From an uncultured Planctomycetia bacterium (GTDB taxonomy: Bacteria; Omnitrophota; Gorgyraeia; Tantalellales; Tantalellaceae), in the NCBI GenBank assembly GCA_964565425.1, contig CAZMEZ010000004.1, positions 24,907 through 88,906 on the forward strand: DNA of 64,000 nt, written 5' to 3'. How positions within the stretch are numbered: position 1 is the stretch's first letter; each line of letters opens with the position of its first letter. Below, one piece after another: positions 1-64,000 of this stretch. Both the position numbers and the translations under genes were made by a program. A model generated the notes under the pieces. That model searched no databases. It was not told the origin of the DNA and saw only the letters and a list, made by a program, of their open reading frames with translations.

Positions 1-709
1 GGCGGCTTCGTCCGGGAACGTGCAGACCATACACGATAACGCTCAGGCGGCCGATCCCGCGCTGAAAGAACACCTCAGTTATGACCGGTACGGGAGGTAC
101 GGCCTTATTGACCATTTCCTCGGACGCGGGACGGACATCAGGTCTTTTTCCGGGTGTTCTTACCGGGAAGCCGGCGATTTCGTGAACGCGAAATACGGGT
201 TCGAGATCAATAAAAAGAATAAAGGCGTATCCGTTAACATGAAGAGAGAAGGCAGGGTCGATTCGTCCCGCATCTATATCGAGAAAGAGATCACCCTGCC
301 CAAAAAAGGTTCTTATTTCAGCGTCGATTATCTTATCGCCAACAGGGAGAGCGGTTCCGTTGAACTCCTTTTCGCTCCGGAATTCAACGTTACTATGCCG
401 GACTGCGATTCCGACCAGTACACCCTTGTCGCGGGGGAGAAGACCGTTCTCGGCCACCTGAGTGACCTGGTCGAAGAAAAGAGGACAGGCGGGATTCGGA
501 TAAAGGACGGTAAGGGGTTCTTTTCCTGGCAGATGAGCTTCAGCGATGATTGCATCCTCTGGCATTTTCCGGTCAAGACCGTATCCCAGTCCGAAAAGGC
601 CTATGAGCTGAATTATCAAAGCTCGGCCATAGTACCCGTGTTCTGTTTCAGGCTGGGGCCGGGGGAGGAGAAGAAGATCGGTCTCCGTTTTGATCTTGAT
701 CTGGGCTAG
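1..709 (+). CDS. Partial CDS running in from upstream (3' part); glycogen/GH57-context protein of unknown domain
   Basis: Frame 2 is open from nt 2 with no upstream stop, so the GTG at 20 is only an internal candidate start. Stop at 707-709. Lies next to the DUF4912 and GH57 branching-enzyme genes. No catalytic motif is recognisable in this fragment. Confidence 0.4.
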   Translation, partial: AASSGNVQTIHDNAQAADPALKEHLSYDRYGRYGLIDHFLGRGTDIRSFSGCSYREAGDFVNAKYGFEINKKNKGVSVNMKREGRVDSSRIYIEKEITLPKKGSYFSVDYLIANRESGSVELLFAPEFNVTMPDCDSDQYTLVAGEKTVLGHLSDLVEEKRTGGIRIKDGKGFFSWQMSFSDDCILWHFPVKTVSQSEKAYELNYQSSAIVPVFCFRLGPGEEKKIGLRFDLDLG

Positions 710-808
710 ACCGTTACGAGGTACCCTGCGGGGCCGGCTTTGTAATAGAGACTAAAAAGAAAGCCTGGGCGGGGAGGCCGATAACTGGTTTATATAAAAA
801 GATTTCAG

Positions 809-838
809 TTGACATAAGCGAATGCGCGGCGTTAAAAT
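809..838 (+). promoter_or_regulatory. Candidate sigma70 promoter (TTGACA-17 bp-TTAAAA/TAAAAT) upstream of the DUF4912/GH57 genes
   Basis: TTGACA at 809-814, a 17-nt spacer, then ttaaaat at 832-838. Sits about 70 nt upstream of the ATG at 910 in an AT-rich intergenic region. Confidence 0.3.
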
Positions 839-909
839 TCTATTTGCGGGTAAACGATAATAACCCATAAGATATACACGAGTAAAAGTTATCATAACCG
901 GGAGTGGGG

Positions 910-1563
910 ATGGAAAACTCTTTTTCGCAAGCGGGTTCTTCGCCGCATGGACGGGACGCGGGGCCGGCTTCAAGCAAGACTTTTTTGGTGAAGGACGCGA
1001 CATTTTCGATACCTCAGGGATACGGCGACAGTAAGGCGGTCCTCATGGTAAGGGATCCCTGGACCATCTTCGCTTACTGGGAGATCAAAAAAGAGGCCGA
1101 AGACAGGGTAAGGGAAGAGATAAAAAGCAGGGGGCTTACGGTTTCAAAAAGTCTGCTGCGAGTTTATGACGTTACCGGTATCGACCATGACAGCTGTTCG
1201 AATATAGCGCACGACTTCGAGCTCATGGATTTCGCCGACAGCTGGTACGTTCACGGTAAACCCGCGAGGGAGTGGGTCGCCGACATCGGCATATTGTGCA
1301 CTAATGGGGAGTTTTTCCGTCTTGTCAGGACGAACGTTGTCAGGACGCCTTCCAACCGCATATCCGACATCATCGACGAAGAATGGATGTGCCCCGAAGA
1401 CCTTTATCACAAGATGTTCCAGGTCTCTAAAGGCGTAGGCAAGAGTTCGCTCGGCATAAAAGAGCTCATAGAACGTTACCTGCGTAAATGGTTGTTCTCC
1501 GGCGGCGTAAGCTCCGGGCAGTTTGGCAGCGCTAGCTTTTTTATGGGCAGGAAGAAGAAGTAG
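910..1563 (+). CDS. DUF4912 domain protein (partner of GH57 glycogen branching enzymes)
   Basis: The ORF track starts it at a GTG at 904. The ATG at 910 with a GGGAG ribosome-binding site 7 nt upstream is preferred. The W/Y-rich core (DPWTIFAYWEI..DFADSWYVHGKPAREW) is typical of DUF4912. Sits immediately upstream of GH57 with a 2-nt gap. Confidence 0.55.
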   Translation: MENSFSQAGSSPHGRDAGPASSKTFLVKDATFSIPQGYGDSKAVLMVRDPWTIFAYWEIKKEAEDRVREEIKSRGLTVSKSLLRVYDVTGIDHDSCSNIAHDFELMDFADSWYVHGKPAREWVADIGILCTNGEFFRLVRTNVVRTPSNRISDIIDEEWMCPEDLYHKMFQVSKGVGKSSLGIKELIERYLRKWLFSGGVSSGQFGSASFFMGRKKK

Positions 1564-1565
1564 TT

Positions 1566-3149
1566 ATGGCAAAAGGCTATTTAGCGCTGGTACTGCACGC
1601 ACACCTGCCTTTCATCAGGCATCCCGAACACGAGACCTTTCTCGAGGAAAACTGGCTGTTCGAGGCCATCACCGACACTTACATCCCGCTCATCAACGCC
1701 TTCGATAGGCTGGTCAATGACGGCGTAGATTTCCGCATAACCGTATCGCTCAGCCCCACTCTGATATGCATGATGAAGGACGAGCTTCTCGTGCAGAGGT
1801 ATCTCAATCATCTGGAAAAGATGATCAAGCTGGCCGATATGGAGGTCGAGAGAACGCGAGGCGATGAAAGGCTCCACCGGTTGGCCGTCATGTACAGCCA
1901 GCGGTTCAGGGACGCAAGGCAGGTCTTTACGGAAAAATACGGGTATGATCTTGTTTCCGCGTTCAAGAAGTTCCAGGACCTCGGAAAGGTAGAAGTAATA
2001 ACGTGCTGCGCTACCCATGGATATCTCCCGTTCATGGACCTCTACAAACCCGCGATACGGGCCCAGGTCAAGACCGCCGTAGATGTTTATAAGGAAACGT
2101 TCGGTACCGTGCCGAAGGGGATATGGCTTCCCGAATGCGCGTATCATCCGGGACATGACGATATCCTGGCCGAGTTCGGCATAAGGTATTTCTTCGTCGA
2201 GACCCACGGGGTCCTCTTCGCGACCCCCAGGCCCAAATACGGCGTCCACAGCCCCTGCCTTTGCAAGTCGGGTGTAGCCGTTTTCGGAAGGGATATGGAA
2301 AGTTCCAAGGCGGTATGGAGTTCGAAAGAAGGATACCCGGGGGATTATAATTACCGCGAATATTACCGTGATATAGGGTTCGATCTTGAATATGATTACG
2401 TAAAGCCCTTCATAAACGGCTGCGGGACGCGGGTGAACGTCGGGATAAAGTATCACAGGATAACCGGCGATACCGATCACAAGGATGTTTACGACAGGGA
2501 CGCCGCTCTCAGGACGGCTGCCGACCATGCCGGCAATTTCATGTTCAACAGGGAAAAGCAGGTCGAGCATCTCGGGGGAATAATGGACAGGTTGCCCATA
2601 ATAGTTTCGCCTTATGACGCCGAGCTTTTCGGGCACTGGTGGTTCGAAGGTCCCGAATGGCTTGAATACCTTTTCAGGAAGATGCATTATGACCAGGACA
2701 CCGTCAAGACCATAACCCCGGGCGAATACCTGAAGATATACGACAGGTACCAGGTCGTAACGCCCGCGATGTCAAGCTGGGGCTACAAAGGTTACGGCGA
2801 GGTATGGCTGGACGGGTGTAACGACTGGATATACAAGCATCTTCATAAGATAGCGGAACTCATGACAGCCGCTGTCAGGGATTATAACGCGCCCACGGAA
2901 CTAGAGGACAAGGTGCTGAAACAGATGGCAAGAGAACTGCTTCTGGCGCAATCGAGTGACTGGGCGTTCATAATGAAGACGGGCACGTTCACCGAGTACG
3001 CCGTCAAGAGGACGGTGAACCACGTAGGAAGGTTCCTTGCCCTGCACGAACAGCTCAGGAACGGTAAGATAGACATGGGACTGCTTACCGATGCGGAGAG
3101 CAAGGACAGTGTTTTCAGGAACATCGATTACAGCGTGTACGCTGGGTAA
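1566..3149 (+). CDS. Glycoside hydrolase family 57 1,4-alpha-glucan branching enzyme
   Basis: 527 aa. The N-terminus YLALVLHAHLPFIRHPE is the GH57 signature, with ECAYHPG and WWFEGPEWL motifs. The antisense ORF 1581-2687 is a high-GC shadow. Confidence 0.8.
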   Translation: MAKGYLALVLHAHLPFIRHPEHETFLEENWLFEAITDTYIPLINAFDRLVNDGVDFRITVSLSPTLICMMKDELLVQRYLNHLEKMIKLADMEVERTRGDERLHRLAVMYSQRFRDARQVFTEKYGYDLVSAFKKFQDLGKVEVITCCATHGYLPFMDLYKPAIRAQVKTAVDVYKETFGTVPKGIWLPECAYHPGHDDILAEFGIRYFFVETHGVLFATPRPKYGVHSPCLCKSGVAVFGRDMESSKAVWSSKEGYPGDYNYREYYRDIGFDLEYDYVKPFINGCGTRVNVGIKYHRITGDTDHKDVYDRDAALRTAADHAGNFMFNREKQVEHLGGIMDRLPIIVSPYDAELFGHWWFEGPEWLEYLFRKMHYDQDTVKTITPGEYLKIYDRYQVVTPAMSSWGYKGYGEVWLDGCNDWIYKHLHKIAELMTAAVRDYNAPTELEDKVLKQMARELLLAQSSDWAFIMKTGTFTEYAVKRTVNHVGRFLALHEQLRNGKIDMGLLTDAESKDSVFRNIDYSVYAG

Positions 3150-3176
3150 AAAAACAGATATGAAAGGAAGGGGAAA

Positions 3177-3449
3177 ATGATAAAGAAGATAGCGAAAAGA
3201 CTTGCGAACAGGTCTTCCGCCGGTTCCAGCAAGGGCACCTGCAAGAAAGCCGCCACGAGCATGACAAAATCTTCCTCCAAGGCCAAGAAATCGACCTCGA
3301 GGAGAAAGAAGGTCAGCTGGGAGGAGTGGAACACCCTGATAGCCCAGAAGGCTTACGAGATATTCGAAAAAAGGGGCTATTCTCACGGTAACGATCAGAC
3401 GGACTGGTACGAAGCCGAAAAGATGGTCAGCAAGACCTACAAAGTCTGA
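3177..3449 (+). CDS. DUF2934-like small protein with Lys/Ser-rich basic N-terminal tail
   Basis: 90 aa. The C-terminal segment HGNDQTDWYEAEKMV matches the conserved D-W-x-EAE core of DUF2934. The N-terminus is K/S/R-rich and histone-tail-like. GGAAGGGG ribosome-binding site upstream. Confidence 0.5.
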   Translation: MIKKIAKRLANRSSAGSSKGTCKKAATSMTKSSSKAKKSTSRRKKVSWEEWNTLIAQKAYEIFEKRGYSHGNDQTDWYEAEKMVSKTYKV

Positions 3450-3483
3450 CAAGATCCCGTAAAGTAGCTGTTTGAAGAGACTC

Positions 3484-3522
3484 GGGCAGAGGCCCCGCGG
3501 GCTTCTGCCCTGTCTGTTTTTT
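3484..3522 (+). terminator. Rho-independent terminator after the DUF2934 gene
   Basis: GC-rich hairpin gggcagaggcc..ggcttctgccc followed by tgtctgtttttt. Confidence 0.6.
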
Positions 3523-3542
3523 AACCGGAAAGGACGCATGTT

Positions 3543-4808
3543 ATGGCAATGCCGTCCAAAGAAGTGTTGTGCGTTATCCTCGGGGGAGGAAGAGGCTCCA
3601 GACTCTACCCCCTGACGAAGGAGAGATGCAAGCCCGCGGCGCCTCTCTTCGGGAAATACCGCCTTATAGACATACCCGTAAGTAATTGCCTTAATTCCGG
3701 GTTCAACCGGATATATATTCTCACCCAATTTCTGTCTGAATCCCTGAACAAGCATGTGAACAGGACCTACAAGATGGATCCCTTTTCGAGGGGGTTCATC
3801 GAAATAATCGCCGCAGAACAGTCGATGGAGGACACGGAATGGTTCCAGGGGACCGCCGACGCCGTGAGAAGGTGTCTTAAACACTTCAACGATCCGGCCA
3901 TAAAATACATCCTGGTTCTCTCGGGGGACCAGTTGTACAAAATGGACCTGAGGGAGATGTTCTATTATCATATTCAGAAAGAAGCCGAGGTCACGGTGGC
4001 CTGCAATCCCGTTTCAGCCGATGATGTCTCCCACTTCGGGATAATGGGGATAGGAGAGAACAATCGTATAAACAGGTTCATGGAAAAGCCCAAAGATCTG
4101 GAGCCCATAAAGGACCTGGAGATCAGAAAGGACGGAAAAAACTATTATCTCGGTTCCATGGGCATATATCTTTTCAACAAGACCACGCTTGTGGAGCTTC
4201 TCGAGAAAGACAAGAAGGTCGATTTCGGAAAAGAGATAATCCCGGAAGCGATAAAGACCAAATCGACGTCCGCGTTCCTTTTTGAGGGATACTGGCGCGA
4301 CATAGGCACGATCAAGTCTTTCTACGAAGAGAACCTCTCGCTCACGAAGGCCATACCCCCGCTCGACATGTTCGACGAGAGGTGGCTTATATTCACCAGG
4401 CCGAGATACCTTTGTCCCGCGAAATTCGAGGATAGCTGCATAGAGAGGAGTATAGTGGCGGAGGGCGCCATTATACTTTCAGCGAAGATATTACATTCCA
4501 TAATAGGCTTGAGGTTCCGAGTGAACAGCAGTTCCACCATAGAGGATACCATAGCGATGGGATCTGATTATTACGAGACGGTAGAGGAGATAGACGAAAG
4601 GGCGTCCAAAGGATTGCCCCCGCTCGGAGCGGGGAAAGACTGCCTCATAAGAAAGGCCATACTGGACAAGAACGTCAGGATAGGCGATAACGTCAGGATA
4701 ATAAACACCGAGAACAGGGAAAACTACGACGGACCGAACTATTTCATAAGGGATGGTATCGTAATAATCCCCAAGGGAGAGGTTATCCCTTCGGGGACGG
4801 TGATATAG
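3543..4808 (+). CDS. glgC: Glucose-1-phosphate adenylyltransferase
   Basis: 421 aa. Has the N-terminal LGGGRGSRLYPLT nucleotidyltransferase motif and a C-terminal left-handed beta-helix region. Sits in glycogen context with GH57. Confidence 0.85.
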   Translation: MAMPSKEVLCVILGGGRGSRLYPLTKERCKPAAPLFGKYRLIDIPVSNCLNSGFNRIYILTQFLSESLNKHVNRTYKMDPFSRGFIEIIAAEQSMEDTEWFQGTADAVRRCLKHFNDPAIKYILVLSGDQLYKMDLREMFYYHIQKEAEVTVACNPVSADDVSHFGIMGIGENNRINRFMEKPKDLEPIKDLEIRKDGKNYYLGSMGIYLFNKTTLVELLEKDKKVDFGKEIIPEAIKTKSTSAFLFEGYWRDIGTIKSFYEENLSLTKAIPPLDMFDERWLIFTRPRYLCPAKFEDSCIERSIVAEGAIILSAKILHSIIGLRFRVNSSSTIEDTIAMGSDYYETVEEIDERASKGLPPLGAGKDCLIRKAILDKNVRIGDNVRIINTENRENYDGPNYFIRDGIVIIPKGEVIPSGTVI

Positions 4809-4825
4809 CGCGATGTTGTGTGACG

Positions 4826-4922
4826 CTTTTGTCGTCCGTCGTCCGTCGTTCGAATTTCGGTACAGTTGGCACTTATCGCAGAGTGTAACACGGCATTCGG
4901 ATCCCGAACGACGAACGACGTA
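4826..4922. repeat. Heptamer-array stem-loop element (gtcgtcc x3 ... cgaacga x2, inverted)
   Basis: Left arm gtcgtccgtcgtccgtcgttcg at 4831-4852. Right arm cgaacgacgaacgacg at 4905-4920 is its reverse complement. A roughly 52-nt loop separates them. Same family as 8341-8425 and 62023-62052. Confidence 0.6.
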
Positions 4923-4936
4923 AATTAGAATAACTC

Positions 4937-5512
4937 ATGAAAATACTGGGAATTTGCGGAAGTCCGAGAAAGAACGGTAATACGGAGACGCTTCTGGACA
5001 AGGCTCTTGAAGGAGCGGCCGCGTCCGGCGCCGAGACCGAAAAGGTTACAATAAGCGATCTTGATATATCGCCCATACGCGACCGGGAGTATGAGGAAGT
5101 TAACAGTGAAGGGCTTTCCGTGGTGGAAGACGATCTGAATCTCCTGATCAAAAAGATCCAGGGAGCCGATGCCGTGATAATGGCTTCACCGGTGTTCTTC
5201 GGGAGTCTTTCAACGCAAGCCAAAATGATGATCGACCGTTTTCAGTGCGTCTGGCTCGCGAAGAACATCCTGAAAAAAGACATATTCCCGGCAAGAAAGA
5301 AGGGCGCCTTCATATGCGTGGAAGCGACGGACCGGGATGATTTTTTCCAGAACGCGAAGGCCATAATCCGGCATTTTTTCGCTACCGTGAACATCGAATA
5401 CGGAGAAGAACTTTTCTGCCCCGGGTGCGATAAAAAAGGGTCGGTGCTTAAGCGCGCCGAGTGTCTCGAAAAGGCTTCAGAGCTCGGGAAAACCCTGGCG
5501 CCCGCCGCGTAA
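4937..5512 (+). CDS. Flavodoxin-like fold NAD(P)H-dependent FMN reductase / iron-sulfur flavoprotein family
   Basis: The N-terminus MKILGICGSPRKNGNTE is typical of the NADPH-dependent FMN reductase / flavodoxin_2 family. The C-terminus has a CPGC pair. Confidence 0.6.
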   Translation: MKILGICGSPRKNGNTETLLDKALEGAAASGAETEKVTISDLDISPIRDREYEEVNSEGLSVVEDDLNLLIKKIQGADAVIMASPVFFGSLSTQAKMMIDRFQCVWLAKNILKKDIFPARKKGAFICVEATDRDDFFQNAKAIIRHFFATVNIEYGEELFCPGCDKKGSVLKRAECLEKASELGKTLAPAA

Positions 5513-5551
5513 CGACAAAAACGCTTATTTTTTAAAAACCCGAAAAGGAGC

Positions 5552-6610
5552 ATGGACCTAATAACGGGTATCATAAAAGAAGCGTATTTCCTCCTGAACA
5601 AGATGTCCCCGTACCTCTTGTTCGGTTATCTTTTTGCCGGGATACTTCACGCTTTTATAAACACGGAAACCGTCGGCCGGCATCTCGGCAGCCGTTCCTT
5701 TTTGTCCGTGATCAAAGCTTCCCTTTTCGGTATCCCGCTGCCGCTCTGTTCCTGCGGCGTATTGCCGGCAGCCGTATCCCTCAGGAAACAGGGGGCGAGC
5801 AAGGGGGCCATCCTTTCATTCCTCATATCCACGCCAACGACCGGAGTGGATTCGATATTCGCGACGTATTCACTGCTGGGCGGTTTTTTTACGGTGTACA
5901 GGGTCATTGCTTCATTTGTCGCCGGTGTCTTTTCGGGAATACTGGCCAACCTGTTCCTGGACGAGGATCCCGCCGAGGGGCGGGAGGAAGAGAAAAAATG
6001 CAAATTTTGCGGTGAATCGGCGCCGCACCATCATACCGCCGCCCACAGGATAAAAGGCATGTTCGGTTACGCTTTCGGCGAACTCCTCGAGGATTCGGGA
6101 AGCTGGATCATCATGGGCGTGTTGATAGGGGGGCTGATATCCTATTTTCTCCCGGAAGAGTTCATACATACTTATCTCGGGACGGGATGGAAGGCCATGG
6201 TCGTGATGCTCATAGTCGGCATCCCGATGTACGTGTGCGCCAGCGGATCCATACCGATCGCGGTGGCGCTCATGCTGAAAGGCATGAACCCCGGAGCGGC
6301 GTTCGTTTTTCTCCTCGCGGGCCCCGCGACTAACGCCGTGGGGATGACGGTCGTTTCAAAGCAGATGGGGAAGAGGGCCCTAGCGCTGTATCTTTCATCG
6401 ATAGTGATCTCGAGCCTGGTGCTGGGCGGCCTGCTTGACATGACCTGGAATATCTTCAATAAGGAAGGGTTGAAGCATATCATGGAACACCAGGAGTTCA
6501 TGCCGGACTGGATCGGCATAGCTTCTTCCGTTGTCCTGGCCTCGTTGATACTTTACAACATGTTCAAGGTAAGGCTGACGCGACGGAAGCGCGCGCATAT
6601 GCACAATTGA
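5552..6610 (+). CDS. Predicted permease (UPF0718/DUF318-like) with Cys/His-rich cytoplasmic loop
   Basis: Polytopic membrane protein. Has the GIPLPLCSCGVLP motif characteristic of the DUF318 permeases. The central loop CKFCGESAPHHH suggests metal binding. Confidence 0.5.
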   Translation: MDLITGIIKEAYFLLNKMSPYLLFGYLFAGILHAFINTETVGRHLGSRSFLSVIKASLFGIPLPLCSCGVLPAAVSLRKQGASKGAILSFLISTPTTGVDSIFATYSLLGGFFTVYRVIASFVAGVFSGILANLFLDEDPAEGREEEKKCKFCGESAPHHHTAAHRIKGMFGYAFGELLEDSGSWIIMGVLIGGLISYFLPEEFIHTYLGTGWKAMVVMLIVGIPMYVCASGSIPIAVALMLKGMNPGAAFVFLLAGPATNAVGMTVVSKQMGKRALALYLSSIVISSLVLGGLLDMTWNIFNKEGLKHIMEHQEFMPDWIGIASSVVLASLILYNMFKVRLTRRKRAHMHN

Positions 6611-6617
6611 ATGGGGG

Positions 6618-7139
6618 ATGGCGATGAAGGCGCTTATCGTGATGGACATGCTCAATGATTTTATCGATGAGAAGGGACCGTTGTATTGCGGCGAAGAGAG
6701 CAGGGAGATGGTCCCTTTTATCGGCAAAAAGATAGAAGAATACCGGCGTTCCGGAGATAAGGTCATCTATGTGTGCGACGCGCACGCCCCGGACGATAAG
6801 GAATTCCGTATGTTCGCCGGCCACGCCGTGAAAGGGACGAAAGGGGCGCAGGTCATTGAGGCCCTGAAGCCGGGGGCATCGGATGTGGTCATCGAGAAGA
6901 CCACGGTAAAACCTTTTTACGGGACCGGGCTGGAAAGTGCCCTTGAAGAAATAAAGCCCGAAGAGGTCGGCGTAGTGGGCGTATGCACGTCGATCTGCAT
7001 CATGGAAGTGGTGAGCGAGTTGAGGGTAAGGGGATATAAGACGGTCGTGTATCGCGAAGGCGTAGCCGATTTTGACAAAAAAGCCCATGAGTTCGCTCTC
7101 GCGCGCATGGAGAAGGTGTACGGGGCGATTGTTGAGTGA
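6618..7139 (+). CDS. Isochorismatase-family hydrolase, probable nicotinamidase
   Basis: Has the isochorismatase fold motifs: Asp in MDMLNDF, a Lys in EKTTVKPFYGT, and a Cys in VGVCTSICIME. Adjacency to a nicotinate phosphoribosyltransferase favours PncA-like function. Confidence 0.6.
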   Translation: MAMKALIVMDMLNDFIDEKGPLYCGEESREMVPFIGKKIEEYRRSGDKVIYVCDAHAPDDKEFRMFAGHAVKGTKGAQVIEALKPGASDVVIEKTTVKPFYGTGLESALEEIKPEEVGVVGVCTSICIMEVVSELRVRGYKTVVYREGVADFDKKAHEFALARMEKVYGAIVE

Positions 7140-7262
7140 TGGGTGATGAGTGATGGGCAAGGCGCTGGGCGCGAGGCGCTAGTGATAAGTGATATGTAAT
7201 ACGTGATACGTACTGGGGACTGGCAACTGGGGACTGGGGACTTTTCTTGTGACTTGCAACTA
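7140..7262. repeat. Intergenic heptamer-repeat module (gtgataN x5 then ggggact/ggcaact x4)
   Basis: gtgataagtgatatgtaatacgtgatacgtac at 7182-7213 followed by ggggactggcaactggggactggggac. The reverse complement of the ggggactggcaactgg module recurs at 59385-59415. Confidence 0.6.
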
Positions 7263-7272
7263 AAGGAACCGC

Positions 7273-8334
7273 ATGACAAAATGGCAATACGGGAAGAGAC
7301 TGAAGCCCTCGGTCTTTGATATACCCGTCAGGAAGATAAAGAGCGGGTGGTACAGCGACAAATATTTCGTCCGGACAAAAAAGATACTGGAAAAGGATAA
7401 TAATCACGCCCGGGCACTCATGCAGGTTTTCTGCAGGAAGGATGCCGTGGTATGCGGCCTTGACGAGGCCATAGCCGTACTTAAGCTTTGCGCCGGCAGG
7501 CCGAAAGAGCTCGTCATAAAGGCGCTGTACGACGGCGACAAGGTAAAGGCCGGCGATACGGTCATGACGATAGAGGGCGACTACGGCACTTTCGCGCATC
7601 TCGAAACGGTTTACCTGGGAGTAATAGCCAGACCGACCGCGGTCGCGACCGCTGTCAGAAAAGTGGTTAAGGCGGCAAAAGGGAAAAAAGTCCTGTTCTT
7701 CCCCGCCAGGTTCGATCACTACAGGGTGCAGACGACTGACGGGTATGCCGCTTTCATATCGGGCGCCCTGGGGGTGTCCACGGACGCGCAGGGCCTCTGG
7801 TGGGGGGAAAAGGGGCTGGGGACCGTGCCTCACGGGCTCATCGCGGCTTACGGCGGCGACACGGTAAAGGCCGCGGTCGCTTTCGACAAGTATATGCCGA
7901 AGGACATACAGAGGATAGTGCTCGTGGATTTCGAGAACGATTGCGTGGGGACATCGCTGGAGGTCGCCGAAGCTCTCGGCGACAGGTTGTGGGCGGTCCG
8001 GTTCGACACGGCCGAAGACGTCCGGGACGTGTCGGTCAAAGGCAAAGGAAAAGATTCGTACGGCGTGTGTCCCGAACTGGTTTTCCGGGCCAGAAAGGCC
8101 CTTGATGAACACGGTTATAAGAAAGTGAAGATAATAATCTCCAGCGGTTTTAACGAAGAAAAGATAAAAAGGTTCATAAGACTCAAGGTTCCCTTTGACG
8201 CGGTGGGCGTGGGGTCGGCCCTCATGCGCGAAAAGATAGATTTCACCGCCGACGTGGTCAAGGTCCACGGGAAGCCGCTCGCGAAGATAGGGAGGAAGTA
8301 TAATCCGAATCCGAGATTGAAGGTAGTGAGGTGA
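7273..8334 (+). CDS. Nicotinate phosphoribosyltransferase family protein (short, archaeal-type)
   Basis: 353 aa. N-terminal YSDKYF plus the NAPRTase-family barrel. The antisense ORF 7000-8268 is a shadow. Confidence 0.7.
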   Translation: MTKWQYGKRLKPSVFDIPVRKIKSGWYSDKYFVRTKKILEKDNNHARALMQVFCRKDAVVCGLDEAIAVLKLCAGRPKELVIKALYDGDKVKAGDTVMTIEGDYGTFAHLETVYLGVIARPTAVATAVRKVVKAAKGKKVLFFPARFDHYRVQTTDGYAAFISGALGVSTDAQGLWWGEKGLGTVPHGLIAAYGGDTVKAAVAFDKYMPKDIQRIVLVDFENDCVGTSLEVAEALGDRLWAVRFDTAEDVRDVSVKGKGKDSYGVCPELVFRARKALDEHGYKKVKIIISSGFNEEKIKRFIRLKVPFDAVGVGSALMREKIDFTADVVKVHGKPLAKIGRKYNPNPRLKVVR

Positions 8335-8340
8335 CGCGTG

Positions 8341-8425
8341 ACGGTTCCGTCGTTCGTCGTTCGAAATTCGGACACTAATTACAAAGCGTAATGCGATATT
8401 CGAACCCCGAACGACGGACGACTAG
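8341..8425. repeat. Heptamer-array stem-loop element (cgtcgtt x2 ... cgaacga, inverted), homologous to 4826-4922
   Basis: Arm ccgtcgttcgtcgttcg at 8347-8363 faces cgaacgacggacgac at 8408-8422. The internal motif gatattcgaaccccgaacgacg is shared with 62023-62048. Confidence 0.6.
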
Positions 8426-8433
8426 CTTGAACC

Positions 8434-9807
8434 GTGAACGAAAAAAACACGGAGCGCAACATGGAAAAAGAAAAAATAGTGCTACTGGTCGACGATGACG
8501 AGACGGTTTGCGGTCTTCTCGAGAAGATCGTGTCCCCGATGGTCGAAGAGAAGGTGGTCTGCGCTTTCACCGGCGCGGAAGCGAATAATATCATAAAGAA
8601 GAAGGAGCTCGCCCTCGCTATACTCGATTATAAGCTGCCCGATACGGACGGCATAGAACTGATGAAGAAGATAAAAGCCGTCGATAACGAAGTTCCCGTC
8701 GTAATAGTGACGGGCTTCGGCTCCATAGAGACGGGCGTCGAGGCGATCAAGCACGGCGCGTACGACTATCTTTTAAAACCTTTCCAGCCCGAGAAGATAC
8801 ACGCCCTTGTCAGGGGGCTCGTAAATTACAAGAAGCTCCGGGAGGAGAACCTTGCGCTCAGGGAAGAGCTTGGTTTGAGATACAGCATGGGGCGCCTGAT
8901 AGGTAAAAGCGAGAAGATACGCAAGATCTACGACCAGATCCCGAACCTCGTGAATACCGATTCGACGGTCCTCATACAGGGAGAAAGCGGAACGGGAAAA
9001 GAACTGCTCGCGAGGGCCATTCACTCTAATTCGCCGCGCAAGGACAAGCCTTTTGTCGTAGCCGACTGCACGGCGCTTGCCGAGAGTCTGCTGGAAAGCG
9101 AGCTCTTCGGGCACGAGAAAGGGTCGTTCACGGGGGCCATACGCCAGAAGATCGGGAGGTTCGAACAGGCGGATGGCGGGACGATATTCCTGGACGAGAT
9201 AGGCGATATCTCCGCGGCGGCGCAACTTAAGCTGCTCAGGGTACTCCAGGAGATGACCTTTGAAAGGGTCGGGGGCGAAGAGACCATAAAGGTCGACGTA
9301 CGCGTAATAGCCGCGACGAACAAAGACCTGGACAGGCTCATGCAGGAAGGCAAGTTCCGGGAAGACCTGTTCTACCGTCTCAGCGTTATACCCGTATACA
9401 TGCCGCCGCTTCGTGAACGAAAGGTGGATATACCGTCGCTTGCCAGGTGTTTCGTTGACCAGTTCGCGGTAAAGAACGCGAAAAAGATAGAGAACATTTC
9501 CGACGACGCGTTCAGGCTGCTTATGGATCATGACTGGCCGGGCAACATACGCGAGCTCGAGAACGCCATGGAGAGGGCGGTTGTCGTAGCCCGTGGGAAC
9601 ATTATCCAGGAAGAGGACCTTCCGCCGAAAATATACAAGCAGCCGACAGGTGCCCCGGCGAGCAGTAATTCCCTTAAGGAGAACGAGAAATTCCTGATAA
9701 GCAGGGTGCTTGCTGAATGCGGTAACAACATGCTCAAGGCCGCCAAAGAACTCGGCATTTCCCGATCCACGCTTTACGGTAAGATGAAGAAGCTGGGGAT
9801 AAGATAG
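8434..9807 (+). CDS. Sigma-54-dependent two-component response regulator (NtrC/Fis family)
   Basis: Receiver domain (LLVDDDE..D), AAA+ sigma-54 activator domain (GESGTGKE, GAFTGA) and a C-terminal Fis-type helix-turn-helix. Confidence 0.85.
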   Translation: MNEKNTERNMEKEKIVLLVDDDETVCGLLEKIVSPMVEEKVVCAFTGAEANNIIKKKELALAILDYKLPDTDGIELMKKIKAVDNEVPVVIVTGFGSIETGVEAIKHGAYDYLLKPFQPEKIHALVRGLVNYKKLREENLALREELGLRYSMGRLIGKSEKIRKIYDQIPNLVNTDSTVLIQGESGTGKELLARAIHSNSPRKDKPFVVADCTALAESLLESELFGHEKGSFTGAIRQKIGRFEQADGGTIFLDEIGDISAAAQLKLLRVLQEMTFERVGGEETIKVDVRVIAATNKDLDRLMQEGKFREDLFYRLSVIPVYMPPLRERKVDIPSLARCFVDQFAVKNAKKIENISDDAFRLLMDHDWPGNIRELENAMERAVVVARGNIIQEEDLPPKIYKQPTGAPASSNSLKENEKFLISRVLAECGNNMLKAAKELGISRSTLYGKMKKLGIR

Positions 9808-9825
9808 GCGTGAGTCGTAGGTCTT

Positions 9826-9890
9826 GAGTGTATTCGTATTGCGTCGTGCGTATTGCGTGATGCGTATTGCGAACGTAATTATTGATTAAT
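9826..9890. repeat. Heptamer tandem array (tattgcg-type, about 7 units)
   Basis: gtattcg tattgcg tcgtgcg tattgcg tgatgcg tattgcg aacgtaa, directly after the activator gene stop. Confidence 0.55.
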
Positions 9891-10251
9891 AGTTATTGGT
9901 TATGACAGATTGCCGCGTCGCTTCGCTCCTCGCAATGACAGAAGAGGGCGACCCCAACTATTTACCATTCACGCCCTCCCTGCTCAGGCCATCCAATCCT
10001 CCCAAAACTGTACGAAAATCATACAATACCCGCCATATAGCTGTATTTCGTAATATGTTTTAAATAAAGCACTTACGAATGCATAGTGATTCATTGTGTC
10101 CGAAATGCGCACATAGCACTTTATCAGACATTTTTCGTCGAATTTACCTTCAAAAGATCTCTTCCGTTACGGAATTCACGATTTAATCCATTTAGTTTAA
10201 ACCATTTATAACAATTAATAATGCGTGAGTTTTAGGCCGGTATCTTCACTT

Positions 10252-10267
10252 TGGCACGGTTGTTGCA
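10252..10267 (+). promoter_or_regulatory. Sigma-54 (-24/-12) promoter
   Basis: TGGCAC at 10252-10257, exactly 5 nt, then TTGCA at 10263-10267. Lies about 55 nt upstream of the ATG at 10322. Located in a 514-bp AT-rich non-coding region between the sigma-54 activator gene and the transglutaminase-like gene, with rpoN next downstream. Confidence 0.7.
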
Positions 10268-10321
10268 ACTTTATATAAGTTGAAGCAATGGAACGGTCTT
10301 TAAAAGGAAAGAGGTGACAAG

Positions 10322-10822
10322 ATGAAGATAACGGTTTACAAAATATTAATATTCACGGTGATCGCGATGGTCATGTTGAACGTAACGGCCGACGATATCC
10401 ACTCACAGGGCATCGGTTCCGCGCCTTATGCAGTCACAACGCCGAATGAACTCGCCGAATGGATGGAAAAAGATTTCAGGTATTGCCTGACTTTTCCCGA
10501 CAGGTGGCAAACCCCTGAAGAGACCATGGAGGCAGGATCAGGCGACTGCGAGGATTTTGCCACTCTCGCTTCATATGTTCTTGACCATATCGGCGTGTCC
10601 AACGAAATACTGATCGTAAAGTTCAAGGGAACGGACGCGGGGCACGTGATATGCATATGGAGAGAAACAGACGGAAGTTTCAGCTATATTTCGAACCGGA
10701 AATTGTACCGCACCGGTGAAACGGATATTAAAAAAGCGATAGAAAGGTATTACCCGGAATGGGAAAGCGCTATCCTGACGGACGGGGAAGGGATAAAACT
10801 GGGAATGATGGCCCGAGAATAA
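10322..10822 (+). CDS. Secreted transglutaminase-like cysteine peptidase superfamily protein
   Basis: N-terminal signal/anchor (KILIFTVIAMVML). Catalytic-triad-like spacing with Cys in GDCEDFA, His in AGHVICIW and a downstream Asp. AAGGAAAGAGG ribosome-binding site. Confidence 0.55.
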   Translation: MKITVYKILIFTVIAMVMLNVTADDIHSQGIGSAPYAVTTPNELAEWMEKDFRYCLTFPDRWQTPEETMEAGSGDCEDFATLASYVLDHIGVSNEILIVKFKGTDAGHVICIWRETDGSFSYISNRKLYRTGETDIKKAIERYYPEWESAILTDGEGIKLGMMARE

Positions 10823-10850
10823 AAGAACACGGAAAGTCCATCGGCAGTAA

Positions 10851-10883
10851 AAAAGCCGGGCATGGCAGTGTCCGGCTTTTTTG
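10851..10883 (+). terminator. Rho-independent terminator after the transglutaminase-like gene
   Basis: Hairpin gccgggcatggcagtgtccggc followed by tttttt. Confidence 0.65.
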
Positions 10884-10971
10884 TATTGACGGCCCGAAAC
10901 GGATTTTGACATAATGATTCCAGGACGGGAGAAATTTCCGGTCCGGAACCTTTGCAAAAGGAGCCGATCTT

Positions 10972-12336
10972 ATGCCGGCGGATTACGGTATGGAAAGAAG
11001 CATGAGGCAGGTCCAGTATCTGTCCCAGCAGGCCCGGATAACGGTGCATATACTTCAGCTGCCCCTTCTTGAGCTGAGAGAGTACCTCGCGCGGGAACTG
11101 ACGGAAAATCCCATGCTCGAAGGAGACGAAGGGGAGCGGGACAGGGAGAACGTGGAGGATATCGAAAGCGCCAAAGAATACGACTTCATAACGAGAAGGT
11201 CGGGTGTTTACGACGAAGAAAGAGAAGAGAAGCGCAGGTACAGGGAAGCGCAGATAACCAAAGAAGAGACCCTCGAAGATCACCTCTTGTGGCAGCTGGA
11301 CATGTCCACCGAAGAAATAGATCACGGGATAGGGGAAGAGATTATAGGGGATCTTGACCGTAACGGATATCTCAGGTCCGATACCCGACGGATCGCCGAG
11401 AAGTTCTATGTTCCGCTCGAAAAGGTGGAGGAAATTTTGTTCCTGATCCAGGGGCTCCACCCGGCAGGGGTAGGGGCCAGGGACCTTAGGGAATGCCTTC
11501 TCGCGCAGCTGAGATCACAGGGCAAGGAAGATACCCTCGGTTACCGGATAGTGGAAACATGCCTTAAGGACCTTGAAAAAGGGGACGATGCGAGTCTCGC
11601 AAAAAAGCTTCGCGTAAAACAGGAAGATGTCGTGAAGGCCAGACAACTGATAAATTCGCTGGAACCCAAACCGGGAAGGATGTTCGCGCCCGGAGAAAGC
11701 GTTTGGGCCGTTCCGGATATAATTATCGAAAGGAAAGACGACAGGTTCAGCGTCAGCCTGAACGAACGGTTCCTGCCGAAACTGCGCCTGAGCTCTTATT
11801 ACTTAAAACTTCTGAAGGGCAAGAACGCGGATGATGATGTAAAGGGTTTTCTGGAAGAGAGGAAGACCAGGGCCCAGTGGGTGATAGAGGCGATCCTGCA
11901 AAGACGGGATACGATAAAGAAGGTCGCGGAATACATAGTGAATGTGCAGAAGGATTTTCTTGATGATCCGTGGGGCAGCGTCAAACCGCTTAAAATGGAA
12001 GAGATCGCCGAGGACCTGGGTGTAAGCAAATCGACAGTGAGCAGGGCGGTCGCGAAAAAATATGTCCAAACGGAATACGGGCTCCTGCCGCTCAAGCGTT
12101 TTTTCAGCACGGCATTGGCCGGGGAGAAGGGAGAAGATCTTTCGGCCGATCTTGTGAAGAAGAAGATCGGCGAAATGATCGCCGATGAAGACAAGCGAAC
12201 GCCGTTAAGCGATGCGGATATAGCCGGGCGGTTGGAAAAGGACGGGATAAACATAGCCCGCAGGACCGTGGCTAAATACCGCGAAGGATTGGGGATAGCC
12301 GCTCGTGGCCGAAGACGGAAAAAGCGGAAGGGCTGA
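10972..12336 (+). CDS. rpoN: RNA polymerase sigma-54 factor
   Basis: N-terminal Q/L-rich region I (LSQQARITVHILQLPLLEL). C-terminal RpoN box ARRTVAKYRE and a helix-turn-helix. The true start may be a downstream Met (MERSMRQ). Confidence 0.85.
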   Translation: MPADYGMERSMRQVQYLSQQARITVHILQLPLLELREYLARELTENPMLEGDEGERDRENVEDIESAKEYDFITRRSGVYDEEREEKRRYREAQITKEETLEDHLLWQLDMSTEEIDHGIGEEIIGDLDRNGYLRSDTRRIAEKFYVPLEKVEEILFLIQGLHPAGVGARDLRECLLAQLRSQGKEDTLGYRIVETCLKDLEKGDDASLAKKLRVKQEDVVKARQLINSLEPKPGRMFAPGESVWAVPDIIIERKDDRFSVSLNERFLPKLRLSSYYLKLLKGKNADDDVKGFLEERKTRAQWVIEAILQRRDTIKKVAEYIVNVQKDFLDDPWGSVKPLKMEEIAEDLGVSKSTVSRAVAKKYVQTEYGLLPLKRFFSTALAGEKGEDLSADLVKKKIGEMIADEDKRTPLSDADIAGRLEKDGINIARRTVAKYREGLGIAARGRRRKKRKG

Positions 12337-12423
12337 TACGGCCGTTGTATCTCTTTCGCTCTTGTGTTAAAATAATCACCTGCCATTCGGCCATTTCACG
12401 AAGAACATACACGGAGGCATAAT

Positions 12424-13926
12424 ATGAGCGGTATTTTCGGCGTCGTTTCCAGGGGTGATTGTTCCGAAGCTCTTCTCTACGGGACGGACTACCATTCGCA
12501 TCTGGGGACCGAGTACGGCGGCATCGCCGTGCTTGGCGATGGTTTCCAGAGACAGATACACAATATAAACAACAGCCAGTTCAAATCCAAGTTTTATGAA
12601 GACTCAAAGCGCATGAAAGGCAACAAGGGCATAGGCGTCATCAGCGACAGCAATGAACAGCCGATGTACCTTAGTTCGAAGTTCGGGCCGTTCTGCATAG
12701 TAACGAGCGGTCTCATAGAGAATTCCGAAGAGCTCATGCGGAACCTCCTCAAAAAAGGCCTTTCCTTCAGCGAGATAGCCGGCGGCAGGGTGAACGTGAC
12801 GGAGCTCATAGCCAAACTTATCAGCCAGGGTGACGACCTGATAGACGGGATAGAAAGGATGTTCGATTGTATAGACGGGTCCTGTTCGCTTCTTATCCTT
12901 AACGAGGACGGGGTATATGCCGTGAGGGACCGGTGGGGCTATACCCCGCTTATTATCGGCAGGCGCGATGACGCGTGCCCTGTTAGAGGCGATGGATCTG
13001 GCGGGGATAGCGCCTCTAACTGGGCGTGGGCCGTTACATCCGAAACCAGCGCTTTTCCCAATAACCGTTTTGAGGCCGTCAAGGAACTGGAGCCCGGGGA
13101 AATAGCCCTTTTGCGCGAAAAAGGGATCGAGACCCTGAGGCCCGGGAACGGGAAAAAGCAGATATGCACTTTCCTGTGGATATACACGGGTTTCCCGGCG
13201 TCGAGCTATGAAGGCATCAATACCGAGACCGTGAGGGAAAGATGCGGCAGAGCGTTGGCCCGCAAAGATAAGGATATCGAAGTGGACCTTGTTTCCGGGA
13301 TACCGGATTCGGGTGTCGCGCACGCGCTGGGATACTCCATGGAGTCCGGCAAACCCCTCCGCCGGCCGCTCGTGAAGTACACTCCGGGATACGGCCGCAG
13401 CTATACACCGCCTTCCCAGGAGACCAGGGACCTTATCGCGACAATGAAGCTCATACCGATAAAGGATATCATCGAAGGGAACAGGATAGTCGTATGCGAA
13501 GACTCGATCGTCAGGGGCACCCAGCTCAAGAACTATACGGTGAAAAAACTCTGGGACTGCGGCGCTAAAGAGGTGCACGCAAGACCGGCATGCCCGCCTT
13601 TGATGTACCCCTGCAAGTTCTGCCTTTCCACCCGCAGCATCCACGAGCTTGCCGCGCGCAAGGCGATAAAGAGCATCGAAGGCCATGATGTCGACGATGT
13701 CCCGGAATATATCGACCATACCACGGATAAGTACCGGGAAATGGTCGAATGGATAAGGAAGGACCTTGATGTTACGACCCTGAGGTACCAGACCCTGGAC
13801 GACATGATCGACGCGGTCGGCCTGCCGAGGGAGAAGCTGTGCACCTATTGCTGGACGGGGGAATGTCCTTTGACGAAAACGCCGGAAGAGCCGCAGAAAA
13901 GACATACGGCCAAAGCCGTCGGCTAA
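12424..13926 (+). CDS. Amidophosphoribosyltransferase (PurF)-like protein with Ser in place of the N-terminal nucleophile Cys
   Basis: Begins MSGIFGV, where PurF has MCGIVG. Has the class-II glutamine-amidotransferase fold and a C-terminal PRTase motif VVCEDSIVRGTQ. The C-terminal CxxC cluster resembles the PurF Fe-S ligands. GGAGG ribosome-binding site. Confidence 0.65.
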   Translation: MSGIFGVVSRGDCSEALLYGTDYHSHLGTEYGGIAVLGDGFQRQIHNINNSQFKSKFYEDSKRMKGNKGIGVISDSNEQPMYLSSKFGPFCIVTSGLIENSEELMRNLLKKGLSFSEIAGGRVNVTELIAKLISQGDDLIDGIERMFDCIDGSCSLLILNEDGVYAVRDRWGYTPLIIGRRDDACPVRGDGSGGDSASNWAWAVTSETSAFPNNRFEAVKELEPGEIALLREKGIETLRPGNGKKQICTFLWIYTGFPASSYEGINTETVRERCGRALARKDKDIEVDLVSGIPDSGVAHALGYSMESGKPLRRPLVKYTPGYGRSYTPPSQETRDLIATMKLIPIKDIIEGNRIVVCEDSIVRGTQLKNYTVKKLWDCGAKEVHARPACPPLMYPCKFCLSTRSIHELAARKAIKSIEGHDVDDVPEYIDHTTDKYREMVEWIRKDLDVTTLRYQTLDDMIDAVGLPREKLCTYCWTGECPLTKTPEEPQKRHTAKAVG

Positions 13927-13961
13927 GGATATAGGCCGTTTTGGCGGTCATGAAGCATTAA

Positions 13962-13997
13962 AGAGGGGCACACGGTATTTCAGGCGCCCCTCTTTTG
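13962..13997 (+). terminator. Probable rho-independent terminator
   Basis: agaggggc..gcccctct hairpin followed by ttt(g). The T-run is short. Confidence 0.45.
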
Positions 13998-14032
13998 ACA
14001 TTTGACGTTGAATAACAGGATCCGGAGAACGC

Positions 14033-14956
14033 ATGGCGAGAAAGAAGCTTTTATCGGGCATTGTCCTCACGGCGTGCATTCTGGGTTTGATCCTTATGAA
14101 TGAGGCGTTCACCATGTCATCCCGCGCGAAATTCATCAATAGTGATTCCCTGATAAAGAGCAGGGACAACTCCGTTTACGACATCGATATCGGCCCCGAT
14201 GGCAGGATATACGTGCCTGATTTCCGTAACGATAATGTGCTGGTCCTTGACAGGAACCTCAACGAGATCAGGCGCATAAAGGTCCCGACGCCGCATGCTC
14301 TGGCGGTGGCGGCGGACGGGTCCCTTTACGTGGCGACGTATAAGAGCGGAAGGGTCCACAAATTCGACCCGTCGCTTAAGGAACTCAAGGGCTGGGACAG
14401 GTCGCTGGTAAGAGGTAAAAAGATAGGGCTGCCTCTTGGGGTCGATACTGATAAGGAAGGGAACCTGCTGATAGCCGATTACGCGCTGAAAACCATTATA
14501 AAAGCCGACGGCGAAGGCCGGTATATCGGGGAATTCGATACCGGGAAAATGGCCGGAGGATCGGATTTTCTGCCCCATTCCGTAATGACGGACGGGGAGA
14601 AGTTCGTTTACGCGGCGGACAGGGGAAAACAAAAGGATATTCGGGTATTCAGGATCGATGGAGGGTATGTAGGGGCATGGGGTTGCCCCGCGGTAAAATT
14701 CGACCCCCTTACCGTGCGTTTTTTGGACCATGGACTCTTATTGGTCCCGAACTACAAAGACAGCAAGTTACACCTTTTTGACCTTTCCGGAAAGTGGCTT
14801 ACCGATATCGGTTCATACGGCGATAAGCCGGGTGAATTCCTGCGTGTTACTAATCTTGTTTCCGATGGGAACGGGCATATTTACGTGGTCGAAGAGGGTG
14901 GGAACCGTATCCAGGAGATAGACATGAGCGGGCTTATCGAAACCTACCGGGATTAA
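14033..14956 (+). CDS. NHL-repeat (six-bladed beta-propeller) protein, exported or membrane-anchored
   Basis: N-terminal hydrophobic anchor. Repeated motifs of the form PxGvavDxdGniYVaD, characteristic of NHL repeats. Confidence 0.6.
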   Translation: MARKKLLSGIVLTACILGLILMNEAFTMSSRAKFINSDSLIKSRDNSVYDIDIGPDGRIYVPDFRNDNVLVLDRNLNEIRRIKVPTPHALAVAADGSLYVATYKSGRVHKFDPSLKELKGWDRSLVRGKKIGLPLGVDTDKEGNLLIADYALKTIIKADGEGRYIGEFDTGKMAGGSDFLPHSVMTDGEKFVYAADRGKQKDIRVFRIDGGYVGAWGCPAVKFDPLTVRFLDHGLLLVPNYKDSKLHLFDLSGKWLTDIGSYGDKPGEFLRVTNLVSDGNGHIYVVEEGGNRIQEIDMSGLIETYRD

Positions 14957-15075
14957 AAGACCCCCATCCTGATTGGCCATGACCCTACCCTAATGTATCC
15001 TTACTGGGCGACCAATATTCCTCCTTTTGATTATTTAACAAAAAGCGCTTCCAAAAACCCTATCCAAAAAACAAA

Positions 15076-15104
15076 TTGACAGTATCTTATGTATTTACTA
15101 TAAT
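15076..15104 (+). promoter_or_regulatory. Sigma70 promoter (TTGACA-17-TATAAT) that should give a leaderless mRNA for the MarR-like gene
   Basis: TTGACA at 15076-15081, a 17-nt spacer, TATAAT at 15099-15104. The ATG at 15113 is only 8 nt downstream and has no Shine-Dalgarno sequence. Confidence 0.6.
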
Positions 15105-15112
15105 ACTGTTCA

Positions 15113-15478
15113 ATGAATGAACACCCCTTAAAAGAGGATATATTTAAGATCCTTCGCCTGTTATCCAACCAGGAGGACATGTCCCAGCGGGACCTGTCCG
15201 GTCATCTCGACATGTCACTGGGCAAGACCAATTATCTTTTGAAATCGATGGTCCAGCGCGGTCTCATAATGGTGAAGAACTTCACTGTCAGGGACCAGAA
15301 GATGAAAAAGGTCAAATACATACTGACTACGAACGGCCTGGACGAGAAGGTCCGGTTGGCATATTACTATCTCAAAAAGAAGGAAGCGGAGTATCTGGAG
15401 CTCAAGAACGAGCTGGAGAACGGTTCGGCGGCCGTAGAGGCGGACGTGAAGCCTTTGCCCGAAAAATCAGAGGTATGA
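15113..15478 (+). CDS. EPS-associated MarR-family winged-helix transcriptional regulator
   Basis: 121 aa. LSNQEDMSQRDLSGHLDMSLGKTNYLLKSMVQRGLI matches the short MarR subfamily found beside exopolysaccharide loci. Confidence 0.6.
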   Translation: MNEHPLKEDIFKILRLLSNQEDMSQRDLSGHLDMSLGKTNYLLKSMVQRGLIMVKNFTVRDQKMKKVKYILTTNGLDEKVRLAYYYLKKKEAEYLELKNELENGSAAVEADVKPLPEKSEV

Positions 15479-16380
15479 ACATGAAGGTATTTATTTCAAC
15501 GACGACTTTCGCGGAATACAGCAAAGAACCGCTTGAGCTCCTGCGTAAAAAGGGCATGGATTTCCGCATGAACCCGCACGGGAGAAAGCTCAACGAAGCG
15601 GAAATAGGCGATATCCTCGCCCGGCATGGATATGACGGCCTGATCGCCGGCACGGAGCCTTTGACCCGGAAAGTATTGGAAGGGGCCGGATCGCTTAAGG
15701 TCATATCCCGGGTCGGGGTGGGAACGGATAATGTGGATCTGGAAACGGCCGGGGAACTCGGGATAAAGGTCCTCAATACCCCTTCCGTCCTGGTCGATTC
15801 CGTGGCTGAACTCACCATAGGCATGATCATGTGCTGTCTGCGCAGGATCGTATCGGCGGACAGGAACGTGCGGAATAAAGCATGGAAGAAGGAGATGGGC
15901 GTGCTTTTCCGCGGCAAGACACTGGGGATCATAGGTCTGGGGAAGATAGGGAAAAGGGTCGCCCAGCTCGCGAAGGCGTTCGGGGCGAATGTTATCTTCT
16001 ATGACATCAAAAAGCTAAAAACAAGCCGGTACCGGCAGGTCAGCATGGAAAGGCTTCTGGCGGAGTCCGATATCATATCGGTCAACTCGTCCTCAAAGGA
16101 CGTCCTGATAACGGAAAAGGAAATATCAAGGATGAAAGACGGCGTGATCATCACGAACACTTCAAGGGGGTCGGCCGTTGACGAGGAAGGCCTCTATGAG
16201 GCCTTAAAAACAGGTAAGATATCGATGGCCGCGCTGGATGTTTTCAATGACGAGCCGTATCACGGCAAACTCGCCGAACTGGATAACGTGGTCATGACGC
16301 CGCACGTGGGTTCGTACGCCAGGGAGGCGCGGGTCATGATGGAGCTCGAAGCCGTGGAGAACCTGATAAGGGAATTATGA
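15475..16380 (+). CDS. D-isomer-specific 2-hydroxyacid dehydrogenase (phosphoglycerate-dehydrogenase-like)
   Basis: NAD-binding GIIGLGKIGKRVA motif and a catalytic His in MTPHVGS. Shares a 4-nt overlap with both neighbouring genes. Confidence 0.75.
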   Translation: MNMKVFISTTTFAEYSKEPLELLRKKGMDFRMNPHGRKLNEAEIGDILARHGYDGLIAGTEPLTRKVLEGAGSLKVISRVGVGTDNVDLETAGELGIKVLNTPSVLVDSVAELTIGMIMCCLRRIVSADRNVRNKAWKKEMGVLFRGKTLGIIGLGKIGKRVAQLAKAFGANVIFYDIKKLKTSRYRQVSMERLLAESDIISVNSSSKDVLITEKEISRMKDGVIITNTSRGSAVDEEGLYEALKTGKISMAALDVFNDEPYHGKLAELDNVVMTPHVGSYAREARVMMELEAVENLIREL

Positions 16381-17054
16381 AGAAGGACGACGGGATGAAA
16401 ACGAATAGCGGAAAGGTCTGTTTCCTTTCTCACGTGATGAGCGAGGGCACATCGCTTTACGGAGGCGATAGATCTATCAGCCTGAGGCGGGAAAGGTCCA
16501 TCCCGCGGGGGGACCATTGCAATACGATGCGCTGGTCTTTCCCCAACCATTCCGGGACCCACGTTGACGCGCCGCTGCATTTCATGGAAACGGGGGCTGC
16601 CGTTCCCGATTTCGGGCCCGGGGACTGGGTGTTCGTCAAAGTTTTCCTGGCCGAGGTATCCGACGCGGAACCCGGCCGGATGATCGGGCGGGAAGACCTC
16701 AAAGCGCTTGCGGATTGCGAGATACTGCTCATAAGGACGGGATTTGAAAAATACCGTTCAGGGAATATTTACTGGCAGGAATCTCCGGGGCTGCGTCCGG
16801 ATCTGGCCGGGCATCTCAAACGGAGCTGTCCGTCTATAAGGGCCGTGGGAATGGATTTTATATCCGTATCAAGCCTTAAGGACCGGGAGACGGGAAGACG
16901 CGCCCACAGGTCTTTCCTGGAGAACGGCATACTGCTTATAGAGGACATGAAGCTTTCGCCGCTTGTCAAAGCGCCGAAAAAGATAGTGGTAGCGCCTCTT
17001 CTGGTCGAAGGCGCGGACGGATCTCCCTGCACGGTGTTCGCTATGGAGGAGTGA
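16377..17054 (+). CDS. Cyclase-family protein (kynurenine-formamidase-like metal hydrolase)
   Basis: HSGTHVDAPLH motif of the cyclase / arylformamidase family. Confidence 0.65.
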   Translation: MKKDDGMKTNSGKVCFLSHVMSEGTSLYGGDRSISLRRERSIPRGDHCNTMRWSFPNHSGTHVDAPLHFMETGAAVPDFGPGDWVFVKVFLAEVSDAEPGRMIGREDLKALADCEILLIRTGFEKYRSGNIYWQESPGLRPDLAGHLKRSCPSIRAVGMDFISVSSLKDRETGRRAHRSFLENGILLIEDMKLSPLVKAPKKIVVAPLLVEGADGSPCTVFAMEE

Positions 17055-17060
17055 AGGGGA

Positions 17061-17714
17061 ATGATGCCAAACACGGATAAATATCGTTATTTCTTTTTCG
17101 ACTTCGACGGGGTCATCGTGGACAGCCTCGGCATAAAAGCGGAGGCGTTCGGCAGCCTTTTCGAGGAGTACGGGCGGGAGGTGGTCGATAAGGTGATCGA
17201 TTACCACCTGACGAACGGCGGCGTATCGCGATACGAAAAGTTCAAATATTATTATACAAACCTGATACACGAGGAGATAACCCCTGAAATAATGGGTGAA
17301 CTGGACAGGCTCTATTCCTCGAAGGTAGTGGAAAAGGTCGTCGCGGCCGCCGAGATAGACGGTGTTGTGGATTTCATACGGCGGCGGAACGACGAAGGGA
17401 AACTGTGTTTCGTGGTTTCAGCCACGCCCCAGGAAGAGATAAGGAGGATAACCCGGCTAAAGGGCATAGACCGGATCTTCAAGGAGGTCGTCGGATCGCC
17501 GAGGAAGAAAAGCGAGAATCTGGGATATATATTGGAGAAGTATTCGATAGAGCGGGGCGAAGCCGTTTTTTTCGGCGACGCGAAGAGTGACTATGAAGCG
17601 GCGCTTGAGAACGGCGTGGATTTTATCGGTGTAGTTGACGAAAAGAACAGGGAATTGGCGCTGATCGACGGAATAACCAGGATAAGGGATTTCCGGCACT
17701 TCGGGGCGCAATAG
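17061..17714 (+). CDS. HAD-superfamily hydrolase (phosphatase)
   Basis: DFDGVIVDS motif I at the N-terminus and GDAKSDYEAA motif IV. Confidence 0.7.
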   Translation: MMPNTDKYRYFFFDFDGVIVDSLGIKAEAFGSLFEEYGREVVDKVIDYHLTNGGVSRYEKFKYYYTNLIHEEITPEIMGELDRLYSSKVVEKVVAAAEIDGVVDFIRRRNDEGKLCFVVSATPQEEIRRITRLKGIDRIFKEVVGSPRKKSENLGYILEKYSIERGEAVFFGDAKSDYEAALENGVDFIGVVDEKNRELALIDGITRIRDFRHFGAQ

Positions 17715-17742
17715 GGATAAAGCATTTAAGGAGGAACACGAG

Positions 17743-18723
17743 ATGCTAAACGGCAGCACAGTACTTGTCACGGGAGGAACGGGTTCTTTCGGCAGGAAAT
17801 TCACGGAGATGGTCTTCGAAAGATACAAGCCGAAAAAACTCATCATATTCAGCAGGGACGAGTTCAAGCAGCACGAGATGTCCAAGACGTTCCCTCCCCA
17901 CGAATACCCCGTACGGTATTTTCTGGGGGATATCCGCGATAAGACCAGGCTTTACAGGGCTTTCGAAGGGGTAGATTACGTAATTCACGCCGCGGCGCTG
18001 AAACAGGTGCCGGCGCTCGAATATAACCCTATCGAAGCGGTAAGGACGAACGTCGCCGGCGCGGACAATATAGTGGACGCGGCCATCGATGTCGGCGTCA
18101 AAAAGGTCGTGGCGCTTTCCACCGATAAGGCCGTGAGCCCCATAAACCTGTACGGGGCGACAAAGCTCGTGGCGGAGAAGATATTCGTCGCGGCCAACGC
18201 TTACGGAGGGGAAAAAACCAAGTTTTCCGTAGTCAGGTACGGGAACGTGGTAGGTTCAAGAGGAAGCGTGATACCTTTTTATCTCGATCTCAAAAAGAAA
18301 GGCATAAATGAATTTCCGGTCACCGATAAAAAGATGACCCGTTTCTGGATAACGCTGGAGGAAGGCGTCGATCTGGTGCTAAAGGCGCTTGAAGAATCCG
18401 TCGGGGGCGAGGTCTTTATCCCGAAGATACCTTCGATGAAGATCGTTGACCTCGCCAGGGCGATAGACCCGGAGTGCGGGATAAAGGTAATAGGCATAAG
18501 ACCCGGGGAAAAGATGCACGAAACGCTTGTATCCGAGGACGAAGCCAGGAACGTCAGGGTATTCGACGGGTTATACGTAATGCTCCCGCAGTTCTTCGAA
18601 AAGGCGGAAGCCCATGAAAAGTACGATTCTTGTCCGCTGGTGCCGGAAGGATTTGTTTACAGGAGCGATAAGAACGACCGGTGGCTTCACGTGGACCAGC
18701 TCCATGAAATGATAAGGATGTGA
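17743..18723 (+). CDS. pseB: UDP-N-acetylglucosamine 4,6-dehydratase (inverting), PseB/CapD-type
   Basis: VLVTGGTGSFG Rossmann motif. The YGATK active site is typical of PseB/FlaA1. Heads a Pse-type operon. Confidence 0.8.
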   Translation: MLNGSTVLVTGGTGSFGRKFTEMVFERYKPKKLIIFSRDEFKQHEMSKTFPPHEYPVRYFLGDIRDKTRLYRAFEGVDYVIHAAALKQVPALEYNPIEAVRTNVAGADNIVDAAIDVGVKKVVALSTDKAVSPINLYGATKLVAEKIFVAANAYGGEKTKFSVVRYGNVVGSRGSVIPFYLDLKKKGINEFPVTDKKMTRFWITLEEGVDLVLKALEESVGGEVFIPKIPSMKIVDLARAIDPECGIKVIGIRPGEKMHETLVSEDEARNVRVFDGLYVMLPQFFEKAEAHEKYDSCPLVPEGFVYRSDKNDRWLHVDQLHEMIRM

Positions 18724-18727
18724 CGTT

Positions 18728-19873
18728 ATGAGGCTTATACCGTACGGCCGGCAGCATATCGACGCGAGCGACATAAAAGAAGTGGCAAGCGCGCTCGGAT
18801 CGGACTGGATAACCCAGGGACCGAGGATAAAAGAGTTCGAGGACGCGCTTTGCGGGTATACCGGGGCCCTGTACGCGGTAGCGGTATCCAACGGGACCGC
18901 GGCGCTGCATATAGCGTGCCTTGCTGCGGGCATAACAAAGGACGACGAGGCAATAACCTCTCCCATGACCTTTGTCGCTTCGGCGAACTGCGTTCTTTAT
19001 TGCGGAGGAAAACCGGTATTTGCCGACGTAAAGGAAAACACGGCGAATATCGATCCGGACCAGATAAAGAAAAAGATCACCGGTAGAACAAAAGCGATCA
19101 TACCGGTGCATTTTGCCGGACATCCCTGTGACATTGAGGAGATAAAAGGGATCGCCGACAAGCACGGTCTCATGATAATAGAGGACGCGGCGCACGCGTT
19201 AGGCGCGGAATACGGTGGCGGCAAAGTGGGATCATGCGAGCATTCCGACATGGCGATATTCAGTTTCCATCCGGTTAAGTCGATAACCACGGGCGAAGGA
19301 GGGGCGGTCCTTACCAACCGGAAGGACCTTTATGAAAAGCTTTTGATGCTGAGAGCCCACGGGATAACAAAGGATAACGGGCGGATGTCCTCCGGCGAGG
19401 GGGCCTGGTATTACGAGCAGCAGCAGCTGGGGTTCAACTACCGTATAACGGATTTCCAGTGCGTGCTCGGCCTGAACCAGCTTAAGAAACTCGAAGAGTT
19501 CGTATCCCGCAGAAGGGAGATAGCCGGCATCTATGCCCGCGGGCTGTCACGGGAAAGCGCTCTCATGCTGCCCGGCGAGGAAGGGCCCGTAAGATCGGCG
19601 TGGCATATTTACTGCGTACGCGTTAAGGACGCCGCAAAAAGAAAGCCCTTGTTCGATCATTTGAGGAAAGCGGGCATAATTCCCCAGGTCCATTATATCC
19701 CGGTGTATTTTCATCCATATTACAAAGGGCTCGGTTACGAAAAAGGCATCTGTCCTAGGGCCGAGGATTTTTACGCGCGGGAAATAAGCATACCCCTTTA
19801 CCCGGCGATGACGGATGAAGACGCGGCATATGTAATAAAGATGATCTCCAAATTCTGCGGGGAGGGAAGATGA
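18728..19873 (+). CDS. pseC: UDP-4-amino-4,6-dideoxy-N-acetyl-beta-L-altrosamine transaminase (DegT family)
   Basis: N-terminal IPYGRQHIDASDI is typical of PseC. Has a PLP lysine region (SFHPVKSITTGEGG). Confidence 0.8.
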   Translation: MRLIPYGRQHIDASDIKEVASALGSDWITQGPRIKEFEDALCGYTGALYAVAVSNGTAALHIACLAAGITKDDEAITSPMTFVASANCVLYCGGKPVFADVKENTANIDPDQIKKKITGRTKAIIPVHFAGHPCDIEEIKGIADKHGLMIIEDAAHALGAEYGGGKVGSCEHSDMAIFSFHPVKSITTGEGGAVLTNRKDLYEKLLMLRAHGITKDNGRMSSGEGAWYYEQQQLGFNYRITDFQCVLGLNQLKKLEEFVSRRREIAGIYARGLSRESALMLPGEEGPVRSAWHIYCVRVKDAAKRKPLFDHLRKAGIIPQVHYIPVYFHPYYKGLGYEKGICPRAEDFYAREISIPLYPAMTDEDAAYVIKMISKFCGEGR

Positions 19874-20613
19874 AGGTCGGGGCGATAATACAGGCGAGAA
19901 CGACTTCGACCAGGCTTCCTCGAAAGGTGCTGAAGGAGTTGCCGCGCGGCAGCGGTATCACGGTCCTGGAACAGGTGATAAGAAGGCTAAAGAGGGCAAA
20001 GAAGCTGGATGCGATAGTAGTCGCCACCACTACGGACCGGGAAGACGACCCCATCGTCGCGATCGCGGAAAAAGAAAAAGTGGACGTTTTCCGCGGCAGC
20101 AGGGACGACGTCCTGTCCCGGTATTATCTGGCGGCGAAGGAGAACGGCCTGGACGCGGTGGTGAGAGTGACGAGCGATTGTCCGTGCATCGATCCGGCCG
20201 TATTGGATATCGTGACCGAAGCGCACGTCAGGCACGGGGTGGATTACACCTCGAACACCTTGACGAGGACATATCCGCGCGGTCTTGACGTGGAAGCGAT
20301 AAGTTTCAGCGCTCTTGAGACGGCGCACGAGAAGGCGGAGCTGAAATCGGACAGGGAACACGTTACCTCTTACATATACAGGACGCGTCCGGATTTTTTC
20401 AGCAAGAGACAGATAACGGCGCCGGAAGGGGATGACGCCTCCGCTATCAGGGCGACTTTGGACACGGAGGAAGATTACGGGCTCCTCTCCGCCGTGTTCG
20501 ATCACCTGTATCCCGAAAATGAATTTTTCGGAGTCAATGAGCTCGTGCGCTTTTTCGATAACAATCCGTGGGCAAAAAAGATAAACGAAAAAATAAACCA
20601 AAAGAAGATATGA
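19870..20613 (+). CDS. CTP_transf_3-family cytidylyltransferase (SpsF/PseF-like)
   Basis: AIIQARTTSTRLPRKVL motif of the acylneuraminate-cytidylyltransferase / SpsF family. A second member of this family is at 28814. Confidence 0.65.
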   Translation: MKVGAIIQARTTSTRLPRKVLKELPRGSGITVLEQVIRRLKRAKKLDAIVVATTTDREDDPIVAIAEKEKVDVFRGSRDDVLSRYYLAAKENGLDAVVRVTSDCPCIDPAVLDIVTEAHVRHGVDYTSNTLTRTYPRGLDVEAISFSALETAHEKAELKSDREHVTSYIYRTRPDFFSKRQITAPEGDDASAIRATLDTEEDYGLLSAVFDHLYPENEFFGVNELVRFFDNNPWAKKINEKINQKKI

Positions 20614-20629
20614 CGGGCAAGGGCGTATC

Positions 20630-21253
20630 GTGAATAAGAGGGTCTCTATAATAGATTACGGGATGGGAAACCTGAAGTCCATAGCGAACGCGCTTACCGC
20701 CGTCGGGGCGGACGTAAAGGTGGCGGTATCCCCGAATGATCTTGGAGCGGCAGCCCGCATCGTGCTTCCGGGAGTTGGGGCTTTCGGCGACGGGATGAGC
20801 AGCCTTAAAGAACGCGGTTGGATGGAGGCACTGAACGAAGAGGTCATGATAAAGAAAAAAACTTTTCTCGGCGTTTGTCTCGGGATGCAGCTCCTGGCGT
20901 CGGCAAGTACGGAGCACGGGGAGCATGAAGGATTCGGGTGGATATCCGGCAGGGTGGACAAGATAAGTTCGGCCGGCGTACGAGTTCCCCATATAGGGTG
21001 GAATGACGTCAGGCTGGTCAAGAGAGAAGGGCTTTACTCGGGGATAGACGATCCACAGGCATTCTATTTCGTTCATAGTTATGTGTTCCGTCCGGATGAT
21101 CCCTCCGTTGTCAGCGGGGTATGTTCCTACGGAACGGATTTTGCGGCCAGCATAGAAAAAGAGAACATATATGCCACGCAGTTTCACCCGGAAAAAAGCC
21201 ATAAGAAGGGGCTGGCGGTATTGAAGAACTTCCTGGAGGCGCGGGGATGCTGA
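20630..21253 (+). CDS. Imidazole glycerol phosphate synthase HisH-like glutamine amidotransferase (polysaccharide-type, WbuY-like)
   Basis: Class-I glutamine-amidotransferase triad (GVCLGMQ ... H/E). Paired with a HisF-like gene inside a sugar locus. Confidence 0.8.
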   Translation: MNKRVSIIDYGMGNLKSIANALTAVGADVKVAVSPNDLGAAARIVLPGVGAFGDGMSSLKERGWMEALNEEVMIKKKTFLGVCLGMQLLASASTEHGEHEGFGWISGRVDKISSAGVRVPHIGWNDVRLVKREGLYSGIDDPQAFYFVHSYVFRPDDPSVVSGVCSYGTDFAASIEKENIYATQFHPEKSHKKGLAVLKNFLEARGC

Positions 21254-22035
21254 AGAAAAGACTTATACCGGTATTGCTCCTGCAGAACGGCCTGTTGGTA
21301 AGGAGCGAGCTTTTCAAGATACACCAGATAATCGGGAACCCGATACACGAGGTGCAGAGGTTCAACGAATGGAACGTGGATGAACTGGTATATCTGGATA
21401 TCACTAAAGACGACAACTATGATCTAAGGAGAAGCGACGGCAAGGTGAAAGGCCTGGGCGACCCTTTAAGCATTCTCGACGCGGTGAGCGATACCTGTTT
21501 TATGCCGCTCACGTGGGGAGGGCGCATCCGCAGGGTCGAGGACATGAGAACGTTCATCAGCCACGGCGCGGATAAAGTGACGATCAATACGGCGGCCGTG
21601 AAGACCCCCGGTCTTATCACGCGGGGAGCCAGGACTTTCGGCAGCCAGGCGATAGTCGTCAGTATAGATGTCCTGCGTCATGCTGGCGGCAAAACGGAGG
21701 TATTCATAGAAGGCGGACGGACTCCAACGGGCAAGAGACCCGAGGGATGGGCCAAGGAAGCGGAAGACCGTGGCGCGGGAGAGATACTCCTGCAGTCGAT
21801 CGACCGTGACGGCACGGGAGAAGGTTATGATCTCGAGCTTATCGAGGCGGTATCTTCGGCCGTTACCATACCCGTGATCGCGTGTAGCGGGGTCGGGGTT
21901 TACGAACATTACCCGCAGGCCGTCAAGGCGGGAGCGTCAGCCGTAGCGGCCGCGAACATATGGCATTTTAAGGAATTGTCCGATAAGGGGGGCAAACGCG
22001 CCCTGGCGCGCGCCCAGGTCGAAATACGCACTTAA
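21247..22035 (+). CDS. HisF-like cyclase subunit (WbuZ-like)
   Basis: TIM-barrel HisA/HisF family. Has the LIPVLLLQNG N-terminus typical of polysaccharide-type HisF paralogues. Confidence 0.8.
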   Translation: MLKKRLIPVLLLQNGLLVRSELFKIHQIIGNPIHEVQRFNEWNVDELVYLDITKDDNYDLRRSDGKVKGLGDPLSILDAVSDTCFMPLTWGGRIRRVEDMRTFISHGADKVTINTAAVKTPGLITRGARTFGSQAIVVSIDVLRHAGGKTEVFIEGGRTPTGKRPEGWAKEAEDRGAGEILLQSIDRDGTGEGYDLELIEAVSSAVTIPVIACSGVGVYEHYPQAVKAGASAVAAANIWHFKELSDKGGKRALARAQVEIRT

Positions 22036-22049
22036 CATAGGAGAAGTAT

Positions 22050-23249
22050 ATGTCGGTCCGGTATTGCAGCAAATGTGTCTATCCGGCTATAGCGGCTACG
22101 CCGCTCACTTTCGACGACGACGGCGTGTGTTCCGGATGCCGGGTTTCCGGTCAAAAGGACACCATCGACTGGGAAAAAAGAGGCAGGATGCTGAAGGATC
22201 TGGCGGACGGGTACAAGACGGGAAGTAACTATGATATCGTCATACCCGTCAGCGGCGGCAAGGACAGTTATTTCCAGGCCCATTATGCGGTGAAAGAACT
22301 GGGCCTTAAACCTCTTCTCGTGACCTATCACGGGAACAATTATCTCCCGGAAGGAGAGTACAACCTTTTCAGGATGAGGGAGGTCTTTGACTGTGACCAC
22401 ATAATTGTGAGGCCGAGTGTTGAAACGCTGGTCAAGATGAACCGCATAGGGTTCAAGCTCCAGGGCGACATGAACTGGCACGCGCATTGTGGCATATTCA
22501 CCGTGCCTATACAGATCGCCGTTAGATACAAAGTGCCGCTGATGATGTGGGGGGAGCACGGGTTCATGGACCTGGGGGGGATGTATTCGCACAATGATTT
22601 CGTGGAGTTCACGGCGAAATTCCGGCTTGAACACGCGCTGAGAGGATACGACTGGTACGATTTTACGGACGAAGGCCTTGAAAAACTGGGCAGGCCCGAG
22701 ATCAAGGAGGGGCTGACCGCGCGGGACCTTTTGTGGGCGCGGTACCCGGGCGACGACGAGATAGACGAGGTAGGGGTGCGCGGTATATACCTCGGTAACT
22801 ACGCGCATTGGGACGCGAACCGCCATTCCCGCATGGTAATGGAAAAATACGGTTGGAAACCGGCACAGAGAGAGTTCGAACGCACCTACAGGAAGATATC
22901 CAACCTTGACGACATGCACGAGAACGGTATCCACGATTATCTCAAATTCGTGAAATTCGGGTATGGCCGGGGCACCGACCATTCGTGCAAGGATATCCGC
23001 GCGGGCATAATGACGCGCGGGCAGGCCGTAGAAATGGTCAGGAAATACGATCACGTCAAGCCCAGGTTCGATCTGGACAGGTGGCTGAAATATGTGGACA
23101 TGACCGAAGAGGAATTCGACCATATCTGCGACACTTTCAGGGACGGACGTGTGTGGCGACAGGAAAAGGGACAATGGGTAAAAGATAACGTCTGGGGGGA
23201 ACCGTCCGCGTACGGACCGGTACACGCGACGGGTTCTTTGGTGAAATGA
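22050..23249 (+). CDS. N-acetyl sugar amidotransferase (WbpG/PseA-like PP-loop ATPase)
   Basis: N-terminal zinc ribbon CSKC..CSGC and PP-loop SGGKDS. This family converts N-acetyl groups to acetamidino groups together with the HisH/HisF paralogues. The antisense ORF 22032-23225 is a shadow. Confidence 0.75.
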   Translation: MSVRYCSKCVYPAIAATPLTFDDDGVCSGCRVSGQKDTIDWEKRGRMLKDLADGYKTGSNYDIVIPVSGGKDSYFQAHYAVKELGLKPLLVTYHGNNYLPEGEYNLFRMREVFDCDHIIVRPSVETLVKMNRIGFKLQGDMNWHAHCGIFTVPIQIAVRYKVPLMMWGEHGFMDLGGMYSHNDFVEFTAKFRLEHALRGYDWYDFTDEGLEKLGRPEIKEGLTARDLLWARYPGDDEIDEVGVRGIYLGNYAHWDANRHSRMVMEKYGWKPAQREFERTYRKISNLDDMHENGIHDYLKFVKFGYGRGTDHSCKDIRAGIMTRGQAVEMVRKYDHVKPRFDLDRWLKYVDMTEEEFDHICDTFRDGRVWRQEKGQWVKDNVWGEPSAYGPVHATGSLVK

Positions 23250-23273
23250 CCATATTAATAAAGGCCGAAAAGT

Positions 23274-24431
23274 ATGGATAAAACACGCAAGTTGTACGAG
23301 AAGGCCAGGAAATTGATGCCGGAGAGAAACAGGTTCCTTTCCGAAGAACCGGAGCTGCGTTTCCCGGACATCTGGCCCGTTTATTACAAAGGGGCCAGGG
23401 GGTGCGAGATAAGGGATCTCGACGACAGGCGATATGTCGATATGAGCTGCATGAACACGGGTTCATGTATCCTGGGGTACTCGGACGAGGATGTCGACGG
23501 CGCCGTGAAGGCCGTTATAGAAAAGGGATCGATGTCGACGCTTAATTGCCCCGAAGAAGTGGAGCTTGCCGAGCTTTTGTGTGGAATACATCCATGGGCC
23601 GACAGGGTCGTTTTCACCGGCGTCGAGAAAGAAGCCGCGCGCATGGCGGCCGACGCGGCAAGGGTAAAGACTGGCAGGGACACCGTCCTTTTCTGCGGTC
23701 GCCGGGACAAAGGTCCCTCCTTCGCGTATAACGATATCGAAGGTTTTCTTGAGGCGGCCGACAAGAACAAAGACAGGATAGCCGCGGTGGTGATGGAACC
23801 CGCGCGGGACCGCATGCCCGTAAAGAATTTCCTCGAGATCATAAGGGAAAGAACGCAGAAAGAGGGTACGGTCCTTATTTTCGACGAGACAGTGTCCGGG
23901 TGGCGTCTTAACCTGGGCGGGGCCCACATGGGGTTCGGCGTAAAACCCGACATGGCGATATTCTCAAAAAGCACGGGTAACGGTTATTCTGTTTCGGCGG
24001 TAATAGGAACCACGGAAGCGATGGACGGTTTTGGGGGAGCCGCTTGTCCGCCGGAAAGGATAGGGGCCGCGGCCGCGATAACGGCCATAAGAAAGATGCG
24101 AAAACATAACGTCGCGGCGCACCTGGTGGAAGCCGGAAAAACGGTCAGGGAGGGATGGAGGAAGGCGGCGGAGAGACAGGGGCTGAAAATAGAGGTAAGG
24201 GGTATTCCGCCTTTAAGCTGGTTTTCATTCTGCTATGACGGCCCCCTTGCGCCGGAATCTCTTTTTGCCCAGTTCATGCTTAAAGAGGGGTTTCTGGCCG
24301 TTAACATGTTCTGCGCTTCGTACGCGCACAAGAAAGAGGACGTGGAAAAGTATTTAAAGGCTTCGGAAGGGTCTTTCGGGGCCATAGCGAGGGCAATAGA
24401 GGAAGGGAACCCGGCTAAATACATGAAGTAG
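23274..24431 (+). CDS. Class-III aminotransferase (glutamate-1-semialdehyde aminomutase-like)
   Basis: PLP-dependent fold type I. GSA-aminomutase-like length with a lysine region (FSKSTGNGYS). Confidence 0.65.
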   Translation: MDKTRKLYEKARKLMPERNRFLSEEPELRFPDIWPVYYKGARGCEIRDLDDRRYVDMSCMNTGSCILGYSDEDVDGAVKAVIEKGSMSTLNCPEEVELAELLCGIHPWADRVVFTGVEKEAARMAADAARVKTGRDTVLFCGRRDKGPSFAYNDIEGFLEAADKNKDRIAAVVMEPARDRMPVKNFLEIIRERTQKEGTVLIFDETVSGWRLNLGGAHMGFGVKPDMAIFSKSTGNGYSVSAVIGTTEAMDGFGGAACPPERIGAAAAITAIRKMRKHNVAAHLVEAGKTVREGWRKAAERQGLKIEVRGIPPLSWFSFCYDGPLAPESLFAQFMLKEGFLAVNMFCASYAHKKEDVEKYLKASEGSFGAIARAIEEGNPAKYMK

Positions 24432-24484
24432 GCGGGGTCCACTGCAGGACAAGGGAGCCGCTGAAGCCGCGGGAAAGAGGCGAT

Positions 24485-25243
24485 ATGCGCGCAGTGAAAA
24501 TAATTTTTCTTGGGACCAACGGATGGTACACGACTGAGACGGGGAATACCACGTGTGTTTTCATGGAAACGAAGGATAACTATATAGTCCTCGACGCGGG
24601 GAACGGCATTTACCGGCTTGACGAGTATGTGAAGAGCGTCGATAAACCGATCTACGTTTTCCTGAGCCATTTCCACCTGGACCATATAAGCGGGCTTCAC
24701 ATCCTGGCCAAGTTCAGATTTCCCCAGGGCATGACCATATGCGGGCACAGGGGAACAAGGGAGATCCTTGATGGTATCATGCGGCAACCGTTCACGGTCC
24801 CGCTCGAAGATATTCCTTTCAAGATCGAGGTAAAGGAAATCGAAGAAGGGGTCGCCTCGGCCTTTCCGTTCCACGTTGAGGCGCGAGAGGTCCCGCATTC
24901 CTCGATGTGCCTGGCCTACAGGTTCGAAGTAGAGGGCAGGATAGTGACGTATTGCACCGACGCGGGGTATTGCCGGGCGGCGGTAGAGTTGGCCCGGGAC
25001 TCGAACGTGCTCATAGCCGAGTGCACGTTGAAGCCCGGCGAGAAGAACGAGAAATGGCCGCATCTTAATCCCGCGGACTCCGCGAGGATCGCGCAAGAAG
25101 CGGGAGCGGAGAAACTCGTGCTCATGCATTTTGACGCCGACAATTACCGGAGCATTTATGACAGGGAAAAAGCCCAGGCCGTGGCGGAGAAGGTTTTTAA
25201 GAACACAACGGCTGCCAGGGACGGAATGGTGGTGGAGCTGTAG
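24485..25243 (+). CDS. MBL-fold metallo-hydrolase
   Basis: HFHLDHISGLH metal-binding motif. Confidence 0.65.
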   Translation: MRAVKIIFLGTNGWYTTETGNTTCVFMETKDNYIVLDAGNGIYRLDEYVKSVDKPIYVFLSHFHLDHISGLHILAKFRFPQGMTICGHRGTREILDGIMRQPFTVPLEDIPFKIEVKEIEEGVASAFPFHVEAREVPHSSMCLAYRFEVEGRIVTYCTDAGYCRAAVELARDSNVLIAECTLKPGEKNEKWPHLNPADSARIAQEAGAEKLVLMHFDADNYRSIYDREKAQAVAEKVFKNTTAARDGMVVEL

Positions 25244-25586
25244 AGAGATCGCATAGCGCAAAGCGCATAGCGGTTCGCGATGTGCGGTTAGCGGGTCGAG
25301 AAAGTAAATAATAAGTGATACGTGATACGCAGGCTAGAGGCACGAGGCTAGAGGCACGAGGCTAGAGGCAAGAGGCAAGAGGCAAGAGGCGAAAGAAAGG
25401 CGTTGATTACGAAGATTAAGACGCAGACGATGATCTTAGATTACGAAGATCTGATCCCCGTAATCTATTTAAATCTTCGTAATCAAATTATATAGTACGC
25501 GTTATCTGTGATCATCTGTTTTAAATCTGTGCTCATCCGTGTTTTAAGGAAAAACGAACGACGAACGGCGAACAACGGACGACGAT
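25244..25586. repeat. Composite intergenic heptamer-repeat element (343 bp)
   Basis: In order: agcgcat-type heptamers; gtgatacgtgatacg; nine ggcNNga heptamers (ggctaga/ggcacga/ggcaaga) at 25332-25394; an inverted pair gattacgaagat ... atcttcgtaatc at 25405-25483; and gtgatcatctgttttaa plus cgaacga heptamers at 25507-25586. Homologous to 47702-47868, 59384-59700 and 61343-61700. Confidence 0.7.
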
Positions 25587-27050
25587 ATGAAAAATAACAT
25601 GCGGGTTTATATAGTTACCGAAGGGGGCGAGGGTATCGGTTACGGACACGTAACGAGGTGCCTCTCGCTTTGCCAGGCTTTTGAAGGGGAGGGCATCTCT
25701 CCGATATTCATAATAAACGGGGATAAAAGCATTAAGAATATCATCGGCGGAAGGGACTGCGTGACGTTCAACTGGCTTAAAGAGGGGGAAAAGCTGCTGA
25801 AGATCATCGATGGTTCGGATATAACGATAATAGATTCCTATAAAGCGAGCCGCGCCATCTACGCGAAAATATCGGAACTGGCGCTTTTACCGGTCTTTCT
25901 GGACGATTACAAGAGAATAGACTATCCGGAAGGGGTCGTGCTGAACGGAGGCATCCACGCCGAAAGCCTTGCGTACCCCAGGAAAAGGGGGAAGACATAT
26001 CTTCTCGGCGCGAAATACGCTCTTTTGAGAAAAGACTACTGGAAGACCTCCGGCAAGAAGATCAGGAAGAGCGTTGAAAAGATACTCGTTACGTTCGGGG
26101 GGAGCGATACGGATAACTTTACCGCCGAGGTTCTTAAAGCGCTGGACGAGGCGTATCCGGAGATATCAAGAACGGCGGTTATAGGAAAGGCGTCCGGTAC
26201 GTCGCCCGTGGCAGGAAGGGCCGCGGGAGGCGGTACGCGGTTCGTTTTTGACGCGGATGCCGCGGAGATGAAGAAGGTCATGATGGAGGCCGATATCGCT
26301 GTCGCCGCCGCCGGACAAACCACATATGAACTTGCGGCGGTAGGTGTGCCCACGGTCGCGGTCTGCGTTGCCCCGAACCAGAAAATGAACCTTGTGAACT
26401 GGATGGAAAAAGGGTTTCGCGGCTGCGCGCTTGCCGGTCGCAGGATCCCGAAGGAGAAGGTCCTCGAAGGCGTGGAGTATTTTCTGCCTTACAAGAATAG
26501 AAGCGAATTTTATAAGAGCACCAGAGATCTTGTTTCCGCCGACGGGGCGCGCAACGCCGTAAAAGAACTGCTTGGCGCGTACGGTTCCGTTAAATTGAGA
26601 GGGGTCAAAAGGGACGATTGCCGTGATCTCTGGATATGGCGAAACCATCCCAGGGCGAGAAAATGGAGTTTTTGCCATGACGCGATAAGTTATCCCGACC
26701 ACGAAAAGTGGTTCGCCAAAAAGCTCGGGGATAGAAGGGCGCGGATATATATCGCTGAAGACATCCGCGGCCGAAAGATCGGGCAGGCGCGTTTTGAGGT
26801 GTTTCCCTCGAGCGCGATGATCAGCGTGAACCTGAACCCCATGTTCTACGGCAGGGGGTTCGGTTCAAAGGTAATAGAGGGCGCGACCCGGACCTTTCTC
26901 GAAGAAAGGCCGCAGGTAAAAGAGATAACGGCCGAGGTAAACGCGGCGAACATAGCGTCGATCAAGGCCTTTAAAAGAGCCGGATACGAGTTCTCGTCAA
27001 AGGAGCGGAAAGCCGGCGAGAACGCCGATATCTTCAAGTACAGGACCTAA
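25587..27050 (+). CDS. Bifunctional PseG-like UDP-2,4-diacetamido-2,4,6-trideoxy-beta-L-altropyranose hydrolase / GNAT N-acetyltransferase (PseH-like) fusion
   Basis: N-terminal GT-B-like PseG domain (GEGIGYGHVTRCLSL). C-terminal GNAT fold (about 26600-27050). Confidence 0.7.
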   Translation: MKNNMRVYIVTEGGEGIGYGHVTRCLSLCQAFEGEGISPIFIINGDKSIKNIIGGRDCVTFNWLKEGEKLLKIIDGSDITIIDSYKASRAIYAKISELALLPVFLDDYKRIDYPEGVVLNGGIHAESLAYPRKRGKTYLLGAKYALLRKDYWKTSGKKIRKSVEKILVTFGGSDTDNFTAEVLKALDEAYPEISRTAVIGKASGTSPVAGRAAGGGTRFVFDADAAEMKKVMMEADIAVAAAGQTTYELAAVGVPTVAVCVAPNQKMNLVNWMEKGFRGCALAGRRIPKEKVLEGVEYFLPYKNRSEFYKSTRDLVSADGARNAVKELLGAYGSVKLRGVKRDDCRDLWIWRNHPRARKWSFCHDAISYPDHEKWFAKKLGDRRARIYIAEDIRGRKIGQARFEVFPSSAMISVNLNPMFYGRGFGSKVIEGATRTFLEERPQVKEITAEVNAANIASIKAFKRAGYEFSSKERKAGENADIFKYRT

Positions 27051-27051
27051 A

Positions 27052-28077
27052 ATGGCGAAGAAGAAAAGATCCAACAGGTGTTTGATGGTAGCGGAGGTGT
27101 CAGCCAACCACGGCCGGAACTTAAGGCAGGCTGTGGCCATGATAAGGAAGGCGAAGGAATGCGGCGCCGACGCGGTAAAGTTCCAGACGTACACTCCGGA
27201 TACGCTTACGATCGATTCGGACAGGAGTTTCTTCAGGGTCAAACACCCCAAATGGAAGGGGCAGACGCTTTACCAGCTTTACGGGAAGGCATATACGCCC
27301 TGGGAATGGTTCGCGAAACTCAAAAAAACGGCGGATTCCGAAGGTATCATGTTCTTCTCGACCGCTTTTGACAGGACGTCGGTCGATCTTCTCGAGAAGC
27401 TCAATGTGCCCGTTCATAAAATAGCTTCGTTCGAGCTTGTCGACCTGCCGCTCATCGAGTACGCGGCAAAGACCGGTAAACCCCTGATCATGTCCACGGG
27501 CATGGCGACGAAGGCGGAGATAAAAGAAGCCGTGGATGTCGCGAGAAAGGCCGGGGCTAAGGATATAACGCTTTTAAAATGCGTGTCGAGTTATCCGGCG
27601 GAACCGCGCGAAATGAATCTCCTGACCCTGCGGGATATGAAGGAGAGTTTCGGCTGCCCGGTCGGCCTTTCGGACCACAGCATGGGGATAGGCGCATCGA
27701 TAGCCGCGGTTGCCCTGGGGGCGACCGTGATAGAGAAGCATTTTACCTTATCAAGGAAGATAAGGACGCCGGACAGCTTCTTCTCGATCGAGCCGGATGA
27801 GCTGGAAAGGCTCATCGTGAACGCGAGAATAGCGGAGAAGGCCGTGGGGAAGGTCCGTTACGGCCTTACCGGGGACGAAAAGAAGAGCAAGGCGTTCAGG
27901 CGGTCGCTTTTCGCGGTCAAGGATATAAAGAAAGGAGAAGTTCTCAACGCCGAGAACGTGAGGTCCGTGAGGCCCGCGAACGGCCTGAGCCCCAAATACG
28001 CGGACGCGGTTTACGGCAAAAAGGCGAAAAAAGGCATCAAAAAAGGCACCCCGCTGGGGTGGGAGCATATATCGTGA
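27052..28077 (+). CDS. pseI: Pseudaminic acid synthase (NeuB family)
   Basis: NeuB TIM-barrel (VIAEVSANHG, KFQTY) with a C-terminal antifreeze-like domain. Confidence 0.8.
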   Translation: MAKKKRSNRCLMVAEVSANHGRNLRQAVAMIRKAKECGADAVKFQTYTPDTLTIDSDRSFFRVKHPKWKGQTLYQLYGKAYTPWEWFAKLKKTADSEGIMFFSTAFDRTSVDLLEKLNVPVHKIASFELVDLPLIEYAAKTGKPLIMSTGMATKAEIKEAVDVARKAGAKDITLLKCVSSYPAEPREMNLLTLRDMKESFGCPVGLSDHSMGIGASIAAVALGATVIEKHFTLSRKIRTPDSFFSIEPDELERLIVNARIAEKAVGKVRYGLTGDEKKSKAFRRSLFAVKDIKKGEVLNAENVRSVRPANGLSPKYADAVYGKKAKKGIKKGTPLGWEHIS

Positions 28078-28817
28078 AGGAACTCATCAGAAATTGCCAG
28101 CATTACGGGTCCCATCATACCTTTCTTTTGAGGGGGCGGGACGGTAACGTGGTCGGGGTCGAGAAAAAGACCTTCAGCGAGACCGGGATCCGGGACCTGG
28201 ACCGTGAGGCGGAAGGACTGGAATGGTACTGCCGCCTGATCGGCAGGGACGCGTCCGAGATGATCGGTTCTTTCGAAAAGGCCGCCGGGTACGGACGGCT
28301 GGAAATAAAATACCACGACGGCGCGGTTATAACGACGCCCGCCAGTCCCGATCTTGTCAAAGGAAAGCTGAGGGCGGCGGTCGAGCATTATCTCGAGGTA
28401 TTCGGCAGGGACTCTTTCAGGTTCTCGCACGGTGATTATTTTCTCGGGAACATAGTCTACACGGGCGACAGGGTCGCCTGGGTGATAGATTGGGAACACT
28501 TCAACGACAAGCTTCCCGCGGGATATGACGCGCTGAATTGCGTAACCCAGGTATTTCTTTCCGCGCACGGGAAGAAAAGGCGGTATTCGAGGGAAAGCGT
28601 TGAATCGGCCCGCGCTCTTATCGCGAAAATATCCGAAAGAGCGGCTTTGCCGGAAGAGGCGATCTCCTCCCCGGCGCTCTGGTGCAGGAACACGGCTGCC
28701 GAACGCAGTGATGTCTGGGGAGGCCAGCACGGCAAACTTCCTCATCTTGATTATCCGCGCGAGACCTGCGCGGAGGTGGACAGGATAATAGGGGTCATGA
28801 ACGGAGGCGGGATATGA
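28059..28817 (+). CDS. APH/choline-kinase-family phosphotransferase
   Basis: Brenner motif HGDYFLGNI and VIDWEH. Overlaps pseI by 19 nt and the next gene by 4 nt. Confidence 0.55.
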   Translation: MGAYIVKELIRNCQHYGSHHTFLLRGRDGNVVGVEKKTFSETGIRDLDREAEGLEWYCRLIGRDASEMIGSFEKAAGYGRLEIKYHDGAVITTPASPDLVKGKLRAAVEHYLEVFGRDSFRFSHGDYFLGNIVYTGDRVAWVIDWEHFNDKLPAGYDALNCVTQVFLSAHGKKRRYSRESVESARALIAKISERAALPEEAISSPALWCRNTAAERSDVWGGQHGKLPHLDYPRETCAEVDRIIGVMNGGGI

Positions 28818-29500
28818 AAAAAGAGATAGTAGCGCTCATACCGGTCAAGGGTTCGTCGGAACGGGTGAAAGCCAAGAACACGAGACCCTTCCACGACACC
28901 AGCCTGTATGAACTGAAGCTCAGGCATATGAAGGAAGTCGGGGGATTCGCGAACGTCATAGTGTCTTCCGAGAGCAAGGATATACTCAGGGCGGCGAAAA
29001 AGACGGGATTTGACACCCACCTCCGTGATCCTAAATATTCCACGAGCACGGTCCCCATGAGCGACGTCTATTCATATATCGCCTCCGAGATAAAGGGGGA
29101 GCATATCGCGTGGGTCAACGTTACTAACCCGCTGGCGGGGCCGGAAGTATATGAAAAAGCCATAGAAAAATATAATTCCATGGGCCCCGGGCATGACTGT
29201 CTTTTGAGCGTTTCGGAGATGAAAGAATACCTTTTCCATGACGGCAGGCCTGTCAATTTCCGTCCCAACCCGTGGCCGAGATCCCAGGACCTCCAGGACG
29301 TGTATGCCATGTCCTTCATAATAAACATCCTCAGGAGAGAGGACATGGTCAGGTGGGGTTCGTGCGTCGGCGAGAAGCCGTATTTCTTCTGCCTGGACAG
29401 GGTTACCTCGAAGGACGTGGATTTTCAGGAGGATTTCGATTTTTGCGAGACGATCTATAAGAAGCGCTGTGAAGCCGTGAAACAGGAGAGTTGCAGGTGA
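28814..29500 (+). CDS. pseF: Acylneuraminate cytidylyltransferase family (CMP-pseudaminic acid synthetase-like)
   Basis: ALIPVKGSSERVKAKN motif of NeuA/PseF (CTP_transf_3). Confidence 0.7.
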   Translation: MKKEIVALIPVKGSSERVKAKNTRPFHDTSLYELKLRHMKEVGGFANVIVSSESKDILRAAKKTGFDTHLRDPKYSTSTVPMSDVYSYIASEIKGEHIAWVNVTNPLAGPEVYEKAIEKYNSMGPGHDCLLSVSEMKEYLFHDGRPVNFRPNPWPRSQDLQDVYAMSFIINILRREDMVRWGSCVGEKPYFFCLDRVTSKDVDFQEDFDFCETIYKKRCEAVKQESCR

Positions 29501-30996
29501 CGGAAATTTTGAATTTCTCACATGACCGTAACGCGCCCTTCGAGCGGTCCGCTGCCGAGCTGAGGGACACTATAGACGCCTTCGCCGTCCGTCCGGAGTT
29601 GAACGGGTTGTATGACCATTTCGAACGTGATTATTCGTTGCCGCGCGACGTGGTGAGGCAGCAGATAAGGAAATATCTTGAAAAGGCGTATGATTATAAG
29701 ACATGCCGGTTTTCGGAGGATCTCTCCACGCGAAAGATCGCCTATATGGCGCTTAGACACATAGCATATCTACTGTACGTGGTTTTCACGTCGAGAAAAT
29801 ATGGAAAGCCCCCCAAGCGGTACGAACTGATATGCGAATGGGTCCTCGAGGGCGAAGAGATCGACCGGCTTTCCAGGCTCATCGGCCTTTTCGGGCGGGA
29901 GAATGTTTTGATCACTACCCCGTGCCCGGTGAATAAGCCGGGCTATAATATCGAATATCGTCCCTCCCCCTCCGCGACCCAAACCCAAAAGCAAAGTTTT
30001 TATGTCCCCAGGCTTTATGACCGGGAAGAGACGCTCAGGGCCTTTTCCCGGGAGATGCGCGAACTTAAGGTTTACGCGGACCTCTCGCGCAGGACAGGAG
30101 TGAACCTTCTGCCGGTCGCGGGCCATATAGTTAACCAGTACCTGTATTATACCTCTATATTCAAGCATAACCGGGCTAAATACTGTATACAGGAACGCCA
30201 TTACCAGACAAGCGCCATAAAGAACTTCCTGTTCCGTAAATACGGGGGCAAGTGTTCCGCGGCCACGCAGAAGAATATCCACCAGATCTCCAACTGCGGG
30301 TTTTATTATGACGCCGATGCTTTTTTCTCCCTGGGCAACAGGACCGCGGAAAGGGCTCTTGATTACGGCGCCAGGATCGGGCAGGTCGTGCCCGTAGGTT
30401 CGCTCTTCATGGAGCACGCCTGGTTCAATGGCGCGAAAGACAAGGGCCGTCCGGATAAGAGATACGATATCGTCTACCTGGGGATAAATTTCGCGAGGGC
30501 CAAAGACAACCTGGACAGCTATGCCTCTTTCGTCGACGACTATTACGAGACCTTCAGGTGGCTGGCCAGACTTTCCAGGGAAAACCCGGCCCTCAAGATA
30601 GGTATCAAGCATCACGGGAGCAACCATATCGACGAAAAAGAGACGGATATCATAAAGGGCAGCAATATCGAAACAATAGACCAGAAATTGAATTCTTACG
30701 ATATTGGTTTCAGCTCAAGATGCGCCGTGACCTATTGTTCGACGATGGGATATGAGCTTATTGCCCACGGTCTGCCGGTCCTTTTCCTGGACCCGGACAG
30801 GAGGAACGTCACGTGGTTCTCCGAGAAAAGCCTGGTGGACAATTGCCGTGTCACCACTTATAGCCAGTTTGACAGGGCGATAAAGGACCTGCTCGGGGGC
30901 AAGAACGCGCGCATGGAGACCGATGATATCTGCCTTAACAGCGCGGACGTTTCGGGAAGGATATACGAATATTTCAGGAAAGAGGTGAAGATATAA
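29491..30996 (+). CDS. Hypothetical protein, possible TagF/KpsS-like CDP-alcohol phosphotransferase or nonulosonic-acid transferase
   Basis: 501 aa and soluble. The C-terminal half (IKHHGSNH ... YDIGFSSRCAVTYCSTMGYELIAHGLPVLFLDPD) resembles the KxHP and D-x-S-S motifs of CDP-glycerol glycerophosphotransferases. Weak recognition only. Confidence 0.3.
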   Translation: MQVTEILNFSHDRNAPFERSAAELRDTIDAFAVRPELNGLYDHFERDYSLPRDVVRQQIRKYLEKAYDYKTCRFSEDLSTRKIAYMALRHIAYLLYVVFTSRKYGKPPKRYELICEWVLEGEEIDRLSRLIGLFGRENVLITTPCPVNKPGYNIEYRPSPSATQTQKQSFYVPRLYDREETLRAFSREMRELKVYADLSRRTGVNLLPVAGHIVNQYLYYTSIFKHNRAKYCIQERHYQTSAIKNFLFRKYGGKCSAATQKNIHQISNCGFYYDADAFFSLGNRTAERALDYGARIGQVVPVGSLFMEHAWFNGAKDKGRPDKRYDIVYLGINFARAKDNLDSYASFVDDYYETFRWLARLSRENPALKIGIKHHGSNHIDEKETDIIKGSNIETIDQKLNSYDIGFSSRCAVTYCSTMGYELIAHGLPVLFLDPDRRNVTWFSEKSLVDNCRVTTYSQFDRAIKDLLGGKNARMETDDICLNSADVSGRIYEYFRKEVKI

Positions 30997-31943
30997 TGGC
31001 GATCGAAAAGATAACAAGCGGCAATATCTCCGAACTGAACGAACGCTTCGAGCGCTCGCTGGACTGTTATTTCGCGAACGGCGAATTGAAGCCCGAATTC
31101 ATAGAGCATGTCAAATGCCCGAACTGCGGTAAGGGGGAAGGGAGATCCTTCAGGCAGAAAAGGTTCAATTATGTCCGGTGCGATAGCTGCGGAATGGTCT
31201 ATGCCTCTCCGAGGTTCACGGAAAAGATAAACGAGGAGATCCATTCTCAGGACAAGTACGTCGAACACTTCAAGTGCAAGGTCATACCGTCCATCGATTA
31301 CAGGAGAAACGTTCTCGCCGGGAACAAATACCGGCAGCTCGCGGAGTTCTTTGACGGCCCCGGCAAGGTCCTGGATATAGGGTGCGGCCTGGGCGACGTG
31401 CTGAGCGTTTTCAAGGAACACGGGTGGGATTGCACGGGCATAGATTTCAACGATTTTGCCGTAAAATACGCCGACGAGCATTTCGGGGTAAAGATAATCA
31501 AGGAGAATATCTTCAATATCAGCACGGAAGAGCGGTATGACCTCATCATGCTGTGGGGCGTGCTCGAGCACGTCTACGCGCCGCATGAACTTTTGAAGAA
31601 GGCCAATTCGTTGCTGAAAAAAGGGGGGCTTCTTCTGGTCGAGGTCCCGTCGGCGGATTCCCTGCTGGTCAGGTACTGTGAGCAAACGGGAGCGGAGGCC
31701 CACAGGACGTTCGAGTCGGCGAGGCATATAATGCTTTTTTCGCGTAAGGCGCTCCTGGACATGTGCGGAAAAAACGGGTTTACATGCGAGAAATTGGTAA
31801 GTAACGGCCTGGATATAGCGACGCTCTCCAGGATGGACGGCCTTGGGATCCCCGAGGAGGAGACGGGGAAATTGCAGAAACTGCTCGACGACTCGCTGCA
31901 GGGTGATCTGCTCCGGGGGTTTTTCAGGAAAAAGCGCAAATAA
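30996..31943 (+). CDS. Class I SAM-dependent methyltransferase with N-terminal zinc ribbon
   Basis: CPNCG..CDSCG ribbon, then VLDIGCGLGD motif I. Confidence 0.7.
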   Translation: MAIEKITSGNISELNERFERSLDCYFANGELKPEFIEHVKCPNCGKGEGRSFRQKRFNYVRCDSCGMVYASPRFTEKINEEIHSQDKYVEHFKCKVIPSIDYRRNVLAGNKYRQLAEFFDGPGKVLDIGCGLGDVLSVFKEHGWDCTGIDFNDFAVKYADEHFGVKIIKENIFNISTEERYDLIMLWGVLEHVYAPHELLKKANSLLKKGGLLLVEVPSADSLLVRYCEQTGAEAHRTFESARHIMLFSRKALLDMCGKNGFTCEKLVSNGLDIATLSRMDGLGIPEEETGKLQKLLDDSLQGDLLRGFFRKKRK

Positions 31944-31960
31944 AGGGGTATATCCGGGAC

Positions 31961-33394
31961 ATGGCGAAAATATTGCTTATACATCCGCCTTTCGGCACCG
32001 GGGACGATAAACGTCCGCCGGACATCTTTGATCCGCATTTCCCCTGGGGCCTTGGCTATATAAGCGGGACGCTTAAGAAAGAAGGATACGATATCAAGGT
32101 CTTTGACATATACGTCCACCAGTGGGACAAGGCCGAGACCCTCGAAAAACTGAAGCTCGAGGAATACGACCTCGCGCTGATAACGGCCATGGCGACGCAA
32201 TATTTATACGTGAAATGGCTGGCCGGGGAGCTCAAAAAGAACCAAAAAGTGTGTAAGGTGATCCTCGGCGGCCAGCTTGCCACGTTCAGCCATGAAGTCG
32301 TCCTCAGGAATACGGCGGTCGATATCTGCGTCATAGGGGAAGGCGACGTAACGATAGTGGATCTTGTAAAGAACATCGATACTCCTCGCAGTGTTAAAGG
32401 GATAGCGCTCGGGGATGGAGATAAAGTGCTTAAGACCGGCCCCAGGGAGCTCATCAAGGACATCGACAGCATCCCGAACCCCGCGTACGAGCTTTTCAGG
32501 ATGGATATTTACAGGACGAACAAGCTTTATATACACCATAAATCGGCGGTCCTGTACAGCGAGCGGAAAAGGCCGCACGTGATGGCGATGATCACCGGGA
32601 GGGGGTGTCCCTTCGGTTGTAATTTTTGCAGCAGGACCTTCAGGAATATAAGGATAAGGTCCGTCGAATCGATCGTGAGGGAGATAGATTTTTTCATCAA
32701 GGAATACGGCGTAGGCGGCATAAACTTCGTGGACGAACTGCTGTTCCTAAAACAGGACACGATAGACCGCCTGGCGGAAGAACTCGGGAAGAGGGGGATC
32801 CTGTGGAACGGGCAGGCGAGGGTGGATACCATAAATCTTGAACGCCTGGAATTTTACAAGAAGAACGGCCTGGTCTCCATAGGGTTCGGAGTGGAATCGG
32901 GAAGCGACCTCATGCTCGAGAAGATGAATAAGGGCATCACCAGAGAGAAGATAGAAAGGGCGATACGGAAGACGCTGGAAGCGGGCCTGCATCTCAAGAT
33001 GACGCTGATCTTCGGGTATCCGGGAGAAACCCGCGAGACCCTGGAAGAGACGGTCGACATGTTCAGGCGCCTCAGGCATCCCGGCAGGAGGTTCTGTATT
33101 TTAACTCCTTTGCCCGGGTCGAAAGTCTATGAGTCGGCGAAGGAAGAGGGATTGATCTCCGATGAGGACGAATACCTTTCCAGCATATGCGAAGGGTATT
33201 GGAGAAGGGCCGTGAACATGACGGGGTTCGGGGATGACGAATTCGAGAAGGTCCGCTCGGAGACCGAAAGGAAGATGAGGGAGAATTATAAAGAATATCT
33301 TTCATCGCTGCCTCAGGACGAGGCGCGAGAACAATATTTACTGTGTGAAGAGGATTTCGAAAAGGATTTTATCAACAGACCGAAAGTGCAGTAG
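31961..33394 (+). CDS. B12-binding radical SAM enzyme (class B)
   Basis: N-terminal cobalamin-binding Rossmann-like domain, then CPFGCNFC (the CxxxCxxC radical-SAM motif). Confidence 0.8.
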   Translation: MAKILLIHPPFGTGDDKRPPDIFDPHFPWGLGYISGTLKKEGYDIKVFDIYVHQWDKAETLEKLKLEEYDLALITAMATQYLYVKWLAGELKKNQKVCKVILGGQLATFSHEVVLRNTAVDICVIGEGDVTIVDLVKNIDTPRSVKGIALGDGDKVLKTGPRELIKDIDSIPNPAYELFRMDIYRTNKLYIHHKSAVLYSERKRPHVMAMITGRGCPFGCNFCSRTFRNIRIRSVESIVREIDFFIKEYGVGGINFVDELLFLKQDTIDRLAEELGKRGILWNGQARVDTINLERLEFYKKNGLVSIGFGVESGSDLMLEKMNKGITREKIERAIRKTLEAGLHLKMTLIFGYPGETRETLEETVDMFRRLRHPGRRFCILTPLPGSKVYESAKEEGLISDEDEYLSSICEGYWRRAVNMTGFGDDEFEKVRSETERKMRENYKEYLSSLPQDEAREQYLLCEEDFEKDFINRPKVQ

Positions 33395-33412
33395 GGCCGG
33401 ATATCAAGGAGG

Positions 33413-34351
33413 ATGGATATGAATAACGGGAAAAACGCAAAAAAGGGCCTGAATATAATGGTGACGGGCGGGTCGGGCTTCCTCGGAAGCCATATAGCGG
33501 ACGCCTTGACGGGCGCCGGGCACAAGGTGACCATATTCGACATCAAGGAGTCGCCGCATCTCAGGGCCGGGCAGCAAATGGCCCGGGGGGATATTCTTGA
33601 CGCGGAAGAACTTGTCCGCCGGATGAAGGGCATGGACGTCGTGTTCCACCTCGCGGCGCTGGCCGACCTCGACGCGGCCTACGACAAACCCCACGAGACG
33701 ATGAAGATCAACGTCCTGGGGACGGCCAACGTGCTGGAGGCCGCCCGTATCAACAACGTGGGCCGGGTGGTGTTCGCCAGCACCATATACGTGAACAGCC
33801 GCACGGGATCGTTCTACCGGGTGAGCAAGCATTCCTGCGAGCTGCTGTTCGAGGGGTACCACGAGAGGTACGGCCTGGATTACACGATCCTCCGGTTCGG
33901 AACGCTCTACGGCCCTCGCGCCAGCGACAATAACAGCGTTTTCAGGTACCTGAAAGAGGCGCTGGATACCGGGAAAATAAAGTACAAGGGGACGGGCGAA
34001 GAGGTAAGGGAATATATTCACGTCCGCGACGCGGCCAGGATATGCGCGAAGATCCTGGACGGCGATTTCAGGGGCAAGACGCTGATCCTGACCGGCCACC
34101 ACCGCATGAGGTTGGAAGAACTCCTGAACATGGTGAAGGAAATACTCGACAGCAGGGACAGGAAGATAGAGATAACCTGCAACCCGAAGGAATCGGAATC
34201 GCATTACGTCCAGACCCCGTATTCCTACATACCCCGCGTAGGCGAAAAGATAATAACCAATACCTACTGCGATCTCGGGCAGAGCCTTGTCGAGATACTG
34301 GACGAGATCGGGTCGAAAAGGTCCCATAAAGAGATAGAGATAAAGATCTGA
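33413..34351 (+). CDS. NAD-dependent epimerase/dehydratase (SDR family)
   Basis: VTGGSGFLGSH motif and YRVSKHS (YxxxK). The antisense ORF 33404-34648 is a shadow. Confidence 0.75.
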   Translation: MDMNNGKNAKKGLNIMVTGGSGFLGSHIADALTGAGHKVTIFDIKESPHLRAGQQMARGDILDAEELVRRMKGMDVVFHLAALADLDAAYDKPHETMKINVLGTANVLEAARINNVGRVVFASTIYVNSRTGSFYRVSKHSCELLFEGYHERYGLDYTILRFGTLYGPRASDNNSVFRYLKEALDTGKIKYKGTGEEVREYIHVRDAARICAKILDGDFRGKTLILTGHHRMRLEELLNMVKEILDSRDRKIEITCNPKESESHYVQTPYSYIPRVGEKIITNTYCDLGQSLVEILDEIGSKRSHKEIEIKI

Positions 34352-34361
34352 AGGCAAAAAG

Positions 34362-36185
34362 ATGAAGAATAATAAGTTCGAGACGATTAAGAACCTGGGA
34401 TATCTGATAAAACGGAGGCCGGGAGCGCTTGCCTGGTTCACCGGTGTAATAACCCTCGCCGGTGTCCTGGAGGCCTTCGGCATAGGTCTGTTGTATCCCA
34501 TCATGAGCGTGCTGGAGGACCACGCGAAAAGAGCGGGATACGTGACGCGGGTCAATGACCTGCTGGGGACCAGCCTGACGGAAAGCGTATTCATAACCGC
34601 GCTTCTCTCGACGGCTCTTTTGCTTTTCATCCTTCGTGGCCTGTCCATAATAGGTTCGTATTACGGGCAATACCGGCTGACCGAGGGGCTGCGAATAGAT
34701 TTCCAGTCGACCATATTCACGAATGATCTGGACCAGGAATACGAATATTTCGTGAAACACAGGACAGGGGACCTGGTGCAGAAACAAATGATACACACCG
34801 AAATGGCCGGGGACGCGGTCCTGTACTCCTGCCAGATAGCCCGCAACCTTTTTACCGCCGCGTGTCTTTACGTGACGCTTTGTATCGTTTCGCTGAAAGG
34901 GGCGCTAATGCTCACGGGGATAATGGCCGTGCTGACAGTGGTAGCGCTTATAGTTTCCAAAGTGAAGATATACGCGGCTTCACAGGAACATGCCGACCTG
35001 CAGAAGAGGGCGTATTCCATCGCGGTCGAGACGATGACGGGCATAAGGCAGGTAAAGGCTTTCCTGGCCGAGCAATTCTTCTCGAAAAAATTCGGAGAAA
35101 CGATTACAAGGAAAGCCGCTATCTACAGGAAGAACGCCACCATAGGCCAGATGCCCACGCCTGTCATGCAGACGAGCGTCCTGGTGGGGGTCGTAGCGGT
35201 GCTTTTTCTCGCGTTCAGGTATAAAGGCAGCGTGAGCGGACTCCTTCCCCTGGTGGTCGTTTTCGGGGGAGGCGCTTACAGGATAATCTCTTCCGTGGCG
35301 GGACTCAACAGCAGCTTCATGCAGATAGCGCACCTCTTGCCTTCGGTGAACATAGTCGCGGACCTCTTGAAGTGGAAGCCCGTTCATGAAAACCTTGCCG
35401 GGGCGGGCCGTTTTGAAAAGGATATAGTCTTCGAGGAAGTGGAATTCTCGTACCCGAGGGAAGGGTTCAAGCTTTCCGGCATCGACCTCGAGTTCGAGAA
35501 AGGGAAATTTTACGGTATCGTGGGGTCTTCCGGCAGCGGGAAATCCACTCTGGTGGACCTTATCATAAAGTTCTATCACCCCGGGAGGGGCAGGATACTG
35601 GTCGACGGGAAGGACCTTAAGGGGATGGACGCGCGCTCCTGGCGCAAGCAGATCGGCCTCATAAGCCAGGAGACGTTCATATTTAACGGGACAATAGAGG
35701 AGAACATATCTTTCGCGGTGGACGAGGCGGAAAAGGATACAGGCAGGATAGAGGCAGCCGCGAGGACCGCCGACCTGCACGACTTTATTAAAAGCCTGCC
35801 GGAAGGTTACGGGACGATTGTGGGAGAAAGAGGCCTCACGCTCTCCGGGGGGCAGAGGCAGCGGCTCGCGATCGCGAGGGCCGTTTACAGGGATCCCGAG
35901 ATATACATATTCGACGAGGCGACGAGTTCCCTGGACACGCATTCGGAGAAAAGGATACAAGGGGCCATAGAAGAACTGAGCCGGTCAAAGACCGTCATAG
36001 CGGTGGCCCACAGGTTGTCCACGGTGGTCCATGCCGACGAGATCATCGCGATGAAGGACGGCAGGATAATGGAAAAAGGCCCTCATTCGGATCTGATGGA
36101 AAGGGAAGGTTTCTACGCCGGGCTATACACGCACCAATACTCCGCGGAACGGAGACAGAAGGAAGGGGACGCGGTAAGCTCTTAA
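34362..36185 (+). CDS. ABC transporter, fused permease/ATPase (MsbA-like exporter)
   Basis: Six-transmembrane-helix domain plus Walker A GSSGSGKST, LSGGQRQR signature and Walker B IFDEATS. Confidence 0.8.
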   Translation: MKNNKFETIKNLGYLIKRRPGALAWFTGVITLAGVLEAFGIGLLYPIMSVLEDHAKRAGYVTRVNDLLGTSLTESVFITALLSTALLLFILRGLSIIGSYYGQYRLTEGLRIDFQSTIFTNDLDQEYEYFVKHRTGDLVQKQMIHTEMAGDAVLYSCQIARNLFTAACLYVTLCIVSLKGALMLTGIMAVLTVVALIVSKVKIYAASQEHADLQKRAYSIAVETMTGIRQVKAFLAEQFFSKKFGETITRKAAIYRKNATIGQMPTPVMQTSVLVGVVAVLFLAFRYKGSVSGLLPLVVVFGGGAYRIISSVAGLNSSFMQIAHLLPSVNIVADLLKWKPVHENLAGAGRFEKDIVFEEVEFSYPREGFKLSGIDLEFEKGKFYGIVGSSGSGKSTLVDLIIKFYHPGRGRILVDGKDLKGMDARSWRKQIGLISQETFIFNGTIEENISFAVDEAEKDTGRIEAAARTADLHDFIKSLPEGYGTIVGERGLTLSGGQRQRLAIARAVYRDPEIYIFDEATSSLDTHSEKRIQGAIEELSRSKTVIAVAHRLSTVVHADEIIAMKDGRIMEKGPHSDLMEREGFYAGLYTHQYSAERRQKEGDAVSS

Positions 36186-36199
36186 GGCGGGTAAAGATC

Positions 36200-37942
36200 A
36201 TGGAACGATCGGGTAAAGAACTGATAATACTTGTGGATAAGGCCGGGCTGGCGGCCGCAGGCCGTTCGCTCCTGGAAAGGTGCGATCGTGTTGCCATGAC
36301 CCCGGACGCGATACTCGCCTTAGAGGAAGAAGGTCTGTCCTTTTCCACGTTCGACGATATTTACGGGTACAGGCAGTTTCGCGAGGACAACCTAAGGATG
36401 ATGGATGAGACGGAAGACCTGTTCAGGGATCTGGACAGGAAATACAGCGCGTCTTTGGAGTATCCCCGCGCTTTTACGGGCAATATACTGTGGTTCCTGG
36501 TGTTCTTTGCCAACGCCCTTTATCTTTCGAAAGTGTGCCGGTGGGCTAAGAACAACTATACTAAGGTCCATTTGGCCGGTAGCGCTAAGTACGACAGGCC
36601 GCTCAGGATAGACCTGGATTTCTCCGAAAGGGGGCTCGCGTTCTGCGATTTTAACCGGGAACTGGCCAGCAAGGTCAGCATGCTGAGGGATGTTTTATCC
36701 CCGGATTGTTACTGGAGCGCCAATGCCCCCCAAAGGGGCGCCGGACGGCCCGTCGGTAGACAACAGCTGTTATTTTCCGCGAGGCAGACGGTCAAAAAGC
36801 CTTTAGTCAGAGCGAGAGCGTTTTTTGAAGAACATTCAGGTAAAGATAAGGATGTCATATTCGTAGTGCGGGACAGCAATGAAGTGAATTTCGTAAAAAG
36901 ACACATGGGGGATGTTGCTCTCAAGAAACCGCTCAAGAGAATGCTCGAGGACGCGTTCGAAGGGCGTTTGGAGAAGCAGGATATCGAATGCTCTTTCGAA
37001 ACAGAGATCCGGAGTTTCGCGTTGAAATGGTTCCCGGAATTCGAAAAGCGCGTCCTGGAAGCGTTCGAGGCCTATTTTGAAAAAGCGGTTCGCTGTCTCC
37101 GGGCATTTATGGACAAAGTAGAGGAAGCGTTCAAAGCGGACTCCCCGAAGGCGGTGTTCTATTCGTTTTCCCCCAACAGGGTATACGAGGACGTGCTCGC
37201 TTACGCGGCGAACGAGAGGAACATACCCGTGTTCGCTTTCTGGCATGTCGGTTCTCATGAAAAAGACAAGGATATTTACGCGAAGTACCTGGAGAGCAAT
37301 GAAAACGTGAAAATGGATGTCCTGGAGGTAAGCAAATTCTACAACCTGCATCTGGACCGGAAGAGCGGCAGGGGCAAAGGTATTTTATACTTCCCCGGGA
37401 TCTTTAATTCATACAACTACAAGGATCTCATGGTCAACGTTCCCGATAGAGCGCTTTTTGAGGTTACCAGGGACATAGTGGAGGTTGTCGGCGAGTTCGG
37501 CGCGGAGATGGATATAAAGATACACCCTAATGACGAAGAATACAATTATACGTATTTCAGCAACCTGCTGAAGGCAAAGGGGGCCGGGAACATCGGCATA
37601 CTCAGGGGATTCCCGGCGGAAAAGATAATGAAGCATTACAGTCTCTTTATATTCGATTACGCCGGGACCAGCTTGATACCGGCTGCCGGGGTTTTCGACA
37701 CGCCGGCTATATTGTATATAACCGACGATAGTGTTTTGAGGGAGAAAGCGATCCCGGACCTGGAGAGAAAGTTCCATATGGCTCGGCACAGATCCGATCT
37801 TGTGAAGCACATTAGCCTTTATGTGCAGGGAAAACTGGAAACAAAAATAACGGGTGAGCACGCTTTCCCGGCAGGGGAAGAAGCCCCTTGCGTTAAGATG
37901 GCAGGGTATGTGAAGAGCGTGATCGATACCGTAAAAACCTGA
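36200..37942 (+). CDS. Hypothetical protein, TagF/KpsS-like putative phospho(no)transferase
   Basis: 580 aa. The C-terminal segment IKIHPNDEE ... IFDYAGTSLIPAAGVFDTPAILYITDD resembles the Glyphos_transf KxHP and D-x-S motifs. Paralogous in outline to 29491-30996. Sits immediately upstream of the PEP mutase gene. Confidence 0.35.
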   Translation: MERSGKELIILVDKAGLAAAGRSLLERCDRVAMTPDAILALEEEGLSFSTFDDIYGYRQFREDNLRMMDETEDLFRDLDRKYSASLEYPRAFTGNILWFLVFFANALYLSKVCRWAKNNYTKVHLAGSAKYDRPLRIDLDFSERGLAFCDFNRELASKVSMLRDVLSPDCYWSANAPQRGAGRPVGRQQLLFSARQTVKKPLVRARAFFEEHSGKDKDVIFVVRDSNEVNFVKRHMGDVALKKPLKRMLEDAFEGRLEKQDIECSFETEIRSFALKWFPEFEKRVLEAFEAYFEKAVRCLRAFMDKVEEAFKADSPKAVFYSFSPNRVYEDVLAYAANERNIPVFAFWHVGSHEKDKDIYAKYLESNENVKMDVLEVSKFYNLHLDRKSGRGKGILYFPGIFNSYNYKDLMVNVPDRALFEVTRDIVEVVGEFGAEMDIKIHPNDEEYNYTYFSNLLKAKGAGNIGILRGFPAEKIMKHYSLFIFDYAGTSLIPAAGVFDTPAILYITDDSVLREKAIPDLERKFHMARHRSDLVKHISLYVQGKLETKITGEHAFPAGEEAPCVKMAGYVKSVIDTVKT

Positions 37943-39649
37943 ATGGAGCGGCCTAAAATGGAAAAAATAAGAGATATACGCGAAGCTTTTGAAAGACCGG
38001 GATTGGCCCGGATAGTCGGGGCGCACGACGGGCTTACGGCGAAGCTTGTGGAGAAGAACGATTTTGACGGGGTGTGGGCGAGCGGCCTCGAGATATCCGC
38101 TTCCTACGCTATCCCCGACGCCAGCATTCTCACGATGTCGCAATACCTGGAAAGGGCCTGTGAAATGAAAGACGCGGTATCGATCCCCGTCGTCGCGGAC
38201 TGCGATACCGGATACGGCAATTCAAACAACGTGATACACATGATCAAGAAGTATGAAGCGGCGGGGATCTCCGGAGTATGCATAGAGGATAAGAGGTTCC
38301 CCAAAGTGAACAGCCTTCTCGCGGAAGGAAGGCAGGAGCTCGCTCCGATAGCCGAATTCGTGGGCAAGATAATGGCCGCGAAGAACGCCCAATGCTCGGA
38401 AAGGTTCATGGTAATAGCGAGGGTGGAAGCCCTTATAGCCGGGTGGGGGGAGCAGGAAGCCCTTCTCAGGGCCGAAAAATACGCCGAGGCCGGGGCGGAT
38501 GCCATCCTGATACATTCCAAGGCGAATACCGCCGATGAAGTCATAAGTTTCGCCCGAAAGTGGGACAGGAGGCTGCCTTTGGTCATAGTGCCTACCAATT
38601 ATCCGTCGGTCATGATGGATCTTGGTGAGAAGGAGCTGCTTGATCTGGGCATAAAAATGGTGATCTTCGCGAATCAGGGATTAAGAAGCGCTATCAGGGC
38701 CATAAACGACACTTTCGCCGAGATAAAACAGGCGGGAGGCATACATACGGTGGATGGGAAGATCGTCAGTCTTGATGAAGTTTTCCACCTGCAGGGCATG
38801 ACCGATTTCAAGAAGCAGGAGAAGGAATACCTGAAGTCGGAGAATGAAGATGTTGCCGTTATCATGCCCGCTGCCGGGAAACCGGCCCACCAGGATTCCA
38901 TCGTGCCGCTGCTCACGGACAGGCCGCTTTGCATGATAGATATCAACGGGAAGACCCTGCTTGAAAGGAATCTGAACACCCTGAAGGAATTGCGTATCAA
39001 GAACGTGAATATGGTTGTCGGCTACAAGAAAGAGAGCATCCTCAAGGGGCTCGACCTGGACGGCATAAATCTCATCACGAACGACGATTACAGGACCAAA
39101 CACCTGCTCCATTCCATCATGCTTGCCGAGCGGGAGATGAAAGACAGGACGCTTATAGTCTACGCCGACATACTGTTCGATAAGAATCTCGTCAGCAGGA
39201 TCCTGGGTCTCAAGGAGGACATAGTCCTGGTGGGGGATAACACCTACAAGAAGTATGGGAAACGCAACAAGAAACTCGAGCTGATCAAAACATCCGAACC
39301 CATGACCACCGGCAAACGGGAGATCGCCAACGACGAACTTTTTAGCGTGGAGAGGATCGGCAGGGAAGTGGACGAGGCACCCTCGAATTTTGAATTCGCG
39401 GGCATAGCTTATTTGTCAAGGAAAGGGACGCAGTCGCTGAAAAGACTTTATTGCGAAAGGAAAAAAGAATTGGAAGGCGGGGACGAAAGGTTCCATGAAG
39501 CCGGGGGTTTCGACCAGGCGTCATTTACGGATATAATACAGGAAGCGATCGACAGCGGGATTTCGGTAAAGGTGTTGCCCGTGAATTCCGGTTGGATGGA
39601 GATACATGAATTCGAGGATTACAGGTTCGCCTGTGAAAAGATAAAGTAA
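37943..39649 (+). CDS. ppm: Phosphoenolpyruvate mutase fused to a C-terminal nucleotidyltransferase (cytidylyltransferase-like) domain
   Basis: The N-terminal approximately 290 aa belong to the ICL/PEPM family and carry the PEP-mutase-specific EDKRFPKVNS motif (rather than KKCGH). The C-terminal approximately 250 aa form a GlmU/MobA-type NTP-transferase fold (VAVIMPAAGKPAHQDSIVPLL). Confidence 0.8.
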   Translation: MERPKMEKIRDIREAFERPGLARIVGAHDGLTAKLVEKNDFDGVWASGLEISASYAIPDASILTMSQYLERACEMKDAVSIPVVADCDTGYGNSNNVIHMIKKYEAAGISGVCIEDKRFPKVNSLLAEGRQELAPIAEFVGKIMAAKNAQCSERFMVIARVEALIAGWGEQEALLRAEKYAEAGADAILIHSKANTADEVISFARKWDRRLPLVIVPTNYPSVMMDLGEKELLDLGIKMVIFANQGLRSAIRAINDTFAEIKQAGGIHTVDGKIVSLDEVFHLQGMTDFKKQEKEYLKSENEDVAVIMPAAGKPAHQDSIVPLLTDRPLCMIDINGKTLLERNLNTLKELRIKNVNMVVGYKKESILKGLDLDGINLITNDDYRTKHLLHSIMLAEREMKDRTLIVYADILFDKNLVSRILGLKEDIVLVGDNTYKKYGKRNKKLELIKTSEPMTTGKREIANDELFSVERIGREVDEAPSNFEFAGIAYLSRKGTQSLKRLYCERKKELEGGDERFHEAGGFDQASFTDIIQEAIDSGISVKVLPVNSGWMEIHEFEDYRFACEKIK

Positions 39650-39662
39650 GGGGAAAAAGGAT

Positions 39663-41213
39663 ATGGCCAGGAAAGGAAAGATTTTGATCATGTCCCCGAA
39701 CCTCAAAGGGGTGAAAGGCGGCGTCAACCGTATCCAGCCGAGCCTCGGCGTGGGGTATCTGGCGGCGGTCCTCGAGAGAGAGGGGCATGAGGTCCACATA
39801 CGCGACACGGCGCTCGAAGGGCACGGCAATGAAGTGCTTCTGGAGGACGGGAAGACGATCATGAGGGGGGAATCGGACGCCGAGATCGCGAAATACGTCT
39901 CATCCCTCGGTCCGGATATCGTGGGGATCTCGGTCCTTTTTTCCAATCTCGCGGAACATGCCCATAAGATCGCGAAGATCGTAAAGGAAACGGATCCGGA
40001 TATCAAAGTCGTCATGGGCGGCAATCACATAACCAATTCCGCCCGGGACTATATCTATGCCCTTACGCCGGGAAACGAAGATTCGAATCTCGGCAGGATC
40101 TTTTCCGATATGGAAGACCGTAATATCGATTACGCCATGGCCGGCGAATGTGATTTCCAGTTCGCGGAACTGGTGGACGCTTTATTGAACAAAAAGGACC
40201 CGAAAAACATCGCCGGACTTGTTTACAGGAAGCCCGGGTGCGGGACGCCGGACGCGAACGTTACGGTCAATCCCAATTTCTCGGACAGGCCGGATATAAG
40301 GAGATTGCCGCATCCCGCGCGGCATCTCATGAACATGGAAGGATATTTCAAAATAGATCTTTTTCATTCGACCAAATCGCATTCGGAAAGGGTCCTCAAC
40401 GTCATGGCGGCGCGGGGTTGCCCGGAAAAGTGCGCTTTTTGCACCACTCCTTCTACGTGGGGCAACAGGATCAGGTGGAGGGATCCCCTGGATATTTACG
40501 AGGAGATCGTCTCATGCGTCGAAAGATACGGCATCGGAGAGATCCAGTTTGAGGACGATACGTTAACAAGCAGCAAAGCGCACATAATGGACCTGTGCGA
40601 ACTCATGGAACCCCTGGGCATCCCGTGGTGTACCCCGAACGGGACGAAGGTCAATTATTACATGGAACACCAGCTCGAGATGTTCAGGAGAATGGCGAAG
40701 GCCGGATGCTACCAGGTAACGTTCGGGTGTGAAAGCGGAGTGCAACGGGTACTTGACCGGATAGTCCGCAAGAATCTGCGTATCGAACAGATACCGCGCG
40801 CCATAGATAACGCTAAAAAAGCCGGCCTTTTGGTGCATACCTTCTGGATCGTCGGGTTCCCGGGCGAGACCAGGCGGGAGATGGAAGAGACCGTGGAATT
40901 CGCCGCACGGGCCGGAGCTGACAGTTATTCTATATCCACTTTCTCGCCTTTGCCCGGCACGCCCATTTACAGGCAGGTCGTAAAGGAGAATCTCTGGTGG
41001 GACCCTGAAGTCAGGACGAAAGACATGCTTTTCAGGAATTCCCTTATCAGGGTCGACGAGTTCAGCGGTCCGGAGGAATTCCAGGCGTGGGTGGACGAGA
41101 AGAACGCCCATCTTAACGGTCTACTTGAAGAAAAGGACCCGGAGCGGGCGAAATGGGTGCGCGAGAGCAATGCGAGACGCCTCAGGCACGAGGCGAAGTT
41201 CAAATATACCTGA
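39663..41213 (+). CDS. B12-binding radical SAM enzyme (class B)
   Basis: B12-binding N-terminal domain and CPEKCAFC radical-SAM motif. Confidence 0.8.
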   Translation: MARKGKILIMSPNLKGVKGGVNRIQPSLGVGYLAAVLEREGHEVHIRDTALEGHGNEVLLEDGKTIMRGESDAEIAKYVSSLGPDIVGISVLFSNLAEHAHKIAKIVKETDPDIKVVMGGNHITNSARDYIYALTPGNEDSNLGRIFSDMEDRNIDYAMAGECDFQFAELVDALLNKKDPKNIAGLVYRKPGCGTPDANVTVNPNFSDRPDIRRLPHPARHLMNMEGYFKIDLFHSTKSHSERVLNVMAARGCPEKCAFCTTPSTWGNRIRWRDPLDIYEEIVSCVERYGIGEIQFEDDTLTSSKAHIMDLCELMEPLGIPWCTPNGTKVNYYMEHQLEMFRRMAKAGCYQVTFGCESGVQRVLDRIVRKNLRIEQIPRAIDNAKKAGLLVHTFWIVGFPGETRREMEETVEFAARAGADSYSISTFSPLPGTPIYRQVVKENLWWDPEVRTKDMLFRNSLIRVDEFSGPEEFQAWVDEKNAHLNGLLEEKDPERAKWVRESNARRLRHEAKFKYT

Positions 41214-41234
41214 TCTTACAAAGGATGATCGAAG

Positions 41235-42392
41235 ATGATAGATTGTTCGGATTTTTTTGAAGCGCTTAAAAACAGGAACCTGGCCTTTTTCACGGGCGTT
41301 CCGGATTCTTTGCTCAAGGATATCTGCGCCTGTATTTCCGATAATACGGGACCGGGAAACAACATCATCGCGGCGAATGAAGGGAACGCCGTCGCTTTGG
41401 CTGCCGGTTATCACCTGGCTACAGGAGAGATAGGCACCGTATACATGCAGAATTCAGGGCAAGGGAACGCGGTCAACCCCTTGACCTCCCTGGCGGACCC
41501 CGACGTTTACGGGATACCCATGCTGATGATCATCGCCTGGAGGGGTGAACCCGGAGGGAAGGACGAACCGCAGCATCTTAAACAGGGAAAGATCACATTG
41601 GAGATGCTCGACACCCTTAATATTCCTTATTCTGTTTTGCCGGAGGACACGATGGGATCCGGGAAGGTCCTGGATAGAGCTGTTGGATATATGGGGGACA
41701 AAAAGGCTCCGTACGCGTTGATCGTCAGGAAGGGCATTTTTGGGCCATATGTTACGCGGGACGTTGATATGCCGACCGGCGGACTTATGAAAGAAGAAGC
41801 GCTTAAACTCGTGGTCGGGAGTGTAGGGGAGCGGGACGTGATCGTCTCCACGACGGGAACGACCTCGAGAGAACTCTTCGAGCACAGGAAAGAGATCAAA
41901 GAAGGCCAGGGGAGGGATTTCTTGACAGTCGGTTCCATGGGGCATGCTTCCTCCATTGCTTTGGGGATAGCGCTCAGGAAGAAGGAACGGGATATTTATT
42001 GTCTGGACGGCGACGGGGCGGCCATCATGCACATGGGAGCGCTCGCCGTTATAGGCGACCAGTGCCCCCAGAACTTCAGACACATCATTTTTAATAACGG
42101 GGCCCATGATTCCGTGGGAGGGCAACCGACTGCCGGGTTCAGGATCGATTTTCCGGCTATCGCCATGGCTTGCGGGTACAAGGCGGCATTCAAGGCGGAA
42201 AACGCGGAGGAGATAGTGGAAAAGATGTCTTTATTGCGGGAGATTGACGGCCCGGCCCTGTTGGAAATAAGGGTAAGGAAAGGCTCGAGAAAGGACCTGG
42301 GACGTCCTTCGGTATCGCCGGTAGAAGGGAAAAAAGCTTTTATGGATTTTTTGTTCGAAAAGGATAAAGATCGCCAATCTCCGGAGGGATAG
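41235..42392 (+). CDS. ppd: Phosphonopyruvate decarboxylase (TPP-dependent)
   Basis: The N-terminus FFEALKNRNLAFFTGVPDSLLKD is diagnostic of Ppd/AepY-type (sulfopyruvate-decarboxylase-family) enzymes. Has a TPP-binding GDG..N region. Confidence 0.8.
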   Translation: MIDCSDFFEALKNRNLAFFTGVPDSLLKDICACISDNTGPGNNIIAANEGNAVALAAGYHLATGEIGTVYMQNSGQGNAVNPLTSLADPDVYGIPMLMIIAWRGEPGGKDEPQHLKQGKITLEMLDTLNIPYSVLPEDTMGSGKVLDRAVGYMGDKKAPYALIVRKGIFGPYVTRDVDMPTGGLMKEEALKLVVGSVGERDVIVSTTGTTSRELFEHRKEIKEGQGRDFLTVGSMGHASSIALGIALRKKERDIYCLDGDGAAIMHMGALAVIGDQCPQNFRHIIFNNGAHDSVGGQPTAGFRIDFPAIAMACGYKAAFKAENAEEIVEKMSLLREIDGPALLEIRVRKGSRKDLGRPSVSPVEGKKAFMDFLFEKDKDRQSPEG

Positions 42393-43513
42393 TGTTGAAT
42401 TATCGCATGCCGACGAACATAAATTTTGGTAAAGATTGCCTGGCCGGTCTGGCCGATGTTATCGCGCCTGGCCCGGCGGGGAAAGTCCTTGTTTTCACGG
42501 GAACAGGATCGGCTAAAATTTCAGGCGCTCTTGACCGTATAACCGGGATATTGTCCGGGTGCAACCCGGTCTTTTTTGAAGGTATAGAGCCCGATCCCGC
42601 CTTAGAGAGCCTGGAAAGAGGCATAGAAGTGTGCAGGCGGGAGGTCCCGGACCTCATCATAGCGGTCGGCGGAGGCAGCGTTATCGATTACGCGAAAGCG
42701 GTTTCCGTCCTGGCGGGGGAAGAAGGGGAAGTGTCGGATTTCTTCAGGGGCGGACGGAAACTAAAAGGCGGCAGGGCCGCGTTTATCGCGGTCCCGACCA
42801 CTTTCGGCACTTCGAGCGAGATAACCCCTTACGCGGTGATGACCGATACGGTAAACGGTATCAAGATCACCCTGGAAGACGCGAGCATATTCCCGGACCG
42901 GGCGTTCATTGACCCGAAATTTACCTTGACGATGCCGGAAGAGCTCGTGGCCGCCTCCTGCGCGGATCTCCTGTCCCACGCTGTCGAGGCGTACTGGAAC
43001 GTGAACGCCACGGAACTCACGGATATTTTCGCGTTGCAGGCCATAAGAACTTTCATGGGATCCTACAAGCGGACGTTCGAATCCCCCGCCGATACGGCAG
43101 CCAGGGGAAGGATAGTCCTGGCGGGCATATGCGCCGGATTGGCTTTTTCGAACACCAGGACAACGGCGTGCCACTCCATCTCATATCCGATGACCGCTGT
43201 CTTCGGCGTGCCTCACGGCATGGCATGCGTTTTAACGCTGGGCGAGATGCTGGAGTTCAATTCGACGGCTAGCGGGGAAAAGCTCCTGGCGTTGTGCGGC
43301 GCCATGGATTGCGGTGATGTGCGGGAAGCGAAACAGAAAATAGGATCTATCCTGAAAGATCTGCGCATTAAAACAAGATTAAGGGATTACGGCCTGAAAA
43401 AGGGCGATCTTGCCCTTATCCTGGACAAGGGGTTCACCCCGGAGAGGATGGCGAACAATCCCGGTAAGGTCACCAGGGACGACCTGGAAAAAATGCTGGA
43501 GAGGATATATTGA
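42392..43513 (+). CDS. Iron-containing alcohol dehydrogenase (phosphonoacetaldehyde reductase-like)
   Basis: Fe-ADH family (GGGSVIDYAKA). The position after ppd matches FomC/PhpC. A GTG start at 42392 overlaps the ppd stop. An ATG at 42407 is an alternative start. Confidence 0.7.
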   Translation: MLNYRMPTNINFGKDCLAGLADVIAPGPAGKVLVFTGTGSAKISGALDRITGILSGCNPVFFEGIEPDPALESLERGIEVCRREVPDLIIAVGGGSVIDYAKAVSVLAGEEGEVSDFFRGGRKLKGGRAAFIAVPTTFGTSSEITPYAVMTDTVNGIKITLEDASIFPDRAFIDPKFTLTMPEELVAASCADLLSHAVEAYWNVNATELTDIFALQAIRTFMGSYKRTFESPADTAARGRIVLAGICAGLAFSNTRTTACHSISYPMTAVFGVPHGMACVLTLGEMLEFNSTASGEKLLALCGAMDCGDVREAKQKIGSILKDLRIKTRLRDYGLKKGDLALILDKGFTPERMANNPGKVTRDDLEKMLERIY

Positions 43514-45000
43514 TGAAGAGACCCGAACAATTCAAGGTGCTGCTGGTCCTGGCTAACGGCTACATGGACTCACTGATACCGCCGAACATCTCGCTCTTGT
43601 CGGCCTACCTGAAGAGAGAAGCTTTCCAGGTAAGGCTTTTCGACACCGTTTTTTATAAAACAAAGGAAAAAACAGGCGACGATGTCCGGTATGAAACGCT
43701 GCAGGTCAAATCGGCTAACGTGGCCGAGTATGGCGTTACGCGCAAAGACGGTGACCTGATCGGGGATTTCAGAAAAGCCGTACTGGAATACGAACCTGAC
43801 CTCGTAGCGCTGTCGACGATAGAGGCTACGCATCCCCTGGGCATGTCGCTCCTGCGGAGCATAAGCGATATCGAGGTTGAAAAAATAGTAGGGGGGATAT
43901 ATACCACTATCAGCCCGGATGAAGTGATAAATGAAGATTGCGTCGATATCATCTGTATCGCTGAAGGGGACAACGCGCTGATCGAGCTGTGTCACAGGAT
44001 GAGGAAGGGAGAGGATTATTCCGATATCCGGAACCTGTGGGTAAAAAAGAACGGTTCGGTGTCCCGGAATGAACTGGCCACCCCCGTAGATATAAATAAA
44101 ATGCCCTTCCAGGACTGGTCGATATTCGACAAAAAACGTCTGTACAAGTCCATGGGGGGAAGGGTCAATATCACGGGATGCATCGAGCTGAACAGGGGAT
44201 GTCCTTATAACTGTACTTACTGCTGCAACGCGAAATTGCATGAACTGTACGAGAACAGGTTCTACCGGGAGCGGGATGTGAAGAACTTCGTGGCGGAAGT
44301 TGTGGAAAAAAAGGAAAAATACGACCTGGGTTATGTCTATGTAGCCGCCGAATCTTTCTTGACGACAAGAGAAGAAAGGTTCGAAGAATTCATCAAGCTG
44401 TACGGGGACGTGAAGATCCCGTTCTGGGTGCAGTCAAGGCCCGAGGCGATCCGGGAAGAAAGGATAGTCAAACTGGGATCCGTCGGCTGCGAGGGTTTGA
44501 GCGTAGGGGTCGAGAGCGGTAACGAGGAATACAGGAGGGACGTGTTGAACAGGAGGATGAGCAACGATGATATCGTCAGGGCGTTCAAGGTCCTGAGCAG
44601 GCATCCGGAGATCAGGAATTGCGCGAACAGCGTGATCGGGTTCCCCGACGAGACCAGGGGGCATATCTTTGAGACCATAGAATTGATCAAGAGGGTGCAG
44701 CCGAGGAACGTGATGGTCCACATATTCAACCCCTACAGGGGCACCAAACTGCACGATATATGCGTGGAAAAAAATTACCTGTCGAAGGACAGTCTGTGCG
44801 GGGACTACAGGATGGACGTGGCCATTGAGAATCCCAACCTGACCAAAGAAGAGATCAGGGGATTGCAGAGGACGTTCGCGTTATACGTGAGGTTCCCGGA
44901 GAACCGTTATAAGGAAATAGAACGCGCCGAGAAATTCGACAAAGAGGGTAATGAGTTGTTCGGGAAATTAAGCGTGGAATTCAAAAGCAAGTATTTATGA
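43510..45000 (+). CDS. B12-binding radical SAM enzyme (class B; Fom3-like methyltransferase candidate)
   Basis: B12-binding domain and CPYNCTYC motif. Sits directly after the ppd-adh pair. Confidence 0.8.
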   Translation: MMKRPEQFKVLLVLANGYMDSLIPPNISLLSAYLKREAFQVRLFDTVFYKTKEKTGDDVRYETLQVKSANVAEYGVTRKDGDLIGDFRKAVLEYEPDLVALSTIEATHPLGMSLLRSISDIEVEKIVGGIYTTISPDEVINEDCVDIICIAEGDNALIELCHRMRKGEDYSDIRNLWVKKNGSVSRNELATPVDINKMPFQDWSIFDKKRLYKSMGGRVNITGCIELNRGCPYNCTYCCNAKLHELYENRFYRERDVKNFVAEVVEKKEKYDLGYVYVAAESFLTTREERFEEFIKLYGDVKIPFWVQSRPEAIREERIVKLGSVGCEGLSVGVESGNEEYRRDVLNRRMSNDDIVRAFKVLSRHPEIRNCANSVIGFPDETRGHIFETIELIKRVQPRNVMVHIFNPYRGTKLHDICVEKNYLSKDSLCGDYRMDVAIENPNLTKEEIRGLQRTFALYVRFPENRYKEIERAEKFDKEGNELFGKLSVEFKSKYL

Positions 45001-45019
45001 TACCGCGAAGGATCTATCG

Positions 45020-45739
45020 ATGAAAGCAGTTATAGTAGCGGCAGGAAGATCGAGCAGGTTGTATCCATTGACCCTGGACACGCCGAAACCTCTCCTGGAG
45101 GTCAACGGCAGGTCCATCATCGAGCGTTCCATTTCCAATCTTCGCCGGAACGGCATAGACGAGATCGGGGTAGTGGTCGGCTATCTGCGGGAACGGTTCC
45201 TTGAAGCGCTGAAGGACGGGGTGACGTTCATCGATAACCCGCGTTACGCGACCACGAACAACATGGCTTCCCTCTGGTATGCCAGGGATTTCGTGGGGGG
45301 TGACGAGTTCGTGTATCTGCACGGGGACGTAGTGTACCACCCGGACATACTTGAAGATTGCCTGAGGTGCGACGGTGATATCACCCTGATGGTCGACAAA
45401 AAGAAGTGCGACGAAGAGGACATGAAGGTAAGGGTTGCGGGTGACCGCTTCCTGGGATCCAGCAAGGACATACCGGTGAATGAGTCCTACGGGGAGTGGA
45501 TAGGGATCGCTAAATTTTCCGCCAAGGGCGGGAGCCTGGTATTCAGCGAAATAGACAAGGTGCTGGACGACGGGAAGAACAACGCTTATGACACCTATGC
45601 TTTTACGGGACTGGCCATGCGGGATCACCCGATAGATATCTGCCATACGCGGGGCTTGTCCTGGGTCGAAATAGATTTTCCGGAAGAACTGGAAAGAGCA
45701 AAGAAGATATGCCTGGCCATGGAGAAAGAGGGGGAATGA
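45020..45739 (+). CDS. Nucleotidyltransferase (LicC-like small NTP-transferase)
   Basis: AVIVAAGRSSRLYPLTLDTPKPLL motif. 239 aa, catalytic domain only. Confidence 0.7.
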   Translation: MKAVIVAAGRSSRLYPLTLDTPKPLLEVNGRSIIERSISNLRRNGIDEIGVVVGYLRERFLEALKDGVTFIDNPRYATTNNMASLWYARDFVGGDEFVYLHGDVVYHPDILEDCLRCDGDITLMVDKKKCDEEDMKVRVAGDRFLGSSKDIPVNESYGEWIGIAKFSAKGGSLVFSEIDKVLDDGKNNAYDTYAFTGLAMRDHPIDICHTRGLSWVEIDFPEELERAKKICLAMEKEGE

Positions 45740-46653
45740 TGAGGTCCTTGAAGGATATCAGGAAAATGCAGTACGAGTATCATTACGAACATGAGATGTG
45801 CCAGTTCTTCAGGGATTGGAAGAAGGCCCCGTACTCGTATTTCAGGGGTATCATGTGGATGGAGATGAGCTCGTTCGTCGTTTATATCCTGCAGAGAACG
45901 AAGGTCACGCCCAATGCCCTCTCGGTCGCTTATTGCCTGTCCGGATTGGCCGGCGGGGTCCTGCTGGCTATCCCGATGAAGGCGACCATCCTTGCCGCTG
46001 TCTTTGTGTTCTTTTTTAAGGCGATATTCGACTGGTGCGACGGCTTGCTCGCGCGCGTAACGCGCAAATTCTCTCTTGTAGGGGATATACTGGATTGCTA
46101 CGGTGCCATTTTGGGAGCCATGGGGCTTGAGATAGGACTGGGATTCTATGTAGCCCACAGATCCGGCATGGCCCTGTATTACTATCTTATACCTCTTATT
46201 CCCTTATTTTTCTTTGGTAAGCTGCACTCGTTCGTGTTTCACATATTTTACAAGAACTATATTACGACCCCGAGATTGAAGGAACTTTTCGGCAAACAGG
46301 CGCGGGATCACGCGGCACAGGCCGCCGGCAGCGGTCCGGAAAAGGTCCTTAGCGGGGGGTTCGAAAAAATAAGGAATTTCATCAACAATTTTCTGGATCA
46401 TCGTTCCAGGACCATAGATCTTATATGCCTGTTGCTTTTGGTGGAGCAGTTCACGCCCGTTTTCGTCACATGGATAGTGTTCCTGGGGTTTGTGATCAAG
46501 GAATTTCTGTTGTTCTCGGCTTCGTTCTATGTCGTAGCGAGGCGCGGGTGGGCGGAAAAAGAGATGGAAAAGAAACTTGCAGAGATATCGGGATCTTTCC
46601 CGCGGGGGGCGGAAAAGAGCGGCGCCGAAGTTCCGGTATCGCCGGAGGAGTGA
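45736..46653 (+). CDS. CDP-alcohol phosphatidyltransferase-family membrane transferase
   Basis: DWCDGLLAR-x8-G-x3-D signature within a polytopic membrane protein. Start set at the ATG overlapping the upstream stop (ATGA). Confidence 0.65.
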   Translation: MMRSLKDIRKMQYEYHYEHEMCQFFRDWKKAPYSYFRGIMWMEMSSFVVYILQRTKVTPNALSVAYCLSGLAGGVLLAIPMKATILAAVFVFFFKAIFDWCDGLLARVTRKFSLVGDILDCYGAILGAMGLEIGLGFYVAHRSGMALYYYLIPLIPLFFFGKLHSFVFHIFYKNYITTPRLKELFGKQARDHAAQAAGSGPEKVLSGGFEKIRNFINNFLDHRSRTIDLICLLLLVEQFTPVFVTWIVFLGFVIKEFLLFSASFYVVARRGWAEKEMEKKLAEISGSFPRGAEKSGAEVPVSPEE

Positions 46654-46660
46654 TCAATCC

Positions 46661-47701
46661 ATGAACATAGAAAATCTGATAGACAGCCCGTTGAAAAAGG
46701 AAGGGGATATATGGTACGGCCCCGAGGGCGGGTACTGGTCCAACCTGGAGAGGTCCAAGAGTGAGATCTATCTGAAGGACCTGGAGGCCCTGGGTTCGAT
46801 GGAGACCATGAAAAAATATTTTCCGCAGCACGGGGACGTCATTTCCCTGAAAAGGATGGGCGGGGCCGCGACACTTGACCTTGCCCCGGGCGAAAAGGTG
46901 CTTGACGCGGGTTGCATGTGGGGAGCGCTCGCGGTGCCGCTTGCCAGGACACGGGCGGAGGTCATTGCGGTCGACCAGACCAGGGAAAGCATGCTGTTCC
47001 TGGCCAAAAGAAAGGAAGAAGAGGCCCTGGAGAACCTGCACCTGGTGTGCGGCGACCTGAAGGAAATAAAATTCAGGGAGAAGATTTTCGATAAAGTGAT
47101 CGTGAACGGCGTGCTGGAATGGGTCCCCGAAACGCAAACGGTCGAGGTGGGGAATTTTATCAGGCGGAAAAATCCTTTCCTCGAGAACCTGAAACTCCTC
47201 TTCTCGAAGCGGGAGAGAAAGGATTCCCCGAGGGAAAAACAGCGTCGTTTCCTGGGTAAGATACAAAGGGCGCTCAAGGATGACGGCACCCTTTACCTGG
47301 CGATAGAGAACAGGTACGATGTTTTTTATTTCTTCGGTATTCCCGAACCGCATTGCGGGATCAGGTTCATTTCGCTCTTGCCGCGGTGGGCGCAGGACAT
47401 CCTGTCGCTGCTCCTCAGGGGGAGGAGGTTCAGGTTGTGGACTTATTCGAAAAAGGAACTGGAGGACCTGTTGCGCGCGTCCGGGTTCTCGAAAATAAAG
47501 TTCCATTACGCTTTTCCGGATTATAAGGAACCGGAGCAGGTCTTGACGGATGAAGGGATGGAACTCTTCAGGTATTGCAAATCCGCGGGAGATAAGCCGT
47601 TCTATAAAAAGGCCGTCCTGCGGTTTATCGAGGAAGTCGTGTTCAAAAGGATGAAACTGACGTTCTTCGCGCCGAGCTTTATCGTGCACGCGGAGAAGTG
47701 A
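46661..47701 (+). CDS. Class I SAM-dependent methyltransferase
   Basis: VLDAGCMWGALA motif I. Start trimmed to the ATG after the upstream stop. The antisense ORF 46496-47689 is a shadow. Confidence 0.65.
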   Translation: MNIENLIDSPLKKEGDIWYGPEGGYWSNLERSKSEIYLKDLEALGSMETMKKYFPQHGDVISLKRMGGAATLDLAPGEKVLDAGCMWGALAVPLARTRAEVIAVDQTRESMLFLAKRKEEEALENLHLVCGDLKEIKFREKIFDKVIVNGVLEWVPETQTVEVGNFIRRKNPFLENLKLLFSKRERKDSPREKQRRFLGKIQRALKDDGTLYLAIENRYDVFYFFGIPEPHCGIRFISLLPRWAQDILSLLLRGRRFRLWTYSKKELEDLLRASGFSKIKFHYAFPDYKEPEQVLTDEGMELFRYCKSAGDKPFYKKAVLRFIEEVVFKRMKLTFFAPSFIVHAEK

Positions 47702-47868
47702 TAAGCAATAAGTGATAGGTGATAGGTAATACGTGGGCGAAAGGCTAGAGGCGAAATTGATTACGAAGATTTTGAAGTAGACGATAATCTTAGATTACGA
47801 AGATGTAATCTCCGCGATCTCATTTAAATCTCGTAATCAACGAAAAACGAATAACGCAATACGAATTT
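47702..47868. repeat. Composite intergenic heptamer-repeat element
   Basis: taagcaa/taagtga/taggtga heptamers, ggc-aga heptamers, then gaaattgattacgaagattttgaagtagacgataatcttagattacgaagatgtaatctccgcgatctcatttaaatctcgtaatcaac. Near-identical to 61585-61680. Confidence 0.7.
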
Positions 47869-47918
47869 AGCCGGGATCTTAAAGTTTACGGCTTACAGCT
47901 GACAAAGAAAGGTATGAT

Positions 47919-48803
47919 ATGAATATATTCGTGACGGGAGCGGCGGGCATGCTGGCCGAGGATGTAGCGAAGGTCTTTCGGAAAGAAGGACACCGGCTTA
48001 TTTTGACGGACATCAACAAGAGGCTCCCCGATATTGAAGCGCTGGATGTCGCCAATGACGCGGAAGTGCTTCGCCGGATAGAAGAGGCCCGCCCGGATTA
48101 CGTGTTCCACCTGGCGGCGGAAACGAACGTTGACCTCTGCGAGGAAGACCCGGAGCACGCTTACAGGGTGAACGTCAAAGGCACCGGCAACATCGCGCGC
48201 GCTTGCGGCCAGACCGGCGCGGCCATGCTCTATATCTCCAGCGGCGCCATTTTCGACGGGAAAAAAGACGCGCCGTACACGGAGGACGACAAGCCCGCCC
48301 CCGTGAGCGTGTACGGCCGCACCAAGCTTGAGGGGGAATACGAGGTAAAGGGTCTTTTGGAAAAATATTTCATTGTCCGTGCCGGATGGATGATAGGCGG
48401 ATGGGAACTCGATAAGAAGTTCGTGTACAAGATCGTCCGGCAGCTTAAAGAAGGCAGAAAGGAACTCAGGGTCGTGTCCGATAAGTTCGGAAGCCCCACT
48501 TTTACATGGGATTTCGCCGCGAACCTGATGGACCTGGTGAAAAGCGGCAAATTCGGGCTCTATCACATGGCGAATAAAGGCACCTGTTCGCGTTACGATA
48601 TCGCCGTAAAGATCGTGGAATTCATGGGGCTTAAGGGTAAGGTAAAAGTGACCCCGATAAGTTCGGACGAGTTCCCTCTGCCGGCGCCGCGGGCGCGTTC
48701 AGAGATGATAGAGAACCGGAACCTTGAAAAGCTCGGGATAAATAATATGCCGCGCTGGGAGGGATCACTGGCAAGGTATATCAGGGAGAATAAAGACAAG
48801 TAA
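47919..48803 (+). CDS. dTDP-4-dehydrorhamnose reductase-like NAD(P)-dependent sugar nucleotide reductase
   Basis: RmlD-family motifs (IFVTGAAGMLA, SDKFGSPTF). Confidence 0.7.
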   Translation: MNIFVTGAAGMLAEDVAKVFRKEGHRLILTDINKRLPDIEALDVANDAEVLRRIEEARPDYVFHLAAETNVDLCEEDPEHAYRVNVKGTGNIARACGQTGAAMLYISSGAIFDGKKDAPYTEDDKPAPVSVYGRTKLEGEYEVKGLLEKYFIVRAGWMIGGWELDKKFVYKIVRQLKEGRKELRVVSDKFGSPTFTWDFAANLMDLVKSGKFGLYHMANKGTCSRYDIAVKIVEFMGLKGKVKVTPISSDEFPLPAPRARSEMIENRNLEKLGINNMPRWEGSLARYIRENKDK

Positions 48804-48823
48804 GGAGACATTGTTACCGGAAC

Positions 48824-49759
48824 ATGAAGTTTTCGATCACCATACCTTTATTTAACGGCGCGAAATTCATAGCGAATACGCTTGATTCGGTCCTGGCGCA
48901 GACATACAAGGATTATGAAGTGATCCTGGTCAACGACGGTTCACCGGATAACATCGGTGAAGTGGTCCGCGAATACATGGGCGCGCACCCCGAAACGCGT
49001 TTTATTTACGTGGAGCAGGAGAACCGCGGGTTGGGAGGGGCGAGGAACACCGCCATAAAGCACGCTTCCGGCGATATCATAGCGATCCTGGACCAGGATG
49101 ACATCTGGTACCCGGAAAAGCTGGAGAGGGTGGCGTATATATACCGGCAGTCCCCCGAAGTCGACGTTGTATGCCACGGCCAGATAGTGCGCCGGGACGG
49201 GAAGGTGGTGCGCATTTTCGATCCCGGTCCGGACAACAATATTCACCGGAGGCTGCTCTTTGTCGATAACATGCTTTCCACCTCGGCTACGACCTTCAGG
49301 AAAGCCATTATAGATGAAATAGGGGGTTTTTCGGAGGACAGGGAGAACTTTCATTTCGCCGAGGACTATGACCTTTGGCTGAGGATGGCGGATAAAGGAT
49401 ACAAGTTCCGTTTCACCGGCGAGATCCTCGGCGAATACAGCGAACATGATTCTAATTTTTCACATAATCTGGAAGTGATGCTGGATAGCGAGATAAACGT
49501 TTTATTGAAACATTATAAGTCCTTTAAAAGCAAGAACTTAAAGGATATTTACCTGATGAGGAGGAACCTCGCGGTGGTATATTTCCGCATCTCGAGAAAA
49601 TATTTCCGGCAGAAACGCGCTCTTTACGGTCTCGGATACCTGACAAGGGCTTTCCTGCAGGACCCGTTTTTTATCGTGACATACACACCGCATTACATCG
49701 AGAAGTTAATGCGCAAAAGGGATCCGGAGATCTCGCTCGGAGAAGAATTCCGATCATGA
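48824..49759 (+). CDS. Glycosyltransferase family 2
   Basis: GT-A fold with VNDGSPD and DQDD (DxD) motifs. Confidence 0.8.
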   Translation: MKFSITIPLFNGAKFIANTLDSVLAQTYKDYEVILVNDGSPDNIGEVVREYMGAHPETRFIYVEQENRGLGGARNTAIKHASGDIIAILDQDDIWYPEKLERVAYIYRQSPEVDVVCHGQIVRRDGKVVRIFDPGPDNNIHRRLLFVDNMLSTSATTFRKAIIDEIGGFSEDRENFHFAEDYDLWLRMADKGYKFRFTGEILGEYSEHDSNFSHNLEVMLDSEINVLLKHYKSFKSKNLKDIYLMRRNLAVVYFRISRKYFRQKRALYGLGYLTRAFLQDPFFIVTYTPHYIEKLMRKRDPEISLGEEFRS

Positions 49760-51228
49760 AAATATTGTTCGTTTATCCGGGATATATCGTTAGAGAAGTG
49801 CCGCTTAACGTGATGTACGTGAGCGCGGCTATTGAAAAAGCCGGGCACCAGAGTCGTCTCTTTCACTTCAGTCCTTACCGCAGGCTTACCTGGACCAAGG
49901 ATGTCGCGGAAAGGATCGAAGAAGGTTTTCTGGAGATGATGAACGATTTCAAGCCGGATCTCGTGGCCTTCTCGGTAATGGTCCAGGATTATAACATAAC
50001 GAAATGGCTCTCCTGGCTTGCGCGTGATCGTTACAAATTACCGGTGGTATGGGGAGGCATACAGCCTATCCTTGAGCCCGACCGGAGCATAAGCGAACCC
50101 GAAGTGGATTACATATGCACGGGCGAGGGAGAGAGGGTATTCCCGGAATTCCTTGACCGGCTCCAGAGGGGCAGAGGATCGATGGAAGTGCCGGGTATCT
50201 GGGGCAAAGACGCCTCGGGAACGGTTTACCGCAACGGCCGGCCGGACTTGATCGAGGACCTGGATGAATTGCCGTTCCCGAACAGGGATCTTTTTGAGCC
50301 CGGGTATTACCGCGCGGAATTGACCGGGGCTAATATCCTCACGGCGCGCGGATGTCCTTTTCCCTGCAGCTTCTGCCAGAACAAGGCGCTGATAGAGACT
50401 TACAGGGGTAAAGGGAAGTTCATACGCTACAGGAGTTTTGATAACGTGTTCCGTGAGATGGAAGAGGTCATTGAAAAATACCAGGCGCCGTCATTCTATT
50501 TTTCCGACGAAATGTTCACGCTTAATAAGCAACGGGCGCTGGATTTCTGCCGGGAATACAAAAACCGCATCAATAAACCTTTTATGGTGCAGACCCGCGC
50601 TGATTACGTGGACGAAGAACTGGCGCGCGCTTTGAGCGGAGCCGGATGCGCAATGGTTAACATGGCCATCGAAAGCGGAAACGAACATATACGGAACAAT
50701 GTCCTCAAAAAGAGCATACCGACGGAAAAGATAATGCGCGCTTATAAGCTTATGGACGATTACGGCATGATGTCCAGCAGTTTTAACATGATAGGCGTGC
50801 CGGGGGAGACTTTAGATACCATCTGGGATACCATCGAGATAAACAAAAAGCTTAAACCGGACCGTATATTGTGCTCCATATTCATGCCCCTGCCGGGCAC
50901 CGAACTCGGTGATTACTGCAAAAAGACCAGGCTGATAACGGAGGATGTGGCGGAGACTACGAATTATTATTCACAGGTCACTATCAGGAATCCCAACCTG
51001 TCGGCGCGGACGCTTATCGGTTACCAGGGGTTTTTCGACTGGTTCGTGCTTCTCCCGACCAAATTCCACGGGCTGGTGCATGTTCTGAGGATGATCTATC
51101 AGGGGCTTGTTACGCCGAAAATACCCAAAAACCCGATAAAAAGGAAACTGAGGGAAATGATCGTTGAGGCGGTGTACCAGATGAAAGCTTATCTGCCTCA
51201 AAAGAAATTTCACGCTAAAACGCGTTAG
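49756..51228 (+). CDS. B12-binding radical SAM enzyme (class B)
   Basis: B12-binding domain and CPFPCSFC motif. Confidence 0.8.
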   Translation: MKILFVYPGYIVREVPLNVMYVSAAIEKAGHQSRLFHFSPYRRLTWTKDVAERIEEGFLEMMNDFKPDLVAFSVMVQDYNITKWLSWLARDRYKLPVVWGGIQPILEPDRSISEPEVDYICTGEGERVFPEFLDRLQRGRGSMEVPGIWGKDASGTVYRNGRPDLIEDLDELPFPNRDLFEPGYYRAELTGANILTARGCPFPCSFCQNKALIETYRGKGKFIRYRSFDNVFREMEEVIEKYQAPSFYFSDEMFTLNKQRALDFCREYKNRINKPFMVQTRADYVDEELARALSGAGCAMVNMAIESGNEHIRNNVLKKSIPTEKIMRAYKLMDDYGMMSSSFNMIGVPGETLDTIWDTIEINKKLKPDRILCSIFMPLPGTELGDYCKKTRLITEDVAETTNYYSQVTIRNPNLSARTLIGYQGFFDWFVLLPTKFHGLVHVLRMIYQGLVTPKIPKNPIKRKLREMIVEAVYQMKAYLPQKKFHAKTR

Positions 51229-51244
51229 TGAGCAGGGATATCTT

Positions 51245-52591
51245 ATGGCAAAAGTACTTTTAATATCACCGCCGTTCTACAGGCTGATGAGGAGCCATTA
51301 TAACGGCCTGGACCTGGGGCTTTCTTACATAGCTTCTTTTCTCAGGCGCGGCGGCCATGAGGTCGTCATATATAACGCCGATTTTTACGACGACGACCAT
51401 TACCTGGACCAGAGGCGGCTTTTCGCCAATTTCGATCATTTCAAGATCGCCCTGGATAACCTGGAACATCCGATCTGGAGAGAAGTCCGGTTCGCGATAG
51501 GGGATATCGCTCCCGACTTCATCGGCATACAGGTCTATACCGGGACCTTCATCAGCGCCGGGAATGTAGCCGCTATAGCCAGGGAGGTGGACCCCGTCGT
51601 GAAGATAATAGCGGGCGGGACCCATCCGACGCTTGACCCCGCGGGCACCATCAAGTCAGGGGTATATGATTACGTGGTCAGGGGTGAAGGCGAGCAGGTC
51701 ATGCTGGATATAGCCAACAACGCGGATCCCCGCGGGATCAAAAGCCTGACGTTCATAGACAGTGACGGGAAGGTCGTGAACAACGATCACAACGGGTTCA
51801 TCGAAGACCTCGATTCGCTCCCATTCCCTATGAGGGACGGGTTTTATCCCGCGAAGGGTAAGGTGGACGTGGGCGCCGTCATCACGTCCCGTGGCTGTCC
51901 TTTTGAATGCACTTATTGCGCTTCACCGCGGATATGGGAGAGGAAAGTGCGGTACAGGAGCGTCGATAACGTGCTGGCGGAGCTGGAATACATGGTCAAG
52001 GCCCGCGGCGTTGAGCTGGTCAGGTTCCAGGATGACACCTTCACCCTCAATAAGGCAAGGACCATGGAAATACTGGACAAGATGATGACAAAAGGGCTTA
52101 ACGTCAAGTGGCTCTGCGATACCAGGATAGACGTTCTGGACGCAGAGATGCTCAGGATGATGAAACGGTCGGGGTGCGTCAGGCTTAAGACCGGCGTGGA
52201 ATCCGGAAGCGATAAGATACTTAAGAAGATAAAAAAAGGCATCTCGGTCGACCAGGTCAAAAAAACCGTAAAACTTATAAAGAACACGGGCATACCCCTG
52301 ACGGCATATTTCATGATAGGTTTTCCCGGAGAGACGGACGAAGACATTAGAAAGACGATAGGGCTCGCCGACGAGATCAACGCTGATTACAACAGCTTGA
52401 GCATCGTCGCGCCATATTTCGGCACGCAGGTTTACAAAGACCTCATTGATTCGGGGTTCGATTTTACGAAGCCGCACTGGGAATATTTTTACCACCAGAG
52501 CAAGGAGATGATACTCAACGCGAATATTTCCAAGCATCTTATAGACGAATTTTTCAGTCTTAACGAAAAAAGCAGGGAAGGAAGAATATGA
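51245..52591 (+). CDS. B12-binding radical SAM enzyme (class B)
   Basis: B12-binding domain and CPFECTYC motif. Confidence 0.8.
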   Translation: MAKVLLISPPFYRLMRSHYNGLDLGLSYIASFLRRGGHEVVIYNADFYDDDHYLDQRRLFANFDHFKIALDNLEHPIWREVRFAIGDIAPDFIGIQVYTGTFISAGNVAAIAREVDPVVKIIAGGTHPTLDPAGTIKSGVYDYVVRGEGEQVMLDIANNADPRGIKSLTFIDSDGKVVNNDHNGFIEDLDSLPFPMRDGFYPAKGKVDVGAVITSRGCPFECTYCASPRIWERKVRYRSVDNVLAELEYMVKARGVELVRFQDDTFTLNKARTMEILDKMMTKGLNVKWLCDTRIDVLDAEMLRMMKRSGCVRLKTGVESGSDKILKKIKKGISVDQVKKTVKLIKNTGIPLTAYFMIGFPGETDEDIRKTIGLADEINADYNSLSIVAPYFGTQVYKDLIDSGFDFTKPHWEYFYHQSKEMILNANISKHLIDEFFSLNEKSREGRI

Positions 52592-53748
52592 AGATGGAGA
52601 TACCGTTACTGAGACTTCAGTACGATGAAGACGACATAAGCTATATAAGGAAAGAGATCGAGAAGGTCCTGAAGAGCGGATACCTCACCATGGGTTCCAG
52701 GGTAAGGGAATTCGAGGAAAGGTTCGCCGATTTTTGCGGGGTAAAGTACGCTGTCGCCACCAATTCCGGGACCAGTTCCATCGAGATAATACTGCGGGCG
52801 ATAGGGGTAGAGGGCTCCACCGTCATAGTCCCGTCCAACACCTACATGGCCACGCCCATCGCGGTGGTGAAAGCGGGCGGGAGAGTGATCTTCGCCGAAT
52901 GCCGCAGGGACGATTTTCAGCTGGACCCGGACGATATCGAAGGGAAGATACAGTCCGATACGAAAGGGGTGATCATAGTGCACATAGGCGGCATCATTTC
53001 TCCGCATTTCGACAGGATAAAAGAGATATGCGAGAAAAGAGGCCTCTTTCTGATCGAGGACGCCGCGCACGCCCATGGAGCGACGATAGACGGCAGGATG
53101 GCGGGATCTTTGGCGTTTGCCGGATCCTTTTCGTTCTACCCCACGAAGGTCCTTACTACCGCTGAAGGCGGCATGATGACCACGGATAGCGGGGAACTTT
53201 ACAAAAAAGCGCTTATTCTCAGGGAGCACGGTAAGGCCGACCATGATTTTAACGTCCATACGGAGTTCGGGGACAACTGGAGGTTCAGCGAGATACACGC
53301 CGTTCTGGGGATAAGACAGATGGAAAAAGCCGGATGGATCCTTGACGAAAGACGGAAGATAGCGAGATTCTATGATGAGAGATTGGCGGGAGCTGAAGGG
53401 ATCAGGCTCCTCGGCATCCCTTCCAACATAGAACCCTCTTATTACAAGTATATCGTCTATCTGGATGACAGGCTTAAGAGGGACGAGTTGAAAACGCTCA
53501 TGAAGGAAAGATACGGAGTTTCGCTCACAGGGGAAGTGTATTCAGACCCGTGTCACAGTCAGCCGGTATTCAGGAAATACCCGGATAAAATAGCGAACCG
53601 GGAAGATGACAGATTCCCCGAAACGGAGTACGTGTGCAGGCAGCATATATGCCTGCCGTTGTATCCCGGCCTTTCGGAGAAGGAAGCGGAATATGTGGTA
53701 TCGTCCCTTAAGGAGGCAGTGAATGAATGTCTTGATAACAGGCGGTAG
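52588..53748 (+). CDS. DegT/DnrJ/EryC1/StrS-family sugar aminotransferase
   Basis: PLP-dependent. AATNSGTSSIE region and lysine motif SFYPTKVLT. Confidence 0.8.
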   Translation: MKMEIPLLRLQYDEDDISYIRKEIEKVLKSGYLTMGSRVREFEERFADFCGVKYAVATNSGTSSIEIILRAIGVEGSTVIVPSNTYMATPIAVVKAGGRVIFAECRRDDFQLDPDDIEGKIQSDTKGVIIVHIGGIISPHFDRIKEICEKRGLFLIEDAAHAHGATIDGRMAGSLAFAGSFSFYPTKVLTTAEGGMMTTDSGELYKKALILREHGKADHDFNVHTEFGDNWRFSEIHAVLGIRQMEKAGWILDERRKIARFYDERLAGAEGIRLLGIPSNIEPSYYKYIVYLDDRLKRDELKTLMKERYGVSLTGEVYSDPCHSQPVFRKYPDKIANREDDRFPETEYVCRQHICLPLYPGLSEKEAEYVVSSLKEAVNECLDNRR

Positions 53749-54592
53749 CGGTTTTATAGGCAGCCATGTGGTGGATAAACTCATGGAAGCGGGGTATAAA
53801 GTGCGCGTGCTTGACGTCAAAGCGCCTTATCGCGATGACGTGGAGTTCATGAAGGGAGATGTCCTTTCGAGGCCGGTCCTGGCCAAAGCCCTGAACGGCA
53901 TGGAGGTCGTCTATCATTTAGCGGGTTTTTCCGATATAAACCTCGTGAAAGGCGATCCGGTCCGGACGATAGAATCCAATATTCTGGGCACGGCCTATCT
54001 TCTCGAAGAATGCCGTAAAGCGGGGGTGAAACGTTTTCTTTTCGCGAGCAGCGTTTACGCGCACAGCCGGAAAGGTCACCTCTATACGACCTCAAAACTT
54101 TCCTCGGAGATGCTTTGCGGGGATTACAACACCCTTTACTCCCTCCCGTATACCGTTCTGCGGTATGGCACCGCTTACGGGCCCCGGAGCCGCGAAGCCG
54201 ACGTCATATCGATCTTCGTTGAAAGGGCGCTCAAGGATCAGGATCTGGTCATCCATGGTTCCGGCGGCCAGAAAAGGAATTTTATATATGTCGAGGACAT
54301 GGCATCGGGAAGCGTAGCGGCATTAAAAAAGGGGGGCGAGAATAAAACGTATGTTTTCGCGGGCACCGAGACCGTTTCTATCCGGAGCCTGGCTGAGATC
54401 GTGAAGGGCGAAATAAATGACCGGGTGAAGATACTGTTGGATGTTTCCGGGGAAAGGGAGGACGATTACCAGGGCGAGCTCGATGGCCTGGAAAAGACCA
54501 TCGCCGAGTTGGACTGGACGCCGGCGACTTCCCTGCCGGAGGGTATACGGAAGTACGGCGAGTGGTACAGCAGCAAGTATTCGTTGAAATGA
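53723..54592 (+). CDS. NAD-dependent epimerase/dehydratase (SDR)
   Basis: ITGGSGFIGSH and YTTSK catalytic motif. Confidence 0.75.
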   Translation: MNVLITGGSGFIGSHVVDKLMEAGYKVRVLDVKAPYRDDVEFMKGDVLSRPVLAKALNGMEVVYHLAGFSDINLVKGDPVRTIESNILGTAYLLEECRKAGVKRFLFASSVYAHSRKGHLYTTSKLSSEMLCGDYNTLYSLPYTVLRYGTAYGPRSREADVISIFVERALKDQDLVIHGSGGQKRNFIYVEDMASGSVAALKKGGENKTYVFAGTETVSIRSLAEIVKGEINDRVKILLDVSGEREDDYQGELDGLEKTIAELDWTPATSLPEGIRKYGEWYSSKYSLK

Positions 54593-54614
54593 AAAACGCA
54601 GAGGCTCCTGAAAA

Positions 54615-55760
54615 ATGAAGATATGTTACTTGTCGAGCGTTCTTACCGTGCATGACAGGAGATTCCTCGTCGGATTGTCAAAGAGGAACACGGAGGTATG
54701 TCTCGTCACTTATTATGAAAACGACCTGCCCGCGGGCATGACCGCTATACCGGGGGTGAGGATAATACATCGCAGACCCAGGTATTTCCGCGATTTTCAG
54801 AAATATCTGTTCGCCGCCAAGGCGAGCGATTTTCGCGGCGTCCTCAGGGAGGAAAGGCCCGATATTATCCATGGAGGATACGCGTGGAAAGACGGGCTTC
54901 TGGCGGCGCTTTCGGGTTTTCACCCTTATCTCCTGATGCCGTGGGGATCGGATATACTGCAGGAACCCGGGAAGTCAAGGATATGCCGCTGGATGGTGAG
55001 TTACGCGATCGGCAAGGCGGATGCTATTGCCTGCGACTGCCGGGCCGTCAAAGAAAGGATCATGGAATTGGCGGATTATCCCGGGGAAAAGATAAAGATC
55101 TTTCCCTGGGGTATCGATCTAAGCCTTTTCAAACCCGCCGCCGGCATATCCGGGGTCAGGAAGAAATTGGGATGGGAAGATAGCAAGGTCATCATCTCGA
55201 CCCGTTCGTTCTATCCGGGATACGCCGTTGATACTCTCATCGCGGCCTTGCCCGGAGTTCTTTCGGCGGAACCTTCCGCTAAGATGCTGCTGGTGGGCGC
55301 GGGGCCGGAAGAGGGCAGATTGCGTAAAATGGTAGAGGAAAAAGGACTGGACGACGCGGTCCACTTCGCGGGAAAGATCTCGAACCCGGATATGCCGGAC
55401 TATCTGAAAGCCGCTGATATTTATGTTTCAAGTTCCGCGACCGACGGCACTTCGATAAGCCTGCAGGAGGCTATTGCCTGCGGCCTGCCGGTCGTGGTTA
55501 ACGACGTGCCGGCCAACCTTGAATGGGTAGAGGACGGGGTGAACGGCCTTGTCGCCAGGATAGGAGACAGCGGGGAACTTGCCGACAGGATGATCCGGCT
55601 TCTGAAGGATCAGGTGATGCGGGGATCCATGAGCGAGAATAATCTTCGCCTCGCGAGGGAAAGGGCTGATTGGGAAAAAAACTTTGACGAATTGCAAAAG
55701 GTTTACGCGGGACTCGTCGAGTCTTTCGCGAAAAAGAAAGAGGCCGCCCGGGCGCGCTGA
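54615..55760 (+). CDS. Glycosyltransferase family 4
   Basis: GT-B fold with the C-terminal E-x7-E region (LQEAIACGLPVV). Confidence 0.75.
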   Translation: MKICYLSSVLTVHDRRFLVGLSKRNTEVCLVTYYENDLPAGMTAIPGVRIIHRRPRYFRDFQKYLFAAKASDFRGVLREERPDIIHGGYAWKDGLLAALSGFHPYLLMPWGSDILQEPGKSRICRWMVSYAIGKADAIACDCRAVKERIMELADYPGEKIKIFPWGIDLSLFKPAAGISGVRKKLGWEDSKVIISTRSFYPGYAVDTLIAALPGVLSAEPSAKMLLVGAGPEEGRLRKMVEEKGLDDAVHFAGKISNPDMPDYLKAADIYVSSSATDGTSISLQEAIACGLPVVVNDVPANLEWVEDGVNGLVARIGDSGELADRMIRLLKDQVMRGSMSENNLRLARERADWEKNFDELQKVYAGLVESFAKKKEAARAR

Positions 55761-55811
55761 AATTTCGAAGCTGTTATATATTACGGGGGGAATTATTTTT
55801 GGCGGAGGGCC

Positions 55812-55840
55812 TTTAACTTTTTAAAATTAACGGTATAATA
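55812..55840 (+). promoter_or_regulatory. Possible AT-rich sigma70-type promoter upstream of the oxidoreductase gene
   Basis: TATAAT at 55835-55840 with a weak -35 (tttaac) 17 nt upstream. Lies in the only sizable non-repeat intergenic gap of the 3' half of the glycan locus. Confidence 0.3.
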
Positions 55841-55872
55841 AAACATCAAAAAAAAAGAAAAAGGAGAGTGGC

Positions 55873-56859
55873 GTGACGAAGATAGGCGTAATAGGCGCCG
55901 GTTACTGGGGGAAGAACCTGGTGAGGAACTTTTATCAGCTCGGGGCGCTTTCCGCGGTGTGCGATACGCGTGAGGAAGCCCTGGAAAAGCTGAAGAAAGA
56001 TTATGCCGATGTCAGGCTGGCGCAATGCAAGGATGACCTGTTGGATGACGGGGATATAGACGGTGTCGTCATCGCGTCTCCCGCCGCGCTCCATTACGGG
56101 CTCGCGAAAGAGGCGCTCGAGAAGGGGAAACACGTGTTCGTGGAGAAACCGCTCGCCTTGAACATACAAGAGGGCGAGGAGTTGGTGCGGTTGTCCGGGA
56201 AAAAGAAAAAAACGCTTATGGTCGGGCACATACTCCAGTATCATAATGCCGTTATAAAGCTGAAAGAGCTGGTGGACGGCGGCGAACTGGGAAAGCTCCG
56301 TTATATTTATTCCAACAGGCTGAATATAGGAAAGATACGGACGGAAGAGAACATACTTTGGAGTTTCGCGCCGCATGACATATCGGTAATACTGATGCTG
56401 CTCGGGGAATCTCCCGAATCGCTGTTCACCACGGGCGGCACTTATCTGCAACACAACGTAGCGGACGTTACCATGACGAACATGAGTTTTTCCGACGGCG
56501 TCAGGGCGCACATATTCGTTTCATGGCTGCATCCTTTTAAAGAGCAGAAGCTGGTTGTGGTAGGGGACAGGAAAATGGCCGTCTTTGACGATATGACGGA
56601 GGAGAAACTTTTTTTGTATCCCCATAAAGTGGAATGGAAGAACAGCGTGCCGGTGGCCTCGAAGGCCGGGAAAGAAGCGGTTCCTTTCGATATGGTCGAG
56701 CCGCTCAGGGCCGAATGCCGGCATTTTATCGATTGCATGGAAAAAGGCGGGACGCCAAGAACGGACGGCAAGGAGGGCCTCAGGGTCCTCGGGGTCCTTC
56801 AGGCCTCGCAGGAATCGCTGGATAATTCAGGGAAGCTTATCCGTTTTTCAAGAGCCTGA
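55873..56859 (+). CDS. Gfo/Idh/MocA-family sugar-nucleotide oxidoreductase (WbpB-like)
   Basis: N-terminal IGVIGAGYWGKN Rossmann motif and family length. Confidence 0.75.
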   Translation: MTKIGVIGAGYWGKNLVRNFYQLGALSAVCDTREEALEKLKKDYADVRLAQCKDDLLDDGDIDGVVIASPAALHYGLAKEALEKGKHVFVEKPLALNIQEGEELVRLSGKKKKTLMVGHILQYHNAVIKLKELVDGGELGKLRYIYSNRLNIGKIRTEENILWSFAPHDISVILMLLGESPESLFTTGGTYLQHNVADVTMTNMSFSDGVRAHIFVSWLHPFKEQKLVVVGDRKMAVFDDMTEEKLFLYPHKVEWKNSVPVASKAGKEAVPFDMVEPLRAECRHFIDCMEKGGTPRTDGKEGLRVLGVLQASQESLDNSGKLIRFSRA

Positions 56860-56871
56860 CAGGGGGATTAA

Positions 56872-57444
56872 ATGGATCATTTTGTTCACGGATCTTCTTA
56901 CGTTGACGAAGGCGTAGAAATAGGAAAAGGCACGAAGATATGGCATTTTTGCCACATCATAAAGGGGTCCAGGATAGGCAAGGACTGCAAGATAGGGCAG
57001 AACGTGGTAATAGGCCCCGACGCGACAGTGGGGAACAACTGTAAGATACAGAATAACGTTTCGGTCTACACGGGCGTTACGCTTGAAGACGACGTCTTTT
57101 GCGGGCCTTCCATGGTATTCACGAACGTTTATAACCCCAGGAGCGCGGTTCCCCGCATGCGCGAGTTGAAAGAAACTCTAGTGAAAAAAGGCGCGACCAT
57201 CGGAGCGAATTCCACGATAGTGTGCGGGAACACCATAGGCCGGCATGCCTTTATAGGCGCCGGGGCGGTAGTGATAAAAGACGTTGCCGATCACGCCCTC
57301 GTGGTCGGCAATCCGGCGCGACAGGTCGGATGGATGTGCGAATGCGGCGTAAAGCTCGAATTCGCCGGCGAGAAGAGCGCGTGTCCGGCATGCGGTGTGA
57401 AATACGAAAAGAAGGAAGGCGCCGTAAAAAAGGAAGGAAAATGA
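56872..57444 (+). CDS. Hexapeptide-repeat N-acetyltransferase (WbpD-like left-handed beta-helix)
   Basis: Tandem hexapeptide repeats ([29 protein letters not shown]). Confidence 0.7.
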
Positions 57445-58184
57445 GCGTAGACAGGATCACATTACTGGGGTGCCCTATCGATAACCTGTCTATCGGGGAG
57501 ATGACTTCCGTTGTCGACGGCTTCATTAAAAGCAGAAAGCCCCACCAGTACGTGGCCATAAACGCCGACAAGATCGTCAAGATGCGCAAGGATCCCGAAT
57601 TCAGGGATATTATAATGCAGAGCGACCTCAATATAGTCGATGGCCAGCCGCTGGTGTGGGTTTCGAAGTTGTTCGGCAGGCCGGTAAAACAAAGATACGG
57701 GGGGCTCGATATAATGGACGCCCTGATACCCAGGGGTTACGGGGTCTATTTCCTGGGCGCCGAAGAAGATGTTATAAAAGAAGTCGTCGATAAGTACCGG
57801 AACTTGTATCCGGATATGAAGCTTGCCGGCTGGCGGAACGGCTATTGGTCGGAAGACGAGGAGAAGGGCGTGGTGGAGGGGATAAAGAGGTCGTCCCCCG
57901 ATATCCTTTTTTTCGCCATGAGCTCGCCGAAAAAAGAAAAATTCCTGAAAAAATATTTGAAAGAAATGAAAGTGCCTTTTGTCGCCGGTGTAGGAGGGGC
58001 GTTCGACATAGTAGCCGGCAAGACGAAACGCGCTCCGAAATGGATGCAGGACACCGGGCTTGAATGGCTGTTCCGCGTCATGCAGGAACCGAGGCGCCTG
58101 TGGAAAAGATATCTGGTAGGGAATGCCGGGTTCATATGGATAGTCCTGAAGGATTTCATCGGAATAGAAAGGCCACGGGTATGA
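57441..58184 (+). CDS. WecB/TagA/CpsF-family glycosyltransferase (GT26)
   Basis: Start taken at the internal ATG ([14 protein letters not shown]), because the longer ORF from 57222 overlaps the acetyltransferase out of frame. LLGCPID and PDGQP-like motifs are typical of GT26. Confidence 0.7.
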
Positions 58185-59383
58185 CAGGAAACGCGCTCGT
58201 CGCGCTGAAGAAAAGAGTAATGCCCGAAGAGGCGCCTTACAGATATTTTATTATCTCCGGTATATTTTTTTTCGTGTTCCTTTGCGGGCTCCATTTCGCG
58301 TCGGGACGTTCCCTGTGGCTGGACGAAAGGTCCATACTTGAGAACATCACGATGCTCCAGCCGCATGAACTTCTGGGTCCATTGAGGCATTCCCAGGCAT
58401 TTCCGCATCTTTACCTCTTTGCCGTGCAGAGCGTCTCAAGAGTCTTTGATTACAGCGTTTACAGTCTTCGGGTGATACCCTTTATATTGATGTTATGCGC
58501 ATTCTATACCTGGCTGCGCCTTTTTAAAAAGGAAGAAGGCGCGGGCCTGAACTATACGCTTTTTATCCTTGCCTGGTGCGGTTCACACCTAATGTCGTAT
58601 TACGCGGCTGAACTGAAACAGTATTCAGGGGACGTCCTCATCGCGGCGCTTTTCTCCATTTTTATACTGGATCAAAGAGAACAGCTGAGAGATCAGGAGA
58701 TACGTCCTTTATCGGCGCTTAAATATCTCGCGATGCCCGCGCTGGTGCTTTTGTCCTACACGGCGAATTTTTTCGTCCTGATCCCTTTGTATAATCTCAT
58801 TTTAAGTATAAAGGGTAACCGGAAGAACGTCCTGTATGCCTGTATCTATTTCGTATCCACGGCCGCGTTCATGAGCGTGTCCTATTTTTATGACGCCAGG
58901 CACGCCCGGGTGGTGGAAGATTTCCCCGTTTACTGGAATGATTATTTTATATTAACCGGTTCCTTCCCCGAATTCATACAGTCTTTCAGCGAGGGGTTCA
59001 GGAACGTTTTCGTAAGGTGGTTCGTAGAGACAAGCCTGGTTCGGCGCGTAATGACGATATTCCTCCCTTTCGCGGTCTATTTTCTGGCGGTACCGGGGTA
59101 CAGGCGCTTCAGGGAGGATAAGTTCAGGTTGTTGTCATTAAGGACCATTATCCCCGCCGTTCTTATCGGCATGATGATCGCGGGAGTCCTCAAATATTAT
59201 CCCTTTACGGGGACAAGAGTTACGCTTTTCATAGCCCCGTTTATCTTCTATTCCATAATAAAGGGGATGGAGACCGTCAAGCCAAGATTCCCTCTGGCCT
59301 ATAAAGGGCTGGTATCCGTGTACGTTCTTACCCTGATCTCCACGTCGGTGTACGTGACGCTCAGGTATCTTGCGTTATATTAG
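58181..59383 (+). CDS. Polytopic membrane protein, possible GT-C-fold glycosyltransferase
   Basis: Start at the ATG overlapping the upstream stop. Ten or more predicted transmembrane segments. The WLDE motif in the first loop is reminiscent of ArnT/PMT-type lipid-linked-sugar transferases. Confidence 0.4.
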   Translation: MTGNALVALKKRVMPEEAPYRYFIISGIFFFVFLCGLHFASGRSLWLDERSILENITMLQPHELLGPLRHSQAFPHLYLFAVQSVSRVFDYSVYSLRVIPFILMLCAFYTWLRLFKKEEGAGLNYTLFILAWCGSHLMSYYAAELKQYSGDVLIAALFSIFILDQREQLRDQEIRPLSALKYLAMPALVLLSYTANFFVLIPLYNLILSIKGNRKNVLYACIYFVSTAAFMSVSYFYDARHARVVEDFPVYWNDYFILTGSFPEFIQSFSEGFRNVFVRWFVETSLVRRVMTIFLPFAVYFLAVPGYRRFREDKFRLLSLRTIIPAVLIGMMIAGVLKYYPFTGTRVTLFIAPFIFYSIIKGMETVKPRFPLAYKGLVSVYVLTLISTSVYVTLRYLALY

Positions 59384-59800
59384 TCCCTGGTTTCCAGTTG
59401 CCAGTCCCCGGTAAAATTCACAAGATACCAGATACTAGATACAAACTTCATTCCCGCTACTCATCACCTATCGCGTATTATGTATTACTTACTTTGTACG
59501 TCCCTTTAGCCCCTCGCCTTTAGCCTCGTTACTCGTCGTTCGTTTTTCGTCGTTCGTCGTTCGTTGTTCGTTAAAACACGGATGATCACTGATATTGCGT
59601 ATTACGTGAGTTGATCGCGGAGATTTAAATGGGATTACGGAGATTACATCTTCGTAATCTAAAAGAGGGTGTCAAACTGCAAATCTTCGTAATCAACGCC
59701 TTTCTTCCGCCTTTATCCTTTAACCTTTATCCTTTAACCTTTATCCTTTAACCTTTATCCTTTAACCTTCATCCTTGCCTCATTGCCCTGCGCCAAGCCC
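59384..59800. repeat. Composite heptamer-repeat element containing the left arm of a roughly 165-bp inverted repeat (59503-59666) and a 14-nt x4 tandem array (59710-59765)
   Basis: 59385-59415 is the reverse complement of the ggggactggcaactgg module at 7215-7241. 59503-59666 is the near-exact reverse complement of 61418-61590. cctttatcctttaa repeated four times lies at 59710-59765. Confidence 0.75.
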
Positions 59801-59929
59801 CATGCTCCATACCTGTCCGCTGGACGCCGGACGCTGCCCGCTGAACTAAACCGTTGCATCAAATCCCCATTAGCGATAAACTATTATAATATTGCTTATG
59901 GCACAAACATATGTAAACGGCAGGAAGAG

Positions 59930-61342
59930 ATGATAAAACCGACAAAAAAGATATATCCCGTATATTTCCTCGTGGATATCGCCATAATAAGCCTGTGCTT
60001 CATCGCATCTTACCTGGTGAGGTACAATTCTCCCGATGAGATATTCCGCGAGGCCTATTTTCCGAACCTCGAAGGCTATTCTTTTGTCTTTCTGCTTTGG
60101 ACAACGTTCATAGTCATTTCCTTCAAGAGGCGGAATCTTTACATGACGGACAGAAGCCTGAACATACCGCGGGAGATGTTCAGGGTGATAATAAGCGTTT
60201 TTTATACCGGGATCCTGATAGGCGCGGTGATATTCTTCGCCCAGTACAAGTTCTTTTCGCGCCAGGTATACCTGACGAGTTTTGTTTCATTGGCGGTTTT
60301 CCTGAGCCTCTGGCGTATCATAAAGAGGCTTATCCTTAGGAAACTTATAGCCGAGGGTTATCATAACGTCAACGTGCTTGTGGTCGGCATCGGCCGGGTA
60401 GGAAAGATAATCCTGGAAGAGATAAAAAAGACGCCCTGGGTCGGTCTCAGGGCAGCAGGTGTCCTGGACGATTTCGTAGAGGGCAAGATCGAAGGGGTGC
60501 CTGTCCTGGGCAGGCTTGATGATTTCCCCGTGGTGGCTAAAAAGTATTTTATCGACGAAGTCATAGTTACTATACCATCGGAGAAAATAGCGGTTTCCGG
60601 GATAATACGCCAGGCGAAACAGATGCGGCTCGGCGTGAAGGTCGTCCCCGAGAACTTCGAGGAACCGCTCCCGGTCTTAAACATAAATTATCTGGGGGTC
60701 ATACCGCTTCTGACCTACAAGGAGAGGCGACATCACCCGGCGGAATTCGCGATGAAACGCTTCGTCGATTTTATTTTATCTTTCCTGCTCCTGGCGGTAA
60801 CGGCTCCCGTGTTCGCGGTCATAGCCGTCCTGATAAAGATCGATTCCAAAGGCCCCGTGTTCTATGTCCAGAAGAGAGTGGGGTTCAAGGGGAAGAAATT
60901 CAGTTTCTACAAGTTCCGTTCGATGGCCGCGGGCGCCGACAAAATGAGGGTGGAGCTTTCGGAAAAGAACGAGGTCAAGGACGGCGTTATATTCAAGATC
61001 AGGGAAGATCCCCGCGTCACGCGCGTCGGTAAGGTTCTGAGAAGATACAGTCTGGACGAACTCCCGCAGCTCATCAATGTCCTGCGCGGCGATATGAGCC
61101 TCGTGGGGCCGAGACCGCCGCTCGCCGACGAGGTCGAAAAATACAGCCCCGCGCACATGCAGAGGCTTTCCATAAGGCCCGGCATGACCGGCCTCTCCCA
61201 GATAAGGGGAAGAAGCGAACTCACCTTCCAAAGATGGGTAAAATGGGACCTCTGGTACATAAACAACTGGTCCATAGGCCTGGACCTCCAGATAATCCTG
61301 AGGACGATACCGGCGGTGCTAAGGGGCGAGGGAGCGTATTGA
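59930..61342 (+). CDS. Polyprenyl glycosylphosphotransferase (WbaP/bacterial sugar transferase family), initiating enzyme
   Basis: Start taken at ATG 59930 (MIKPTKK). N-terminal transmembrane segments, a central Rossmann-like domain and a C-terminal sugar-transferase domain with SLVGPRPP. Confidence 0.8.
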
Positions 61343-61700
61343 GGGTATCGCATAGCGCTAAGCGCATAGCGGGTTAAGTGATGCGTGATACGCAGGCTAA
61401 AGGCAAGAGGCGAAATTGATTACGAAGATGTAATCTCCGTAATCCCATTTAAATCTCCGCGATCAACTCACGTAATACGCAATATCAGTGATCATCTGTG
61501 TTTTAACGAACAACGAACGACGAACGACGAACGACGAAAAACGAACGACGAGTAACGAGGCGAAAGGCTAAAGGCGAGGGGCTAGAGGCGAAATTGATTA
61601 CGAAGATTTTGAAGTAGACGATAATCTTAGATCGCGAAGATCCGATCTCCGTAATCCCATTTAAATCTCCGCGATCAACATAATGAACCCAAGACCCAAG
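61343..61700. repeat. Composite heptamer-repeat element containing the right arm of the inverted repeat (61418-61590) and a second gattacgaagat module (61590-61680)
   Basis: Begins atcgcatagcgctaagcgcatagcgg, as does 25245. 61418-61590 mirrors 59503-59666 with one extra acgacga unit. 61590-61680 is near-identical to 47750-47845. Confidence 0.75.
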
Positions 61701-61704
61701 ACTA

Positions 61705-61962
61705 ATGAATAAATACTGCGTTTATATCGTGAAATGCAGGGACAACACATTCTATGCCGGGTGTACGAATAACCTGGAAAAGCGTATCAAGGCACATAAC
61801 GAAGGAAAGGGCGCGAAGTATACCAGGGGCAGGATCCCGGTAAAACTGGCATATGTTCTGGAATGCAGGGGCCATAAAGACGCGTTGCGCGCGGAGAGGG
61901 ACATCAAAAAGCTTACCCGGAAACAGAAAGAGAAGCTTGTAAGGGAGTTAAGTGATAGGTGA
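61705..61962 (+). CDS. Stand-alone GIY-YIG nuclease-domain protein
   Basis: 85 aa. CVYIVKCRDNTFYAGCTNNLEKRIKAHN matches the GIY-YIG core with its conserved Arg and Glu. Embedded between repeat elements. Confidence 0.7.
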   Translation: MNKYCVYIVKCRDNTFYAGCTNNLEKRIKAHNEGKGAKYTRGRIPVKLAYVLECRGHKDALRAERDIKKLTRKQKEKLVRELSDR

Positions 61963-62094
61963 TGAGGCGAAGGTTAAAGGTTAAAGGTTAAAGGGCCCGA
62001 TAAACCGGGCAACTACGGTTTACGATATTCGAACCCCGAACGACGAACGATGGATTACGACTCACGATTCACGACTTACGATTCACGATCATAA
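61963..62094. repeat. Heptamer/nonamer repeat element (ggttaaagg x3, cgaacga units, ttcacga x5)
   Basis: ggttaaaggttaaaggttaaagg at 61970-61993 is the complement-orientation relative of the ccttta[t/a] array at 59710. cgatattcgaaccccgaacgacgaacga is shared with 8392-8420. attacgactcacgattcacgacttacgattcacgatc lies at 62054-62090. Confidence 0.65.
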
Positions 62095-62835
62095 ATGAGC
62101 AAAATATCCCTCTTTATTCCCATCTTTAACGCCTCAAGACTCATCAGGGATGACCTTAGAAAATGTTATGACGCTTTGCTGCGGCTGGGCGACGATTTTG
62201 AGATCGTTCTCGTCGACGATAATTCGACTGATGAGTCGTACAGGTTCCGGCGCGTGATCGAGAGGGCAAGACAGGCGACGGGCAGGGAGATAAAGTATCT
62301 TTCGTATGATAAGGGGCCCTCGCGCAGGGAGAACCTTGCCAGGTCTTTCTATGCCGCCAGGTACGATATCATCGCTTTCATGGATGCCGACCTTTCCTGT
62401 GATGTCTCTTTTCTCATTAAAGCGATAGACCTCTTGAAAAAAGAGTCAGCCGACATCGTGACGGGCAGCCGCTACGTCAGGGGCGCCAGGGTCCGGCGCC
62501 GGCCCCTCAGGAGGATCTTCAGTTTTTTCTATAACTCCTCGCTCAGGATGCTTTTCAACTCGCGGATAAAGGACCACCAGTGCGGGCTTAAGATTTTCCG
62601 CAAAGATAAGGTAATGCCCCTCATCGATGAAATGGGGTATGATGAAAAATTCGTCAGAGGCTGGTTTTGGGATGCCGAACTTCTGATACGTTCACAGAAG
62701 GCGCGTCTCAAAGTGGTCGAGATGCCCGTTGAATGGCATTACGCGGATACGAGCACTTTTGATTTCAGAAGAGAAGTGAGGTGTCTCCGGTCCATAGTCA
62801 GGCTCAGAAAGGAACTCGGCCGTATTCGTCAGTAA
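62095..62835 (+). CDS. Glycosyltransferase family 2, polyprenol-phosphate sugar synthase-like (DPM1/ArnC-like)
   Basis: IFIPIFNAS ... VLVDDNSTDES ... DADLS (DxD) motifs of polyprenyl-phosphate glycosyltransferases. 246 aa. Confidence 0.7.
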   Translation: MSKISLFIPIFNASRLIRDDLRKCYDALLRLGDDFEIVLVDDNSTDESYRFRRVIERARQATGREIKYLSYDKGPSRRENLARSFYAARYDIIAFMDADLSCDVSFLIKAIDLLKKESADIVTGSRYVRGARVRRRPLRRIFSFFYNSSLRMLFNSRIKDHQCGLKIFRKDKVMPLIDEMGYDEKFVRGWFWDAELLIRSQKARLKVVEMPVEWHYADTSTFDFRREVRCLRSIVRLRKELGRIRQ

Positions 62836-62839
62836 TAAT

Positions 62840-64000
62840 ATGAATATCTTATCTGTGTTGAGGAGTTTTACCGGTAGAGACGGCAGATCGCTCGTTGTTC
62901 TGTTCTTTGTTCTTTATTTCTTTCTGGGGTTGGCGGTCTTTGACGACTACGGTGTCTCCTGGGACGAGGATTTTTCGAGATCCAACGGAGAAGTTTCCGT
63001 CAAATACGCCCTTTACGGGGATGAACGGCTCTTCGCGCACTGGGAGAAATATCACGGACCGGTTTTTGAGATGTTCCTGTATCTTATGGAAAAGGCCCCG
63101 GGGATAACCGAAAACCCCAGAGCAGCTTATCTCATGAGGCACCTGGCCACTTTCCTGCTCTTTTATGCCGGGATGTGGTTCTTTTATCTTTTGTGCAAGC
63201 GCAGGTTCAGGAGCCGGAAGGTCGCTCTTTTGGGGTGCGTGTTTCTCTTGATAAGCCCCCGTATTTTCGCTCATTCTTTCTATAATTCAAAGGACATAGC
63301 TTTTCTATCCCTTTTTATTATAAGCATTTACACGCTTTTGCGGTATCTGGACAAAAAGACATTTTTCAGGGCATCGATCCATGCGCTGGTCTCGGCCCTC
63401 TTGATCGATGTCCGGATAATGGGCCTTATCATTCCGGTCTTTACCCTGGTCTTTGCCGCTTCCGATCTATGCATGAAAGGAGTAACGCGGAAGAGACGAC
63501 AAGCCGGCAGCCTGTTCTTGTACGCGGTTTTCCTGCCGTCCTTAGTCGTGCTATTCTGGCCCACGTTGTGGTCCGATCCTCTGGGGAATTTCATACAAGC
63601 CATCAAACAGATGAAGAGTTTTCCCTGGGAGGCGCCCGTTTTATATTTGGGAGAATATGTGAGAGCCACTAACCTGCCGTGGCATTATATTCCCGTGTGG
63701 CTTGTCATAACGACACCGGTCCTGTACACGTTATTTTTCCTTGCGGGCTGTTCCGTCGAGATAAGGTCCATGCTGAAAGGGTGGGGCGGCTTCTACCGCG
63801 AGAGAAGGGAAGACCTTATATATCTCTTGTGGTTCTTCCTGCCCCTGGTTACCGTAATAGGCGCCGGCACGGTCCTTTACGATTCATGGAGGCACATGTT
63901 CTTTATCTATCCCGCGTTCTTGATATTATCTCTCGTGGGGATGGTATCGATGTACGATTACGTCAGGCGCGTGTTGAGCGGTCGGAATTTTCAATCGTTC
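62840..64000 (+). CDS. GT-C-fold membrane glycosyltransferase (ArnT/PMT/GT39-like), partial: 3' end beyond the window
   Basis: My own translation found an open frame from the ATG at 62840 to the window end with no stop in 387 codons. The ORF track did not report this frame, and I could not recheck the translation by computation. The first-loop motif DDYGVSWDED (the GT-C DE motif) is followed by many transmembrane segments. Paired with the upstream ArnC-like GT2. Confidence 0.45.
   Translation, partial: MNILSVLRSFTGRDGRSLVVLFFVLYFFLGLAVFDDYGVSWDEDFSRSNGEVSVKYALYGDERLFAHWEKYHGPVFEMFLYLMEKAPGITENPRAAYLMRHLATFLLFYAGMWFFYLLCKRRFRSRKVALLGCVFLLISPRIFAHSFYNSKDIAFLSLFIISIYTLLRYLDKKTFFRASIHALVSALLIDVRIMGLIIPVFTLVFAASDLCMKGVTRKRRQAGSLFLYAVFLPSLVVLFWPTLWSDPLGNFIQAIKQMKSFPWEAPVLYLGEYVRATNLPWHYIPVWLVITTPVLYTLFFLAGCSVEIRSMLKGWGGFYRERREDLIYLLWFFLPLVTVIGAGTVLYDSWRHMFFIYPAFLILSLVGMVSMYDYVRRVLSGRNFQSF

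What the first reader, a model, noticed from the sequence alone, without database searches (positions are those of the whole stretch)
12424..13926. PurF-like amidophosphoribosyltransferase whose N-terminal nucleophile Cys is Ser
The protein begins MSGIFGV, where canonical PurF has MCGI. In the N-terminal-nucleophile glutamine amidotransferases the Cys after Met is the catalytic residue. The PRTase P-loop (VVCEDSIVRGTQ) and a C-terminal Cys cluster are intact. The gene sits with rpoN, an NHL propeller protein and an EPS regulator, not with purine genes. Either a single-base error changed TGC to AGC, or this is a paralogue that uses Ser as nucleophile, or one that has lost glutamine hydrolysis and uses free ammonia or a different substrate.
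Basis: seen in the sequence. Interest (0 to 1): 0.5.

Follow-up and report, generated by a model that had tools for sequence, protein, structure and literature searches.

The report
Cysteine-less PurF paralogue, probably ammonia-dependent
The gene belongs to a very large, uncharacterised family of PurF-like enzymes that have lost the whole glutamine-splitting site but keep the sugar-phosphate site, and that sit beside or in place of normal purF in purine operons, so it most likely makes the first purine intermediate directly from free ammonia.

Summary
ORF 12424-13926 (+) encodes a 500-aa two-domain PurF-like protein that starts MSGIFGV, and no upstream start could supply a Cys.

It is not a sequencing error: 119 of the 120 closest homologues start MSG. 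It is also not a Ser-nucleophile enzyme. In the wider family this position is Ser or Gly (rarely Thr, Ala or Val) and never Cys. The other glutamine-site residues of PurF (Arg26, Arg73, Tyr74, Thr76, Asn101, Asp127) are replaced or deleted.

The PRPP loop, the flexible loop and the four Fe-S cysteines are retained. The protein scores 188 bits on TIGR01134 (cut-off 350).

The family occurs in at least 600 species of Bacteria and Archaea. In relatives it lies next to canonical purF. In Omnitrophota and Lawsonibacter operons it fills the slot before purM that canonical purF fills in related pur operons. Elsewhere it lies with carB, glnA and gdh.

Best reading: an ammonia-dependent PRPP aminotransferase. 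Brown et al. (2011) proposed this for the Cys-less crenarchaeal PurF', and it has never been tested. In this window the gene stands alone after rpoN.

Moderately interesting: a new variant of a known kind.

The parts
12424..13926 (+). Complete ORF (500 aa) of the Cys-less PurF-like protein: an Ntn-amidotransferase-like N domain plus a type I PRTase domain.
   Evidence: AF2 model pLDDT 81.6. Foldseek top hits are PurF structures 1ao0, 1gph, 6lbp and 1ecb, E 4e-35 to 1e-30, TM 0.74-0.83.
12413..12417 (+). GGAGG ribosome-binding site, 6 nt upstream of the ATG.
   Evidence: Read directly from the sequence.
12427..12429 (+). Codon 2, AGC = Ser, at the position of the catalytic Cys1 of PurF.
   Evidence: The family has S, G, T, A or V here and never C.
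12487..12501 (+). Family signature D22-Y23-H24-S25-H26 (followed by L-G-T), replacing the canonical L-Q-H-R26-G motif.
   Evidence: D22, Y23 and H26 are invariant and H24 nearly invariant in A2. Comparison with canonical PurF.
12634..12663 (+). G71-x-I-S74-D ... Q79-P80: the shortened 'glutamine loop'. The canonical R73-Y74-x-T76 segment is deleted (8 residues missing).
12979..13020 (+). Lineage-specific Gly/Ser/Asp-rich insertion (about residues 186-199) in a variable surface loop.
   Evidence: Absent from the other family members. Shared with P0001. P0044 has a different insertion at the same site. pLDDT < 50.
13165..13167 (+). Cys248, equivalent to B. subtilis PurF Fe-S ligand Cys236.
   Evidence: Invariant in A1 and A2.
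13375..13449 (+). PRTase flexible loop (K318 ... R325-S326 ... Q332 ... R335 ... K342), equivalent to E. coli PurF 326-350.
   Evidence: K318, R325, Q332, R335 and K342 are invariant. They align with E. coli K326, R332 and Q339.
13489..13524 (+). PRPP-binding loop VVCEDSIVRGTQ. The family-specific Gln367 replaces the second Thr of canonical DDSIVRGTT.
13612..13614 (+). Cys397, equivalent to B. subtilis Fe-S ligand Cys382.
13840..13851 (+). C473-T-Y-C476, equivalent to the C-terminal CxxC Fe-S ligands of B. subtilis-type PurF.
   Evidence: (domain 2 alignment).

Best explanation
The gene encodes a member of a large, ancient, monophyletic family of PurF paralogues. I call the family X here; its signature is M-[S/G]-G-[IFL]-F-G ... 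Y-G-T-D-Y-H-S-H-L-G-T.

The glutaminase active site of the N-terminal domain has been dismantled. The phosphoribosyltransferase half (PRPP loop, catalytic flexible loop) and the [4Fe-4S] site are under strict conservation.

The most likely function is the PurF reaction without glutamine: PRPP + NH3 -> 5-phosphoribosylamine + PPi. That would make it an ammonia-dependent isozyme of amidophosphoribosyltransferase. It would work alongside the glutamine-dependent PurF or, in some lineages, replace it.

Shown: loss of the glutamine site, retention of the PRTase and Fe-S sites, the PurF fold, family-wide absence of Cys, and genomic linkage to purine and ammonia-assimilation genes in relatives.

Inferred: the actual reaction. 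Also inferred: that deleting the 'glutamine loop' opens the former channel entrance to solvent ammonia, and that the conserved small N-terminal residue (the free amine left after Met removal) and the D-Y-H-S-H pocket help bind or deprotonate NH4+.

In this window the gene stands alone, 87 bp downstream of rpoN, and nothing in the window itself indicates its pathway.
For: (a) Not an error, and clade-wide. 119/120 nearest homologues start MSG. Among representatives of 50%-identity clusters that carry the DY..H motif, position 2 is G (37), S (22), T (4), A (1), never C. Canonical PurFs have Cys in 116 of the 116 that could be classified.

(b) The glutamine site is gone. E. coli-numbered Cys1, Arg26, Arg73, Tyr74, Thr76, Asn101 and Asp127 are invariant in 6 canonical sequences and replaced or deleted in all 12 family members aligned.

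(c) The PRTase machinery is kept. Tyr258, Ser304, Lys326, Arg332, Gln339, Asp367, Ser368, Arg371, Gly372 and Thr373 are conserved, as are the Fe-S ligands. The fold is PurF.

(d) Same operon slot. The Omnitrophota operon purB-purL-LOG-purQ-[slot]-purM-purD-purE holds canonical PurF in L091 and L092, canonical PurF plus X in tandem in L018, and only X in L023 and L025.

(e) Gut Oscillospiraceae. Lawsonibacter has purE-purC-purC-X-purM-purN-purO-purH-purD. Dysosmobacter has purE-X-purC-purF-purM-....

(f) Planctomycetota relatives 71-73% identical to the window protein lie in purF-purM-X (L010, L012, L013).

(g) Other ammonia-using enzymes are neighbours. carB without carA is adjacent in 8 distinct loci from 3 phyla. 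L080 has gdh-x-X-carB-glnA followed by a sigma54 activator.

(h) Precedent. The C1S/C1A E. coli enzyme keeps NH3-dependent activity, and Brown et al. proposed exactly this role for the Cys-less crenarchaeal PurF' (PMC3261824).
Against: There is no biochemical or genetic test of any family member in the literature I could search.

X and canonical purF are sometimes co-transcribed in tandem (L018, L087). That is not what one expects of differentially regulated isozymes, and it would also fit a hetero-oligomer.

The N domain is not decaying. It carries a new, nearly invariant motif (D22 Y23 H24 H26 S74 N124 E127), which suggests a function beyond being a scaffold and possibly a different ligand or nitrogen donor.

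'Only X in the slot' means no canonical purF within +/-10 kb, not none in the genome. I could not inspect whole genomes.

About 55 of 75 loci, this window included, show no nucleotide-related neighbours.
Confidence: 0.55

Rival explanations
1. X is a non-catalytic or regulatory partner (pseudo-amidotransferase) that forms hetero-oligomers with canonical PurF and modulates it, for example in feedback or nitrogen sensing.
For: It co-occurs with canonical purF and is directly adjacent to it in five phyla (L010, L012, L013, L018, L061, L038, L064, L087). Canonical PurF is common in Omnitrophota. The glutaminase site is dead. The N domain carries a new conserved pocket that could bind an effector.
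Against: The PRPP loop and flexible-loop residues are invariant across a family with only 40-50% overall identity, which is the pattern of a working PRTase. X alone occupies the purF slot in L023, L025 and L089. Most X genes are far from purF.
Confidence: 0.15
2. X catalyses a different PRPP-dependent reaction or uses a different nitrogen donor. Examples: nitrogen delivered from a partner such as CarB or carbamate, or another amide handled by the remodelled D-Y-H-S-H pocket.
For: The family-specific invariant residues lie where glutamine used to bind. There are family-specific changes in the PRTase domain: RGTQ instead of RGTT, FLWIYTGFP instead of FEYIYFARP, and a roughly 25-aa insertion after the second Fe-S Cys. 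X forms tight operons with carB lacking carA (gaps of 4-45 bp) and recurs next to DUF1846.
Against: Occupying the exact purF slot in otherwise complete pur operons argues for the PurF product. No nucleophile is available for amide hydrolysis.
Confidence: 0.17
3. Ser2 (Ser1 after Met removal) is a true N-terminal nucleophile, so the enzyme is still a glutamine (or other amide) amidotransferase.
For: Ser and Thr serve as N-terminal nucleophiles in other Ntn hydrolases (general knowledge). Ser is conserved in 119/120 close homologues.
Against: Gly replaces Ser in a nested Syntrophus clade and throughout the sister subfamily, and Ser reappears sporadically there. AGY<->GGY are single transitions. 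Arg26, Arg73, Asn101 (oxyanion hole) and Asp127 are all lost. E. coli C1S is glutamine-inactive.
Confidence: 0.04
4. Sequencing or assembly error (TGC read as AGC), or a mis-called start, in an ordinary purF.
For: AGC and TGC differ by one base.
Against: Hundreds of independent assemblies give the same N-terminus. There is an upstream in-frame stop and no Cys. The protein fails the purF equivalog cut-off (188 vs 350 bits), while neighbouring canonical PurFs score 493-522.
Confidence: 0.01

Closest known systems
Glutamine PRPP amidotransferase PurF, B. subtilis type with [4Fe-4S] cluster (PDB 1ao0/1gph; TIGR01134; EC 2.4.2.14)
   Same: Same two-domain fold (Foldseek E 4e-35, TM 0.74-0.80) and about 27% identity over the full length. 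The PRPP loop, the flexible-loop Lys/Arg/Gln and the four Fe-S cysteines are conserved. Relatives occupy the purF position of pur operons.
   Different: No Cys1. Arg26, Arg73, Tyr74, Thr76, Asn101 and Asp127 are lost and the 'glutamine loop' is shortened by 8 residues. There is a new D-Y-H-S-H motif, RGTQ instead of RGTT, and a roughly 25-aa insertion before the C-terminal helix. It scores far below the equivalog cut-off (188 vs 350).
PurF' of Crenarchaeota (Brown et al. 2011, Biol Direct 6:63, PMC3261824)
   Same: A PurF paralogue lacking the N-terminal Cys. It co-occurs with a genuine purF and clusters with purine genes. It carries the same untested hypothesis of ammonia-dependent PRA synthesis.
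   Different: PurF' was described only in Crenarchaeota, with Ala or Val at the nucleophile position. The present family has Ser or Gly and spans many bacterial phyla plus Asgard, Altiarchaeota, Thermoplasmatota and Methanobacteriota MAGs. I could not test whether the two are the same clade because I had no PurF' sequence.
E. coli PurF Cys1Ser / Cys1Ala mutants (Mei & Zalkin 1989, as cited in PMC3261824)
   Same: Engineered loss of the nucleophile abolishes glutamine use but leaves NH3-dependent PRA synthesis. This is the biochemical precedent for what X is proposed to do naturally.
   Different: The mutants keep the rest of the glutamine site. X has rebuilt it and is a naturally selected, widespread protein.
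Ammonia- versus glutamine-dependent enzyme pairs (AsnA/AsnB; NH3- vs Gln-dependent NAD synthetase)
   Same: One reaction served by two enzymes that differ in nitrogen donor. This is an analogy for X plus PurF in one genome (general knowledge).
   Different: Those pairs are either unrelated folds or differ by the presence or absence of a glutaminase domain. X retains a full-length but remodelled glutaminase-like domain.

Membership tests
Canonical PurF (TIGR01134 equivalog, glutamine-dependent EC 2.4.2.14) | N-terminal nucleophile Cys (Cys1 after Met or propeptide removal) | tested here: not met
   Ser at codon 2, with no upstream Cys. The family never has Cys.
Canonical PurF (TIGR01134 equivalog, glutamine-dependent EC 2.4.2.14) | Glutamine-site residues Arg26, Arg73, Tyr74, Thr76, Asn101/Gly102 and Asp127 (E. 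coli numbering; roles recalled from Kim et al. 1996) | tested here: not met
   Only Gly27 and Gly102 remain; all the others are replaced or deleted.
Canonical PurF (TIGR01134 equivalog, glutamine-dependent EC 2.4.2.14) | Score at or above the curated HMM cut-off | tested here: not met
   188.4 bits vs cut-off 350. Other family members score 172-212. Adjacent canonical PurFs score 493-522.
Canonical PurF (TIGR01134 equivalog, glutamine-dependent EC 2.4.2.14) | Type I PRTase PRPP loop and PurF flexible loop | tested here: met
   EDSIVRGTQ, K318, R325, Q332, R335 and K342 are invariant.
Canonical PurF (TIGR01134 equivalog, glutamine-dependent EC 2.4.2.14) | Two-domain Ntn + PRTase fold | tested here: met
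   AF2 pTM 0.76. Foldseek top 17 hits are all PurF structures.
Canonical PurF (TIGR01134 equivalog, glutamine-dependent EC 2.4.2.14) | [4Fe-4S] ligands of the B. subtilis subclass | tested here: met
   C248, C397, C473 and C476 align with Cys236, Cys382 and the CxxC.
Canonical PurF (TIGR01134 equivalog, glutamine-dependent EC 2.4.2.14) | Catalyses PRPP + glutamine -> PRA | not testable with these tools
   Needs an enzyme assay.
Cys-less PurF paralogues (PurF' sensu Brown et al. 2011) | PurF homologue lacking the N-terminal Cys | tested here: met
Cys-less PurF paralogues (PurF' sensu Brown et al. 2011) | Co-occurs with a genuine purF and clusters with purine genes | tested here: inconclusive
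   Met for relatives (L010, L012, L013, L018, L023, L025, L061, L087, L089). Not met in this window, which has no pur genes in 64 kb. The rest of this genome was not available.
Cys-less PurF paralogues (PurF' sensu Brown et al. 2011) | Same phylogenetic clade as the crenarchaeal PurF' | not tested
   No crenarchaeal PurF' sequence was at hand. Other Cys-less groups found here are from Patescibacteria.
Cys-less PurF paralogues (PurF' sensu Brown et al. 2011) | Ammonia-dependent PRA synthesis | not testable with these tools
   A hypothesis both in the paper and here.
Ser/Thr-type Ntn hydrolases | Invariant N-terminal nucleophile with oxyanion hole | tested here: not met
   S/G/T/A/V interchange. 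The Asn101 equivalent is variable.

The most novel reading that the evidence does not exclude
The remodelled N domain is not a relic but a new active or sensor site (D22-Y23-H24-S25-H26, S74, N124, E127 and the free N-terminal amine). It would capture a nitrogen source other than glutamine, for example NH4+ at low concentration, or nitrogen handed over from CarB, carbamate or another partner. It would feed this through the old ammonia channel into PRPP. That would define a new class of 'glutaminase-free channelled aminotransferase', or even a new first step of purine synthesis in anaerobes, including abundant gut Oscillospiraceae.
Probability: 0.15. Interest if true: 0.8.

Novelty: new variant of a known kind. 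Interest (0 to 1): 0.55.

Why it matters
PurF is the committed, textbook glutamine-dependent step of purine synthesis and a drug target. A family found in at least 600 species (Omnitrophota, Planctomycetota, Desulfobacterota, gut Oscillospiraceae and Bacteroidales, Asgard archaea) is annotated simply as 'amidophosphoribosyltransferase', yet it cannot hydrolyse glutamine.

If it makes phosphoribosylamine from ammonia, many anaerobes have a cheaper entry into purine synthesis, one that does not spend the glutamine made at ATP cost by glutamine synthetase. Metabolic reconstructions that treat every such gene as glutamine-dependent PurF would then be wrong in their nitrogen and energy bookkeeping.

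It would also settle the PurF' hypothesis, open since 2011, with an easily testable bacterial protein.

Tried and rejected
- **Upstream start or propeptide supplying a Cys:** none.
- **Riboswitch or other RNA element upstream of the gene:** none at E <= 1. In seven Firmicutes/Bacteroidales loci the only relevant elements were a ZTP riboswitch inside the L089 pur operon and a TPP riboswitch 5.6 kb away in L085. The latter controls a transporter operon and is separated from X by an opposite-strand gene.
- **Promoter and terminator scan of the rpoN-X gap:** nothing above shuffle expectation. I saw no sigma54 -24/-12 element on reading the 87-bp spacer.
- **Conserved synteny around the closest homologues (L001-L009):** none.
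- **Genome-level co-occurrence of X with canonical purF:** I could not inspect whole genomes. Comparing the lengths of the longest contigs carrying X with those carrying canonical PurF gave no shared contig.
- **Literature search for a characterised Cys-less bacterial PurF:** only the untested PurF' proposal. The thiC-purF operon of Clostridium ragsdalei (PMC6505512) was a lead, but I could not check whether that purF is Cys-less.
- **DUF1846/UPF0371 neighbour:** the literature gives only a hemin-binding report for a pneumococcal homologue, so no clear link.
- **Structure model:** coordinates are not exposed, so I could not test whether the conserved N-domain residues line a pocket or channel.
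Full report
**1. The observation**

The ORF at 12424-13926 on the + strand is real. It is 500 aa long and begins ATG AGC GGT ATT TTC GGC GTC (MSGIFGV). A GGAGG ribosome-binding site lies 6 nt upstream.

Reading the frame backwards gives '*SPAIRPFHEEHTRRHN' before the Met. No longer N-terminus or B. subtilis-like propeptide could therefore expose a Cys.

Pfam recognises only the class-II glutamine amidotransferase domain (GATase_7). The NCBIfam purF equivalog TIGR01134 matches end to end but scores 188 bits against a cut-off of 350. The nearest solved structures are B. subtilis PurF 1ao0/1gph (E 3e-45), followed by the other PurFs.

An AlphaFold2 model built on 47 homologues has mean pLDDT 81.6 and pTM 0.76. 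Its 17 best Foldseek matches in the PDB are all PurF structures, with TM 0.72-0.83. This is a genuine two-domain PurF homologue.

- rpoN at 10972-12336, preceded by an NtrC-type sigma54 activator at 8434-9807;
- an NHL-repeat protein at 14033-14956;
- a MarR-type HTH protein at 15113-15478.

No other pur gene or PurF homologue exists in the 64 kb.

**2. Not an error, and not only Cys-to-Ser**

A search of 5.8 billion proteins returned thousands of homologues. The best 120 are 70-94% identical, come mostly from Omnitrophota with some Planctomycetota, and 119 of them begin MSG[IVLM][FC]G.

I aligned the protein with E. coli and B. subtilis PurF and with four canonical PurFs from the same phyla.
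- **Glutamine site.** Every residue I recall as forming it (Cys1, Arg26, Arg73, Tyr74, Thr76, Asn101, Asp127; E. coli numbering) is invariant in the canonical sequences. Every one is replaced or deleted in all twelve family members compared. The 'glutamine loop' is eight residues shorter.
- **PRTase half.** It is intact: Tyr258, Ser304, Lys326, Arg332, Gln339, Asp367, Ser368, Arg371, Gly372 and Thr373.
- **Fe-S site.** Cys248, 397, 473 and 476 match the positions I recall as the four [4Fe-4S] ligands of B. subtilis PurF (Cys236, Cys382 and the C-terminal CxxC).

**3. The family**

An exhaustive HMMER scan of 1.84 billion cluster representatives found 725 clusters at E < 1e-30.

The closest roughly 100 all share an N-terminus M-[S/G/T/A]-G-x-F-G and the motif Y-G-T-D-Y-H-S-H-L-G-T in place of the canonical L-Q-H-R-G-Q-E. 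Sequences with x-C-G ... LQHRGQ appear only at about 35% identity.

Counts for position 2:

| Set | Residue at position 2 |
|---|---|
| DY..H-motif representatives | G 37, S 22, T 4, A 1 (plus two single M/F matches, probably regex artefacts), C 0 |
| Homologues of a canonical Omnitrophota PurF (classifiable) | Cys in 116 of 116 |

A neighbour-joining tree (distance-based only) makes the family monophyletic against canonical PurF and splits it into two subfamilies.
- One subfamily is mostly Ser and contains the window protein, with a Gly-type Syntrophus clade nested inside it.
- The other is mostly Gly, with scattered Ser, Ala and Val.

The Ser codons are AGC/AGT in 35 of 36 loci and the Gly codons are GGN, so Ser and Gly interchange by single transitions. 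The side chain at this position is therefore not catalytically required. Only its small size is conserved, which by general knowledge would permit removal of the initiator Met.

The taxa include Omnitrophota, Planctomycetota, Elusimicrobiota, Desulfobacterota, Clostridia, Spirochaetes, Acidobacteriota, Gemmatimonadota, Verrucomicrobiota, Lentisphaerae (including the cultured Oligosphaera ethanolica and Victivallis vadensis) and Bacteroidales. MAGs of Altiarchaeota, Thermoplasmatota, Methanobacteriota and Asgard archaea also carry it.

A Gly-type cluster with 3295 member sequences comes from gut Oscillospiraceae (Dysosmobacter, Lawsonibacter).

All family members tested fail the purF equivalog cut-off (172-212 bits). 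The canonical PurFs encoded next to them score 493-522 bits.

**4. Genomic context in relatives**

I called ORFs in 86 loci and clustered them by BLAST. Most loci, like this window and its closest relatives, show nothing informative. The recurrent neighbours are striking.

*Canonical purF within a few genes, in five phyla:*
- purF-purM-X in three Planctomycetota (L010, L012, L013). Their X proteins are 71-73% identical to the window protein, as close as its Omnitrophota homologues.
- purL-purQ-purF-X-purM in an Omnitrophota MAG (L018).
- purE-purF-X in an Anaerolineae MAG (L061).
- Convergent X/purF pairs in two Asgard MAGs (L038, L064).
- purE-X-purC-purF-purM-purN-purO-purH-purD-purL in Dysosmobacter.

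*The same operon slot:*
- Omnitrophota have a conserved operon purB-(purC)-purL-LOG-purQ-[slot]-purM-purD-purE-tsaC-rpiB-glyA.
- The slot holds canonical PurF in L091 and L092.
- It holds both genes in L018.
- It holds only X in L023 and L025. The flanking genes there were confirmed as purB, purL, purQ, purM, purD and purE above their NCBIfam cut-offs.
- Lawsonibacter has purE-purC-purC-X-purM-purN-purO-purH-purD, with no canonical purF in the operon.

This pattern (one, both, the other) is what in-situ displacement by a functional equivalent looks like.

*Ammonia-using enzymes as neighbours:*
- carB is adjacent, without carA, in eight distinct loci from Omnitrophota, Desulfobacterota and Lentisphaerae, with gaps of 4-45 bp.
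- One Desulfobacteraceae locus reads glutamate dehydrogenase - x - X - carB - glnA - sigma54 activator.

*Canonical PurF in the phylum:* it is itself common in Omnitrophota. The 120 best hits to the L018 enzyme are at least 61% identical, and all named ones but one (a Woesearchaeota MAG) come from that phylum. X is therefore usually an additional gene rather than the only PurF.

**5. Mechanism**

*Shown:*
- the protein cannot use the Ntn glutaminase mechanism;
- it keeps every element needed to bind PRPP and close the PurF flexible loop;
- the family is genomically tied to de novo purine synthesis at the PurF step and to ammonia assimilation.

*Inferred:* it catalyses PRPP + NH3 -> phosphoribosylamine + PPi. 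E. coli PurF performs this reaction with ammonia even when Cys1 is changed to Ser or Ala (Mei & Zalkin 1989, cited in PMC3261824).

I further suggest, without a test, three things:
- deleting the glutamine loop opens the head of the former ammonia channel to solvent;
- the retained N-terminal amine and the new D-Y-H-S-H/Ser74/Asn124/Glu127 cluster bind or deprotonate NH4+;
- carrying both enzymes lets energy-limited anaerobes skip the ATP-costly glutamine route when ammonium is plentiful. The analogy is AsnA/AsnB and the NH3- versus glutamine-dependent NAD synthetases.

I give this reading 0.55.

*Rivals:*

| Reading | Confidence | Main point for | Main point against |
|---|---|---|---|
| Regulatory or hetero-oligomeric partner of PurF | 0.15 | Tandem co-transcription with purF | Strict conservation of the PRTase site; X alone in the slot |
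| Different nitrogen donor or different PRPP reaction | 0.17 | New conserved N-domain motif; carB and DUF1846 neighbours | Occupancy of the purF slot |
| True Ser nucleophile | 0.04 | Ser conserved among close homologues | Ser/Gly interchange; glutamine site lost |
| Sequencing error | 0.01 | One-base difference | Hundreds of independent assemblies agree |

**6. Comparison with what is known**

The protein works like, and folds like, B. subtilis-type PurF. It is not a member of the glutamine-dependent PurF equivalog, because three defining features were tested and failed: the nucleophile, the glutamine-site residues and the HMM cut-off.

The closest published concept is PurF' of Crenarchaeota (Brown et al. 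2011). PurF' is a Cys-less paralogue (Ala/Val) that clusters with purF and purine genes and was proposed, without a test, to be an ammonia-dependent PRPP aminotransferase.

I found no later experimental work and no description of the Ser/Gly 'DYHSH' family in Bacteria. I could not test whether it is the same clade as PurF'. Other Cys-less PurF-like groups seen here come from Patescibacteria.

**7. Verdict**

The sequencing-error and Ser-nucleophile options are rejected.

The gene is an ordinary member of a very large family that is annotated by automatic pipelines as plain 'amidophosphoribosyltransferase'. That family is uncharacterised and mechanistically distinct from textbook PurF, so I rate it a new variant of a known kind, with moderate interest (0.55).

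*Caveats:*
- ORF calls and neighbour families in the loci are my own, apart from those checked with NCBIfam/Pfam or supplied with the contigs.
- 'No canonical purF' always means within +/-10 kb.
- The tree is distance-based.
- Nothing in the window itself links the gene to purines. The adjacency to rpoN and an NtrC-type activator fits nitrogen control but may be coincidental.

Noticed in passing
window 12979-13020 (residues ~186-199 of the ORF): A 17-residue Gly/Ser/Asp-rich insertion (DACPVRGDGSGGDSASNW) that the other aligned family members lack. It is shared with the 94%-identical P0001. P0044 has a different insertion at the same loop. The model confidence there is below 50.
   Followed up: partly
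L023:9203-9940, L025:4734-5426, L091:8571-9227: Omnitrophota pur operons carry a conserved LOG / TIGR00730 (Lysine_decarbox, nucleotide 5'-monophosphate nucleosidase-like) gene between purL and purQ. Its role in a de novo purine operon is unexplained.
   Followed up: partly
L004/L009, L043, L047, L048, L067, L075, L076, L080: carB (full-length CPSase large subunit) lies directly next to the Cys-less PurF-like gene, with no carA nearby. In L043 and L080 a glutamine synthetase follows, and L080 also has a glutamate dehydrogenase and a GAF-sigma54 activator. This looks like an ammonia-assimilation gene cluster.
   Followed up: partly
L004:6456-7979, L007:9625-11169, L011:11630-13231(-), L086:7347-8543(-): DUF1846/UPF0371 proteins recur beside the PurF-like gene in Omnitrophota, Pirellulales and Lentisphaerae. 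The only literature on the family is a hemin-binding report in S. pneumoniae.
   Followed up: partly
proteins P0202, P0218, P0236, P0238, P0241, P0260, P0264: Further, more distant Cys-less PurF-like groups (N-termini MAGL.GLS, motif FYQQHLGEE). At least some come from Patescibacteria. Loss of the nucleophile seems to have happened more than once in the PurF superfamily.
   Followed up: partly
window 17743-28077: Nonulosonic-acid (pseudaminic/legionaminic-type) biosynthesis genes: PseB-like dehydratase, DegT aminotransferase, cytidylyltransferase, HisF-like cyclase, GNAT and NeuB synthase.
   Followed up: partly
window 31961-45000: A PEP mutase fused to a nucleotidyltransferase domain (37943-39649), flanked by three B12-binding radical SAM proteins (31961-33394, 39663-41213, 43510-45000) and an ABC exporter. 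This suggests a methylated phosphonate decoration of a glycan.
   Followed up: no
window 7273-8334: A 353-aa protein that matches only the N-terminal domain of quinolinate phosphoribosyltransferase (another PRPP enzyme family). The C-terminal catalytic domain was not detected by Pfam.
   Followed up: no
window 20-4808: Glycogen metabolism genes upstream: amylase/glucanotransferase C-terminal fragment, DUF4912, GH57 branching enzyme and glgC.
   Followed up: no
L089:8498-9957 and 13177-13256: The Lawsonibacter pur operon has two tandem purC copies and a ZMP/ZTP riboswitch inside the operon, just before the IMP cyclohydrolase gene.
   Followed up: no

Follow-up and report, generated by a model that had tools for sequence, protein, structure and literature searches.

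A predicted acetamidino-pseudaminic acid gene cluster within a larger surface-polysaccharide locus of an uncultured bacterium

Which nonulosonic acid (NulO) is made by a gene array that combines pseudaminic acid (Pse) enzymes with HisH-like and HisF-like proteins and an amidotransferase, and does this trio act on that sugar? The question is raised by a stretch of 64,000 nucleotides from an uncultured bacterium, called the window here. The original prediction placed a pathway to a Pse5Ac7Am-type sugar at positions 17743 to 29500. All genes that it named were found at their predicted positions on the plus strand, and the ORFs overlap or nearly abut in one tight array. Scores are given in bits against curated NCBIfam cut-offs, with Pfam models used for the accessory genes. 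The comparison set consists of 80 related loci from many phyla (individual loci carry L numbers), 49 of which have at least 8 kb on both flanks and are termed long-flank loci.

Pse core enzymes and the two cytidylyltransferases

The genes assigned to the Pse steps, and a second cytidylyltransferase, are as follows.

17743-18723, + strand, PseB, inverting UDP-GlcNAc 4,6-dehydratase, step 1 (TIGR03589, 496.6 against 407.75)
18728-19873, + strand, PseC, UDP-4-amino-4,6-dideoxy-AltNAc aminotransferase, step 2 (TIGR03588, 499.8 against 423.5)
19870-20613, + strand, FlmC/SpsF-type cytidylyltransferase, candidate CMP-Pse synthetase, step 6 (Pfam CTP_transf_3, 83.5 bits)
25587-27050, + strand, PseG-PseH fusion, UDP-sugar hydrolase (step 4) and GNAT N-acetyltransferase (step 3), both domains below cut-off
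27052-28077, + strand, PseI, pseudaminic acid synthase, step 5 (TIGR03586, 466 against 340.25)
28814-29500, + strand, NeuA/PseF-like cytidylyltransferase CT3b, CTP_transf_3, module 2 core (PseF model, 61.1 against 205.7)

PseB, PseC and PseI, all predicted to be present, each score above the NCBIfam equivalog cut-off. The E-values of the core enzymes in the profile search, 1e-140 to 1e-150, rule out chance. The predicted PseG-PseH fusion was also recovered, though both domains fall below cut-off: the PseG domain (aa 5-268) scores 143.8 bits against 153.55, and the PseH domain (aa 339-482) 48.4 bits against 93.1. The fusion carries a GYGH21VTR motif. The nearest relatives, locus L083 and a JGI contig, have the same fusion at 467-473 aa. 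The N7 acyl group, which the PseH-like GNAT domain would supply, is most likely an acetyl.

The legionaminic pathway was considered and rejected, with LegB at 60 bits against 475 and LegC at 249 against 420. The neuraminic pathway was rejected likewise, with NeuB_NnaB at 316.5 bits against 399.65. The Pse models pass where these Leg and Neu models stay far below cut-off. By these models, the locus is a predicted pseudaminic acid pathway, neither legionaminic nor neuraminic.

The CMP-Pse synthetase is most likely the 19870 product and not the 28814 product, as judged by homology and synteny. The 19870 product is 39% identical to C. crescentus FlmC over 230 aa (E 3e-48) and matches PDB 6OEW at 136 bits; sources name its close homologues SpsF. 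FlmC provides the cytidylyltransferase step that completes a six-enzyme route to CMP-Pse rebuilt in E. coli (PMC7591256). Homologues of the 19870 type occur in 43 of the 80 related clusters, where they are the sole cytidylyltransferase, and across the 80 loci the FlmC type (43) and the PseF type (6) are mutually exclusive. The 28814 product is unrelated to FlmC (E 0.25), and BLASTP found no similarity between the 28814 and 19870 products.

The original prediction had taken the "PseF-like" 28814 product as the synthetase of the pathway. That assignment would leave the SpsF-like 19870 protein to act otherwise, for example as a glycosyltransferase or in activating another substrate. The 28814 product alone aligns full-length with the PseF equivalog model (aa 6-216 on model positions 1-221) and matches NeuA structures at E 1e-7 to 1e-5. 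NCBI names 19870 homologues "glycosyltransferase family protein", and a B. subtilis spsF mutant goes on producing Leg without transferring it, which fits either a synthetase or a transferase (PMC7439481). The PseF score is, however, far under its cut-off, and the genes that accompany 28814 are a different set. Its type was absent from the related clusters at the first screen (1e-8), except for a 25%-identical match in L038. Homologues in L081, L083 and L084 are 69-74% identical and always lie directly upstream of a homologue of U501 (described below), and this identity holds even beside the non-Pse-type NulO synthase of L081 and L084. The predicted assignment is thus unlikely and was probably inverted.

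The amidotransferase trio and its surroundings

Three genes between pseC/flmC and pseG-pseH/pseI form the trio.

20630-21253, + strand, HisH-type glutaminase subunit, presumed ammonia supplier (TIGR01855, 242.1 against 105.4)
21247-22035, + strand, HisF paralogue (WbuZ/AglZ type), presumed to channel ammonia (all HisF-type models below cut-off)
22050-23249, + strand, N-acetyl sugar amidotransferase (NASAT; WbuX/WbpG/PseA family), putatively acetamidino-forming (TIGR03573, 317.7 against 203.2)

The 22050 protein contains a PP-loop, S68GGKDS, and a four-cysteine zinc motif, C6xxC9...G25xC27xxC30. A PP-loop together with CxxC...GxCxxC is the motif set of the NASAT family (PMC10607449). The protein matches PDB 8WEX (LpNASAT) at 122.9 bits (E 1.4e-34). 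The HisH protein has the active-site motifs GVC83LGMQ and FHPEKS. The HisF paralogue passes none of its models, with 248.7 bits against 299.7 for WbuZ, 222.4 for AglZ/HisF2, and 220.8 against 294.55 for HisF. Of the 80 related loci, 70 have HisH next to the amidotransferase, and 76 have a homologue of the HisF paralogue there, 51-78% identical. In the long-flank loci both partners stand beside it in 48 of 49. Models, motifs and synteny therefore agree with the predicted WbpG/PseA-type PP-loop amidotransferase and its HisH- and HisF-like partners.

It is very improbable that HisH and HisF are an ordinary imidazole glycerol phosphate synthase of histidine biosynthesis, present in the cluster by chance. 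HisH does clear the cut-off of its equivalog model, and its HisF-like partner does reach 220.8 bits on the HisF model, but the latter score is under the cut-off and the WbuZ score is higher. Position 11 of the HisF paralogue, which we take to correspond to the catalytic Asp11 of the T. maritima cyclase in HisF numbering, is a Leu. No further his genes are nearby, and the pair accompanies the amidotransferase across many phyla.

The substrate of the trio is suggested by its neighbors. In the long-flank loci, whose amidotransferases are 61-83% identical to the one in the window, NulO genes lie beside the trio in 45 of 49; no NulO gene lies within 10 kb of it in the other four. A NeuB-family synthase is present in 42 of the 49, and PseI at 44% identity or more in 30. 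WbpB/WbpD-like genes (GFO-like or hexapeptide-acetyltransferase) occur in only two.

Another reading is that the trio acts on a hexosamine-type sugar (2,3-diacetamido or FucNAc-type) made elsewhere in the locus, its place among the Pse genes being incidental. Characterised WbpG of Pseudomonas and WbuX of E. coli O145 act on hexosamine derivatives (PMC10607449). A second amino-sugar set lies at 52.5-57.4 kb in the window, and its N-acetyl groups are in principle a possible substrate.

52588, second DegT aminotransferase
55873, UDP-GlcNAc 3-dehydrogenase-like GFO (170.8 against 450)
56872, hexapeptide acetyltransferase, NeuD/PglB-type

These candidate hexosamine genes are, however, some 30 kb away, past a phosphonate block, whereas the trio keeps the same place between the Pse genes in the nearest relatives as in the window. 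Together with the counts of 45 and two, this makes the hexosamine reading improbable. The gene order and these counts support the trio as a predicted module of NulO clusters and not of a hexosamine pathway. Acetamidino-pseudaminic acid is the best reading, because the Leg assignments fail and the trio keeps company with NulO genes and not with WbpB/WbpD-like ones.

Of the Pse5Ac7Am sugar originally proposed, the acetamidino-Pse part is supported by the occurrence of the trio in NulO clusters, and the C7 position is not. C. jejuni Pse carries the Am group at C7 and Tannerella Pse5Am7Gra carries it at C5 (PMC5378307), and modification of N5 or of N7 cannot be read from sequence.

Accessory genes and module 2

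Two accessory genes and a spacer separate the trio from the PseG-PseH gene.

23274-24431, + strand, class-III (GSA-aminomutase-like) aminotransferase (Pfam Aminotran_3, 86.7 bits; PRK06209, 189 against 486)
24485-25243, + strand, MBL-fold (RNase Z/PhnP-like) hydrolase (Pfam Lactamase_B_2, 79 bits; HFHLDH motif)
25244-25586, repeat-rich spacer with heptamer tandem arrays, at the downstream edge of the insertion

The aminotransferase and the hydrolase are an insertion. Both are absent from the two closest syntenic relatives, where the gap between the amidotransferase and PseG-PseH is 6 bp (L083) and 2 bp (JGI contig). The aminotransferase shows the PLP-lysine context PDMAIFSKSTGNG and has homologues in L016, L064, L069 and the Legionella Sg6/12 cluster. 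A search for the MBL hydrolase across the 80 related loci gave no homologue, even with E relaxed to 1e-3.

The functional unit extends beyond 17743-29500. The array is headed by a regulator, as is the JGI contig, and the core cluster is flanked by a separate conserved module, module 2, which extends upstream to 15475 and downstream to 37942.

15076-15104, + strand, sigma-70-type promoter-like site TTGACA-17-TATAAT, just 5' of the first gene (a 12/12 consensus match only)
15113-15478, + strand, MarR-family EPS-associated regulator, heading the array (TIGR04176, 98 against 88)
15475-16380, + strand, D-2-hydroxyacid dehydrogenase, PGDH/glyoxylate reductase-like, module 2 (Pfam 2-Hacid_dh_C, 169.7 bits)
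16377-17054, + strand, putative cyclase/arylformamidase-like metal hydrolase, possible N-deacylase, variable member of module 2 (PF04199, 65.4 bits)
17061-17714, + strand, HAD-family phosphatase, module 2 (Pfam HAD_2, 62.8 bits)
28059-28817, + strand, APH/choline-kinase-type small-molecule kinase, with which module 2 begins in this lineage (Pfam APH, 23.2 bits, exactly at cut-off)
29491-30996, + strand, U501, uncharacterised GT-B-fold protein, presumed nucleotide-activated-donor transferase (AlphaFold model, pLDDT 92)
30996-31943, + strand, SAM methyltransferase (Methyltransf_23), module 2 (65-68% identical in L083 and L084)
31961-33394, + strand, B12-binding radical SAM enzyme, module 2 (CPFGCNFC motif; 66% identical in L084)
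33413-34351, + strand, NAD-dependent epimerase/dehydratase (SDR), module 2 (Pfam Epimerase, 154 bits; 74% identical in L081, 64% in L084)
34362-36185, + strand, fused TMD-NBD ABC exporter, MsbA/PglK/HepA-like, module 2 (six TM-like segments; 64% identical in L081, 54% in L084)
36200-37942, + strand, U580, uncharacterised GT-B-fold protein (LIC12162-like), weakly polysialyltransferase-like (model pLDDT 91.5, GT-B matches)

Homologues of the 2-hydroxyacid dehydrogenase adjoin an SDR and an ABC exporter in L084/L085 (51% identity) and L086, and also head the JGI contig. The HAD gene is co-located with the dehydrogenase in the JGI contig, L084 and L086. A homologue of 16377 lies between the dehydrogenase and HAD genes in L084/L085 and is absent from the JGI contig. 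The kinase contains the Brenner motif HGDYFLGN and DWE. Its homologues lie directly upstream of that of CT3b in L081 (57% identical) and L083 (44%); L084 has a WbqC-family gene in this place.

U501 has no match in Pfam or NCBIfam, and its homologues, of which the search gave only 46, are all unnamed. A Foldseek search with its model returned GT-B enzymes (2-epimerases, WaaA, PseG, TarL and MurG). U580 has matches in 174 of 1.84 billion representatives. PF07388 was matched by 5 of 60 U580 relatives (best E 0.0016), and the L084 homologue has a weak match to PF27859 LIC12162. On their models, U501 and U580 appear to be novel GT-B proteins.

The kinase and the second cytidylyltransferase (28059-29500) are outside the Pse pathway proper and belong to module 2. 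The downstream module probably acts on a CMP-activated acid sugar, either tailoring or transferring it. The original prediction had read the aminotransferase, hydrolase, kinase and second cytidylyltransferase as further derivatisation of the NulO. All four are present, but they do not form one tailoring set: two are inserted and two are part of module 2.

Proposed pathway and closest known systems

A complete route from UDP-GlcNAc to CMP-Pse, with a trio that turns one NulO N-acetyl group into an acetamidino group, is a likely reading of the sequence. In the first five steps, which the profiles and the sequence support, PseB would dehydrate and invert UDP-GlcNAc, and PseC would aminate it at C4. 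The GNAT half of the fusion would acetylate the C4 amine and the PseG half would remove UDP. PseI would condense the resulting sugar with PEP, forming Pse5Ac7Ac, which the 19870 FlmC/SpsF-type enzyme may convert to CMP-Pse. HisH would hydrolyse glutamine, and the HisF paralogue, having lost the cyclase Asp11 position, may pass the ammonia on. The 22050 PP-loop enzyme would then activate an acetamido carbonyl with ATP and add ammonia, so that the Pse would bear one acetamidino group. With Campylobacter as the model, amidination would probably take place at the CMP-sugar or free-sugar stage.

The locus for flagellin glycosylation in C. jejuni (PseB/C/H/G/I/F and PseA, Cj1316c) has the same Pse core enzymes, and its PseA, which gives acetamidino-Pse, is an amidotransferase of the same NASAT family. 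Its hisH/hisF paralogues presumably adjoin pseA (Cj1316c). Unlike C. jejuni, the window has PseG and PseH fused and an FlmC/SpsF-type cytidylyltransferase in place of a canonical PseF. Its surroundings are those of an EPS locus, where an ABC exporter and a priming transferase occur and no Maf or flagellins are nearby.

The Caulobacter Pse set shares the FlmC-type cytidylyltransferase and NeuB/PseI (49.5% identity) with the window, and its six enzymes are enough for E. coli to carry out Pse-dependent glycosylation (PMC7591256). The Caulobacter genes lie at several separate loci and function in the glycosylation of flagellin, and an amidotransferase trio is not involved.

The L. pneumophila Sg6/12 O-antigen cluster lists PseG, a GSA-aminomutase-like class-III aminotransferase, an SpsF-like cytidylyltransferase, HisF, HisH, an "LPS biosynthesis protein" (NASAT), DegT, CapD and NeuB (PMC3694923). 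This list is a precedent for the 23274 aminotransferase in an amidino-NulO cluster; an MBL hydrolase is not in it. Non-Sg1 L. pneumophila has a 5-acetamidino-7-acetamido NulO homopolymer, according to work cited within PMC3694923. The Legionella sugar is a legionaminic-type isomer and not Pse. LpNASAT shares the PP-loop and Zn-cysteine motif with the 22050 protein, at a distant level of similarity.

Pse5Am7Gra of T. forsythia is a surface-glycan Pse with an acetimidoyl group, in which Am can sit on N5; no pseA homologue was found in that organism (PMC5378307), so its genetic basis may differ from the one here.

ElaABC of A. baumannii and V. vulnificus combines the CTP-transferase ElaB with two NAD(P)-dependent oxidoreductases for C8 epimerisation of CMP-NulO (PMC13656337). 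The 28814 protein, the 33413 SDR and the 15475 dehydrogenase are, as a set, formally similar. The oxidoreductases are Gfo/Idh/MocA and SDR in ElaABC, and 2-Hacid_dh and extended SDR here. Module 2 has in addition the kinase, HAD phosphatase, B12 radical SAM enzyme, methyltransferase, two GT-B proteins and ABC exporter.

The sugar would be destined for a secreted or surface polysaccharide and not for flagellin. This is suggested by the EPS-type MarR regulator, the GT-B proteins, the ABC exporter and a polyprenyl-phosphate priming transferase in the locus (EPS_sugtrans, 423.8 against 295.55), and by the lack of any Maf or flagellin Pfam match among the genes searched in the window. The arrangement of Pse genes with an amidotransferase trio is real but common among environmental bacteria. 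The Pse cluster sits within a larger, poorly understood surface-polysaccharide locus, of which module 2 and the phosphonate genes are more novel parts than the Pse cluster itself.

Pseudaminic acid genes and the amidotransferase trio

All genes that the original prediction had named were found on the plus strand, at the coordinates it gave. They form one array in which the ORFs overlap or almost abut. The array opens with a regulator gene at 15113, and its genes as far as 28814 include the following (a single coordinate is the gene start; bit scores are followed by model cut-offs).

15113, +, EPS-type MarR regulator, first gene of the array (98 bits; 88)
17743-18723, +, PseB (NCBIfam TIGR03589, 496.6 bits; 407.75)
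18728-19873, +, PseC (TIGR03588, 499.8 bits; 423.5)
19870, +, protein with a CTP_transf_3 domain, FlmC/SpsF-type
20630-21253, +, HisH (242.1 bits; 105.4), glutaminase motifs retained
21247-22035, +, HisF paralogue (best model WbuZ, 248.7 bits, under the cut-off of 299.7)
22050-23249, +, N-acetyl sugar amidotransferase (NASAT: WbuX/WbpG/PseA; TIGR03573, 317.7 bits; 203.2)
23274, +, class-III aminotransferase, PLP-lysine context
24485, +, MBL-fold hydrolase, HFHLDH motif
25587-27050, +, PseG-PseH fusion, 487 aa (PseG and PseH models)
27052-28077, +, PseI (TIGR03586, 466 bits; 340.25)
28059, +, APH-type kinase, HGDYFLGN and DWE motifs
28814, +, protein with a CTP_transf_3 domain, NeuA/PseF-like

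PseB, PseC, and PseI all score above the cut-offs of their models. The fusion protein has a PseG domain at residues 5-268 that scores 143.8 bits, just under the cut-off of 153.55, with positions 1-276 of the 280-position model aligned and a GxGH motif at the N-terminus. Its PseH GNAT domain (residues 339-482) scores 48.4 bits, under the cut-off of 93.1. The fusion is also kept in the two nearest syntenic relatives, an Omnitrophota MAG locus (L083) and a JGI contig.

The original prediction named a legionaminic acid pathway as a case against it. The LegB and LegC models give 60.1 bits (cut-off 475) and 248.7 bits (cut-off 420), and PseI gives 316.5 bits against the NeuB_NnaB model (cut-off 399.65). 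These scores, far under the cut-offs, rule out a legionaminic or neuraminic pathway. PseI is 49.5% identical to Caulobacter crescentus NeuB, which acts as a pseudaminic acid synthase. The failure of the Leg and Neu models together with this identity establishes the pathway as Pse-type.

The protein encoded at 22050 contains the PP-loop S68GGKDS, which has the form SGGxDS, and the zinc motif C6SKC9...G25VC27SGC30. The NASAT family is defined by a PP-loop and the pattern CxxC-Xn-[GN]xCxxC in the paper describing the L. pneumophila structure (PMC10607449). The predicted protein carries every testable defining feature of the family. It also matches the L. pneumophila NASAT structure 8WEX with an E-value of 1.4e-34.

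The HisF paralogue scores 222.4 bits against AglZ/HisF2 and 220.8 bits against HisF, both under the respective cut-offs. Its alignment with T. maritima HisF covers the full length, and it has a leucine at the position of the catalytic Asp11 (T. maritima numbering). This leucine fits an ammonia-delivering partner, not a histidine-pathway cyclase. The HisH/HisF pair lies beside the amidotransferase in 70-76 of 80 related loci, as expected of a dedicated partner. A housekeeping HisHF for histidine biosynthesis is rejected on the basis of the Asp11Leu difference and synteny.

Related loci, CMP activation, and accessory genes

The related loci (L001-L080) were collected by scanning genomes at one per species and have amidotransferases 61-83% identical to that of the window. 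They span cyanobacteria, Omnitrophota, Myxococcota, Verrucomicrobiota, Acidobacteriota, Planctomycetota, CPR bacteria, and DPANN archaea. All window proteins were placed on the 80 loci by tblastn, and the counts that follow are from the 49 whose flanks reach at least 8 kb on each side. HisH and HisF are beside the amidotransferase in 48 of these. A NeuB-family synthase is present in 42, and PseI at 44% identity or more in 30.

A second reading is that the trio of HisH, HisF paralogue, and amidotransferase serves a hexosamine pathway instead of nonulosonic acid (NulO) synthesis. The window does have a second amino-sugar set approximately 30 kb downstream, composed of DegT, a UDP-GlcNAc 3-dehydrogenase-like GFO, and a NeuD/PglB-type acetyltransferase. 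However, at least one NulO gene lies within 10 kb of the trio in 45 of the 49 loci, while a GFO-like gene and a hexapeptide acetyltransferase are each found in only two. A hexosamine role, which the original prediction had listed as a refuting outcome, is therefore highly improbable. Synteny is the one line of evidence that supports a NulO as the putative substrate of the amidotransferase, that is, a PseA-like specificity.

Across distant phyla and both prokaryotic domains, the amidotransferase (61-83%) and HisF (41-78%) remain similar to those of the window in the 80 loci, and the flanking Pse enzymes are merely 25-60% identical. Such conservation suggests that these two proteins are strongly constrained, that the trio is frequently transferred, or both. 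In one Magasanikbacteria locus (L069, 10001-13098), a pair of amidotransferase paralogues, at 63% and 30% identity to that of the window, lies alongside two HisF paralogues. These could amidinate both N-acyl groups, or two sugars.

The CMP-Pse step had been assigned to the PseF-like protein at 28814, with the protein at 19870 as an additional enzyme. The evidence favours the reverse. Against the canonical PseF model (TIGR03584), 28814 scores 61.1 bits (cut-off 205.7) and 19870 has no match. Of the 80 loci, 43 have a homologue of the 19870 type at 33-50% identity, and close homologues are named "SpsF" in the source annotations. The first screen of the 80 loci with 28814 (E-value 1e-8) returned a sole match, a 25%-identical relative in L038. 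A relaxed search located weak 28814-like genes, of the canonical PseF/NeuA type, in six loci, none of which has the 19870 type. This pattern of absence makes the two types alternatives for the same step.

C. crescentus flmC was translated from the synthetic operon in an eLife supplement and compared with both proteins. FlmC is 39% identical to the 19870 product over 230 residues (E-value 3e-48); its similarity to the 28814 product is not significant (E-value 0.25). According to the same paper, FlmC lacks homology to PseF, yet supplies the last enzyme of a set of six that makes up a functional Pse pathway in E. coli (PMC7591256). B. subtilis SpsF has been assigned to the equivalent CMP-Leg step (PMC7439481). 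The CMP-Pse step is thus most likely filled by the FlmC-type analogue predicted at 19870. The FlmC/SpsF type is overlooked by the curated PseF model, and the likely assignment is corrected here.

The class-III aminotransferase, the MBL hydrolase, and a 343-bp spacer of heptamer repeats sit between the amidotransferase and pseG-pseH. In L083 and the JGI contig, the gap between the latter two genes is 6 and 2 bp, respectively, and both accessory genes are absent. L083 has the same gene order, with PseB, amidotransferase, and PseI at 74%, 80%, and 61% identity; the amidotransferase of the JGI contig is 87% identical. Either the pair was inserted in the window, or each of the two relatives has lost it. 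The class-III aminotransferase recurs in amidino-NulO clusters, beside the FlmC-type gene in L016 and L064, and also in L069. The MBL hydrolase has a counterpart in none of the 80 loci. A literature search on the role of class-III aminotransferases in NulO clusters yielded nothing beyond the annotation table of the L. pneumophila Sg6/12 O-antigen cluster, which includes a GSA-aminomutase-like protein (PMC3694923). A paper on the Vibrionaceae nab genes contains nothing on this enzyme class.

The spacer is one of several intergenic heptanucleotide tandem arrays, located at 7185-7242, 9830-9871, 25250-25585, 59526-59776, 61506-61593, and 61970-62089. Examples are AGGCAAG/AGGCTAG (8.6 copies), CCTTTAT (9.6 copies), and ACGAACG (6.6 copies). 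Such arrays fill many gaps between genes and appear to be a feature of the organism's whole genome.

Limits of the unit and the second conserved module

The additional genes had been proposed as one group for further derivatisation of the sugar. The genes are present, but they do not form a single group; they divide into the insertion pair of aminotransferase and hydrolase and a second module. As judged from gene order in other loci, the kinase and 28814 open this separately conserved module. The gene order in L081 runs kinase (57% identity), 28814-type protein (74%), U501 (51%), B12 radical SAM protein, SDR (74%), ABC exporter (64%), and U580 (41%), where U501 (29491-30996) and U580 (36200-37942) are uncharacterised proteins of the window. 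The L081 module adjoins a different NulO gene set, with a synthase merely 37% identical to PseI. L084, an Omnitrophota MAG locus, and L085 have a WbqC-family gene in place of the kinase. Genes for a 2-hydroxyacid dehydrogenase, a cyclase, and a HAD protein, which in the window lie upstream of pseB (15475-17714), are found between the SDR and the ABC exporter in these two loci. In L086, the module core is beside pyruvate-aldolase-type genes in place of NeuB. The conservation of the module in L081, L084/L085, and L086 extends the unit from 15113 to at least 37942; the originally proposed span of 17743-29500 holds the genes described but not the limits.

U501 and U580, the latter LIC12162-like, represent two rare unannotated families that flank the ABC exporter. 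They recur with a NeuA-like cytidylyltransferase and an SDR beside varied acid-sugar synthesis genes, and in L084 and L086 their context also includes a 2-hydroxyacid dehydrogenase. A metagenome scan with the kinase returned two loci only. U501 has 46 detectable homologues, all unnamed, and U580 matches 174 of 1.84 billion cluster representatives. The AlphaFold models of U501 (pLDDT 92.2) and U580 (pLDDT 91.5) are both GT-B folds with large helical insertions. Fold searches with these models returned generic GT-B enzymes only: polysialyltransferase 5WCN is merely at rank 38 for U580, and WaaA and TarL are among many matches for U501. The polysialyltransferase Pfam family is matched weakly by five of 60 U580 relatives (best E-value 0.0016). 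In the U580-family consensus, His349 (in an FQHGG stretch) and Lys440 (in a KxHP stretch) are both invariant. PDB sequence searches with the kinase, U501, and U580, as single sequences or profiles, gave nothing usable.

ElaABC (PMC13656337), a C8-epimerase module in which a second CTP-transferase and NAD(P) oxidoreductases act on CMP-NulO, offers a precedent. The window, L084, and L086 each combine a second cytidylyltransferase with an SDR and a 2-hydroxyacid dehydrogenase, while only the cytidylyltransferase and SDR were detected in L081. The enzyme families of the window differ from ElaA and ElaC. By analogy, a CMP-activated acid sugar may be remodelled by 28814 together with the SDR and 2-hydroxyacid dehydrogenase, ahead of the steps of the GT-B proteins and the exporter.

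Phosphonate genes, destination of the sugar, and significance

Directly after the Pse and second-module array lies a phosphonate ("phosphonyl tailoring") block at 37943-47701, which contains the following.

Within 37943-47701: PEP mutase fused to a C-terminal NTP_transf_3 domain, EDKRFPKVNS motif
Within 37943-47701: B12 radical SAM protein, Sden_1168 P-methyltransferase-like (236 bits, under the cut-off)
Within 37943-47701: phosphonopyruvate decarboxylase (476 bits; cut-off 312)
Within 37943-47701: PsrA-like Fe-ADH, another B12 radical SAM enzyme, and an NTP transferase
45709-46653, +, CDP-alcohol phosphatidyltransferase (Pfam CDP-OH_P_transf)
46577-47701, +, methyltransferase (Pfam match)

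Judged by its predicted proteins, the block amounts to a set of genes of the Fom1/Fom2/FomC/Fom3 kind placed within a glycan locus. The longest ORF over its end, of 397 residues (46496-47689, minus strand), is spurious; it is Pro/Arg-rich and antisense to the two plus-strand genes with Pfam matches.

Homologues of PepM, Fe-ADH, and phosphonopyruvate decarboxylase are present in two DPANN archaeal loci (L070, 572-4103; L076, 1617-5147), approximately 4 kb from HisH-HisF-amidotransferase-NulO genes. Phosphonate and amidino-NulO genes are therefore found together beyond the lineage of the window as well. In the library searched, no paper brings PEP mutase and phosphonate together with nonulosonic acid.

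The polysaccharide locus contains five genes for B12-binding radical SAM enzymes (31961-33394, 39663-41213, 43510-45000, 49756-51228, and 51245-52591). Each protein carries the CxxxCxxC motif, and identities between them are only 22-30%. The set suggests that sugars or phosphonates undergo several C- or P-methylations or rearrangements.

The array opens with the EPS-type MarR gene, and farther downstream it is followed by genes for glycosyltransferases, a polytopic membrane protein, and an EPS polyprenyl glycosylphosphotransferase (423.8 bits; cut-off 295.55). Among the window proteins scanned, none has a flagellin or Maf-type (MptE-like) domain, and flagellin glycosylation is rejected on the lack of Maf and flagellin genes in the window. 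The acceptor is most likely a surface or secreted polysaccharide.

A perfect match to TTGACA-17-TATAAT precedes the MarR gene and is a consensus match only. An Rfam scan of the window gave no RNA family. The sigma-54 promoter search found no site before the Pse array. Its sole perfect match, TGGCACGGTTGTTGC at 10252-10266, is upstream of a transglutaminase-like gene and rpoN. A sigma-54 activator nearby resembles the PEP-CTERM-box response regulator (426.8 bits; cut-off 502.6). The gene spans around the site include 8434-9807 and 10972-12336. Between rpoN and the MarR gene are genes for a PurF-like class-II glutamine amidotransferase (188 bits; cut-off 350) and an NHL-repeat protein (12424-13926).

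The original prediction wrote the product as Pse5Ac7Am. An acetamidino-Pse is the likely product; placement at N7 is one of two possibilities (N5 or N7), between which the sequence does not discriminate. The Am group is at C7 in C. jejuni Pse and at C5 in Tannerella Pse5Am7Gra (PMC5378307). Elsewhere in the literature, the C. jejuni sugar is given as Pse5Am7Ac (PMC3068675).

Three known systems resemble the window. The core would work in the same way as the Campylobacter Pse/PseA system, and hisH and hisF presumably adjoin the amidotransferase gene in C. jejuni, although a paper on the C. jejuni maf genes gave no confirmation of this. The cytidylyltransferase is of the Caulobacter (FlmC) type. 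The Legionella Sg6/12 cluster is similar in gene content, being annotated with PseG, the GSA-aminomutase-like protein, a cytidylyltransferase, HisF, HisH, NASAT, DegT, CapD, and NeuB (PMC3694923).

The second module and the phosphonate genes might together yield a remodelled, phosphonylated amidino-NulO glycan, a reading we regard as unlikely. In it, the kinase and 28814 (28059-29500) would start an undescribed system of sugar-acid tailoring, transfer, and export. The other parts would be U501, U580, a methyltransferase, the B12 radical SAM protein, the SDR, the ABC exporter, the 2-hydroxyacid dehydrogenase, the cyclase-type hydrolase, and the HAD phosphatase. Acetamidino-pseudaminic acid would be re-activated and, at the CMP level, remodelled in an ElaABC-like manner, with epimerisation or C-methylation as examples. 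The system would then polymerise or cap the glycan. A hydroxyalkylphosphonate, CMP-activated and possibly methylated on C or P, would come from the neighbouring Fom1/Fom2/FomC/Fom3-like genes and be esterified to the glycan in addition.

Campylobacter and Legionella are among the pathogens in which acetamidino-nonulosonic acids influence charge, immune recognition, and phage binding. The window and the 80 loci show that the Pse-plus-amidotransferase cassette is widespread and strikingly conserved, which enlarges a known theme and is no new theme by itself. With the true unit delimited, the adjoining conserved module and its tie to phosphonate biosynthesis are worth experimental attention. If the proposed pathway is true, a phosphonylated, C-methylated amidino-nonulosonic acid polymer would be a glycan class so far undescribed.

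Follow-up and report, generated by a model that had tools for sequence, protein, structure and literature searches.

Why do so many gene spacers at this locus carry runs of seven-nucleotide units, and what are these elements? Heptanucleotide repeats have been known since 1990, as STRR, and since 2007 as an over-represented class of long SSRs in bacteria. To our knowledge, the heptamer repeats of bacteria have no established function, nor has their 7-nt period been explained. Here we describe the repeats of a 64-kb window, by which we mean the whole stretch of DNA that was analysed. They are real, and they are not a new class, being of a kind known from cyanobacteria, Xanthomonas, Geobacter and others. 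We consider it probable that the cassettes they build are dispersed, fast-evolving, non-coding repeats of the STRR or long-SSR type, which would have arisen by slippage and recombination and would act on mRNA and translation.

The best named matches of two proteins place the host in Candidatus Omnitrophota, and it is not a heterocystous cyanobacterium. RpoN (10972-12336) and a nicotinate phosphoribosyltransferase-like protein (NaPRT, 7273-8334) each have a 100%-identical protein at NCBI, and the next best named matches of both are from Candidatus Omnitrophota/Omnitrophica. The + strand holds nearly all genes, and GC skew is positive over the whole window.

Tandem heptamers in the gene spacers

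The 7-nt period of these spacers is highly significant. Pooled over nine spacers, identity is 0.477 at lag 7, 0.425 at lag 14 and 0.353 at lag 21, with the remaining lags of the same autocorrelation at about 0.24-0.28, and 300 dinucleotide-preserving shuffles give a lag-7 mean of 0.262 (sd 0.010, maximum 0.289). The 64-kb window as a whole has no such signal (lag-7 identity 0.251). When the whole window was scanned with a sliding threshold of at least 16 of 21 lag-7 matches, 16 strong segments were obtained against none in Markov shuffles, and equivalent whole-window scans at lags 5, 6 and 8-12 returned zero segments. All 16 lie in gene spacers, between genes supported by Pfam or NCBIfam. Tandem Repeats Finder gave more than 30 rows of period 7, 14 or 21 in the window; every array of more than 2.3 copies falls within the nine regions, and this program and the lag scan agree on a unit of exactly 7 nt, repeated head to tail. 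One strong segment was seen to start within the final codons of a gene.

The nine regions had been picked out by the initial annotation. Every heptamer that it quoted was found, and tandem 7-nt arrays stand in nine of nine regions where it had placed them. Its view that nearly every operon boundary carries such an element goes too far; what stands is that arrays occupy 9 of about 17 spacers of at least 50 nt. The spacers at 710-903, 3450-3542, 10823-10971, 12337-12423, 13927-14032, 14957-15112 and 55761-55872 are array-free, with lag-7 identities of 0.18-0.29, and 0.39 in the A-rich spacer 55761-55872. This last spacer was considered as an array and rejected, since the raised value comes from an A-rich, promoter-like tract. 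An artefact of assembly, the concern raised at the outset, is unlikely, because the arrays are only 16-70 nt long and because those of a sister species recur, identically, in two separate assemblies, one from JGI and one from Logan.

The repeat-bearing spacers are mosaics of three types of part: heptamer arrays, an 84-nt palindromic core and a hairpin element, H (Table 1). The core and the conserved centre of H are not made of heptamers, and both go beyond what had been annotated. Arrays hold 2-10 units each, with unit matches of 72-100%. The recurring unit families are GTGATAN, AGGCNAG (with a relative, AAGGNTA), CGAACGA, CGCATAG, ACTGGGG, GTATTGC, GATTCAC, AGATACC and ACCCAAG, and within the 64-kb window the CGAACGA, GTGATAC and AGGCAAG families each appear in 3-7 spacers. 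The proposal of STRR-like tandem arrays is supported by these head-to-tail 7-nt units in gene spacers, and that of interchangeable modules by the recurrence of unit families between spacers and by shared cassettes. A cassette is a mosaic of tandem heptanucleotide arrays from a lineage-specific repertoire, often joined by the core or by inverted arrays.

The strict STRR units, reportedly set out by Mazel et al. in 1990, are CCCCAGT, TTGGTCA and CAACAGT. Solely the ACTGGGG array of the window matches one of them, as the reverse complement of CCCCAGT; the other arrays consist of different units.

Table 1. Positions of the heptamer arrays, core copies and hairpin elements in the 64-kb window.
Feature	Coordinates	Strand	Remarks
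H1	4824-4925	+	5' arm (CGTCGTY)n 4824-4861; 3' arm (CGAACGA)n 4897-4925; centre about 40 nt
GTGATGG, 3 copies	7126-7160	+	includes TGA stop of gene 6618-7139
AGGCGCT, 3.3 copies	7160-7182	+	
GTGATAC, 4.3 copies	7182-7211	+	
ACTGGGG, 4.4 copies	7212-7242	+	Nostoc GGGGACT unit; STRR1 CCCCAGT on opposite strand
H2	8340-8428	+	arms CGTCGTT and CGAACGR; conserved centre and right arm CGATATTCGAACCCCGAACGACG
GTATTGC, 6 copies	9830-9871	+	soon 3' of stop of gene 8434-9807
CGCATAG, 3.3 copies	25250-25272	+	first module of cassette A
GTGATAC, 2.7 copies	25311-25329	+	
AGGCNAG, 8.6 copies (ggctaga, ggcacga, ggcaaga)	25331-25390	+	
Core copy A	25403-25486	+	outer 14-nt arms perfectly complementary
21-nt module ATCTGTGATCATCYGTGTTTTAA, two copies	25504-25547	+	single copy in cassettes C and D1
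CGAACGA, 4.6 copies	25554-25585	+	adjoins ATG 25587; without Shine-Dalgarno
GTGATAG, about 5 copies, then AGGCNAA, about 2.5 copies	47696-47756	+	TGA stop 47699-47701 within
Core copy B	47757-47840	+	
AACGAAN, 3.9 copies	47839-47866	+	degenerate CGAACGA type
Inverted cassette C, part after core C	59384-59573	-	units on - strand: ACTGGNN; AGATACC, 2.9 copies; AGGC type; CGAACGA, about 6.8 copies
Core copy C	59611-59696	-	opposite orientation to other four
CCTTTAW, 9.6 copies	59710-59776	+	AAGGNTA if read on - strand
Start of cassette D1: CGCATAG, 3.3 copies, then GTGATRC, then AGGCNAG, 3 copies	61349-61415	+	
Core copy D1, short form	61416-61466	+	without 34 nt between the two forward motifs
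CGAACGA, 6.6 copies, then AGGCGAA, 5.1 copies	61506-61593	+	
Core copy D2	61594-61678	+	
ACCCAAG, 2.3 copies	61687-61702	+	adjoins ATG 61705 of GIY-YIG ORF
GTGATRG, 2 copies, then AAGGTTA, 3.6 copies	61955-61994	+	TGA stop of GIY-YIG ORF within
Right half of H, ATTCGAACCCCGAACGACGAACGA	62023-62050	+	
GATTCAC, 5.4 copies	62053-62089	+	adjoins ATG 62095

Four copies of a 12-nt motif make up the core. Two of them are forward (GATTACGAAGAT) and two reverse (ATCYYCGTAATC, also written ATCTCCGYRATC), and the core folds as a nested hairpin. Its terminal inverted repeats in copy A, TTGATTACGAAGAT and ATCTTCGTAATCAA, are 14 nt long and perfect, and the other copies have 1-3 mismatches there. The strand antisense to copies A and B gives the better fold, which we did not take as a sign of an antisense RNA: the improvement comes from G-U pairs that replace A-C mismatches and rests on one or two positions. 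The pentamer CGAAA stands on both sides of core copy B only.

In the H elements, inverted CGTCGTT and CGAACGA arrays surround a partly conserved centre. The inverted pair that had been annotated at 4831-4852 against 4905-4920 and its twin at 8335-8433 are both upheld, with predicted stems of about 18-20 bp (z -1.8 to -4.1). H1 ends 12 nt before the ATG at 4937 and H2 ends 6 nt before the GTG at 8434.

Order, copying and turnover of the cassettes

The modules recur in a common order, which runs from the stop codon through CGCATAG, GTGATAN, AGGCNAG, the core, the 21-nt module and CGAACGA to the start codon. Cassettes are also polar, with the purine-rich reading of each family on the coding strand; cassette C, which is inverted, and the 5' hairpin arms are the exceptions. 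This orientation is confounded, as the flanking genes all lie on the purine-rich + strand and the directions of transcription and replication are inseparable. Homology between cassette A (25240-25590) and cassette D1 (61338-61565) extends over their full length, interrupted by three indels of module size, and cassettes C and D1 form a 157-nt inverted repeat, 90% complementary, around the gene at 59930-61342. The same cassettes have been copied into several spacers, and the copies differ by module-sized indels. Together with the 157-nt inverted duplication, these indels lend support to the earlier proposal of recombination or slippage. No difference in unit number was found between L130 and L131 (100% identical) or between L134 and L135 (99.99%), pairs that are near-identical and therefore uninformative.

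Judged by their own sequences, the orthologous spacers of relatives hold other arrays or none. We obtained the syntenic loci via the NaPRT gene. In the sister species (L130/L131; NaPRT 93%, with about 86% identity to the window in flanking coding DNA) arrays occupy the same spacers with different units, which are a GTGTCAT/ACACATG hairpin, GGTGACG, AAGGATA, GTGATAG, GCCCGTT/AACGGGC, CTTGTGA and CTGGCAA. A further pair of loci (L134/L135, NaPRT 88%) has different arrays, AAGCGGT and CGAACCA. Arrays are lacking in L132/L133 (NaPRT 89%) and L136/L137 (NaPRT 87%), where the spacer upstream of NaPRT measures 19 nt and 34 nt, respectively, and in L001 (RpoN 59%). The H element is common to the window and L130, whose copy lies in the orthologous spacer from glgC to the FMN-reductase gene, and the GTGTCAT/ACACATG hairpin of the sister species is itself dispersed, being found at two loci, the second of which is L138. 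On this comparison of arrays across syntenic relatives, and on the L130 copy of H, we judge that close relatives have this kind of element in common, along with some of the unit families, that the trait is patchy among related Omnitrophota, and that spacer content turns over faster than the flanking genes diverge.

We suggest that slipped-strand mispairing in steps of 7 nt, together with recombination between direct repeats, makes the arrays grow, shrink and vanish. Their survival would be limited to spacers, because a 7-nt period destroys reading frames. Whole cassettes may have spread by copying, either through transposition of a non-autonomous element or through gene conversion.

A rival explanation is that the cassettes, or at least the core and the hairpins, are non-autonomous mobile elements of the MITE/REPIN type, with their enzyme encoded elsewhere and the heptamer arrays serving as preferred landing sites or travelling companions. 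We regard this as possible and rather doubtful. It would account for the perfect terminal inverted repeats of core copy A, for five copies of the core within 64 kb, each of them directly 3' of an AGGCGAA unit, for whole cassettes at unrelated loci in both orientations, and for dispersed hairpin elements, which the sister species has as well. The GIY-YIG ORF (ATG 61705), a small stand-alone nuclease gene with cassettes on both sides, offers a lead in the same direction, as it is cassette-flanked in the sister species too and there stands in a different gene neighbourhood. In Nostoc, Elhai is said to have described, in 2008, small mobile repeats embedded in heptamer arrays. However, no target-site duplication is visible at the five core copies, whose flanks share no direct repeat, and no transposase gene was found in the 64-kb window. 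Searches for the core gave 0 matches in GTDB representative genomes and 0 in IMG/VR; all 10 matches in JGI metagenomes were rejected as AT-rich chance matches without heptamers nearby, and the related loci fetched for comparison held no true copy. In addition, the more distant GIY-YIG homologues L139 and L140 are without adjoining arrays, and cassettes fill so many spacers that chance flanking of small genes is expected.

Possible roles at stop and start codons

Stop-bearing units (GTGATAN and CGCATAG) begin at the stop codon of the upstream gene or overlap it (7137, 47699 and 61960), and three such units give a stop in every frame, since 7 and 3 are coprime. At the downstream end, the five starts abutted by arrays (4937, 8434, 25587, 61705 and 62095) all lack a Shine-Dalgarno (SD) sequence, that is, any SD match longer than 3 nt, as compared with 8 of 51 other genes (Fisher p = 3.4e-4), in tests that are post hoc and small (five window genes and one orthologue set). 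At least three of these five starts are backed by Pfam domain boundaries. The orthologue set is that of the FMN reductase: GGAG, GGGGG or GGAGG precedes the ATG in the three relatives without arrays, and the three array-bearing genomes have (CGAACNA)n without SD. Among the (CGAACGA)n matches listed from other phyla, the start of an ORF of at least 150 codons follows within 10 nt, with no SD between, in 15 of 95 cases, against 5 of 95 in the opposite-orientation control (p = 0.03, with crude ORF calling). SD loss was seen in the window, in the orthologue comparison and, weakly, in other phyla.

This pattern of SD-less starts fits, by analogy, the proposal that TAACTGA repeats act in translation (PMC4679880). 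We suggest that CGAACGA-type arrays at the downstream start take the place of the SD sequence, and that the cassettes are transcribed as polar intercistronic parts of co-directional operons. From the placement of the stop-bearing units and of the CGAACGA arrays, the cassettes probably affect mRNA folding or stability and downstream translation initiation. SD loss where a CGAACGA-type array abuts the start is a concrete hypothesis, testable in a model host.

A broader and improbable extension of this explanation would make heptamer cassettes a polar intercistronic expression module across bacteria, spread by a trans-acting enzyme. The 5' stop-bearing units would then supply a stop in all three frames, the inverted arrays a hairpin, and the 3' (CGAACGA)n an SD-independent translation-initiation leader; the candidate mobiliser would be the small GIY-YIG nuclease, cassette-flanked in two species. 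If true, it would provide both a function and a mobility mechanism for the long-unexplained heptamer excess of bacteria.

A role of the cassettes as promoters or intrinsic terminators is unlikely. Sigma-70-like promoters are not enriched on the elements, where they stay at shuffle level. The sole match to the sigma-54 consensus, the perfect TGGCACGGTTGTTGCA at 10252-10267 in spacer 9891-10321, lies about 380 nt downstream of the nearest array. Two spacers resemble true promoter regions, 9891-10321 and 55761-55872 (A-rich, TATAAT), and both are array-free. Intrinsic terminators with a GC-rich stem and a T-tract are absent from the elements, with counts at shuffle level. An Rfam search of the whole window had 0 matches at gathering score; relaxed to E <= 1 on 59350-62130 and 4780-10330, it had none on the elements. 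No tRNA or tmRNA was found.

The initial annotation had proposed transcriptional termination or insulation, and we find it very unlikely that the inverted arrays, with their hairpin folds, terminate transcription or insulate neighbouring co-directional operons. Stable stems do lie just downstream of stops (-37 to -40 kcal/mol, z down to -4), as the heptamer repeats of Xanthomonas cluster within 50 bp of stop codons (PMC4692102), but these stems are without a T-tract, terminator-like sites are not enriched in the elements, and many arrays lack an inverted partner. The genes that they separate are contiguous in L132 and L136 (19-34 nt spacers), and the closeness of the hairpins to the next start (6-12 nt) fits translational control better. 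Similarly unlikely are slipped-strand contingency loci, in which unit number would alter promoter spacing, as also proposed earlier, or switch surface-polysaccharide genes: slippage classically acts on tandem repeats, the exopolysaccharide / glycosyltransferase cluster at 47.9-62.8 kb includes several cassettes, and unit number differs between copies of one cassette, but the elements have no promoter signal, the arrays are short and degenerate, which lowers slippage rates, near-identical strains are without length change, and cassettes also stand between housekeeping genes (glgC, FMN reductase, an isochorismatase-family gene, NaPRT and an ntrC-like gene). Mobile elements, terminators and contingency loci are all less likely than dispersed heptamer repeats with an effect on mRNA and translation, and the evidence against the last two is direct, if incomplete.

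Heptamer repeats in other lineages and known systems

The initial annotation was aware of no equivalent described in non-cyanobacterial lineages that use sigma-54, and the premise that such repeats are described from cyanobacteria alone does not hold. In a scan of one genome per GTDB species, (CGAACGA)3 occurs in at least 117 stretches from many phyla, and heptamer repeats have been described in Xanthomonas, Geobacter, Beggiatoaceae and Bacteroidetes. The hosts among the matches listed include Acidobacteriota, Chloroflexota, Planctomycetota, Actinomycetota, Bacteroidota, Geobacteraceae and more, with two other Omnitrophota MAGs. Among these matches, 42 of 117 loci hold at least three other period-7 arrays, of further units, in their 8-kb neighbourhood, and 28 of 120 (CGAACGA)n arrays have an inverted TCGTTCG partner within 200 nt, which is the architecture of element H. 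A fixed order of the arms in such hairpin pairs from other phyla was rejected, with the pyrimidine-rich arm first in 19 and the purine-rich arm first in 9 of the matches listed, a difference that is not significant and in which some pairs are counted from both strands.

Our literature search found no description of heptamer repeats of this kind in Omnitrophota. The present locus adds a new phylum, an unusually clear modular 'grammar' and comparative evidence of very fast turnover. The lineage-specific palindromic core and the testable link to SD-less starts are of further interest. The arrays have practical consequences too: they interrupt assemblies and lead gene callers astray, as with the ORFs that were extended through them in L134 and in P0242.

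As cited in PMC4679880 and PMC4692102, heptamers are an over-represented class of long SSRs in many bacteria (Mrazek 2007). The GGGAATC repeats of Xanthomonas and the GGGGA(C/T)T repeats of Nostoc PCC 7120 lie between aligned ORFs, have about four units and are transcribed; they stand within 50 bp of a stop codon or overlap it, and inverted pairs are frequent (PMC4692102). CCCCAGT is an STRR unit (PMC4692102). Geobacter metallireducens has multicopy heptamer elements with four GGACCGG or five MTYCTGA units (PMC2700814), and TAACTGA repeats precede start codons in Beggiatoaceae, cyanobacteria and Bacteroidetes, with a translational role proposed (MacGregor 2015, PMC4679880).

How do the cassettes compare with these systems? 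With the BIMEs, REPs and REPINs of Enterobacteria and Pseudomonas they share a mosaic intergenic build of palindromic units and linker motifs, a multi-copy presence between co-directional genes, and mRNA hairpins, which in the window are predicted folds. However, there is no sequence relationship, REP units are palindromes of about 35 nt and not 7-nt arrays, and the RAYT transposase of REP/REPIN systems was not seen in the window. The elements of Geobacter metallireducens (PMC2700814) are likewise dispersed families of four to five tandem heptamers in a non-cyanobacterial host, absent from a close relative as are those described here. The two differ in their units, the GGACCGG family is also found inside genes, and mosaic cassettes are not described there.

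The TAACTGA repeats (MacGregor 2015, PMC4679880) resemble the arrays of the window in standing directly upstream of starts without canonical ribosome-binding sites, in being mixed with other heptamer arrays in some genomes and in their phylogenetic patchiness. The unit is different, though, BOGUAY (the orange Guaymas 'Maribeggiatoa' draft genome) has essentially one unit, and neither a palindromic core nor a hairpin element is described for those repeats. The GGGAATC repeats of Xanthomonas (Rehm et al. 2015, PMC4692102) are intergenic too and, as here, typically have about four units. They share with the arrays of the window the frequent inverted pairs with stem-loop potential, the contact or overlap with stop codons, and a position that stays the same between species as length and sequence vary. 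Xanthomonas uses a single G-rich unit with G-quadruplex potential, whereas the window has many units, mostly not G4-forming.

The STRR of heterocystous cyanobacteria share with these arrays the 7-nt unit, the short tandem arrays, the several families per genome and the many dispersed copies in gene spacers (known here from the 64-kb window), and both lie between co-directional ORFs, close to stop codons. One unit of the window, GGGGACT/ACTGGGG (7212-7242), is identical to the GGGGA(C/T)T unit of Nostoc PCC 7120 (PMC4692102). In contrast, the host here belongs to Omnitrophota, most units differ from those of the STRR (CGAACGA, GTGATAN, AGGCNAG and CGCATAG), and the arrays follow one another in an order that recurs, and they occur together with an 84-nt palindromic core.

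Genes enclosed by heptamer cassettes

Cassettes C and D1, mosaics of 7-nt tandem arrays with a copy of an 84-nt palindromic core (a short form in D1), form a 157-nt inverted repeat whose arms are 90% complementary and which encloses the exopolysaccharide priming glycosylphosphotransferase gene. Recombination between the two arms would invert this gene. A stand-alone GIY-YIG nuclease ORF, with a cassette on either side, also lies within the glycosyltransferase cluster. Its sister-species orthologue at locus L138 (84% identity) is found in another gene neighbourhood, 3' of a Cupin_2 gene, with a heptamer hairpin before it and a CGCATAG module after it. Arrays are absent beside the more distant GIY-YIG homologues at L139 and L140.

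Coordinates of the features (positions in the window unless a locus is named)
Feature	Position	Remark
Spacer with H hairpin	4809-4936
NtrC-type activator gene	8434-9807
GATTGCCGCGTCGCTTCGCTCCTCGCAATGAC motif	9905-9940	inside spacer 9808-10321
Sigma-54 promoter consensus	10252-10267	perfect match, TGGCACGGTTGTTGCA
Transglutaminase-like gene	10322-10822
rpoN	10972-12336
C arm	59503-59659	inverted
Priming glycosylphosphotransferase gene	59930-61342
D1 arm	61418-61574	forward
GIY-YIG nuclease ORF	61705-61962	85 aa; Pfam 2e-19
Hypothetical gene, glgC/FMN-reductase interval	L132:7002-7760
Same	L134:6427-7188
Same	L136:8088-8870
FMN reductase as called	L134:7233-7883
GTCATTGCGAGGCCCGAAGGGCCGAAGCAA motif	L138:960-1000

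Spacer content and gene calling

In the relatives represented by L132, L134 and L136, a hypothetical gene of 252-260 aa separates glgC from the FMN reductase. The window and the sister-species locus L130 are without this gene, and the H hairpin element, inverted CGTCGTT/CGAACGA arrays around a centre of about 40 nt, fills the spacer.

ORFs were stretched up- or downstream across the arrays, by gene callers as well as in the mechanical ORF list, in L134, in the window and in the further sequence P0242; thus, heptamer arrays cause annotation errors. For the L134 FMN reductase, the called start is a GTG within an array, and the true start (MKVLGICGSP) lies about 85 nt downstream. The window ORF listed as 59783-61342 has a TTG as its listed start, and its start is likely the ATG at 59930.

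The rpoN neighbourhood and a possible small repeat

The sigma-54 consensus match lies 55 nt 5' of the transglutaminase-like gene, which follows the NtrC-type activator gene and directly precedes rpoN. The + strand holds every supported gene across window positions 1-62835 (62.8 kb), an unusually long co-directional run. GC skew is +0.07 to +0.18 everywhere in this interval and AT skew is positive save in its last 8 kb or so.

The spacer that ends at the transglutaminase-like gene also holds the GATTGCCGCGTCGCTTCGCTCCTCGCAATGAC motif. A related motif, GTCATTGCGAGGCCCGAAGGGCCGAAGCAA, is found in the opposite orientation 3' of the sister-species GIY-YIG gene at L138, where the gene call reads through it and gives 110 aa, versus 85 aa in the window. 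This motif may be similar to a widespread small repeat that is a frequent neighbour of GIY-YIG genes.
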